Part shown: piece by piece, positions 1 to 32,000 of the stretch | Position numbering within the stretch: position 1 is the stretch's first letter | How the letters are laid out: each line of letters opens with the position of its first letter | DNA from: Geotalea daltonii FRC-32 | GTDB lineage: Bacteria; Desulfobacterota; Desulfuromonadia; Geobacterales; Geobacteraceae | DNA: 32,000 nucleotides | Assembly (NCBI RefSeq): GCF_000022265.1 | Contig: NC_011979.1 | Span: forward strand, 2,910,001-2,942,000 | Direction of reading: 5' to 3' | Position numbers and translations under genes: made by a program | The notes under the pieces: generated by a model | What the model saw: only the letters and a program-made list of their open reading frames with translations | What the model was told of the DNA's origin: nothing | Databases searched by the model: none

Positions 1-1
1 G

Positions 2-79
2 CGTGAGTCTGCCGTGGAAAAAGTACTTGCAGGTGATACCACATTACGGGAAATAAACCGCGTCACCTTTGTTGAATAA
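2..79 (+). CDS. 3' end of a GspE/PilB-family secretion/pilus assembly ATPase gene (partial, begins left of window)
   Basis: Frame 2 is open from the window edge to TAA at 77-79 and translates RESAVEKVLAGDTTLREINRVTFVE*. This resembles the conserved C-terminal tail (G-x-T-[ST]-x-x-E-[IV]-x-R-V-T) of GspE/PilB ATPases. It lies directly upstream of pilMNOPQ-like genes. Only 25 aa are visible. Confidence 0.45.
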   Translation, partial: RESAVEKVLAGDTTLREINRVTFVE

Positions 80-101
80 ATAGAACGTTCGGGTCCACAT
101 C

Positions 102-1028
102 ATGTTTTTTTCAAAAAAAGCCATAGGAGTTGAAGTGTCAGGGGAGGCCATCAAAATGGCCGTTGTAGACGGAAGTCGTAATTCCTTAAGCCTTGCAGCT
201 TACAATGCGACTCCTATTCCCCATGATCTTCTGAAGTTCGGCATGAAGGAGCAGAATGTTCTCAATCCTTCTGCTTTTGTTGGCATTATCCGAGATGCCT
301 ATCTCAGACTCCTGACAAAAGAAACAGTCATTTCCCTGTCTTTGCCAGAAACCACAGGACGAGTCATGCTTGTCGATATTGAGACCCGTTTTAAAAGCAA
401 GGAAGAAGGGAAAGAAATCATCCGCTGGAAGCTCAAAAAGAATTTCTCCTTCAATTTAAGCGAGACTCACCTGGATTATCAGTTGCTCGAAGAAAAAGAT
501 GACGGTGCAATGTCTCTTCTTGTGTCTATCATAGCCAAACCGGTGATTACACAATTTGAAGAACTCTTTCTTCAGGCCGGGCTTGAACCCAAATTTATAG
601 ATTTTACAGGCTTCAATGTTTACAGGCTATTTTCAAATCGTTTGTCGGTAACAGAAAATGTTACTTTCTTTACTTTCCATTGCGGCATTTTCACCATGAT
701 GGTTTTTTATGGCGAGGTACTTGTCTTTTATCGCTCCAAAGACCTCTCACCAGGTATTTTCGAGCCTAACCGACTATATCGGGAGATCAACAACTCACAG
801 CTGGTGTTCAAGGATAAATTCCCCGGTTTTTCTGCCAATGAGGTCTTTTGTTTTGCTGCCGGCGAAGACGCCGAATCTTTTAGTGGTGTAGTCAGTGATG
901 CAATAGGGGCGGAACCGATTTTGCTCGACGTGAGCCGCGTGATTTCCAGCCAAAGCGGAGTCGCCACAGATCGAAGATTGCTGCAATCTCTGGCTGGTGC
1001 TTTAGGTGCCGCAGTGAGGGATTTCTGA
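102..1028 (+). CDS. PilM-like (actin-fold) type IV pilus / T2SS inner-membrane platform protein
   Basis: 308-aa ORF with no TM segment. The N-terminal KKAIGVEVSGEAIKMAVVDG... and the later ...LLVSIIAKPVITQFEELFLQAGLEPKFIDF pattern are typical of PilM/GspL-cytoplasmic-domain proteins. Its stop overlaps the next start (TGATG, 1026-1030). It heads an N/O/P/secretin gene series. Confidence 0.7.
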   Translation: MFFSKKAIGVEVSGEAIKMAVVDGSRNSLSLAAYNATPIPHDLLKFGMKEQNVLNPSAFVGIIRDAYLRLLTKETVISLSLPETTGRVMLVDIETRFKSKEEGKEIIRWKLKKNFSFNLSETHLDYQLLEEKDDGAMSLLVSIIAKPVITQFEELFLQAGLEPKFIDFTGFNVYRLFSNRLSVTENVTFFTFHCGIFTMMVFYGEVLVFYRSKDLSPGIFEPNRLYREINNSQLVFKDKFPGFSANEVFCFAAGEDAESFSGVVSDAIGAEPILLDVSRVISSQSGVATDRRLLQSLAGALGAAVRDF

Positions 1029-1567
1029 TGCAGTTTACTACTAATCTTGCAACCAGAAGCTATATCAATCTTCGTCAGCTGCATCTGATTATTGCCATTA
1101 CGGCAATTCTTCTCATACTGTGGCTTGTTTTTAACATCAGGGAAATATTCTTCAATCTTGGTGAGACCAAACGCCTTGAGACGCAAATCATATCCCTGGA
1201 CAGGAAAATTAAGGGTGATTCAAAAGGTGTACCCGCAAAAGAATATGAAACGGTGCTGGCTGAAATCCGCTTTGCCAATTCGATTATTGAAAAGAAAAGC
1301 TTGAACTGGCTTAATTTTCTGGAACAGCTCGAATCGGTAGTCCCGGAAGGGGTTACTCTTAGTACTGTAGAACCTGATGTGGAGAAACGCACCCTTAAAC
1401 TGACCGGCTACGGTAAAACCTTTACCGATTTGCGGCGCTTTTTTGAAGTTCTTTCCTCTTCAGCATATTTCAAGAACGTTTTCCTGGAAAATCAATCGGC
1501 AATCAAGGTAGGACAGAATCAGAAAGGGGTAAGTTTCACCATTACCTGCACGGTAATATACAAATGA
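1028..1567 (+). CDS. PilN-like bitopic pilus/secretion alignment protein
   Basis: 179 aa. Short cytoplasmic N-terminus (TTNLATRSYINLRQ, compare the PilN INLLP region), one TM helix (LIIAITAILLILWLVF), a coiled coil, then a periplasmic domain. ATGA start/stop overlap with the next gene at 1564-1567. Confidence 0.65.
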   Translation: MQFTTNLATRSYINLRQLHLIIAITAILLILWLVFNIREIFFNLGETKRLETQIISLDRKIKGDSKGVPAKEYETVLAEIRFANSIIEKKSLNWLNFLEQLESVVPEGVTLSTVEPDVEKRTLKLTGYGKTFTDLRRFFEVLSSSAYFKNVFLENQSAIKVGQNQKGVSFTITCTVIYK

Positions 1568-2115
1568 ATCTCAAACTTTTAAAAGAGACGCTAATAGCCA
1601 AGAAGCGCTTGGTTTTACCGATAATTTTTTTATTGTTCATCAACATTGTTTCCTTCGTTTATCTTACTTTCTATCAGGAACCACGGGTTGCATCACTGCA
1701 AAGCAGTTGGTTTGAAAAACGGCAGAAGAGCAGCCAGATGAGTGTGCTTGACGCTGCCACCATCTATGCCCAAGGGAAGAGAGACCTGCAGACGTGGCAC
1801 TCAAGAATCCTTTCCAAGAATGATTTTGCACGCATGCTGGGCGAGCTTTTTGAAACTGCGAGCAACAATAGTCTGGTCGTAAACAATGTTACGTACAAAC
1901 CGACCAGCATGAAAGAGCAAGGACTTCTTGCCTATACCATCGATTTTTCCGTTTCCGGTAATTATGCCGGGATGAAAAGCTTCATTTCCGACTTGATGCG
2001 CTCCCGGCAGATAATTTTATTGGACAATCTGTCCCTTGCCAATGCCAGCCAGACAAAAGAGGACGTGCAACTCAAATTGAAACTGATCACCTATTTCCGG
2101 ATGGAGGGGCCATGA
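1564..2115 (+). CDS. PilO-like bitopic pilus/secretion alignment protein
   Basis: 183 aa with a single N-terminal TM (LVLPIIFLLFINIVSFVYLTF), followed by a coiled-coil and a periplasmic domain. Translationally coupled to both neighbours (ATGA overlaps at 1564 and 2112). The call rests on position and topology. Confidence 0.55.
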   Translation: MNLKLLKETLIAKKRLVLPIIFLLFINIVSFVYLTFYQEPRVASLQSSWFEKRQKSSQMSVLDAATIYAQGKRDLQTWHSRILSKNDFARMLGELFETASNNSLVVNNVTYKPTSMKEQGLLAYTIDFSVSGNYAGMKSFISDLMRSRQIILLDNLSLANASQTKEDVQLKLKLITYFRMEGP

Positions 2116-2744
2116 ACAGGAAAAAACTGACCCTCGCCATTCTGGTGCTTTTGCTCATCCTGTCCATAATTTACAGTGTTTTCAGCCAACCCAGACAAAA
2201 AAAGGCCGGGACGCTCAAATATCCAGGCAAAGGTGCCACCGTCAGCCAAACTGGCTCCAAAGCATTCTCCAGCTCCACTTCCGCCAGGATAGATGACAAA
2301 AAGCTTCAGCTGCAATTACTGGACAAAGAGTATCCAAAGTTTGCCGGTTTTAGACGTAATATTTTTGCTCCCATTTTTCACGAGGATGTTAAACCGGAAA
2401 GCAGGCCCACCGGCAGAATCAATTTGCCGATACCGCCGCCTCCACCTGTAAGGCCTGCCCCACCTGTGGCGCCTCCTGCCATGCAGATGCCCGAGCAGAC
2501 TCCGGTGCAGCGAGACATGGCCAGGTTTACCTTTCTTGGTTTTTTGAAAAAGGACAACAGTAAGACGATCTTTCTCTCCAGCGACAAGGAGATTTTTCTC
2601 GTGAAAAAAGGGGACACCATTGCCGGTAAATATGAGGTTGCCAATCTTACCGAAGATGCGCTGACCATTCACCCGCTGTCAGGTGGTGGGGAGATAGTTA
2701 TCCCTCTGATCGAGAACAAATCTCTGGCTGCACCGAAACGCTGA
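2112..2744 (+). CDS. PilP/GspC-like secretin-interacting protein with proline-rich linker
   Basis: 210 aa. N-terminal signal anchor (LTLAILVLLLILSIIYSVF), Pro-rich linker (PIPPPPPVRPAPPVAPP), and a C-terminal beta-rich module (FTFLGFLKKDNSKTIFLSSDKEIFLVKKGDTIAGKYEVANLTEDALTI) resembling the PilP/GspC HR domain. Lies immediately upstream of the secretin gene. Confidence 0.45.
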   Translation: MNRKKLTLAILVLLLILSIIYSVFSQPRQKKAGTLKYPGKGATVSQTGSKAFSSSTSARIDDKKLQLQLLDKEYPKFAGFRRNIFAPIFHEDVKPESRPTGRINLPIPPPPPVRPAPPVAPPAMQMPEQTPVQRDMARFTFLGFLKKDNSKTIFLSSDKEIFLVKKGDTIAGKYEVANLTEDALTIHPLSGGGEIVIPLIENKSLAAPKR

Positions 2745-2771
2745 AAAGACTGCCCATAAGGAGTTTCAATA

Positions 2772-5189
2772 ATGCATCCCTTAAAACACCTGCTTGTCTT
2801 GATATTTGGTCTGGCTATTCTTTCCGGCTGTGCCGGCGGTCGCTCCGCGTTCAGCAATGCTGAAAAGCTGGAGCGGGAAGGGCGTCTTGACGAAGCCGTC
2901 CTCAAATATGGAGAAGTCGCAGGCGCCAACCCGGATGTGGTGGAATATCGGTCCAGGTTTCTTTCGGTAAGTGCAGCAGCCGCCCAAAAGCATCTGAAGA
3001 AGGGGGAGGAGTTCCTGGCGGCCCAAAATTATGACGATGCCCTGCGCGAATTCCAAACCGCCTATGCCCTGGACCCTTCCCTTCAGCAGGCCCAGCAGCA
3101 GAGCGAGCTGGTGATCCGCTTGAGGAATTCCCACGTTTATCAGAAAGAAGGGTCGGAGTTCGAGAAAAACCGGAAGCCCAAAGAGGCGATTCGCTCGTAT
3201 CAGAAAGCATTGGAGTTCAACAGTAACAACACCGAGGCCAGGAACGCGGTTGATCGCCTGGTAAAAAGTAAAAAGCCGAAGATGGACGGGTACGAACTGA
3301 ATCTCAAATCTAACAAGCCCCTTACCCTCAAATTCAAGGATGCCAAGATCAAAGAGGTTTTCAACATTATCTCGCAACTTTCCGGTATCAATTTCGTCTT
3401 TGACGAAGGGGTGAAAGACCAGAATTTTTCCATCTATCTGGAAAACGCAACCTTTCAGCAGGCTCTCGACATTATCTGTGGCGTGAACAAGCTGGGTAAG
3501 AAAGTCCTCAATGAAAACACCATCATCGTTTATACCAAAAGCCCGGAAAAAACGAAGCAGTATGAAGAGTTGATCGTCCAGACCTTTTACCTCAACAAGC
3601 TTGACGCCAAAAAAGCGGTAAACCTGATCCGCACCATGCTGCAGGTGAAGAAAATTTACGTCAACGAAGAGATGAACGCCCTGGTCATCCGGGATACCCC
3701 TGAAGTCATCGAAGTGGCGCAGAAAATTCTCGATGCCAATGACGTGCCCGATGCGGAAGTAGTGCTTGAAGTTGAGGTGCTCGAATTCACCAAGAGCAAC
3801 GCTGAGAGCTTCGGTCTGGCTCTGAGCAGGTACGCGGTTTCCACTGCCGCTGCCAAGGTGGGCGCTTCCACATTTTTGTCCGATGTGCTGGTACAGCCCA
3901 CATCCACATCATCTACGACCACCTCGACTACCACCAGCAGCGACAATCTGCTCAGCCTTTTTCGCTGGCGCGGGTTTAATGGCTTTCTGACGGTGCCCAA
4001 TGCCACCTTCAATTTCGGCAAGACCCTGTCCAACAGCGAAACCTTGGCCAATCCCAAGATACGGGTAAAGAACCGGGAGAAGGCCAAGTTCAACGTGGGC
4101 ACCCGTGTGCCGATTACCACCACATCCACCAATGGCACGAGCATCGGTGTCAACGTCAACGTTCAGTACGTGGATGTGGGGGTCAAGGTGAACGCCGAAC
4201 CGACCATCCAGCTGAATAACGAGGTTTCCATCAAACTGAGCCTGGAGGTCAGCACCATCCTCAGCAAGGATAAGATCGGCGATGCCAGTTCGCTTACCAC
4301 CGTCGTCACCATCGGTACCCGCAACCTGGATACCGTCTTGAGCTTGAAGGATGGAGAAACCAGCATTATTGGTGGACTGATCCAGGATGATAAAAGCAAG
4401 AGCAAACAGAAAGTCATGGTTCTGGGCGACATCCCTATCATAGGACCTTTGCTTTCAAATAACGACAATACTAACAGGAAATCAGAGCTGGTGCTGGCAA
4501 TCACCCCCCGGGTGGTTCGGTCTGTTACCGTGCCGGAAGGGGATGCTGCCGGATTCTGGTCGGGCAGGGAAGATGAACCATCCCTGTCCAAGCCCTATTC
4601 ATCCTTTGTTCAGGAGCAGGAACTTGTTCCTGCCGTGCAAACCACGCCGCTTCCACCGGCCGAAGCACCGATAAAACCCGAAACCGAGCCGAAGGCTGCC
4701 CCTTCTGTCCAGCCTCCACCACCAGTTCCCGCACAACCAGAGCCCCCCGCTGCTGCCGAACCGCAATCGCCGGCTCCCAAGGTTACTGTCAATCTGGCTG
4801 CCCCTGCTTCGGTAGAGCTTAATAGTCAGTTCAGCGTCGAGATCAAGGTTGCCAATGCGACCAATCTTATCAACGCGCCCTTCACCTTTGCCTATGATCC
4901 GATCTTTCTTGAACTGATCAGGCTAACAGAGGGCCCCTTCATGAAGAAAGACGGTAAGCCTACCACATTCCGCCCAACCATAGACAAAGTAACCGGGCAG
5001 GTGGCAATCAGCCTTTCCCGACCGGTGGAGGTAGGGGGGGTAACCGGCAGCGGGACACTGGCAATCGCCACCTTCAGGGCAAAAAATCAGGGGCCGGCAA
5101 GTATGGGATTTCTTGATACCAATCTGACTGCCGTCGGCGGGAAGCCTGTAGATGCCCTCTCTTATAGTGCCGTCGTTGAAGTGAAATAG
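2772..5189 (+). CDS. Secretin (PilQ/GspD family) lipoprotein with N-terminal TPR repeats and a C-terminal cohesin-like module
   Basis: 805 aa. Signal peptide with lipobox LSGC. TPR-like repeats (aa ~30-170). N0/secretin_N-type domains (LTLKFKDAKIKEVFNIISQLSGINFVFDEG..., FYLNKLDAKKAVNLIRTML...NALVIRDTPEVIEVAQKIL). Canonical secretin C-domain (GETSIIGGLIQD..VLGDIPIIGPLL..SELVLAITPRVV). A Pro-rich linker and a ~135-aa cohesin-like beta module follow. Confidence 0.9.
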   Translation: MHPLKHLLVLIFGLAILSGCAGGRSAFSNAEKLEREGRLDEAVLKYGEVAGANPDVVEYRSRFLSVSAAAAQKHLKKGEEFLAAQNYDDALREFQTAYALDPSLQQAQQQSELVIRLRNSHVYQKEGSEFEKNRKPKEAIRSYQKALEFNSNNTEARNAVDRLVKSKKPKMDGYELNLKSNKPLTLKFKDAKIKEVFNIISQLSGINFVFDEGVKDQNFSIYLENATFQQALDIICGVNKLGKKVLNENTIIVYTKSPEKTKQYEELIVQTFYLNKLDAKKAVNLIRTMLQVKKIYVNEEMNALVIRDTPEVIEVAQKILDANDVPDAEVVLEVEVLEFTKSNAESFGLALSRYAVSTAAAKVGASTFLSDVLVQPTSTSSTTTSTTTSSDNLLSLFRWRGFNGFLTVPNATFNFGKTLSNSETLANPKIRVKNREKAKFNVGTRVPITTTSTNGTSIGVNVNVQYVDVGVKVNAEPTIQLNNEVSIKLSLEVSTILSKDKIGDASSLTTVVTIGTRNLDTVLSLKDGETSIIGGLIQDDKSKSKQKVMVLGDIPIIGPLLSNNDNTNRKSELVLAITPRVVRSVTVPEGDAAGFWSGREDEPSLSKPYSSFVQEQELVPAVQTTPLPPAEAPIKPETEPKAAPSVQPPPPVPAQPEPPAAAEPQSPAPKVTVNLAAPASVELNSQFSVEIKVANATNLINAPFTFAYDPIFLELIRLTEGPFMKKDGKPTTFRPTIDKVTGQVAISLSRPVEVGGVTGSGTLAIATFRAKNQGPASMGFLDTNLTAVGGKPVDALSYSAVVEVK
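4626..4778 (+). other. Proline-rich linker inside the secretin gene
   Basis: Translates VPAVQTTPLPPAEAPIKPETEPKAAPSVQPPPPVPAQPEPPAAAEPQSPAP. This low-complexity P/A/E tract separates the secretin core from the terminal module. Confidence 0.8.
4779..5186 (+). other. Cohesin-like domain at the secretin C-terminus
   Basis: KVTVNLAAPASVELNSQFSVEIKVANATNLINAPFTFAYDPIFLELIRLTEGPF...GSGTLAIATFRAKNQGPASMGF... matches the cohesin pattern (beta strand, N-[AV]-x-x-[LI]-x-[GA]-x-x-F-x-[LIF]-x-YDP-x-x-L, later G-[ST]-G-x-[LI]-A-x-[IV]-x-F). The same pattern occurs in ORF 11355-12674. Called by eye, not by HMM. Confidence 0.6.
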
Positions 5190-5198
5190 AATTTAAAC

Positions 5199-5702
5199 GT
5201 GAAAACGATCAGAAATAACAGCGGCGTAAGCCTGGTTGAGCTTGTTGTGACCTTGGTCATTCTTTCCATTCTGGCCGCAATAATTCTGCCGTCGGCGCAG
5301 ATGACGGCACGACGTACCAAGGAACTGGAGCTGAAGAGAAACCTGAGGGTGATCCGCACGGCCATAGATGATTTCAGGAAGAAATACGATGATGCTGTTA
5401 AGGAAAACAAGATCCCTTCGGTCCAGAACAAGTCCGGTTACCCTGAGACCCTGCAACAGCTGGTGGAGGGCTATGATTTCGGTGGGTTGGTTAACTACAA
5501 GATGAAGTTTCTACGCAGGATTCCCCGAGACCCTTTCAATCCGACCAAACCGGGTGAGGACGTCAAGGAAGAGGACCTCTGGGGACTTCGCTCCTACGCG
5601 GACAAGCCTGACAGCACAAGCTGGGGAGGGGAAGACGTTTATGATGTCTATTCTCTTAGTGAAGAGACTGCCATCGATGGTACCAAATACAAGGATTGGT
5701 GA
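5199..5702 (+). CDS. GspG-like pseudopilin (class III signal peptide), paralog 1
   Basis: 167 aa with a GTG start. Prepilin-type N-terminus MKTIRNNSG|VSLVELVVTLVILSILAAIILP with Glu at +5. GspG-like body (..RTAIDDFRKKYDD.., ..YPETLQQLVEGY.., ..IPRDPFNP..). C-terminal Y-K-D-W. Confidence 0.8.
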   Translation: MKTIRNNSGVSLVELVVTLVILSILAAIILPSAQMTARRTKELELKRNLRVIRTAIDDFRKKYDDAVKENKIPSVQNKSGYPETLQQLVEGYDFGGLVNYKMKFLRRIPRDPFNPTKPGEDVKEEDLWGLRSYADKPDSTSWGGEDVYDVYSLSEETAIDGTKYKDW

Positions 5703-6136
5703 TGAAAATATCCGTATCTGACAAGTCGCCGCAGATGATCAGGCCATGGGCCAACAAAAAAGCATTCACCCTCATAGAGTTGTTGATAGTCATGACCATT
5801 GTTGGTATCCTTGCCTCCATAGCCGTTCCCAACTACAGATGGGGAATAATCAAGGCAAAGGAAGCGGTGTTGCGGGAGGACCTCTACAACCTGCGCACCA
5901 CCATTGACAATTTCTATGCAGATCAAGGAAAATACCCTGACACCCTCCAGGAGCTGGTGGATAAAAAATACCTGCGTGATTTGCCGAAAGACCCTTTTAC
6001 CAACGATAAAGAAACCTGGAAAGTTGTGCCTCCACCTGCCGGAGGTGAGGGAGAAGAAATCAAAGGCTCCGTGTACGATGTCCATAGCGGCTCCGATCTC
6101 ATCGGTACCAATGGCATATCCTACAACGAGTGGTGA
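5702..6136 (+). CDS. GspG-like pseudopilin, paralog 2
   Basis: The ORF track opens at TTG 5696. ATG 5702 overlaps the upstream stop (TGATG) and has AAGGA 5-6 nt upstream. An alternative ATG near 5735 would give leader MIRPWANKKA. Prepilin motif KKA|FTLIELLIVMTIVGILASIAVP with Glu +5. GspG-like core (AKEAVLREDLYNLRTTIDNFYADQGKYPDTLQELVDKKYLRDLPKDPF). C-terminal Y-N-E-W. Confidence 0.8.
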   Translation: MKISVSDKSPQMIRPWANKKAFTLIELLIVMTIVGILASIAVPNYRWGIIKAKEAVLREDLYNLRTTIDNFYADQGKYPDTLQELVDKKYLRDLPKDPFTNDKETWKVVPPPAGGEGEEIKGSVYDVHSGSDLIGTNGISYNEW

Positions 6137-6180
6137 GGTTCTTGCCGGTAGTTGCTTATGATAACAATGAGGCGTGATAA

Positions 6181-6855
6181 ATGATCCAGTTGCATAACGT
6201 ATCCCTTGCCTATCAAAACGATATGGCTGCTCTCAACAATGTCAGTCTAAAGGTCCCCAAAGGGGATTTTATTTTTTTAACCGGCCAATCAGGAGCTGGT
6301 AAATCGACCCTCTTGAAACTGCTCTATGGGGCGCTGGATCCTACTCAAGGGCAGGTTGTCATTGACGGGCAGAATATCTCTCGACTCTCCCGCTCCCAGA
6401 TTCCCCACCTGAGAAGAAAAATTGGCGTCGTTTTCCAGGATTTCAAGCTGCTGCCTCAAAGAACGGTTCTTGAGAATGTGGCCGTCACCCTGGAAGTCTT
6501 GGGTTGGGGGAAAAAAGACATCGGCAAGAAGGTCTACCACATTCTGAAACAGATGGGGTTGGAGCATAAAATCAACAGCAATCCATTGAGGCTTTCAGGT
6601 GGGGAGCAGCAAAGGGTTGCCCTGGCCCGTGCACTGGTAAACGACCCTAAAATTCTCTTGGCCGATGAACCTACGGGAAATTTGGACGAAGAAAACAAGG
6701 AACAGATTCTTTCCATTTTCAAGGAAGCAAACATCAGGGGAACAACAGTTGTTGTCGCAACCCATGATCGGCGTGCCATTGAAAACTCCCATCGAAGATT
6801 GGTGGTTCTGGAAAAAGGGCGCATCGTGGAGGACTCAAATGTCATCGCGGAATAG
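6181..6855 (+). CDS. ftsE: Cell-division ABC transporter ATP-binding protein FtsE
   Basis: 224 aa. Walker A GQSGAGKST, ABC signature LSGGEQQRVALARAL, Walker B ILLADEPTGNLD. Length and N-terminus are typical of FtsE. Followed by an overlapping ftsX. Confidence 0.9.
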   Translation: MIQLHNVSLAYQNDMAALNNVSLKVPKGDFIFLTGQSGAGKSTLLKLLYGALDPTQGQVVIDGQNISRLSRSQIPHLRRKIGVVFQDFKLLPQRTVLENVAVTLEVLGWGKKDIGKKVYHILKQMGLEHKINSNPLRLSGGEQQRVALARALVNDPKILLADEPTGNLDEENKEQILSIFKEANIRGTTVVVATHDRRAIENSHRRLVVLEKGRIVEDSNVIAE

Positions 6856-7786
6856 ACCGACAAAAAGGCCGAAGCTGGATGGGGATGGCTCTTTTGGCAG
6901 GCTTGGCTACTTCTTTTCCAGGGCTGTTGCCAATTTAAGGCAGAATATTCTTGTCAGTGCTCTCACTGTCGGTACGATCTCACTCTCACTGTTGATTATT
7001 GCCCTTTTTTTGCTCGTATATGTGAATCTTGAGAAAGTGGCGGAAACCTGGAGCGAAAAGGTTCAGTTGACTGCCTTCTTTGAGAAAGAGCTTACCGCTG
7101 AGGAGCTCTCTGCCTTCAAAGATCGAATTGCCTCCCTTGGCGGCACTGAAAAAATTGTTTATGTCTCAAAAAACGAAGCGATGAAAAGGTTCCGCGACAG
7201 GCTCAAAGGACAGGAAACGTTTCTGGAAGGGGTTGTCCCGGATGTCTTGCCTGCAGCCATTGAAATAAGTCTCAACAAGGCCAGCAGAAACAGCGAAGCT
7301 GTCGATTCCTATGCTTCCCGCCTGAAAAACATCCCCGGTATCACTGAGGTCCAGTACGGCGAGGAATGGGTAAGGCGGTTCAACACCTTTCTCAACTTCA
7401 TGCGCCTGATCGGCGCTTTGGTGGGGGGATTTCTCGTTCTTGCCGGGCTCTTCATAGTTTCAAATACCATTAAACTGACTATTTATGCACGAAAAGACGA
7501 GCTCGAGGTGCTGGGGCTGGTTGGAGCAACACGGTTTTTCATAAAAGCTCCTTTTCTAATAGAAGGGATAATCCAGGGCGCAGCAGGAGGACTTGTTGCA
7601 CTTGTGACGCTTGCCGCCTGTTATTTCGGGTTTCTGCATAATGCTGGAAACTTCCTGTCATTTAATGTAACCACAGCAGGTCTATCATTTTTGCCCTTAT
7701 CCCATCTGATTGCCATCTTTGCAGGGGGAGTCTTTGTAGGGTTTATCGGGAGTCTCACTTCCCTTAAGCGTTTCATCGCCATTTAA
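6839..7786 (+). CDS. ftsX: Cell-division permease-like protein FtsX
   Basis: The ORF track opens at 6665 inside ftsE. The first sensible start is ATG 6839 (MSSRNRPTKRP...), a 17-nt overlap with ftsE. It has the FtsX topology: TM1, a large periplasmic loop (..KVQLTAFFEKELTAEE..IVYVSKNEAMKRF..), then three C-terminal TMs. Confidence 0.85.
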   Translation: MSSRNRPTKRPKLDGDGSFGRLGYFFSRAVANLRQNILVSALTVGTISLSLLIIALFLLVYVNLEKVAETWSEKVQLTAFFEKELTAEELSAFKDRIASLGGTEKIVYVSKNEAMKRFRDRLKGQETFLEGVVPDVLPAAIEISLNKASRNSEAVDSYASRLKNIPGITEVQYGEEWVRRFNTFLNFMRLIGALVGGFLVLAGLFIVSNTIKLTIYARKDELEVLGLVGATRFFIKAPFLIEGIIQGAAGGLVALVTLAACYFGFLHNAGNFLSFNVTTAGLSFLPLSHLIAIFAGGVFVGFIGSLTSLKRFIAI

Positions 7787-7789
7787 AAA

Positions 7790-8968
7790 ATGCACCTTCT
7801 AACGTTAACCATCTTGGTCCTTATTTACCTGTTGCTTCCATTTCAGTGTCTGGCTGATGTGAAGGACGATCTGCAAGGTATTAACAGGGAAATCAACCAG
7901 AAAAAATCCCTCCTTAACAAGACGAAAAAGGTTGAGACAAAGGTTTCGGGTGAATTGCAACAGATCGAGAAAAACCTTCAGGAAAAAGAGACCAATCTTC
8001 TGTCTCTCGGACGTGATCTCCGTGGCGTGGAGAATAATCTGGGCCGTATCAAAGGGCAGATAGAATCGGTGGAAGCGGAAGCTTTTCGGAAAAAACAGCA
8101 GATCAACAGTCGGATTTCCGCCCTATACAAAGCAGGCGATGCCGGAAATATTCGCATATTCTTTTCTTCCGGCTCCTTTTCACAGATGATGGAAAACCTG
8201 CGTTACATGAAGGCGGTTCTGGAGAATGACAGAAAACTTTTTACCGATTACCAGGCTAAAATGGAACAACTGAGACTGCTGAAAACGGAGCTTGAGCACG
8301 ATCAGGCGAACAAAGAAAGAATCCGAAGCAAAATGGAGGCGAAGAGACTTGAGATTGCAGAGGAGAAAAAGATAAAGACCGGCCTGCTTCTTAAAGTCAG
8401 AGAAGACAAACAGGGTTACATTGTCTCTTTAAAAAAACTGCAGGCCAATGCAAAAAGGCTGCAATCAATGGTTGAAAGGCTTGAAGCAAGGAGTAGAAAG
8501 GGTTATACTGTTCGAAAAAACAAGGCGGTAACTGGTGCAGAACGTTACGTCTCCATTCCCGATAAGGGTTTGGGCGCACAAAAGGGTAAATTGTCATTAC
8601 CGGTAAAAGGCAGTGTTACAGCCCAGTTCGGCAGACACAAACATCCCCAGTTCAACTCCTATACCGTTAACAACGGCATATCCATCAATGCTCCCGTCGG
8701 CACGCAGATACATGCCATTTATGATGGGCAGGTCATATTTGCCGATTACTTCAAGGGGTACGGAAATATGATCATTGTCGATCACGGTGGTGGATTCTTC
8801 AGCCTCTACGCGCACGCATCGTCCATCAACAAGAGAGTGGGCGCTACCGTGGCCAAAAACGACGTTGTGGCCAGTGTCGGAGATTCGGATTCAAGCAATG
8901 GGTCGATGCTGTATTTTGAAATACGATATCAGGGGAAGCCGGTTGATCCTTCCCCGTGGTTCAGGTAA
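7790..8968 (+). CDS. EnvC-like murein hydrolase activator (coiled coil + degenerate LytM/M23 domain)
   Basis: 392 aa. Signal peptide, long coiled coil, C-terminal M23 fold (GNMIIVDHGGGFFSLYAHASS...). The catalytic HxxxD and HxH motifs are replaced (NNGISI; SMLYFE), as in non-catalytic EnvC. Starts 4 nt after ftsX. Confidence 0.8.
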   Translation: MHLLTLTILVLIYLLLPFQCLADVKDDLQGINREINQKKSLLNKTKKVETKVSGELQQIEKNLQEKETNLLSLGRDLRGVENNLGRIKGQIESVEAEAFRKKQQINSRISALYKAGDAGNIRIFFSSGSFSQMMENLRYMKAVLENDRKLFTDYQAKMEQLRLLKTELEHDQANKERIRSKMEAKRLEIAEEKKIKTGLLLKVREDKQGYIVSLKKLQANAKRLQSMVERLEARSRKGYTVRKNKAVTGAERYVSIPDKGLGAQKGKLSLPVKGSVTAQFGRHKHPQFNSYTVNNGISINAPVGTQIHAIYDGQVIFADYFKGYGNMIIVDHGGGFFSLYAHASSINKRVGATVAKNDVVASVGDSDSSNGSMLYFEIRYQGKPVDPSPWFR

Positions 8969-9027
8969 AAGCAGGGCGAGTTGCATGAAGCTAATCAGAA
9001 ATATAAACAATAGTTGCGGGAGGAAAG

Positions 9028-10359
9028 ATGTTGAAAAGCGGTAAGAGCAGGAAAATGCTGACCATTGCCACAGTTGTCACCATTGTGGTGGTATTCTTTG
9101 GCATAGGAATTCAGCGTCGCTGTGCAGCTCAAGGAGGAAACGACTATGAATCCATCGAGCTCTTCACGGATGTCCTTTCCATAGTCAAGAAAAGTTATGT
9201 GGAAGATGTGGACACGAAAAAGCTCATCTATGGAGCTATCAATGGCATGCTGTCATCTCTGGATCCCCATAGTTCCTTCATGCCTCCTGATACTTATAAA
9301 GAGATGAAGATCGATACCAAAGGCTCCTTCGGTGGACTGGGGATCGAGATAACCATCAAGGACGGCATCTTGACCGTAATTTCGCCTATTGAAGACACCC
9401 CGGCATTCAAAGCGGGAATCAAGGCCGGCGATCAGATCCTGAAGATCGACGACAAGTTCACCAAGGACCTGACCATAACGGATGCGGTCAAACGCATGAG
9501 AGGACCCAAGGGAACAAAGGTTACCATTTCCATCTTCCGGGAGGGGCTCGACAAGCCGAAAGATTTCACCCTTGAGCGCGACATAATTCAGGTTAAAAGC
9601 GTCAAGTTCAAGACCCTGGATGACGGCTATGGATATGTGAGAATCTCCCAGTTCCAGGAAAAAACAGATGACGACCTGGAGAAAGCGCTGAAGACCTTGC
9701 GTGAGGAAAACGGCGGGAACCTGCGTGGCCTGGTTCTTGACTTGCGCAACGACCCGGGCGGCCTTCTGGACCAGGCGGTCAAAGTGTCCGAACATTTTAT
9801 TGATGAAGGCAAGCTGATAGTCTACACGGAAGGGCGTGAAAAGGACTCGAAGATGAGGTTCACCTCCCGGAAGGGGGGTAAGGAGCAGAACTATCCAATC
9901 GTGGTGCTGATCAACAGCGGCAGTGCGAGCGCTTCAGAAATTGTTGCAGGGGCATTGCAGGACCATAAACGGGCAGTGGTAATGGGCACTCAGAGCTTCG
10001 GCAAAGGATCGGTACAGACTATAATTCCCCTTTCAGACAACTCAGGGCTCAGGCTCACCACGGCCAGATATTTCACTCCGAGCGGCCGCTCCATCCAAGC
10101 CAAAGGAATAACTCCCGACATCGTTGCAGAGCGGATCGAACTTTCTGCAGTGGAAAAGAAAGAGGGCATGCACATCAGGGAAAAAGATCTTGATAATCAT
10201 TTCGAGGTCGAAAGCAAGGAAGCGACCGAAGATAAAAAACCCATGAAGATATCTACCAATAAAATGGACGAACAGATGAAATCCGATTCCCAATTGTTGA
10301 GAGCACTTGATTTACTCAAAGGATGGGACATACTAAAATTGATGAATAAATCTTCATGA
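9028..10359 (+). CDS. ctpA: Carboxyl-terminal processing protease (S41 family, PDZ domain)
   Basis: 443 aa. N-terminal TM/signal, PDZ (GGLGIEITIKDGILTVISPIEDTPAFKAGIKAGDQILKID), S41 catalytic region (LVLDLRNDPGGLL, NSGSASASEIVAGALQD, SFGKGSVQT). RBS GGGAGGA upstream. Confidence 0.9.
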   Translation: MLKSGKSRKMLTIATVVTIVVVFFGIGIQRRCAAQGGNDYESIELFTDVLSIVKKSYVEDVDTKKLIYGAINGMLSSLDPHSSFMPPDTYKEMKIDTKGSFGGLGIEITIKDGILTVISPIEDTPAFKAGIKAGDQILKIDDKFTKDLTITDAVKRMRGPKGTKVTISIFREGLDKPKDFTLERDIIQVKSVKFKTLDDGYGYVRISQFQEKTDDDLEKALKTLREENGGNLRGLVLDLRNDPGGLLDQAVKVSEHFIDEGKLIVYTEGREKDSKMRFTSRKGGKEQNYPIVVLINSGSASASEIVAGALQDHKRAVVMGTQSFGKGSVQTIIPLSDNSGLRLTTARYFTPSGRSIQAKGITPDIVAERIELSAVEKKEGMHIREKDLDNHFEVESKEATEDKKPMKISTNKMDEQMKSDSQLLRALDLLKGWDILKLMNKSS

Positions 10360-10367
10360 CAATATCG

Positions 10368-10390
10368 GCTGGAGGGTATTCCCCTCCAGC
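10368..10390 (+). terminator. Hairpin after ctpA (weak terminator candidate, no T-tract)
   Basis: GCTGGAGGG-TATTC-CCCTCCAGC: 9-bp perfect stem, 5-nt loop, 9 nt after the ctpA stop. No downstream U-run. Confidence 0.3.
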
Positions 10391-10438
10391 AGGAGGCATT
10401 ACAACATTCCAGTTAAAATACGATTGAAAGGAGTAATT

Positions 10439-11302
10439 ATGCGAAAAAAAGCACTAGTTTTTCTCCTTCTGGGTGTCTTTCTGGCTGTTGTTCTTTCAGC
10501 TTGCGGTGGGGGTGGGGGCGATGCTTCCGCTCCTACCCCTACTCCCGCTCCAACCCCAAGTCCTAGCCCTAGTCCCAGCCCCAGTCCCAGTCCTAGTCCC
10601 AGTCCTAGTCCTAGTCCTAGTCCTAGCCCCGGTCCTGCTGTAACTGCTTCCAAAGGTATCGGCCTTGCGAACAATGCCGACACTATTACCATAACAACCA
10701 CCTTTACGGGAACTGTTCCGGCGGATGGTACAGTTGTCAATTTCTCGGTCACTCCTGCGACTGCAATACTGGGAAACACTACTGCAACTACGACTAACGG
10801 TGTTGCAACGACAACAGTCAAATCTGCAACGGCCGGAGCAGTTGTGATTACTGCTGTCTCTGGCGCCGCAACGGCTAACACTACTGTTAAATTTATAGCC
10901 CAACCGACCGCCATGGATGTTTTCATTGCTTTAAACCCAGCTGTAAGCGGGCTGGCAAGTCTGCAATTTTCTCTGGTCAACGGTTCAGGAGCAACTTTCA
11001 GCTCTGGTTCCGAGAGTGCCGTCAATGGGGCGACAGGGTCCCTTATTGTTGCCAACCAGGCTTCCGGCAGTGACACCACGGTGATTGCCCTGATCAGCGC
11101 CGCCGGTTTCAATACCGGGACTACGCCCATCATCAAACTTTCCTATGGTATAACTTCGGGTCTGCCGGGCATGCAGGTGAGTTCTTCAGGGATTTCGGCG
11201 ACCAGGCTGGCCAATCCAGCTGATCCGTTGAGTGGTGTGCCCTTGGCTCTTACTCCGCAGAATTTCGTAGTCACCATCAAATATAACACAGACACGTTTT
11301 GA
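10439..11302 (+). CDS. Surface lipoprotein with (S/T/A-P) linker and bacterial Ig-like (Big_1-type) domain
   Basis: The ORF opens at TTG 10424, but ATG 10439 follows RBS AAAGGAG. MRKKALVFLLLGVFLAVVLSAC is a lipoprotein signal with lipobox. Then G-rich, TPTPAPTP(SP)12 linker. The Big_1-like segment is ADTITITTTFTGTVPADGTVVNFSV...TTNGVATTTVKSATAGAVVITAV. The C-terminal ~150 aa beta-rich region has unknown fold. Confidence 0.7.
   Translation: MRKKALVFLLLGVFLAVVLSACGGGGGDASAPTPTPAPTPSPSPSPSPSPSPSPSPSPSPSPSPGPAVTASKGIGLANNADTITITTTFTGTVPADGTVVNFSVTPATAILGNTTATTTNGVATTTVKSATAGAVVITAVSGAATANTTVKFIAQPTAMDVFIALNPAVSGLASLQFSLVNGSGATFSSGSESAVNGATGSLIVANQASGSDTTVIALISAAGFNTGTTPIIKLSYGITSGLPGMQVSSSGISATRLANPADPLSGVPLALTPQNFVVTIKYNTDTF
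10559..10630 (+). repeat. Hexanucleotide AGY-CCN microsatellite-like tract encoding (Ser-Pro)12
   Basis: 12 consecutive AGT/AGC + CCT/CCC codon pairs, read directly, preceded by TPTPAPTP. This tract explains the artefactual (GL)n ORFs on the opposite strand. Confidence 0.95.
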
Positions 11303-11307
11303 AACTG

Positions 11308-11335
11308 ACTGAAGGGGCCTTTTCGCCCCTTCAGT
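11308..11335 (+). terminator. Intergenic hairpin between lipoprotein gene and cohesin/dockerin gene (attenuator or weak terminator)
   Basis: ACTGAAGGGGC-CTTTTC-GCCCCTTCAGT: 11-bp perfect stem, 6-nt loop, 6 nt after the stop at 11302. No clear U-tract. Confidence 0.35.
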
Positions 11336-11354
11336 ATTAAAGGAGAAGCTTTAC

Positions 11355-12674
11355 ATGAAATTATTTGATTCTGTAGTGATGTTTATGCTTAGTCTCTTTT
11401 TCGCTGCATCCGCTTTCGCCGCTGCAAATGTGTCAATGGTCTCAGATGACGGCAAATCATGGACTCTGCAGGCAAGCGATTTCGAAAACATTAGCGGAAT
11501 TGATCTCACCATCACCTACGACCCTTCCATCCTCAGCAATCCCAATGTCACGCAGGGCTCCTTTGTTGCCGGCTCAATGATGGTTCCTAATGCTGATGTC
11601 GCAGGAGTTGTTCGTATCGGGATTGTTACAGCCAAGCCCCTGACCGGCTCCGGGCCGATAGCTACAGTGACTTTTCAACGTAAGGCCAGCGGTTCAGCCA
11701 AGCTCAAGCTTGCAGCGAAAATTGTCAACAAAGATCTTGCTCCTACACCGGTAATTCCCGTGAGCCCCACGGATTCAGAGGCAGAAGCTACCGATACTTC
11801 TTCAGGCAGAAAAGCCAACCAGCAAGTACAGACGCCTCAACAATCTGGAAATCAGTCACAATCTAACGGCTCATCCACAGTTGTAGTTGGAGGTCATGTC
11901 ACCCTGCCGTCCGACATGACAGCGTCAACCGAGGAGAAAAAAGCTCAGCAGACAACGCCCGAATACAGGGAAGAGCAGCAACGCGAAGCACCTTCCGTTC
12001 ACAGACCAACGTCTGCACCTGAGGCTAAGCAGGAGGCGGAGGCAAAAGCATCTGCGCTCAAGATCGAGCCACCAGAGAATATCCTTGGTCGGTTCAACGG
12101 ATACAAGGGGGAGATGACAAGCAAGGCTTTGATCCAGTTGTTCGCCGTGGATGAAAAGGCCACAGTTAAACAGGACCCGCCCATACTTTTGGCTGATGGC
12201 AAGGCAAATCTCAAATTAACCGTACGAAACCCGCAAGGTAAACATGCTCCCAATTTTGCACTGAAGAAGGCCAAGCTGGTGAGTCTGAAGGTAGCTTCCA
12301 ACAACACCTGGGTTGTGGTGGCCAAGCCTGAAAAAGGGGTATATGACGCATCCATAACCATGCTTGTTGATGATACCGCAGTTGAAATGCCCTTGACTGT
12401 TGCGCCAAAGGTAGACATTGACCTTGACAAATCCGGGAAGATCGATGACAACGACTTCAAGATCTTCCTTAAGGACCGCGGCAGCAACAAAGCGCCTAAA
12501 CATGACCTGGATAAGGATGGTCGCCGTAACCATATTGATGATTATATATTTACCGCCAACTTTCTCGTGCTCAATCAAATAGCAAACGAAAAACCAATGG
12601 CAGGCAAGGTTCCGGTGGAAACCAAACAGAAGTCTGATACTGTCCGGGGGAGCAGTAAACCCCAGGCAAAATAA
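11355..12674 (+). CDS. Secreted protein with N-terminal cohesin-like module, low-complexity linker, Ig-like middle domain and C-terminal dockerin-like module
   Basis: 439 aa. Signal peptide (..FFAASAFA|AANV). Cohesin-like aa ~24-125. Q/S/E-rich linker. Beta-rich domain aa ~240-350. Two EF-hand-like Ca-binding repeats near the C-terminus. RBS AAGGAGAAG upstream. Confidence 0.7.
   Translation: MKLFDSVVMFMLSLFFAASAFAAANVSMVSDDGKSWTLQASDFENISGIDLTITYDPSILSNPNVTQGSFVAGSMMVPNADVAGVVRIGIVTAKPLTGSGPIATVTFQRKASGSAKLKLAAKIVNKDLAPTPVIPVSPTDSEAEATDTSSGRKANQQVQTPQQSGNQSQSNGSSTVVVGGHVTLPSDMTASTEEKKAQQTTPEYREEQQREAPSVHRPTSAPEAKQEAEAKASALKIEPPENILGRFNGYKGEMTSKALIQLFAVDEKATVKQDPPILLADGKANLKLTVRNPQGKHAPNFALKKAKLVSLKVASNNTWVVVAKPEKGVYDASITMLVDDTAVEMPLTVAPKVDIDLDKSGKIDDNDFKIFLKDRGSNKAPKHDLDKDGRRNHIDDYIFTANFLVLNQIANEKPMAGKVPVETKQKSDTVRGSSKPQAK
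11424..11729 (+). other. Cohesin-like module
   Basis: NVSMVSDDGKSWTLQASDFENISGIDLTITYDPSILSNPNVTQGSFV....GSGPIATVTFQRKASGSAKLKL shares the xxGxxLxxxYDPxxL and GSGxxAxxTF motifs with the secretin C-terminal module (4779-5186). Confidence 0.55.
12414..12575 (+). other. Dockerin-like module (duplicated Ca-binding loop-helix)
   Basis: DIDLDKSGKIDDNDFKIFL and HDLDKDGRRNHIDDYIFTANFLV form two DxDxDG/SG-type loops, each followed by an amphipathic helix. The spacing resembles type I dockerin repeats. Confidence 0.55.
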
Positions 12675-12708
12675 AAATTTATCTTTTATATGAAAGAAGT
12701 GCCTTTTT

Positions 12709-12745
12709 AAGGTCGGCTTGTTTTTCCGAAAGCCGGCCTTTTTTG
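12709..12745 (+). terminator. Rho-independent terminator after the cohesin/dockerin gene
   Basis: AAGGTCGGCTT / AAGCCGGCCTT: 11-bp stem (one G-U pair), ~10-nt loop, followed by TTTTTT. Confidence 0.75.
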
Positions 12746-12768
12746 TCCATTGGACAACATTTCAATAA

Positions 12769-12797
12769 TTGACAAAACAGCTTAAAAATTGTATACA
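12769..12797 (+). promoter_or_regulatory. Putative sigma70-type promoter of acnB
   Basis: TTGACA (12769-12774), 17-nt spacer, TATACA (12792-12797), ~95 nt upstream of the acnB start. The -10 lies inside the shared TTGTATACAGTATG motif. Confidence 0.45.
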
Positions 12798-12802
12798 GTA
12801 TG
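12789..12802. promoter_or_regulatory. Candidate operator, TCA-motif copy A (TTGTATACAGTATG)
   Basis: Exact 14-mer also present at 25352-25365 upstream of korD. One mismatch pattern to the perfect palindrome at 21805-21825 upstream of icd. Confidence 0.5.
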
Positions 12803-12893
12803 CCATTTGATCGTCGGCATCTGCAGTGTTCTTAAGAGTTTCTACGTATTGTCTGTAAAAAAGACGACAATAAAATAACCGGAGGATTGAAAA

Positions 12894-15437
12894 ATGATCG
12901 AAGCCTATCTGGCCCATGAAGCCGAACGTAAAGCGCAAGGCATTCCTGCGTTGCCGCTGAATCCTGAGCAGACAACAGGGTTGTGCAAGTTGCTGGAAAA
13001 CCCGCCCGCAGGCAAGGAAGAATTTCTCCTCAACCTCCTGAAAGAGCGTGTTTCTCCTGGTGTTGATCCTGCAGCAGAAGTTAAAGCGGCCTTTCTGGCA
13101 GAGATTGTCAAAGGTTCCAAGAAATCCCCGCTGGTGAGCCGCAAGGAAGCAGTGCAGATACTGGGTACCATGATGGGTGGGTACAACGTCACTCCTCTCA
13201 TCGAAGCCCTTGGCGATGCAGAGCTTGCTGACGTAGCCGCAACTGCTCTCTCGGGCATGACTCTCGTTTACGACGGCTTTGACAAGGTGGTTGCACTTTC
13301 CAAATCCAATGCTGCGGCCAAAAAAGTACTCGAGTCCTGGGCCAATGCGGAGTGGTTCACCAAGCGTCCGGGGGTTCCCGAGACCATAAAGGTCAAGGTT
13401 TTCAAGGTGGAAGGGGAGATCAATACCGACGACTTTTCTCCTGCCGGTGATGCCTGGAGCCGTCCCGATATCCCGCTCCATGCTCTGGCAATGGGCAAGA
13501 CCCGCTTTCCGAACCGCCTTAAGGACATCGCCGCATGGCGTGCTGCCGGCAATCAGGTAGCCTTCATCGGCGACGTCGTCGGTACCGGTTCTTCCCGTAA
13601 ATCCGCCTGTAACTCCGTCCTTTGGCACATCGGTAACGATATTCCTGCTGTCCCCAATAAGAAGACCGGCGGTGTCATCATCGGCGGCGTCATCGCTCCG
13701 ATTTTTTTCAATACCGCCCAGGATTCCGGGGCACTGCCTCTGAAAGCAGATGTAACCAAGATGAATGACGGTGACGTCATAACCATAAACACCAAAAAAG
13801 GTGAGATTTCAAACGAGAAGGGTGAAGTTATCTCCACCTTCAAAATTGCACCCAATACCCTGGCTGATGAATTCCGTGCCGGTGGTCGCATTCCTCTGAT
13901 CATCGGTCGTGCTGTTACCGATAAAGCCCGTGCCGCCCTCGGCCTTGGCGCTACCGATATCTTTACCCTTCCTGTTAATCCCGAGCCCAAGGCTGGCCAG
14001 GGCTACTCCCTGGCACAGAAGATGGTTGGCAAGGCCTGTGGCGTTACCGGAGTTCTTCCGGGAACAGCCTGCGAGCCAAAGATGACAACGGTCGGCTCCC
14101 AGGACACAACCGGACCTATGACCGCCGACGAACTGAAGGAACTAGCCTGTCTCAAGTTCCTCTCACCCATGTTCATGCAGTCTTTCTGTCACACTGCCGC
14201 CTATCCCAAGCCTGCTGACGTTAAGATGCACAAGAACCTGCCCAATTTCATCACCGACCGCTGCGGCGTGCCCCTCAAGCCGGGCGACGGGGTCATCCAT
14301 TCCTGGCTGAACCGCCTGCTTCTTCCTGATACTGTCGGTACCGGCGGTGATTCACATACCCGTTTCCCGATCGGCATCAGTTTCCCGGCCGGTTCCGGTC
14401 TGGTGGCATTTGCCGGCGCCATGGGCTTCATGCCGCTTGATATGCCAGAGTCTGTGCTGGTGCGGTTCAAGGGCAAGCTGAACCCAGGCATAACCCTGCG
14501 CGATGCGGTCAATGCCATTCCCTACTGGGCCATAAAGCAGGGCAAACTCACTGTGCCGAAGAAAAACAAGATCAATATCTTCAATGGCCGTATTCTTGAG
14601 ATGGAAGGTTTGCCTGAATTGACCGTTGAACAAGCTTTCGAGCTTACTGATGCTGCTGCCGAAAGAAGCGCCGCGGCAGGCTGCATCCAGCTCTCCAAAG
14701 AGTCTGTTGCAACCTATCTCCGTTCCAACGTGGCACTGATGAAAAAGATGATCAAGGATGGCTATCAGGACGCAAAGACGCTGCAGAACCGGATTGATGC
14801 TGTCAATGCCTGGTTGGCCAAGCCCGAGCTGCTTGAAGCTGACAAAAATGCCGTTGAGACCGGTGCCTATGCCGATGTAATCGAGATCGATCTGGCCCAG
14901 ATCACCGAGCCGATCCTGGCTTGCCCCAATGATCCCGATGATGTCAAGCTTCTCTCCGAAGTGGCTGGTACGCCGATTCAGGATGTGTTCCTCGGTTCCT
15001 GTATGACCAACATCGGTCATTTCCGTGCAGCTGCTGAGATATGGCGCGGACTGAAGTTTAACCCCAATGTTCGTACCTGGATCTGTCCTCCTACCCGGAT
15101 GGATCAAGCTCAGCTCAAAGACGAAGCTTACTTCTCGGTCTACAGCGCCTTTGGCGCCCGGATTGAGATAGCCGGCTGTTCCCTCTGCATGGGTAACCAG
15201 GCTCGCGTTCCCGATGGAGTCAATATGTTCTCCACCTCGACACGCAATTTCGATGACAGGATCGGGGATGGCGCCAAGGTATTCCTGGGCTCCGCCGAAC
15301 TTGGTGCGGTAGCTGCCACAATGGGTAAACTGCCTACCGTTGCAGAGTTCATGGCTGCCTACAAGGAAAAGGTTGAGCCTAAGAAAGATGTAATTTACAA
15401 GTACCTGCAGTTTGATGAGATGCCTGAATACAAATAG
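12894..15437 (+). CDS. acnB: Aconitate hydratase 2 / 2-methylisocitrate dehydratase (AcnB type)
   Basis: 847 aa. AcnB-specific N-terminal HEAT-like domain ([27 protein letters not shown]...), swivel domain before the catalytic domains, Fe-S ligand contexts (..SFCHTAAYP.., ..GSCMTN.., ..[12 protein letters not shown]..). RBS GGAGGA. Confidence 0.95.
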
Positions 15438-15458
15438 TCACTCTGCATAATAAGCCAC

Positions 15459-15498
15459 AAAAAACCCTTCGCCTGAATTTCGGTCGAAGGGTTTTTTT
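15459..15498 (+). terminator. Rho-independent terminator after acnB
   Basis: AAAAAACCCTTCG-(13-nt loop)-CGAAGGGTTTTTTT: GC-rich stem flanked by an A-tract and a T7 run. Confidence 0.8.
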
Positions 15499-15586
15499 GT
15501 AGGTGTTGCGAGTGGTTCGGAAGAAATGTCAACTGAGTAAAGGGTGCTATAATAATGATAAACAAATAATGTAGAGGAGGATTGAA

Positions 15587-16078
15587 ATGCTTTCTGATAC
15601 CTATCGTATTTCCATTAATGCTCAAGCGGACACTGTCTGGAACTTGCTGCCAAGCTTGCTGGAGAGGCCAGATATGTATATTCACAAAATAGATTCGATG
15701 AAAACGATCGAAAAATCCCAGGATATCCTTGTCCGGGAGATGTCGTGGCGAGGAACGCTGTTCAGGGAAACGGCAACCTTTGACTCAAACAGCAGGAGTA
15801 TCAGGCATGTGTTGCAGGAACATCCCCTTTACCAGGGAAGGTATGGCACCAGTATCGTGCCGACTTCTGTTCAGAACCCCATGTCACCTGTGGAACTTCA
15901 GATTTACCTGGAGCTGGAGCGAAGATCGTTCAAGGTAGAAAGAATGGTGCAGACTGAAGCAGAGCTGGCTGCAGACATAGAAAAGGTGCTGAAGTCTTTA
16001 AAAGTAATGGCTGAGGAACGGGAACATGAACTGGAGGGTAGGGGGCAACACCTCAGCGAGGGTGTGACACATCGTTGA
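15587..16078 (+). CDS. Hypothetical protein, possibly SRPBCC (START/Bet v1-like) fold
   Basis: 163-aa ORF with a strong RBS (GGAGGATTGAAATG, the same RBS-start context as acnB). The N-terminus YRISINAQADTVWNLLPSLLERPDMY resembles SRPBCC-family openings. No firm family call is possible by eye. Confidence 0.45.
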   Translation: MLSDTYRISINAQADTVWNLLPSLLERPDMYIHKIDSMKTIEKSQDILVREMSWRGTLFRETATFDSNSRSIRHVLQEHPLYQGRYGTSIVPTSVQNPMSPVELQIYLELERRSFKVERMVQTEAELAADIEKVLKSLKVMAEEREHELEGRGQHLSEGVTHR

Positions 16079-16096
16079 GGTGTTGTTTTGTTTGTT
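16046..16096 (+). terminator. Terminator hairpin overlapping the stop of ORF 15587-16078, in the convergent gap with pilT
   Basis: CAACACCTCAGCGA (16046-16059) pairs with TCGTTGAGGTGTTG (16072-16085): 14 bp with one mismatch, followed by TTTTGTTTGTT. The stop TGA at 16076-16078 lies in the 3' arm. Confidence 0.6.
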
Positions 16097-17167
16097 CTAG
16101 CTGGTATACATGAACTTGCGTTCCAGATCCATGGAATGTGACAGTCGTTTGGCATCTTCCAGCGTTATGAGATCCTGTTCATACATCTGCAACAGATGCT
16201 GATCCAGTGTCTGCATATGGTACTGGGTCTGTCCATTCTCAATGTGCTTTTCAATCTCATCGAGCCGCCCTTCGCGGATACAGGCCTGTATGGTCGTAGT
16301 GGAACGCATTATCTCAACCACAGGGAAAATGTTATCTCCTGTTTTGTCTTTGACAAGCCGTAACGAAACGGTAGCGACGAGGATGTCTGCCAATCGCTGG
16401 CGGATGATCTCCTGGGCATCGGGTGGGAAATGTCCGACAATTCGGTTTATGGTGGAAACTGCGCTCTGGGTGTGCAGGGTAGACAGGACCAAATGCCCGG
16501 TTTCTGCCGTTTTTATGCAGGCATCGATAGTCTCCTTGTCACGCATCTCTCCAACCATTATCACATCCGGATCCATTCTAAGGGCTGATTTGAGTGCAGA
16601 GTTAAAGCTATCCGTGTCAATCCCCACTTCTCTCTGAATGATGCAGCTTTTTTGTGAAGTAAAGAGAAATTCAATCGGATCTTCAATGGTAATGATATTG
16701 TGGTTGAAATTTTCATTTAGGAATCTCAACATCGAGGCAAGGGTGGTTGACTTTCCGTTACCGGTAGGGCCGGTGACCAGGATCAATCCATTGGGAGCAG
16801 TCGCTATTTCCGAAAGAACAGTCGGTAGGTGCAATTCCGAAAATGTGCCGATATTAGGCGGGATGACACGCATGACGACACCGAAATTGCCCCTCTGGCG
16901 GAATAAGCTAACCCTGAAACGACCGCCGCTGGATAAGGAGTATGATGCATCGAATTCACGCAAATCGGCGTTGAATTCACGACCATTATGCTCCATCACT
17001 GTTTTGGCGATAAAAAGGGTGTCATCTGCCGAAAGGTTGGGCATCTTAGCTCGGATCAGCTGCCCTCTTGCCCTGAAAAACGGGGGATTGTCCACTTCGA
17101 AATGGAGGTCGGATACCTTCTTCTGAAAGGCGATTTCTAATATCTGGTGTAAAGTTCTCGCGTCCAT
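16097..17167 (-). CDS. pilT: Type IV pilus retraction ATPase PilT family
   Basis: 356 aa. Walker A GPTGNGKSTT, Asp box/Walker B (DPDVIMVGEMRD), His box (GHLVLSTLHT), PilT-type C-terminal IQACIREGRLDEI (compare AIRNLIREGK). Confidence 0.9.
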   Translation of the reverse strand: MDARTLHQILEIAFQKKVSDLHFEVDNPPFFRARGQLIRAKMPNLSADDTLFIAKTVMEHNGREFNADLREFDASYSLSSGGRFRVSLFRQRGNFGVVMRVIPPNIGTFSELHLPTVLSEIATAPNGLILVTGPTGNGKSTTLASMLRFLNENFNHNIITIEDPIEFLFTSQKSCIIQREVGIDTDSFNSALKSALRMDPDVIMVGEMRDKETIDACIKTAETGHLVLSTLHTQSAVSTINRIVGHFPPDAQEIIRQRLADILVATVSLRLVKDKTGDNIFPVVEIMRSTTTIQACIREGRLDEIEKHIENGQTQYHMQTLDQHLLQMYEQDLITLEDAKRLSHSMDLERKFMYTS

Positions 17168-17205
17168 AATAAGCCCTTTTCGTTGAAATGTATTTTTATC
17201 TATTG

Positions 17206-18963
17206 CTATTGAGCTTGTTTTTCAAGTTTTTTTCGCATCAGAATATTATCAAAAATAAGGCTTGCATGTTTTGACAGAGAGGCGATCATATCTGTCGGAG
17301 CCGGTGTTGCGGCCTTGGCGCCAAAATCGGCGTAGGTAAGGGCGATGACACGGCCAAAACTCACTATGGGCACGACCAGTACCCTTGTTTCGGCTGGTGG
17401 GCCGATTTCTTCGTATAGAGATATCAATGCCTCATCCTCACCATGTTCAAAGGATATCTTTAAGTCATCTATGGCTTTCTGGAAAACGGAGATGGGCGCA
17501 AGCGAAACTTTAAAACGCAATGGAGCCGTTGCCCCGGTGCTTTTGTCGGATCTTATGCCAATACCGCGTTCAGCTATCAATTCTCCGTTGGCAACAATAA
17601 AAGTTATCGATCGTTCAAAAATTTCCGAGATAAATTTAAGCAGGGCAAATGAGAGGTCAGGTATCTCCTGGGCGATTCCCAAATCATGTATGCACCTGTT
17701 AAAAGCATCAAGTGGGATATTTGCATCGGATGAAAAAGAATTTTTCTGCATGTAAGAGCGGAAGGACTCTGTGAAATTAATGCTTCCTTCTGCGAAACCG
17801 ACTTTGGATTTATTTATATCCGGTTTGGGGAATATGGTGCGAACACCATCTTTCAGAGCCGCCAAAGAGGAATTTATGTCACCTGACACCAGTTTTATCA
17901 CAGACAATGTCTTGTAAGCTGTAAGCTTCGAGTTTATGAGTCGTGAGTATTTCTCATCAGTTCCAAAACTATCTATTATCAGAACAGGTGAGGCCTTTTT
18001 GGCTAGAGTCTGATCGATGATAGGGTCAAGATCAGTTTCATTGTCGGTTGTAAAAACTGCCAATTCATCAGCCTTGCAGGCAGCTGACAACAGGTTCGTG
18101 ATCAGCCTGTCGCAGCTGAATATTATAACGACAGGTCCGGGGATTCGGGGCGAGCCTGGATCTTTTTTGGGTGCGTTTCCGCACAAATCAACCATGTATG
18201 AAACAAGCTTTTGTTGTTGGTCTGCCGGTACGTCAAGAAGTTCTTCCTTCAGTCTCTGGCGCAAGTCTTCAGCCGGATCGAAAAATTTTACCCCTGTAAA
18301 TACCTCAGGGATTTTTTTATCAAGGCTATCCAGATCATCCAGGCCAAGATCGCTTGCCGAGATCAGAGGAGCGTCGCTTTCACATTCAAGAAAACCGGGT
18401 TGTTCCGCATCACTCGTAACAAATGTAGGTTCATTCAACGTCCCGTCACGTTTTTTCTCATCGTAGATGCGGAGTGCGTCCATGAGAATGCTTTGGGTGT
18501 TAAGGTTCAGGGTTTCTTTCAGCGTATCGGGAAAATACCTATATTCGTCAGAAACTGTCAACTTGTCGATTTCCAGTTCAAATGTACCGGTGGTCCAAGT
18601 CAAAACATCGACGATAGTCATCTCTATCAACATCTCCAGCCCTTTGAAAGCTGTGTCCCTGTTGATCAGACCATTTTCTATCAGTGTGGCAATTAAAGGC
18701 TTGCGGTTGTTACCAGCATTCTTCTGTTCCTGCAGAGCGTTTTCCAACTGCGCGGCACTGATGGCATTCAGGTCCACCAGTATCTGGCCAACTTGTATGC
18801 TGTTGTTATGGTGATTTGCACTGACAATGTAGCCTTCATTGAAGACAATCTGACTCTGGCCCCGTTTGCTTTTCAGCCCAAGGGTGCCGGATTTCTTGGT
18901 AGAGTGAAGCAGTTGAATCAAATCGACAATGGGGAGATGTTCAAGATCGCCGACAAAGGACAT
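17206..18963 (-). CDS. DUF4388/PATAN-like N-terminal domain protein with T2SS-E_N-like segment, receiver-like central region and GAF-like C-terminus
   Basis: 585 aa. The N-terminus GDLEHLPIVDLIQLLHSTKKSGTLGLKSKRGQSQIVFNEGYIVSA matches the DUF4388 pattern. VGQILVDLNAISAAQLENALQEQK..KPLIATLIENGLINRD resembles the GspE N-terminal motif. PVVIIFSCDR...PVLIIDSFG is receiver-like. The C-terminus ..ITFIVANGELIAERGIG...VLVVPIVSFGRVIALTYADFG is GAF-like. It ends 38 nt upstream of pilT on the same strand. Confidence 0.6.
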   Translation of the reverse strand: MSFVGDLEHLPIVDLIQLLHSTKKSGTLGLKSKRGQSQIVFNEGYIVSANHHNNSIQVGQILVDLNAISAAQLENALQEQKNAGNNRKPLIATLIENGLINRDTAFKGLEMLIEMTIVDVLTWTTGTFELEIDKLTVSDEYRYFPDTLKETLNLNTQSILMDALRIYDEKKRDGTLNEPTFVTSDAEQPGFLECESDAPLISASDLGLDDLDSLDKKIPEVFTGVKFFDPAEDLRQRLKEELLDVPADQQQKLVSYMVDLCGNAPKKDPGSPRIPGPVVIIFSCDRLITNLLSAACKADELAVFTTDNETDLDPIIDQTLAKKASPVLIIDSFGTDEKYSRLINSKLTAYKTLSVIKLVSGDINSSLAALKDGVRTIFPKPDINKSKVGFAEGSINFTESFRSYMQKNSFSSDANIPLDAFNRCIHDLGIAQEIPDLSFALLKFISEIFERSITFIVANGELIAERGIGIRSDKSTGATAPLRFKVSLAPISVFQKAIDDLKISFEHGEDEALISLYEEIGPPAETRVLVVPIVSFGRVIALTYADFGAKAATPAPTDMIASLSKHASLIFDNILMRKKLEKQAQ

Positions 18964-19123
18964 GCAGCACCTTCACTTTCTGTAGATTTTGAATTTTCCT
19001 TCCATACTTCCCTTTGGGACTGGGATTATAACCAAAATTTTCCAGAAAATCCTCAAATATTATTATTTGAAAGACCAGACCAGTGTTTTTTTGAAACTTT
19101 TATTGTTTTCATGGCTTTAATCC

Positions 19124-19152
19124 TTGAAGCGTTAAAGCTTTTTGAGTATAAT
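19124..19152 (+). promoter_or_regulatory. Putative sigma70-type promoter of aspS
   Basis: TTGAAG (19124-19129), 17-nt spacer, TATAAT (19147-19152), ~45 nt upstream of the aspS ATG. Confidence 0.4.
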
Positions 19153-19195
19153 TTGCAGGTTTTTTTAACTGAGACAGGACAGGGGGATTCTTTAA

Positions 19196-20977
19196 ATGAT
19201 AGATTTTCTGGGCGATTGGAAGAGAACACACTACTGCGGTACTCTGACTGCAGATGATACAGGAAAAGAAGTTGTCTTGATGGGATGGGCTCATCGGCGC
19301 AGGGATCATGGCGGACTGATTTTCGTTGACTTGCGCGATCGAGAAGGTTTGGCGCAGATAGTTTTCGATCCTGATAACAGTGCTGAAGCTCATCACAAAG
19401 CCGAAGCCATTCGCAATGAATATGTCGTTGCTGTGAAAGGCAAGGTTATCCCCAGGCCCCAAGGGACTGTAAACACTAATCTTCGGACCGGAGCTGTTGA
19501 AATACTTGTATCGGCATGCAAGATCCTCAGTCGCTCCAAGGCACTTCCATTCACCCTGGACGATTATGTCGATGTGGCTGAAAACCTGCGCCTTAAACAT
19601 CGATATCTTGACCTGCGCCGTCCTGTCTTGCAGGATAATCTCATCCTACGCTCCAAAGTGGCTCAGGTTACGCGCCAATATCTGACCGGCAATGGGTTCC
19701 TTGAACTTGAAACCCCCTTTCTCACCAAATCGACCCCTGAAGGTGCCCGGGATTTTCTCGTTCCATCACGCATCAACCGCGGCGAGTTCTATGCGTTGCC
19801 GCAATCGCCTCAACTGTTTAAGCAAATTTTGATGATCTCCGGCTTTGATCGCTATTTTCAAATTGTCCGTTGTTTCAGGGACGAAGATCTTCGTGCCGAC
19901 CGACAGCCGGAGTTTACCCAGATCGACTGCGAAATGTCGTTTATAGACCGTGAAGATATCATCACGGTTATGGAAGGGCTTATTGCCCGCATCTTCGCCG
20001 ATGTGAAAGATATGTCGGTAAGCCTTCCCATCAAGCGCATGACCTATGCCGAATCAATCAACCGTTTCGGCGTTGACAATCCGGACCTTCGTTTCGGTCT
20101 CGAACTGGTTGAACTCTCCGATATTGTCAAGGGCTCAGGGTTTAAGGTCTTTGCCGATGTGGTCGCCGGCGGCGGAATTGTCAAAGGACTCAATGCGAAG
20201 GGCTGTGGTGGCATGTCCCGCAAGGAGATCGATGATCTCACTGAATTCGTGAAAATTTACGGGGCTAAAGGTCTGGCCTATGTAAAAGTGACCGAAGATG
20301 GCTGGCAATCCCCTATAACCAAGTTCTTTACCGGTGAAGAAATATCGGCAATGACAAAAACTTTTGCCGCTGAACAGGGAGACCTGCTCCTGTTCGTTGC
20401 TGACAAGCCCAAGGTAGTCAATGATTCGCTGGGGAAATTGCGAAATCAGCTGGCTAAAATTCTTGGTCTGTTGGACAAGAATACCTTTAACTTTGTCTGG
20501 ATTACCGATTTCCCCCTTCTTGAATGGGACGAGGAGGAGAAGCGGTGGGCCGCTGTGCATCACCCCTTTACCGCCCCTATGGATGAAGACCTGGAATATG
20601 TTGAAAACGACCCGGGACGTTGCCGTGCCAAGGCTTACGATCTCGTATTGAACGGAAACGAAATTGGTGGAGGAAGCATAAGAATCCATCAGGAAAAAGT
20701 TCAATCTCTCATGTTCAAGATGCTTGGCCTTAGCGAAGAGGATGCAAAAGCAAAATTTGGATTCCTTCTTGATGCCTTGGAGTATGGTACACCTCCCCAT
20801 GGGGGAATTGCTTTTGGTCTTGACCGCTTGATCATGCTGCTCACTGGCAGCGATTCCATCAGGGATGTAATTGCTTTTCCAAAGACTCAAAAAGGAGCCT
20901 GTCTCATGTCGGAGGCACCTTCTCCGGTGGATTTGAAACAATTGAGAGAACTGGGTTTGAAAACGACCGGCAAATGA
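19196..20977 (+). CDS. aspS: Aspartate--tRNA ligase (bacterial type with insertion domain)
   Basis: 593 aa. OB-fold N-terminus ([34 protein letters not shown]), class II motifs ([13 protein letters not shown]; [23 protein letters not shown]; GGGSIRIH; GIAFGLDRL). Confidence 0.95.
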
Positions 20978-20983
20978 AGGTAA

Positions 20984-21700
20984 ATGATGTACCGTTTTCA
21001 TCTAATAAAGTATCTGCAGACTCTCATGCTCATCTGCCTGTTCGCCGGGTGTTCAACCCCGGCTCCGGTATGGAGGCAGGATGCCCTCAGCCTCTTGGAA
21101 AGGGTCAGGATTCATGACGGGCAGAAGATTCTTCCCGCAGAATACAAGAGTATTGAGGATCTTGTTTTGAGAGGCGATGCCCTGGTGAGGAAAGAGGAGA
21201 TCGAGGCGGCCGACAAGCTATTTCTACTCGCCTGGTCAAAGGCGAATCTCCTCGAAAAAAACCTCCTGCTGGAAAAACGAAGGCTATCCGAGGAGAAACT
21301 GCGCAAGGAACAGGCAGAGCGTCTTGAAGCTGATCGCAAGCGAGCCATGGAAGAAGAGAGTCGTAAGCAGGCGGAGCAAAAAATAGCGGAAGAAAAAGCC
21401 GCCCGAGCAGCAGAGACACGCAGGCTTGCAGAAAAAACCGAAAGAACCAAACAGACCAGAGAAAGGCAATCCCCCGCATATCACACTGTCAAAAGAGGGG
21501 AGAGCCTACCGTTTATAGCTTCACAGCCTGAGGTTTACAATGATCGGAATCTTTGGCCTCTTCTCTACCGCGCAAACCGTGATCAGATCAGTAATCCTAA
21601 GCATCTATGGCCTGGGCAGGTGTTGCGTATCCCTCGAAACCCAAGTCGAGATGATATTGCAGAGGCAAGGAAATATGCCCAGGATCGGCCTCTTCATTAG
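20984..21700 (+). CDS. LysM-domain lipoprotein with charged coiled-coil region
   Basis: 238 aa. Signal with lipobox LFAGC. E/K/R/A-rich coiled coil (EKRRLSEEKLRKEQAERLEADRKRAMEEESRKQAEQK...). C-terminal LysM (YHTVKRGESLPFIASQPEVYNDRNLWPLLYRANRDQISNPKHLWPGQVLRIP). Confidence 0.8.
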   Translation: MMYRFHLIKYLQTLMLICLFAGCSTPAPVWRQDALSLLERVRIHDGQKILPAEYKSIEDLVLRGDALVRKEEIEAADKLFLLAWSKANLLEKNLLLEKRRLSEEKLRKEQAERLEADRKRAMEEESRKQAEQKIAEEKAARAAETRRLAEKTERTKQTRERQSPAYHTVKRGESLPFIASQPEVYNDRNLWPLLYRANRDQISNPKHLWPGQVLRIPRNPSRDDIAEARKYAQDRPLH

Positions 21701-21788
21701 TTTACTTCCCCTGTAGCCACCGATGATTCCTTAAAGATGCAGGTGTCTTAAAAGTCGTAAATTACACCGTTTTCCCCTATATTTTTCC

Positions 21789-21815
21789 TTGACACTGAAA
21801 TCGCTTTTGTATACT
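21789..21815 (+). promoter_or_regulatory. Putative promoter of icd-mdh
   Basis: TTGACA (21789-21794), 15-nt spacer (short), TATACT (21810-21815). A second perfect TATAAT at 21837-21842 has a poor -35. The TSS is not determinable from sequence. Confidence 0.35.
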
Positions 21816-21825
21816 GTATACAAAA
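21805..21825. promoter_or_regulatory. Candidate operator, TCA-motif copy B: perfect 10-1-10 palindrome TTTTGTATAC-T-GTATACAAAA
   Basis: Read directly. The reverse complement is identical except for the central base. It shares the core TTGTATACnGTAT with sites at 12789-12802 and 25352-25365, and overlaps the predicted -10. Confidence 0.55.
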
Positions 21826-21978
21826 TTTCTCGTGACTATAATGATATTTGTCTAATTTGATCTGCTGAGTGATAATTTTCCCGCGATGTATGCTTCTGGC
21901 TCAAATTTTCAACTACGGCGTCAAAGCATGAACTGCATTATTTTCCATTATAGCCTCCGGCGATGGCATAAAAACTAA

Positions 21979-24219
<2,241 letters not shown>

Positions 24220-24232
24220 GGTGCAGTAATAA

Positions 24233-25216
<984 letters not shown>

Positions 25217-25241
25217 TAAGTTTTAAGGGATGTAAGCTGGG

Positions 25242-25280
25242 AAAGAAGGGCAACAACAGCTGCCCTTCTTTTCTTTTTTT
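25242..25280 (+). terminator. Rho-independent terminator after mdh
   Basis: AAAGAAGGGCA-ACAACAGC-TGCCCTTCTTT: 11-bp stem followed by TCTTTTTTT. Confidence 0.8.
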
Positions 25281-25344
25281 AGCGTCCCGAAAAGACCATA
25301 AAACGTTGTTACATGGCTGAAGAGGGTTAGTAAACAACTCTTTC

Positions 25345-25374
25345 TTGCTTTTTGTATACAGTATGTGCTATACA
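25345..25374 (+). promoter_or_regulatory. Putative promoter of korDABC
   Basis: TTGCTT (25345-25350), 18-nt spacer, TATACA (25369-25374). The spacer consists of the shared motif. Confidence 0.3.
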
Positions 25375-25376
25375 AG
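25350..25376. promoter_or_regulatory. Candidate operator, TCA-motif copy C (TTTTGTATACAGTATG plus inverted TATACAA half-site)
   Basis: TTGTATACAGTATG at 25352-25365 is identical to the acnB site. The downstream CTATACAAG (25368-25376) is the inverted complement of TTGTATA, giving a second, wider-spaced palindrome. Confidence 0.5.
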
Positions 25377-25423
25377 CACAGTTTTGCCTGAAAAGGCATA
25401 TTCCAGCAAAGGAGTGTACGTAG

Positions 25424-25618
25424 ATGGATAAGAAGCTTCCGACAATTGAGATCATCGAGAAGTACTGCAAGGGATGTCACATCTGTGTCGAGTTCTGCCC
25501 GACCAAAGTTCTCGAAATGAAGGGCTTTGTGGCGTCGGTTAAAAATCTTGAAGCCTGCATTAAATGCATGCAGTGTGAACTGAGATGTCCGGATTTCGCA
25601 ATTAAAGTCACCGCTTAA
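25424..25618 (+). CDS. korD: 2-oxoglutarate:ferredoxin oxidoreductase delta subunit (2x[4Fe-4S] ferredoxin)
   Basis: 64 aa with two CxxCxxCxxxCP motifs (CKGCHICVEFCP, CIKCMQCELRCP). It is the first gene of a delta-alpha-beta-gamma set. Confidence 0.8.
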   Translation: MDKKLPTIEIIEKYCKGCHICVEFCPTKVLEMKGFVASVKNLEACIKCMQCELRCPDFAIKVTA

Positions 25619-25641
25619 TAATCAATCAGGAGGTAGAGAAA

Positions 25642-26775
25642 GTGGCAAAGAAAGTTGCTTTTATGCAGGGTAACGAAGCTGGCGCCCAAGGCGCACTTTA
25701 TGCCGGCTGCAAGTTTTTCGCCGGTTACCCGATTACTCCGTCAACCGAGGTTGCGGAGGTTATGTCGGCAGAGCTGCCTAAGATAGGTGGAAAATTCATT
25801 CAAATGGAAGATGAGATTGGTGCAATGGCTGCGGTCATCGGTGGTTCACTCGCCGGCTCCAAGGCTCTTACTGCTACTTCCGGCCCTGGCTTGTCATTGA
25901 AACAGGAGCTGATCGGCTATGCCTGCATCGCTGAGACACCTGTTGTCATTTTTAACGTTATGCGTGGCGGCCCTTCAACAGGTATGCCGACAGGCCCGAG
26001 CCAATCGGACGTCATGTCTGCCAAATGGGGAACCCACGGTGACCATCCGGCCATCTGCCTTGTTCCTGCGTCGGTTCAGGAGATATTTGAAGAAACCGTC
26101 CGTGCCTTCAACCTTGCTGAAAAATATCGTACTCCTGTCATGATTATGCCTGATGAAATCGTTGCCCATATGAGGGAAAGAATCGTTTTCCCCGAGCCGG
26201 GCGAACTCAAAGTTATCGACCGCACTGCTCCTTCCGTTTCCCCTGATCAATATAAACCTTACGATACCAAATTCGGCGATGTTCCTCCCTTGGCTGCTTT
26301 CGGCTCCGCCTATCGCTTCCATGTGACCGGCCTCAATAAAGCAGAAGACGGCTTCCCCACCACCAAGGCTGCTCTTGTTCAGGCCGAAGAAGAGCGTCAA
26401 GTGCGTAAGGTGGATGCAAACATCGACGATATCGTCACCTTCGAAGAATACATGCTTGACGATGCCGAAGTTGCCATTGTCGCTTTCGGTTCCACTTCAC
26501 GTTCCGCACGTTTTGCAGTTAACGAAGCTCGCAAGGCCGGTATCAAGGTGGGCTTGTTCAGAATCAAGACCTTCTGGCCATTCCCTGACAAGCAGATTAA
26601 AGCACTTGCTTCAAAGGTAAAAGCAATCATAACACCCGAGATGAACCTTGGCATGTGCACAGTGGAGGTTCAGCGTTGTGCCGAAGGCAAGGCACCGGTT
26701 CACGGCATTTTCCGCGTAGATGGAGAGCCGATCAACCCTGGTCAGATCCTCGATAAGATCAAGGAGGTTAAGTAA
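25642..26775 (+). CDS. korA: 2-oxoglutarate:ferredoxin oxidoreductase alpha subunit
   Basis: 377 aa. GTG start 8 nt after AGGAGG. OFOR alpha N-terminus (MQGNEAGAQGALYAGCKFFAGYPITPSTE...). Substrate specificity is inferred from the TCA gene context. Confidence 0.85.
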   Translation: MAKKVAFMQGNEAGAQGALYAGCKFFAGYPITPSTEVAEVMSAELPKIGGKFIQMEDEIGAMAAVIGGSLAGSKALTATSGPGLSLKQELIGYACIAETPVVIFNVMRGGPSTGMPTGPSQSDVMSAKWGTHGDHPAICLVPASVQEIFEETVRAFNLAEKYRTPVMIMPDEIVAHMRERIVFPEPGELKVIDRTAPSVSPDQYKPYDTKFGDVPPLAAFGSAYRFHVTGLNKAEDGFPTTKAALVQAEEERQVRKVDANIDDIVTFEEYMLDDAEVAIVAFGSTSRSARFAVNEARKAGIKVGLFRIKTFWPFPDKQIKALASKVKAIITPEMNLGMCTVEVQRCAEGKAPVHGIFRVDGEPINPGQILDKIKEVK

Positions 26776-26777
26776 AA

Positions 26778-27596
26778 ATGGCTTTTGATTATGATAAATA
26801 TATCCGTCCCGGCAAACTGCCGCATATCTGGTGCCCGGGCTGCGGCCACGGCATAATTATGAAAGGGCTGATCCGGGCCATAGATACTCTTGGCCTTGAA
26901 AAGAACAACACTGCTATCGTTTCAGGTATCGGTTGCGCTTCCCGGCTTCCCGGTTATTTGGATTTCTGTACGTTGCATACTGCCCATGGGCGTGCTGCAG
27001 CTTTCGCTACAGGCGTAAAAATGGCCAAACCAGAGATGAACGTCATAGTAGTCGGCGGTGATGGCGACGGTACTGCCATCGGCGGCAACCACTTCATCCA
27101 TGCCTGCCGTAGAAACATCGACATGACCTACATCATCATGAACAACAACATCTACGGCATGACCGGTGGTCAATTCTCTCCCTGTACGCCTACCGGCGCC
27201 AAGGCTTCCACAACTCCTTATGGAAACCCTGACCCTGCATTCGACATAGCCAAGCTTGCTATCGGCGCAGGTGCTACTTTTGTTGCCCGTGGCACTGCCT
27301 ACCATGCGACCCAGATCGACAAGCTCATTGCTGAAGCAGTTCAGCATAAAGGCTTCTCTGTCGTCGAAATCCTTGACGACTGTCCGACTACTTACGGTCG
27401 TCGTAACAAGTTCAAGTCCGTCATTGAAATGATGAACAGATTGAAGGACATCGCCGTTCCCATCAAAGCTGCCGAGAAAATGACCCCTGAGCAGCTCCAG
27501 GGCAAGATTCTTACCGGCGTGCTTTACAAGGAAGAAAAGCCGGAATACACAACCGAGTATGCAAAGGTTATCGATCGCGCCAAGGGCGGCAAGTAA
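26778..27596 (+). CDS. korB: 2-oxoglutarate:ferredoxin oxidoreductase beta subunit (TPP-binding)
   Basis: 272 aa. CPGCGHG Fe-S motif, TPP motif GDGDGTAIGGNH...NNNIYGMTGGQ. Confidence 0.85.
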   Translation: MAFDYDKYIRPGKLPHIWCPGCGHGIIMKGLIRAIDTLGLEKNNTAIVSGIGCASRLPGYLDFCTLHTAHGRAAAFATGVKMAKPEMNVIVVGGDGDGTAIGGNHFIHACRRNIDMTYIIMNNNIYGMTGGQFSPCTPTGAKASTTPYGNPDPAFDIAKLAIGAGATFVARGTAYHATQIDKLIAEAVQHKGFSVVEILDDCPTTYGRRNKFKSVIEMMNRLKDIAVPIKAAEKMTPEQLQGKILTGVLYKEEKPEYTTEYAKVIDRAKGGK

Positions 27597-27620
27597 TTAA
27601 ATCCTAAAGGAGAAAGTCAG

Positions 27621-28166
27621 ATGTCACAAAGATATGAAATCAGATTCTCCGGGGCAGGCGGACAGGGTTTGATCCTTGCCGGAGTTATCATGGCTGAAGC
27701 CGCCTCGATATATGATGGAAAGCAGGCTGTTCAGTCCCAGAGCTATGGCCCCGAGGCTCGCGGTGGTGCATCCAAGTCCGAGGTTATCGTTTCGGACTCC
27801 CTTATCGACTATCCCAAGGCCACTGTTGTTGATGCGCTTCTGGCACTGACACAGGAAGCCTGCGACAAGTATTCCCATGACCTTAAAGAAGGCGGTGTGC
27901 TGCTTATAGACTCCGACCTGGTTACGAGACAGCCCAAGGGCAACTTCAAGGTGGTTTCATTTCCCATCATCAATACGGCGAAGAATGACGTTGGCCGTGA
28001 GATCGTTGCCAACATAGTAGCGCTTGGCGCGATGGTGGCACTGACCGGGGTCGTCACCAAGGAAAGTGCAGAGAAGGCAGTTCTTGCCCGTGTTCCCGAG
28101 GCATTTGTGGACCTGAACAAGAAAGCTTTCCAGATGGGTTATGACAAGGCTATTGCCGCAAAATAA
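27621..28166 (+). CDS. korC: 2-oxoglutarate:ferredoxin oxidoreductase gamma subunit
   Basis: 181 aa. OFOR gamma pattern (IRFSGAGGQGLILAGVIMAEAA...SYGPEARGGASKSEVIVSD). The last 123 nt are part of the tandem duplication. Confidence 0.85.
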   Translation: MSQRYEIRFSGAGGQGLILAGVIMAEAASIYDGKQAVQSQSYGPEARGGASKSEVIVSDSLIDYPKATVVDALLALTQEACDKYSHDLKEGGVLLIDSDLVTRQPKGNFKVVSFPIINTAKNDVGREIVANIVALGAMVALTGVVTKESAEKAVLARVPEAFVDLNKKAFQMGYDKAIAAK

Positions 28167-28706
28167 TCCAGTTTTGTATCAGCTGAAAAAAAGCCCGATA
28201 TTGTCATCGGGCTTTTTTTTTATCTTGAAAGACATACAATGTAGGATGACAGAGATTTTTCAGTCTGGAACATGAACATCTATTAGTAGGAATACTTATG
28301 TCTGACAATCTTTGTGAAATGTCCTTACAGCAGACATTGTCTTTATTACACCTCACGGACCTCGCGTTGCGCGATATCTGCTGCAAAAGATTTACCCGCG
28401 ACACTCTTTACCAGGAAGTGTTGGGCAAAGTTCTAGGCGGGAAAGGCAGACGGGGGCCGGCCAGCATCTTTCTGGTTTTTCAGGATGCGAGCGGCGTTCT
28501 TCAACCCGGCCGTGTTTTTCACATGAAAGACGGTTCTTTGGTGGAGAGGTCTGATGAAATAGCTCTAGATCCGTTGTCCGGGTATGCTGTCAATCTGCTT
28601 GAAGCTCAGTCCCAGGAGGAAGTAGTTTTAGTCAACTGGGCGGACAGCTACGAGAGCATCGAAGACTTCCAGTCCTATTTCCATCCGGCAGTTAAAAATT
28701 TTATTT
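28044..28706. repeat. Tandem direct duplication, copy 1 (663 bp)
   Basis: Base-by-base visual comparison with 28707-29369 shows no difference, homopolymer runs included (A7, T9). Flanks diverge immediately (28043 g vs 28706 t; 28707 a vs 29370 c). Confidence 0.95.
28186..28221 (+). terminator. Rho-independent terminator after korC (copy 1)
   Basis: AAAAAAAGCCCGAT-ATTGTC-ATCGGGCTTTTTTTTT: 8-bp GC-rich stem flanked by A7 and T9, so potentially bidirectional. Confidence 0.85.
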
Positions 28707-28807
28707 ACCGGGGTCGTCACCAAGGAAAGTGCAGAGAAGGCAGTTCTTGCCCGTGTTCCCGAGGCATTTGTGGACCTGAACAAGAAAGCTTTCCAGATGG
28801 GTTATGA
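28298..28807 (+). pseudogene. Duplication-derived chimeric ORF: first 136 codons of the GAF-HD-GYP gene fused to the korC 3' fragment read out of frame
   Basis: 169-aa ORF. Residues 1-136 are identical to ORF 28961-30154. After junction 28706|28707 it reads YRGRHQGKCREGSSCPCSRGICGPEQESFPDGL*, an alternative frame of the korC tail. It keeps the native upstream region and RBS (AGGAA) and is followed by terminator copy 2. Confidence 0.6.
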
Positions 28808-28829
28808 CAAGGCTATTGCCGCAAAATAA
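28707..28829 (+). pseudogene. korC 3' fragment (last 40 codons + stop) without start, created by the duplication
   Basis: 123 nt identical to 28044-28166. No upstream korC sequence or start codon in this copy. Confidence 0.85.
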
Positions 28830-28848
28830 TCCAGTTTTGTATCAGCTG

Positions 28849-28884
28849 AAAAAAAGCCCGATATTGTCATCGGGCTTTTTTTTT
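28849..28884 (+). terminator. Rho-independent terminator (copy 2 of the korC terminator)
   Basis: Same hairpin and T9 as 28186-28221, shifted by 663 nt. Confidence 0.8.
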
Positions 28885-28960
28885 ATCTTGAAAGACATAC
28901 AATGTAGGATGACAGAGATTTTTCAGTCTGGAACATGAACATCTATTAGTAGGAATACTT

Positions 28961-30154
28961 ATGTCTGACAATCTTTGTGAAATGTCCTTACAGCAGACAT
29001 TGTCTTTATTACACCTCACGGACCTCGCGTTGCGCGATATCTGCTGCAAAAGATTTACCCGCGACACTCTTTACCAGGAAGTGTTGGGCAAAGTTCTAGG
29101 CGGGAAAGGCAGACGGGGGCCGGCCAGCATCTTTCTGGTTTTTCAGGATGCGAGCGGCGTTCTTCAACCCGGCCGTGTTTTTCACATGAAAGACGGTTCT
29201 TTGGTGGAGAGGTCTGATGAAATAGCTCTAGATCCGTTGTCCGGGTATGCTGTCAATCTGCTTGAAGCTCAGTCCCAGGAGGAAGTAGTTTTAGTCAACT
29301 GGGCGGACAGCTACGAGAGCATCGAAGACTTCCAGTCCTATTTCCATCCGGCAGTTAAAAATTTTATTTCTTCTCCAATTATCAACTTCATTATTTGCCG
29401 CATAAGCGGCGAGGTGCCGGGTGCCATTGTTGCTATCAACTACCCTGGAAAGGCGACTACTTACGACGCAGAGGTTCTCAAAAGCATGGCAGTGGTGATC
29501 GGCTCATTGCAGACCATATCGGATGAGGTACAGGAGACAGAGAAGGCATTCAGATACACAATAGAGGCCCTTGCCAGAGCCTGCGAAGCTGCCGAGGAAG
29601 ATACGGGGAAACATATCCAGAGGGTGAACCGGTATGCCGGTGCCCTTGCTGCCAACATGGGACTTCCCAACGATTTTGTGGAAACGGTTTCCTTTTCGGC
29701 GCAGATGCATGATGTGGGGAAAATCAAGATTCCGGCTTCCATTTTACTTAAAAATGGGCCTCTTGATGATGCGGAAACAGCGCTAATCCGCATGCACCCG
29801 GTCTATGGCCGGCAGATTTTAGGTGACTCGCCCAGGCTACAGGTGGCACGGGATATTGCCATTTCCCATCATGAAAACTGGGATGGCAGCGGTTATCCAA
29901 ATCGCCTTGCTGGCGAGAATATCCCGCTGGCTGGAAGAATCGTCAAGTTAGCCGATGTTTATGATGCCCTTAGATCAAACAGAAGCTACAAGACCCCTCT
30001 CACCCATCAGGCCACCCTGTCCATTTTCCGCAATGGTGATGAAAGGATCAACCCGGAGAAACACTTTGATCCTGTGCTTCTCGGGGTATTTTTCAAGATC
30101 GAGCATATCTTTGACAAGATTTATGAGAGCTTCAACGTTAATCCTGCCAATTGA
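28961..30154 (+). CDS. GAF-like sensor / HD-GYP domain cyclic-di-GMP phosphodiesterase
   Basis: 397 aa. The N-terminal ~190 aa have a GAF-like pattern (..ASIFLVFQDASGVLQPGRVFHMKDG...GAIVAINYPGKATTYDAEVLKSMAVVIGSLQTI). HD-GYP signatures are HIQRVNRYA, QMHDVGKIKIP and HHENWDGSGYP. Confidence 0.85.
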   Translation: MSDNLCEMSLQQTLSLLHLTDLALRDICCKRFTRDTLYQEVLGKVLGGKGRRGPASIFLVFQDASGVLQPGRVFHMKDGSLVERSDEIALDPLSGYAVNLLEAQSQEEVVLVNWADSYESIEDFQSYFHPAVKNFISSPIINFIICRISGEVPGAIVAINYPGKATTYDAEVLKSMAVVIGSLQTISDEVQETEKAFRYTIEALARACEAAEEDTGKHIQRVNRYAGALAANMGLPNDFVETVSFSAQMHDVGKIKIPASILLKNGPLDDAETALIRMHPVYGRQILGDSPRLQVARDIAISHHENWDGSGYPNRLAGENIPLAGRIVKLADVYDALRSNRSYKTPLTHQATLSIFRNGDERINPEKHFDPVLLGVFFKIEHIFDKIYESFNVNPAN

Positions 30155-30233
30155 TACTTTTATTTCCACCCATTTTGACATATAGTATCAACATTTTATT
30201 TCCCGGATATTCCTGCCGAAGAAGGAGCCTCGG

Positions 30234-31187
30234 ATGTTTCTCTTGCCAAAGGGAAATCCATTGTATGAAAACGTTGCTGCTGCCAAAGTCAAGCTGCCGG
30301 AAATACTGGACAAGCTGAAAAACGGCGGTTTCACTGGATATCTCAACTTTGTTTTTCCATCTTCAAACATGATTCTTTTCTTTGAGGGGGGAAAACTTAT
30401 CAGCACCATGTGTGAGCAGGGCAATACCAGATTGTCGGGCTTTGAGGCCTTAGCGGCATTGTGCAGTCATATTTTCGCTGGGGGCGGCAGCCTTTCCGTC
30501 TACAGGCTCTCCCGTGACCTGGTTATGGGACTGCACGCACTGTTGCACGGCGAAGTTCTATACAAAGGGCAGGAACTGAAACTGATCGATGTGAAGGGGC
30601 TCCTTGAAAAGATGAGGGCGCAACAGCTCAACGGCTGCCTGAGAATTTACACCGAGGACAGGTCGGCTCTCATTTTTTACAAGGAGGGGGCACCACTGGG
30701 TTTTTTCCATGATGGATCCAATGATATAGAGACCTCCGCCACCGAATCACAGAAGATTGCCGGGTTACCGGGGGCAAAGGTAGACATTCTTTCCACAAAA
30801 AGCGCAGACGAGTTGATGCTCCTTGACCTACTCGAAATGGTCAATATCGATAAAATATGGGAATCGACCAAAATCCGCCATGAGGCTCAGCTGCAGCAGC
30901 AAAACAAGGAAGCCCGTGAGCGGGACAACAGGCAACAGGATGCGAAACTGCTGGAACTGGAGGAAGATCTGAAAGAAGTCGCCGCAGCCTACCTGGGCAA
31001 AATGGGGCGGACTCTGATCGATAAGGAACTTGCGGACTGCGGCGGCAGAAGGGGCCTGCTTGATGCAGATCAGGTGGCAAAGTTCCTGGCAGGGGTGGAA
31101 AAATCATCGAAGCTGCTTACCAGTCTTTCCAAGTTGAAGGAGATGACCGATCTTTTGCGGAAGGAAATCAGCCGTCTTTCCATTTAA
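30234..31187 (+). CDS. Hypothetical protein with two tandem DUF4388/PATAN-like modules and a C-terminal coiled coil
   Basis: 317 aa. RBS GAAGGAG. LPEILDKLKNGGFTGYLNFVFPSSNMILFFEGGKLIS and IDVKGLLEKMRAQQLNGCLRIYTEDRSALIFYKEGAPLGF both follow the pattern of the N-terminus of the 17206-18963 product (LxxLLxxLxxxxxxGxLxxxxxxxxxxIxFxxGxxxx). Q/E/K-rich coiled coil at aa ~215-250. Family assignment is by eye only. Confidence 0.45.
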   Translation: MFLLPKGNPLYENVAAAKVKLPEILDKLKNGGFTGYLNFVFPSSNMILFFEGGKLISTMCEQGNTRLSGFEALAALCSHIFAGGGSLSVYRLSRDLVMGLHALLHGEVLYKGQELKLIDVKGLLEKMRAQQLNGCLRIYTEDRSALIFYKEGAPLGFFHDGSNDIETSATESQKIAGLPGAKVDILSTKSADELMLLDLLEMVNIDKIWESTKIRHEAQLQQQNKEARERDNRQQDAKLLELEEDLKEVAAAYLGKMGRTLIDKELADCGGRRGLLDADQVAKFLAGVEKSSKLLTSLSKLKEMTDLLRKEISRLSI

Positions 31188-31213
31188 TGTGACGTTTTGC
31201 AGGAGGAGCAGCA

Positions 31214-31945
31214 ATGGATTTATTTTCTAATGTCAGTACCATTTCACTGATCCAGACCGTTTTCTGGTTTCTGGCAGGCATCATCAGTTTTTACTTCAGT
31301 ATCGGCAACGCCCGCATCTGGACCAGCATTTCCCTTGGGTTTTTTCTGATCTTCATCAGTCAGGCATACATGCTCGCCCCTTGGAGTGATTATCCTCGGC
31401 TGGCTGCCATTCATTATATAATCGGCACCGTCTCCATAATGGTCATGACCCATGGCTTTCAGGAATACTATGTTTTCAGCCGGACGCTGGAGGTGGGGGG
31501 GAGCAAGGCCATGGTATACTTGACCTGTCTGGCCGTCATCCTGCTTTCGGCCGCATTCGTCTTTATAAACCCGGAACCCACCTACAACATTCTGCGTAAC
31601 ATACGCATGATCGAAAATGCCAACTGGGTCTTTCTCTCTCTCATAAATATCGACATGATCAGAAAGATATATCTGCAGGTTCGGGACTCCGTCATAGCCA
31701 ACGGCTTTATTGCCTTCGGCATCGTCTTTGTCTGCATTTTTCTCTGGAAAGGATCGGAGCTTTACCTGCAGGTGTTCTGCTGGGATAATGACTGGCACCT
31801 GTTCATGCAAAGCATCGGTGCCTATCACAACATAGACTATCCGGGTCGAGTCAACTTCTCGTTACTGGTTAACCAGGCTGCAGGCCTTCTATCGGGTCTT
31901 TCTGTGGGAGGAACCTTCATCTATCTGCTAAGGCTGTTGCGCTGA
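31214..31945 (+). CDS. Integral membrane protein (about 7 predicted TM helices), function unknown
   Basis: 243 aa. RBS GGAGGAG. Hydrophobic segments: ISLIQTVFWFLAGIISFYFSI, IWTSISLGFFLIFISQAYML, LAAIHYIIGTVSIMVMTHGF, AMVYLTCLAVILLSAAFVFI, WVFLSLINIDMI, IANGFIAFGIVFVCIFLW, AAGLLSGLSVGGTFIYLL. Starts 26 nt after the preceding gene. Confidence 0.55.
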   Translation: MDLFSNVSTISLIQTVFWFLAGIISFYFSIGNARIWTSISLGFFLIFISQAYMLAPWSDYPRLAAIHYIIGTVSIMVMTHGFQEYYVFSRTLEVGGSKAMVYLTCLAVILLSAAFVFINPEPTYNILRNIRMIENANWVFLSLINIDMIRKIYLQVRDSVIANGFIAFGIVFVCIFLWKGSELYLQVFCWDNDWHLFMQSIGAYHNIDYPGRVNFSLLVNQAAGLLSGLSVGGTFIYLLRLLR

Positions 31946-32000
31946 TAACGTTTCTGCAATTGGCTTTCCTCGGAAAAGCGTCATTATCGGCGCTTTTCTT

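Follow-up and report, generated by a model that had tools for sequence, protein, structure and literature searches.

The usual picture of a secretin is a channel whose N-terminal rings lie in the periplasm and whose C-terminus carries, if anything, a short S-domain for the pilotin. In the solved structures, the beta-lip and the amphipathic loop (AHL) are the only parts entering the outer membrane, and the C-terminal S-domain or tail is located in the periplasm in contact with lipoprotein pilotins (PMC6532946; PMC10499894). In Geobacter, a non-standard type II secretion system named "Pul" is needed for the secretion of OmpB, as judged from a genetic phenotype of G. sulfurreducens cited in PMC3543383. 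In P. carbinolicus, the gene order is pulQ-pulG-oxpG-ftsE-ftsX (supplement of PMC3543383).

A window of 32,000 nucleotides from the genome of Geotalea daltonii FRC-32 (NC_011979.1, positions 2,910,001 to 2,942,000) was analysed here. It contains a complete secretin gene at 2772..5189 (+), which according to the ORF list and the translation is a single, unbroken reading frame coding for 805 aa plus the stop codon. Pfam and NCBIfam analysis together with the translation revealed the domain order lipobox, TPR, N0/STN, Secretin_N, Secretin, a 30-aa motif, a Pro/Ala-rich linker and a cohesin. The signal peptide (2772..2831, +), as read from the translation, displays the lipobox L-S-G-C with Cys20, and a strict lipobox pattern was present in 87 of the 121 members of the secretin family. 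It is followed by a TPR region at aa ~30-165 (2859..3266, +), identified by Pfam TPR_2/TPR_1/TPR_11 at aa 74-158. Weak NCBIfam matches of this region to the TPR lipoproteins PilW and Tgl were obtained, and it appears to resemble a fused pilotin.

The central part of the protein is that of a secretin. An N0/STN-like domain (aa 186-256) and a Secretin_N domain (aa 269-328) were detected with Pfam at 3327..3755 (+); the STN score of 22.3 bits was under the cut-off, FecR_C scored 27.1 bits, and Secretin_N (PF03958) reached 39.1 bits, above its cut-off of 28.2. The secretin C-domain at aa 420-583 (4029..4520, +), which ends with ..LAITPRVV, matched Pfam Secretin (PF00263) with 129.4 bits (cut-off 27.5, E 1.4e-37). 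With both the C-domain and Secretin_N over their gathering scores, the protein belongs to the secretins. It did not reach the NCBIfam cut-offs for the GspD equivalog (TIGR02517, 163.1 bits vs 351.35) or for PilQ (TIGR02515, 163.4 bits vs 284.35). Despite this, PilQ proteins are its closest solved structures, and its secretin domain can be aligned with those of solved PilQ and GspD secretins. From this homology, the 805-aa protein is predicted to form a multimeric, gated outer-membrane channel.

The flanking genes, all on the forward strand, were assigned by Pfam or by position. Upstream, a PilM-like (102-1028, PilM_2), a PilN-like (1028-1567, PilN) and a PilO-like protein (1564-2115, PilO) are encoded, followed, in the PilP position, by a protein of 210 aa that contains a Pro-rich segment (2112-2744); these assembly genes (102..2744, +) were syntenic in 57/57 related loci. 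Downstream, at 5199..6136 (+), two pseudopilins with an N_methyl domain occupy the PulG (5199-5702) and OxpG (5696-6136) positions, with a GspG-like NCBIfam match under cut-off. After these two prepilin-type genes, FtsE and then FtsX were recognised with Pfam and NCBIfam. Wherever flanks are present in the 57 loci, the local order pilM/N/O-like, secretin, two pseudopilins, ftsE, ftsX is kept. This gene order identifies the 805-aa protein as PulQ, the secretin of the Pul system: it is a lipoprotein secretin (LSGC), followed by genes in the PulG and OxpG positions and then by ftsE and ftsX.

The original prediction was that this secretin bears a C-terminal cohesin. It concerned positions 4626..5189, i.e. 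aa 619-805 and the stop codon, and the strings on which it relied were all found in the translation (SELVLAITPRVV at aa 571-582, as well as NLINAPFTFAYDPIFLELIRLTEGPF and GSGTLAIATFRAKNQG). In the whole protein, Pfam Cohesin (PF00963) was detected at aa 675-776 with 28.6 bits (gathering score 24.1), and analysis of aa 619-805 alone raised the score to 33.0 bits (E 8.2e-8), over the same cut-off of 24.1. The module was delimited to aa 671-805 (4782..5186, +) from Pfam, AF2 and Foldseek results. The AF2 model of this segment is an all-beta sandwich with pLDDT values of 93-98. When the model was compared with the PDB using Foldseek, the best 50 matches were all cohesins, the best one being 2xdh (TM 0.84, rmsd 2.1 A), and the PDB matches found by sequence and by profile were cohesins too. 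The HMM score over threshold, the beta-sandwich and the exclusive presence of cohesins among the top fold matches confirm that the C-terminal module of the secretin is a genuine cohesin. By analogy with known cohesins, it is a putative protein-docking module.

The protein was also predicted to extend beyond the usual end of secretins, and it does so considerably. PDB alignments to the secretin end within about 10 residues of the ITPR motif. In solved structures, the chain continues after ITPR for ~9 residues in PilQ and ~50 in GspD, compared with 223 residues in the 805-aa secretin, which makes the C-terminal extension unusually long. Its first part is a conserved motif, FWSG(K/R)EDEPS...YSSF, at aa 584-612 (4521..4607, +). 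An alignment of 31 sequences shows no variation at the residues F, W, S, G, E, D and P, and the mean identity of the motif across the secretin family is 65%. It is disordered in the AF2 monomer model, and a search of the PDB for a solved homologue of this motif found none. The motif is followed by a flexible Pro/Ala-rich linker at aa 613-670 (4608..4781, +), defined by its composition, low identity and AF2 pLDDT of about 50-60. Between the end of the motif and the start of the cohesin (aa 601-672, including the linker), 21 Pro, 10 Ala and 8 Glu were counted in 72 residues. Across the family the linker measures 45-188 aa (median 89) and consists of 25% Pro and 24% Ala. No helices were predicted by AF2 at aa 582-670, and the region does not qualify as a secretin S-domain.

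A frameshift or an assembly error joining a secretin gene with a separate cohesin gene was considered as a trivial origin of this architecture, as the original prediction had already pointed out. The unbroken frame of the gene argues against it, and so does the conservation of the architecture: the cohesin is carried by 121/121 full-length members of the secretin family, reaches the exact C-terminus in 111/121, and follows the secretin in 57 independent genome assemblies. Virtually no credence is thus left to such an artefact, which the conservation data rule out. Mean identity to the query amounts to 77% in the secretin domain, 50% in the cohesin and 28% in the linker. The fusion is judged to be real and selected on these sequence comparisons.

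All 57 genome loci with the secretin-cohesin architecture belong to Geobacteraceae or Desulfuromonadales, with Geotalea, Geobacter, Geomonas, Citrifermentans and related genera represented. The 805-aa secretin is 91% identical to a protein of Geotalea toluenoxydans, and proteins of Geobacter metallireducens and G. pickeringii fall in the same family. The loci were retrieved by a genome scan with FWSG[KR]ED[ED], a motif specific to this secretin family, so that they cannot tell whether secretin-cohesin fusions occur beyond Geobacteraceae. A profile search of a representative library returned 13,027 cohesin relatives. The best 150 of them, which were looked at, either belong to the secretin family, as members or fragments, or are proteins with several cohesins from uncultured bacteria (e.g. 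Cand. Desantisbacteria), and this search says little about the spread of the fusion. Some database entries are C-terminal fragments of the secretin derived from short contigs.

The side of the outer membrane on which the cohesin resides was deduced by comparison with solved secretins. The closest solved relatives of the 805-aa secretin stop just past ITPR. The extension begins directly after the ITPR strand and, the C-terminal tail of solved secretins being periplasmic, would therefore begin in the periplasm. The most probable location of the cohesin module is the periplasm, not the cell surface. The original interpretation is thus retained for the cohesin and for the true fusion; its remaining part, a dockerin-binding receptor at the pore if this is taken as extracellular, is abandoned as unlikely, because everything past the secretin domain is periplasmic in solved secretins (PMC6532946; PMC10499894). 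For such a receptor, the linker would have to bring the cohesin to the cell surface, where it would capture exiting dockerin-bearing proteins or anchor them. OmpB is reportedly kept in part on the cell surface, which would fit this reading, as would the long linkers and the fact that known cohesin systems are extracellular, the PDB matches all deriving from extracellular scaffoldins or enzymes. In addition, PMC3543383 assigns the Pul substrate OmpB a part in reducing insoluble, extracellular Fe(III)/Mn(IV) oxides. However, there is no known route by which a folded domain at the C-terminus, or a tail from each subunit, could cross the outer membrane, and tails threaded through the gated lumen would obstruct the channel. 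Moreover, aa 584-670, modelled as disordered by AF2, contain no transmembrane or beta-barrel element. A location of the cohesin at the surface is considered quite improbable.

The best overall explanation, which we hold to be slightly on the probable side, is that periplasmic, tethered cohesins on the PulQ secretin dock a partner protein. As in solved secretins, the chain would exit the barrel on the periplasmic side, leaving the assembled channel with one dangling periplasmic cohesin per subunit. Each cohesin would be carried by a flexible tether, and 12-15 subunits are found in solved homologues. At about 0.3 nm per residue in extended form, tethers of 45-188 residues could reach roughly 15-55 nm. 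From the behaviour of known cohesins, the modules would hold the partner at the secretion machine; a substrate for secretion, an adaptor and a scaffold of the envelope are all conceivable as partner. Cohesins outside the barrel are not obviously positioned for loading substrates into the channel, an observation that speaks against the docking model.

A candidate partner was sought in the neighbourhood. A predicted secreted protein of 439 aa, encoded at 11355..12674 (+) and beginning 6 kb downstream of the secretin gene, was selected from Pfam, AF2 and family conservation. Behind a signal peptide it has a cohesin of its own (aa ~24-135, Pfam Cohesin E 5.4e-7) and a linker of low complexity; these are followed by an Ig-like domain (aa ~271-346) and, at aa 356-412 (12420-12590, +), by a double Ca-loop/helix module that is dockerin-like. 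The loops DLDKSGKIDDND and DLDKDGRRNHID are 28 aa apart, each with a predicted helix after it. This motif is the best-conserved part of the 80-cluster family of the protein, and no other gene of the window or of any of the 57 loci has EF-loop motifs. The Ig and dockerin-like part was modelled by AF2 as one compact unit (pLDDT 91, pTM 0.88). Comparison of the module with canonical dockerins by hhalign gave a probability of 64% and an E of 6e-5, with both loops in register.

A canonical dockerin next to the secretin was rejected as a candidate, the Dockerin_1 threshold being missed and no dockerin emerging from the PDB profile and Foldseek searches. The 439-aa protein scored 9.4 bits with Dockerin (PF00404; cut-off 22.9), and the whole protein gave no match to Pfam Dockerin_1 with permissive thresholds. 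Among 30 homologues, 16 matched Dockerin_1 below threshold (best E 4.4e-4), and EF-hand_1 scored the module as well as Dockerin_1 did. No dockerin was among the matches of the PDB profile search with the module, and the Foldseek search of the PDB with the Ig-plus-dockerin-like model returned Ig-like folds only, with no dockerin or XDoc. The first calcium loop is degenerate or lost in many homologues. Since the family thresholds were failed and no dockerin emerged from the PDB searches, the module is called dockerin-like and not dockerin, and its pairing with the PulQ cohesin is proposed as a hypothesis.

The named members of the 439-aa family belong to Geobacteraceae and Desulfuromonadales, like those of the secretin family. 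The gene is syntenic with the pul genes in 23/57 loci, and in Geobacter sp. AOG1 the homologue lies 200 kb away, adjoining a polysaccharide deacetylase gene. Given this distribution, the 439-aa gene may be linked to the ftsEX-envC-ctpA envelope cluster instead of the secretin. The 439-aa protein is the best local candidate partner of the PulQ cohesin, although that it is the actual partner appears rather doubtful. A more elaborate proposal is a periplasmic capture ring, in which the PulQ cohesins would bind the divergent dockerin-like module of the 439-aa protein, and maybe of other substrates, either for recruitment to export or as a scaffold around the machine. This is regarded as unlikely; if true, it would be the first cohesin-dockerin pair shown to operate inside a Gram-negative envelope and in a secretion system.

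Neither the window nor the 57 related loci yielded a dockerin that passes the threshold, which lends weight to a structural or assembly role of the extension. There, the cohesin-fold sandwich or the FWSG..YSSF motif would bind parts of the machine or peptidoglycan with no dockerin partner, the likeness to cohesins being one of fold only. The fused TPR 'pilotin' domain at the N-terminus and adjacent subunits come into question as targets, and the effect would be to aid multimerisation or to stabilise or anchor the secretin. Many non-cellulosomal cohesins are said to have no identified dockerin. The presence of a fused TPR region in the 805-aa secretin also agrees with such a role, as the C-terminal tip of the Tad secretin sits in the groove of a TPR pilotin (PMC10499894). 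Two features point the other way: the long, poorly conserved and length-variable tether fits reach-and-capture over a rigid structural element, and the sequence signatures of cohesins, not the fold alone, are preserved enough to pass the Pfam threshold. A structural role is considered less likely, and docking of a partner by tethered periplasmic cohesins is the preferred explanation.

Database records already name these secretins "cohesin domain-containing". A literature search found no paper joining secretin, cohesin domain and type II secretion, in line with the original statement that no role has been established for a secretin-borne cohesin. The papers found on the Pul system treat OmpB secretion, and the C-terminal cohesin of PulQ is unmentioned in them; those found on cohesin, dockerin and Geobacter deal with ANME/SRB adhesins and not with secretins. 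A whole bacterial family has a cohesin on a long tether where secretins usually have at most a short S-domain. Through the secretion of OmpB and the reduction of Fe(III)/Mn(IV) oxides, the host system is tied to Geobacter's extracellular electron transfer (PMC3543383). Should recruitment of substrates or adaptors be the task of the cohesin, this would represent a new mode of cargo recognition or of envelope organisation around the type II secretion system, and a concrete function for non-cellulosomal cohesins. If the module is dispensable, it would be a curiosity of domain architecture already apparent from automatic annotation. The docking hypothesis is directly testable, since G. sulfurreducens is genetically tractable and the relatives G. 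metallireducens and G. pickeringii have orthologues.

Compared with known systems, the 805-aa secretin shows no structural difference from Geobacter PulQ, with which it shares gene order, lipoprotein nature, TPR repeats and family membership, and of which it is an apparent ortholog. Its extension occupies the same position as the docking elements of other secretins (GspD-GspS/AspS; RcpA tail-TadD), directly past the secretin domain, and would share their logic, by which a C-terminal element brings a second protein to the outside of the barrel on the periplasmic side (PMC6532946; PMC10499894). In contrast to the S-domain, the PulQ module has another fold and size, a long tether and no helix-turn-helix, and the TPR pilotin-like part is N-terminal. 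With the cohesins of cellulosomal scaffoldins (C. thermocellum CipA 1aoh/1ohz, P. cellulosolvens ScaB 4ums), the Pfam family and the beta-sandwich are in common, but identity is about 14-19% and the host is Gram-negative and non-cellulolytic. Moreover, PulQ carries a single module on an outer-membrane channel, probably in the periplasm. The best structural match, 2xdh of Archaeoglobus fulgidus (E 3e-10; rmsd 2.1 A over 137 columns), is likewise found outside cellulosomes, although its archaeal parent protein is unrelated to secretion and shares 16% identity. Finally, the 439-aa protein is like the type II X-module-dockerin (XDoc) in having an Ig-like beta-sandwich directly before two predicted Ca-loop/helix repeats, whereas its loop spacing of 28 aa differs from the 30-33 aa of the canonical dockerins examined.

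The secretin is encoded by a single unbroken frame on the forward strand (ORF 2772..5189), as shown by the ORF list and the translation, and comprises 805 residues. Downstream of an N-terminal lipobox (LSGC, with Cys20), Pfam identified TPR repeats (residues 74-158), an STN/N0-like stretch (186-256), Secretin_N (269-328), Secretin (420-583, E 1.4e-37) and Cohesin PF00963 (675-776, 28.6 bits, with the gathering score at 24.1). The window secretin extends 223 residues past the conserved ITPR motif, whereas solved PilQ and GspD secretins end about 9 and about 50 residues past it, respectively. The original prediction of a secretin with a Pro-rich linker and a C-terminal cohesin was thus confirmed; every string it quoted was found in the translation, and the region it assigned (4626..5189) encodes residues 619-805 and the stop codon. 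The stretch joining Secretin_N to Secretin includes a Ser/Thr-only run (TSTSSTTTSTTTSS, 3897-3938, forward strand, residues ~376-389) that could form a flexible or glycosylated loop.

The C-terminal 187 residues scanned alone reached 33.0 bits with Pfam Cohesin (E 8.2e-8). An AlphaFold2 model of residues 582-805, for which 31 family sequences served as input, displayed an all-beta domain at residues 671-805 (pLDDT 93-98) preceded by a disordered segment (582-670). When the cohesin model was compared to the PDB with Foldseek, the best 50 matches were all cohesins. The top match was 2xdh, a non-cellulosomal cohesin of Archaeoglobus fulgidus (E 3e-10, TM 0.84, rmsd 2.1 A); cellulosomal cohesins of type I and type II came next. 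In the PDB, sequence and profile searches likewise ranked cohesins first. With a Pfam score above the gathering score and a matching fold, the possibility that the module lacks any HMM or structural match to cohesins was dismissed, and the module is a valid member of PF00963. Outside the secretin family, its closest relatives (proteins P0205-P0352) are scaffoldin-like, with 3-13 cohesin copies, and originate from uncultured bacteria, Candidatus Desantisbacteria among them. In some of these proteins there are canonical dockerins as well, with DVNxDGxVNxxD present twice.

A search with the full-length secretin yielded >1,300 relatives, the best 120 of which are Geobacteraceae proteins of 791-964 residues. 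Pfam Cohesin is precomputed for nearly all of these 120, and the databases list several of them under the names 'cohesin domain-containing protein' or 'type II secretion system protein'. Using a family-specific HMM, the module was detected in 121/121 full-length members, reaching the exact C-terminus in 111 of them. The linker varies from 45 to 188 residues (median 89; Pro 25%, Ala 24%). Compared with the window secretin, the members average 82% identity in N0-N3, 77% in the secretin domain, 65% in a motif directly following it, 28% in the linker and 50% in the cohesin. These values fit a domain under selection that is carried on a spacer, and not a frameshift. An origin by frameshift fusion of two genes was rejected on the single ORF, the occurrence in all 121 members and the identity pattern; the same occurrence and conservation leave a negligible probability that the fusion is an artefact. 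Related regions were scanned in one genome per species with a family-specific pattern, so that the 57 loci recovered represent a lower bound on the spread. All belong to Geobacteraceae or unclassified Desulfuromonadales, including Geotalea, Geobacter, Geomonas, Citrifermentans, Geomobilimonas, Geoanaerobacter and Geomesophilobacter.

The gene order PilM-like, PilN, PilO, 210-aa protein, secretin, two pseudopilins, FtsE, FtsX, EnvC-like and CtpA is kept wherever flanking DNA is present in the 57 loci. OmpB, a multicopper oxidase, depends on the Pul system for its secretion, and the pul genes adjoin cell-division genes in Geobacter genomes (PMC3543383). On this account and the conserved gene order, which matches pulQ-pulG-oxpG-ftsE-ftsX of P. 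carbinolicus (PMC3543383), the window secretin is assigned as a PulQ ortholog and an ordinary member of that family, with 91% identity to a protein of G. toluenoxydans. It scored below the NCBIfam cut-offs of both GspD and PilQ, which fits the label 'atypical' given to this system. The 210-aa protein (2112-2744, forward strand) takes the place of PilP, its gene lying after the PilO-like gene and before that of the secretin; it has a membrane helix at the N-terminus and a segment rich in Pro. Pfam and NCBIfam scans gave no match for it, and tblastn detected it in 55/57 loci, the two misses (L028, L050) being truncated contigs. The mechanical FtsX ORF (6665-7786) overlaps ftsE (6181-6855) by ~190 nt on the forward strand (6181-7786). 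The real ftsX start is probably near 6880-6910, since the NCBIfam FtsX alignment begins at residue 82 of that ORF.

Solved type II secretins enter the outer membrane only with the beta-lip and an amphipathic helical loop; the remainder is periplasmic, and a lipoprotein pilotin is bound by the C-terminal S-domain (PMC6532946). The Tad secretin uses its C-terminal tip to bind a TPR lipoprotein (PMC10499894). As the extension of PulQ starts right after ITPR, we infer by analogy with the solved topology that it begins in the periplasm, outside the barrel and just under the outer membrane. Solved homologues count 12-15 subunits, and we see no route to the surface for one tail per subunit, each with a folded domain. 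Given both points, a receptor at the pore, as originally predicted, is unlikely in the extracellular sense, and surface display of the cohesin is considered improbable.

The motif following the Secretin domain, FWSG(K/R)EDEPS..(K)PYSSF (4521-4607, forward strand, residues 584-612), has invariant F, W, S, G, E, D and P. It gave no match in a PDB search and is disordered in the AlphaFold2 monomer model. It may represent the S-domain equivalent of the family, or the place where the fused TPR region or an adjacent subunit makes contact. The cohesin might instead serve in structure or assembly without any dockerin partner, for example by attaching to the cell wall, the fused TPR domain or adjacent subunits; this alternative is unlikely, though it has an appreciable chance. 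We somewhat favour a periplasmic, tethered docking module, in which the cohesin would dock a partner protein and keep it at the Pul machine. The Pro/Ala-rich tethers of 45-188 residues could measure ~15-55 nm if extended, a reach that would cover much of the periplasm.

A candidate partner is a predicted secreted protein of 439 residues (11355-12674, forward strand), encoded 6 kb downstream of the secretin after ctpA and a small lipoprotein gene. It consists of a signal peptide, an N-terminal cohesin (Pfam E 5.4e-7), a linker rich in Q, S and T, an Ig-like domain and, at the C-terminus, a dockerin-like module with a double EF-loop. Its cohesin is homologous to that of the secretin (hhalign probability 96.6%), with only 24% identity. 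The two EF-type loops, DLDKSGKIDDND and DLDKDGRRNHID, are 28 residues apart, and the second runs on into DDYIFTANFL. The family comprises 80 clusters, with named members in Geobacteraceae and Desulfuromonadales, like the secretin family. Its most conserved part is the double EF-loop motif (consensus FDLNGDGKRDYIDDYIFTANYL). Many homologues have a degenerate first loop, and many end in a Lys-rich tail.

AlphaFold2 predicted residues 236-416 as one compact unit (pLDDT 91, pTM 0.88), ordered as Ig-like sandwich, loop-helix, loop-helix, which recalls X-module-dockerin units. No Pfam model scored the module above threshold: Dockerin_1 was sub-threshold in 16/30 members (best E 4.4e-4), and EF-hand_1 scored equally well. 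Neither the PDB profile search nor the fold search returned a dockerin. Alignment with canonical dockerins was moderate (hhalign probability 64%, E 6e-5), with both loops in register. The gene is the only one with such loops in the window and all 57 loci. It is syntenic in 23 of these loci, and a distance of 200 kb separates the homologue from the secretin in Geobacter sp. AOG1. Pairing of the secretin cohesin with this module is put forward as a rather doubtful hypothesis. In the Geotalea toluenoxydans draft genome (L001, 16866-18204), the match to the ortholog of the 439-aa protein is split into three pieces in different frames, which suggests frameshifts in this draft assembly, due either to sequencing errors or to a pseudogene.

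The gene between ctpA and the 439-aa protein encodes a predicted lipoprotein of 292 residues (10424-11302, forward strand; lipobox LSAC). It combines a long linker of (Pro-Ser)n repeats with an Ig domain that resembles Big_1 at a score below the Pfam cut-off, and further contains a beta region rich in Ser, Gly and Ala; tblastn matched it in about eight related loci. On the reverse strand (16097-18963), a PilT-like T2SSE-family ATPase (356 residues) adjoins a protein of 585 residues that has two DUF4388 (PATAN) domains, and a second DUF4388 protein is encoded at 30234-31187 (forward strand). These DUF4388 proteins may regulate pilus or secretion ATPases. The forward strand also carries a central-metabolism cluster (12894-15437, 21988-25216, 25642-28166) with aconitase B, monomeric isocitrate dehydrogenase, malate dehydrogenase and a three-subunit 2-oxoacid:ferredoxin oxidoreductase.

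Public annotation already names proteins of this family 'cohesin domain-containing'. Our literature search found no paper on a secretin-borne cohesin, a passing mention in the 2009 survey of non-cellulosomal cohesins being possible. The architecture is real and conserved, in a tractable and biogeochemically important system. The analysis establishes which domains are present, that they are fused and conserved, and to which system they belong; where the module resides, that it binds a partner and which protein this would be are proposed from sequences and models. Other secretins display a short S-domain or nothing at this position, whereas PulQ carries a canonical protein-docking module on a long tether.

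Follow-up and report, generated by a model that had tools for sequence, protein, structure and literature searches.

A recent, strain-specific 663-bp tandem duplication between korC and an HD-GYP gene of Geotalea daltonii FRC-32, without homology at its joint

In Acinetobacter baylyi, illegitimate recombination between sites that share 0-5 bp of identity is known to form duplications, and the high rates of duplication loss described in the same work concern units of tens to hundreds of kb (PMC9997567). Here we describe a head-to-tail tandem duplication of 663 nt at the boundary between korC and an HD-GYP gene in the chromosome of the iron reducer Geotalea (Geobacter) daltonii FRC-32. It was found in a stretch of 32,000 nt (NC_011979.1, positions 2,910,001 to 2,942,000), which was analysed as a whole and is called the window below. 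Taken together, the observations make it probable that the duplication is real, evolutionarily recent and strain-specific, that it was produced by one illegitimate joining event, and that it is near-neutral. In the literature on G. daltonii, searched for tandem duplication and HD-GYP, no description of this feature was found.

Direct comparison of the two copies gave 663 nt with 0 mismatches, and the match extends by 0 nt on either side; a repeat search of the window likewise returned this pair, its starts 663 nt apart (Table 1). The copies are directly adjacent and in direct orientation, with no spacer, and thus form a head-to-tail tandem duplication. In a self-BLAST of the whole window this was the only long direct repeat, and no comparable perfect tandem repeat was detected by BLAST elsewhere in 925 kb, made up of the window and 88 related loci. 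An exact repeat of 663 nt is far beyond chance. In copy 1, the unit is composed of the final 123 nt of korC (28044-28166; the last 40 codons and the stop), the 131-nt intergenic region with the intrinsic terminator of korC (28167-28297), and 409 nt from the 5' end of the HD-GYP gene, or 136 codons and one further nucleotide (28298-28706). Since the unit begins inside korC and ends inside the next gene, both flanking genes are whole. The perfect repeat, its contents and their arithmetic had been read from the letters in the original prediction, and they agree with the computational comparison and with the ORF coordinates; the ORFs and Pfam likewise confirm that copy 1 keeps korC at full length and that copy 2 does so for the HD-GYP gene.

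Table 1. Features of the duplicated locus (positions in the window)
Feature	Coordinates	Strand	Basis or remark
Intact korC, 2-oxoglutarate:ferredoxin oxidoreductase gamma subunit, 181 aa	27621..28166	+	ORF; Pfam POR; last 123 nt within copy 1
Duplication unit, copy 1	28044..28706	+	Identical to 28707-29369
korC intrinsic terminator, copy 1	28186..28219	+	Palindrome; A7, 7-bp GC-rich stem, 6-nt loop, T9
Chimeric ORF, 169 aa	28298..28807	+	ORF list; HD-GYP residues 1-136 plus 33 out-of-frame residues from the korC 3' remnant
Novel joint TTTATTT/ACCGGGG, between 28706 and 28707	28700..28713	.	0 nt microhomology
Duplication unit, copy 2	28707..29369	+	Identical to copy 1; Logan contig L087 begins exactly here
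korC 3' remnant, 40 codons and stop, no start codon of its own; non-functional	28707..28829	+	Sequence comparison, ORF list
Intergenic region of 131 nt, copy 2; HD-GYP promoter and 5' UTR presumed here	28830..28960	+	Sequence
Terminator copy 2, now downstream of the truncated ORF and upstream of the full HD-GYP gene	28849..28882	+	Sequence identity, palindrome
Intact GAF-like/HD-GYP gene (predicted phosphodiesterase), 397 aa	28961..30154	+	Pfam HD_5, PDB relatives, AF2 model and Foldseek
Joint-diagnostic sequences			AAAAATTTTATTTACCGGGGTCG, AAAAATTTTATTTACCGGGGTCGTC
Flank sequences at the locus			Left flank GGTGGCACTGACCGGGGTC; right flank AATTTTATTTCTTCTCCAAT

The claim that the joint is free of microhomology also held: besides the lack of any extension, the longest word shared within 40 nt of the breakpoints has 7 nt and lies out of register; a word at least as long was also obtained in 42 of 500 shuffles (about 8%). 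No transposase or insertion sequence was detected in the window by ORF and domain searches, in line with what had been stated for the neighbourhood, and the boundaries have no terminal inverted repeats or target-site duplication. The two terminator copies are the only palindromes, and the repeat search and self-BLAST found no IS, rrn or REP-type long repeat at the unit ends. A joint without microhomology, with no IS nearby, suggests homology-independent (illegitimate) recombination, in which position 28706 on one sister chromosome would have been joined to position 28044 on the other, so that 663 bp became duplicated. Two other origins were rejected, namely slipped misalignment at short direct repeats (no extension at the joint, the shared word out of register) and an IS- or transposon-mediated event (transposase ORF and boundary inverted repeats absent).

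Comparison of the locus in related genomes, as suggested together with the original prediction, defined the ancestral state. A metagenome contig 99.6% identical to the window (L081) runs through both breakpoints with one copy and 8 mismatches in 2110 nt, and Geotalea sp. SG265 (L001) also aligns through both breakpoints in single copy. The HD-GYP gene is directly preceded by korC in 27 of 48 Geobacteraceae loci, with a gap of 49-878 nt, and a perfect tandem repeat is present in none of these 27. The locus is thus single-copy in L081, in SG265 and in the other korC-HD-GYP loci of Geobacteraceae, and therefore the duplication is derived and strain-specific. In another contig, 98% identical to the window (L082), position 28232 is joined directly to 29993, and the promoter region and most of the HD-GYP gene are removed.

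Seven proteins of the window (those of icd, mdh, korA, korB and korC, a PATAN protein and a membrane protein) are exact matches to entries within ACM21013-ACM21022 of the finished 4,304,501-bp FRC-32 genome, and two accessions, ACM21019 and ACM21020, remain for the pair of ORFs that lie between korC and the PATAN gene. One could suppose that the chromosome is in fact single-copy and that the second copy was added in Sanger/454 finishing, by a chimeric clone or mis-joined reads. Such an artefact would agree with the single-copy state of all relatives examined and with the perfect identity of the adjacent copies, A7 and T9 homopolymers included, which is also a mark of repeat mis-assembly. It would agree as well with the searches for junction-spanning sequence: no contig crossing the joint was found in the protein collections and the JGI metagenome contigs, and the joint 38-mer and the last 33 nt of the unit were absent from the JGI metagenome contigs scanned. 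However, the assembly graph of a duplication at k = 31 must branch in two places, one at the unit start and the other k-1 = 30 nt ahead of the point of divergence (29370), and independent assemblies break there. Contig L083 (19.8 kb, run SRR29904085) begins at 29340, exactly 30 nt before 29370. From this start a further contig was predicted that should begin exactly at 28044/28707, and the look-up of a 40-aa partial product, set as a test, returned L087 from another run (SRR9436587), which equals 28707-29623 exactly. The breaks of two independent short-read assemblies, both 100% identical to the window, at the two predicted branch points argue indirectly against an artefact. Moreover, De Bruijn graph assemblers normally collapse such repeats and do not invent them, and a unit of 663 bp is within reach of single Sanger reads and of the clone-size checks made for a finished genome. 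We consider an artefact very unlikely.

Other contigs at the locus were traced by the same kind of look-up. The 270-aa partial product expected from a contig start at 29340 gave L083 only. Contig L084, reached via korB, ends at 27644 and L085, reached via korA in run SRR29904085, ends at 27105; both are short of the left breakpoint, where the expected end is 28073. The same breaks would arise from a SNP in a co-occurring strain, either at 28043, which is a third codon position, or at 29370. Run SRR29904085 looks like a metagenome. The contig end at 29623 coincides with an unrelated SNP site of L081, so coincidences of this kind do occur.

Contig L087 crosses the unit end into the downstream sequence unbroken, which calls for an extra assumption, namely that the joint was covered patchily or that the population was mixed. 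If the culture contained both one-copy and two-copy cells and the reference assembly caught the duplicated allele, the continuity of L087 would be easier to understand, provided that joint k-mers were rare in run SRR9436587. However, L083 does break at the unit end, patchy coverage accounts for L087 equally well, and contigs give no allele frequency. We regard a mixed culture as unlikely, and the joint is presumably carried by every cell. The original prediction had left the choice among a very recent event, a duplication under selection or in a subpopulation, and an artefact; the evidence favours a real, recent and derived event.

The identity of korC was correctly assigned: its product matches POR (PF01558, E = 1.2e-37) and is identical to ACM21018, a G. 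daltonii FRC-32 protein that carries the annotation 2-oxoglutarate:ferredoxin oxidoreductase gamma subunit, and the gene belongs to the operon korD-korA-korB-korC, with the ferredoxin, alpha and beta subunit genes upstream. Its terminator, A7-GCCCGAT-ATTGTC-ATCGGGC-T9, has a fold of -23 kcal/mol (z = -5.4), and nine related loci in the intergenic alignment retain the hairpin with changes in its stem. No clear shared promoter motif was apparent in the nine aligned intergenic regions, and a consensus scan of the intergenic region gave no sigma-70 match, so that the place of the HD-GYP promoter in this region is presumed. A riboswitch or other RNA element in the duplicated intergenic region was rejected, as Rfam had no match in the window.

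The product of the intact HD-GYP gene matches PF13487 (HD_5) with E = 6e-32 and 111 bits, against a cut-off of 27.2; its translation carries the motifs HDVGK and GSGYP, and its PDB relatives include PmGH 4mcw (E = 8e-52), PA4781 4r8z, and 5z7c. It has more than 3000 homologues, with lengths of 382-418 aa among the 120 best listed. Pfam gave no family over residues 1-200 of the 397-aa protein, and no GAF profile match was obtained. In the AF2 model, the N-terminal part has a pLDDT of about 64-88 over residues 41-180, and Foldseek relates it to many GAF domains, for instance 2zmf (TM 0.64) and 3o5y (TM 0.63), with E values of only 1e-3 to 1e-2. The proposed GAF-HD-GYP architecture is thus supported by sequence in its HD-GYP part, and its GAF part is a predicted fold only.

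The sole new product of the duplication is the ORF of 169 aa, to which no Pfam family was assigned. The breakpoint in the AF2 model lies inside the GAF-like domain, before strands 142-148 and 154-159 and helix 167-185; as judged from this model, the product is missing the domain's final two strands and closing helix, about a quarter of the domain, and lacks the whole catalytic domain. Look-ups of the exact products gave no entry in the protein collections for the 397-aa protein, for its Met8 variant or for the 169-aa chimera, and a homologue search with the chimera returned 6 distant N-terminal fragments only, none of them covering the out-of-frame tail. The ORF is probably a by-product of the duplication, a truncated and useless gene copy.

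A real duplication might nevertheless be kept by selection, because the fragment interferes with the full protein (for example, in non-productive dimers), because the doubled terminator insulates the gene from the highly expressed kor operon, or because unequal crossing-over tunes cyclic-dinucleotide signalling by copy number. The whole upstream region is duplicated and therefore the fragment is probably expressed; the signature of the duplication is seen in two separate sequencing runs; and close relatives differ in the structure of the HD-GYP locus, as the deletion in L082 illustrates. On the other hand, a fragment that has lost two core strands and the closing helix and has acquired a 33-residue nonsense tail is unlikely to fold, a similar arrangement occurs in none of the relatives examined (the best 120 listed homologues, the 27 korC-adjacent loci and the 88 related loci compared by BLAST), and the deletion in L082 suggests a gene that is dispensable rather than finely tuned. 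Maintenance by selection is, in our opinion, distinctly unlikely. A wider proposal would treat the korC/HD-GYP boundary as a Geotalea hotspot at which cyclic-dinucleotide signalling is retuned, by partial duplication in FRC-32 and by deletion in the 98% identical relative; the phosphodiesterase would change in activity or dose under the influence of the expressed fragment or of the doubled terminator, selection would keep the duplication, and its copy number could vary by unequal crossing-over. This we regard as very unlikely.

The material inserted between the two genes consists of a dead 40-codon korC tail, a second terminator, a second HD-GYP upstream region and a 5' gene fragment. According to the preferred reading, a single near-neutral joining event, transcripts from the first copy of the upstream region should end at the second terminator, and expression of the full-length HD-GYP gene from the second copy should be little changed. 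Two terminators in series should now block read-through from the kor operon. The net effect is assumed to be, most likely, near-neutral. Loss of a repeat by recombination depends on its length, and a repeat of 0.66 kb is not expected to collapse quickly; we estimate a loss of about 1e-5 to 1e-4 per generation. Its slow loss by RecA, together with the single-colony bottlenecks of the strain, probably explains why the duplication has persisted. The original statement that RecA-proficient cells collapse such repeats quickly was overstated, as the high loss rates apply to far longer units (PMC9997567). Zero divergence over 663 nt only places the event within roughly the last million generations and is unremarkable in itself; the proposed recent origin stands, and the weight once given to the perfect identity was too great.

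For users of the FRC-32 reference, the ORF between korC and the HD-GYP gene is to be read as a by-product of duplication and not as an independent GAF-domain gene. Short reads will map ambiguously over 28044-29369, and short-read assemblies will break or collapse there. As a clean natural case, the locus combines a small duplication, a joint free of homology and an ancestral allele that is known; it may serve to mark the FRC-32 lineage or to measure how stable repeats are in Geobacteraceae. Otherwise it is an ordinary recent mutation, and raises no new biological question unless the fragment affects cyclic-dinucleotide signalling.

As for the affected gene, rather than the duplication, its closest counterpart is the c-di-GMP phosphodiesterase PmGH of Persephonella marina (4mcw), which ranks first by sequence (E = 8e-52, profile positions 165-384) and also by fold (E = 7e-16 over 393 columns) and has the same two-domain layout of an N-terminal domain followed by HD-GYP, although the identity is only about 27%. 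The Geotalea enzyme may act on either c-di-GMP or 3'3'-cGAMP. The duplication itself most resembles the cat amplification of A. baylyi and the short-junction duplications of Salmonella described by Reams, Neidle and Roth (PMC9997567): in these systems, as in FRC-32, the copies are head-to-tail with a single joint of 0-5 bp identity, the ends have no IS, rrn or REP repeats, and RecA can expand or collapse the repeat. However, the A. baylyi units span 12-290 kb, compared with 0.66 kb here, and were experimentally selected, whereas the FRC-32 duplication was met in a reference genome. Finally, the FRC-32 unit amplifies no complete gene and thus, unlike the A. baylyi amplification, brings no obvious gene-dosage benefit.

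A segment of 663 nt is repeated head to tail across the boundary between korC and the HD-GYP gene, as the original prediction stated: the two copies show 0 mismatches on direct comparison, their identity ends abruptly on both sides (extension 0 nt), and a repeat search of the window recovered these two copies, 663 nt apart from start to start. It is the sole perfect long tandem repeat found by self-BLAST of the window and 88 related loci (925 kb). The proposed content of the unit is exact as well, comprising the last 123 nt of korC, a hairpin terminator (A7-GCCCGAT-ATTGTC-ATCGGGC-T9; -23 kcal/mol, z = -5.4), the 131-nt intergenic region, and the first 409 nt of the HD-GYP gene. From left to right, the locus holds the full korC, the first terminator and upstream region; HD-GYP codons 1-136 up to the joint; the last 40 codons of korC, read in another frame as 33 nonsense residues before a stop at 28807; and the second terminator and upstream region, followed by the full HD-GYP gene. 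Gene order thus confirms that korC and the HD-GYP gene are both retained in full; no sequence is lost, and the single new product is a 169-aa chimera.

Features of the duplicated locus and of the rest of the window
Feature	Positions	Strand
korC	27621-28166	+
Unit, copy 1	28044-28706	
Unit, copy 2	28707-29369	
Joint	28706/28707	
Chimeric ORF	28298-28807	+
HD-GYP gene, full	28961-30154	+
N-terminal 200 residues of the HD-GYP protein	28961-29560	+
DUF4388/PATAN gene downstream of the HD-GYP gene	30234-31187	+
DUF4388/PATAN gene, second	17206-18963	-
PilT-like ATPase gene	16097-17167	-
Pilus secretin	2772-5189	+
Cohesin-domain protein, second	11355-12674	+
ORF with hexanucleotide repeat	10424-11302	+
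AGTCCT x 11	10531-10635	

Seven window proteins (icd, mdh, korA, korB, korC, PATAN/DUF4388, and a membrane protein) are letter-for-letter identical to ACM21013-ACM21022 of Geotalea daltonii FRC-32 (a species earlier placed in Geobacter), whose finished genome has 4,304,501 bp. Two accession numbers are left between korC (ACM21018) and the PATAN protein (ACM21021), which fits annotation of both the chimera and the full HD-GYP gene in that record; exact-product look-ups for these two proteins retrieved no record. KorC (Pfam POR, E = 1.2e-37) closes the ferredoxin/alpha/beta/gamma 2-oxoglutarate:ferredoxin oxidoreductase operon. The 397-aa product of the downstream gene had been named GAF-HD-GYP, and its C-terminal half is identified as HD-GYP by PF13487 (111 bits), the motifs HDVGK and GSGYP, and the closest solved structures, PmGH 4mcw (E = 8e-52), PA4781 4r8z, and V-cGAP3 5z7c. 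The N-terminal 200 residues match no Pfam family, despite conservation in thousands of homologues. In an AlphaFold model (35 homologues; mean pLDDT 71.6, about 64-88 over residues 41-180), Foldseek pairs this alpha/beta domain with numerous GAF domains, among them 2zmf (TM 0.64) and 3o5y (TM 0.63), and PmGH is the top whole-chain match; a GAF-like fold resembling the N-terminal domain of PmGH is predicted. The label GAF-like/HD-GYP is therefore reasonable, its GAF part coming from the predicted fold only.

Elsewhere in the window are genes for pilMNO-secretin, ftsX/M23/S41, aconitase B, a PilT-like ATPase, aspS, icd, mdh, and korDABC. One of its two DUF4388/PATAN genes adjoins the PilT-like ATPase gene; the other comes immediately after the HD-GYP gene and precedes a gene for a conserved 243-aa membrane protein; some Geobacteraceae loci preserve this trio of HD-GYP, PATAN, and membrane-protein genes. 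The pilus secretin carries N-terminal TPR repeats and a C-terminal cohesin domain, and a second cohesin-domain protein is encoded 6 kb downstream. The AGTCCT array encodes a (Ser-Pro)n linker directly after the lipoprotein-type signal peptide of a protein that matches Big_1 weakly; repeats of this kind tend to vary in length.

In relatives the unit occurs once. A metagenome contig (L081, ENA ERZ27250632) with 8 differences from the window in 2110 positions covers the stretch from korB through korC to within the HD-GYP gene and has a single copy of the unit, as does Geotalea sp. SG265 (88% protein identity). Of 48 Geobacteraceae loci, 27 have korC immediately before this HD-GYP gene, separated from it by 49-878 nt, and none of these 27 has a perfect tandem repeat. 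Taken together, these comparisons indicate a derived duplication that is limited to the FRC-32 lineage. Where L081 differs within the unit (three sites), the two window copies agree with each other, as expected of a young event. The HD-GYP protein has >3000 homologues, and the best 120 listed are 382-418 aa long. In a contig from another metagenome (L082, Logan SRR22387814_1356825; 98% identical), window position 28232 is joined directly to 29993 (L082 1060-1135): the sequence just past the korC terminator runs straight into the final ~160 nt of the HD-GYP gene, while the upstream region and ~90% of that gene are missing. No microhomology was seen at this joint, which could reflect a genuine strain-level deletion or a chimeric contig.

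Whether the duplication is real or an assembly artefact was assessed indirectly, from the ends of public Logan short-read contigs, which we take to derive from a de Bruijn graph with k=31. In such a graph of left flank, unit, unit, and right flank, the unit's unitig begins exactly at its first base, and that of the right flank 30 nt before the unit end. The 19.8-kb contig L083 (run SRR29904085; 100% identical to the window) begins at 29340, that is, 29370 minus 30. A contig start exactly at 28044/28707 was then predicted, and a look-up by the 40-aa partial product expected of such a contig returned one contig, L087, from a different run (SRR9436587), which equals window 28707-29623 base for base. 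Each of these two agreements has a probability of about 1 in 1000 by chance. Identical breaks would, however, arise from a SNP at 28043 or 29370 in another strain present in the sample, and SRR29904085, with its very high contig numbers, appears to be a metagenome. Another of its contigs, L085, stops at 27105, where L081, from a different assembler, starts; the position lies inside the conserved korB TPP-binding motif (GDG...NN), and the graph probably branches there because the motif is common to other Geobacteraceae or paralogous oxidoreductases, which suggests that both samples are metagenomes. Moreover, L087 runs past the unit end unbroken, which requires patchy coverage of the joint or a mixed population, and its end at 29623 falls on an L081 SNP site that has nothing to do with the duplication. 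Searches of the protein collections and JGI metagenome contigs found no contig or protein that crosses the joint. Given the contig ends with these caveats and the finished status of the genome, the duplication is very probably present in FRC-32 DNA.

The breakpoint at residue 136 precedes strands 142-148 and 154-159 and helix 167-185 of the model, the helix that closes the GAF-like domain and leads into the catalytic half; folding of the 169-aa fragment is unlikely on this model. The terminator hairpin is conserved with stem changes in nine Geobacteraceae loci and thus is probably functional, in which case transcripts from the first upstream region should end at the second terminator, read-through from the kor operon would now face two terminators, and the full HD-GYP gene would be expressed from the second upstream region about as before. 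No promoter consensus or Rfam family was found in the 131-nt intergenic region.

Repeats of 0.66 kb should recombine less often than large ones by orders of magnitude, and at ordinary rates of mutation a pair of 663-nt copies would take on the order of a million generations to acquire a first difference; selection is needed neither for persistence nor for perfect identity. Selection is possible, whether by way of a dominant-negative fragment, insulation by the terminator, or tuning of copy number, but has little in its favor: the fragment looks unfoldable in the model and nothing similar occurs in any relative compared. The L082 joint, which hints at a structurally labile locus, would suit a dispensable gene no less than a finely tuned one. 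The simplest account is a near-neutral duplication fixed through the strain-isolation bottleneck. The earlier remark that RecA-proficient cells quickly collapse such repeats derives from large duplications, which have a high loss rate and a fitness cost (PMC9997567). So rapid a collapse is not expected of a 0.66-kb repeat.

Overall, the original prediction describes the locus correctly, and the mutation is of an ordinary type: a young tandem duplication with a homology-free joint in a public reference genome. No published description of it was found in the literature searched. Although unsurprising to a specialist, it is a useful caveat for annotation and read mapping on the FRC-32 reference and a possible lineage marker. 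As originally noted, the joint has no microhomology: the longest word common to the breakpoint regions of the reconstructed ancestor is an out-of-register 7-mer, a length reached at least in 42 of 500 shuffles (about 8%). Nor were IS, inverted repeats, or other long repeats found at the unit ends, or any mobile-element gene in the window. The joint bears the sequence signature of illegitimate, homology-independent joining, fitting topoisomerase, end joining, or template switching alike. In this it resembles the duplications of Acinetobacter baylyi, where illegitimate joining acts at 0-5 bp of identity (PMC9997567).
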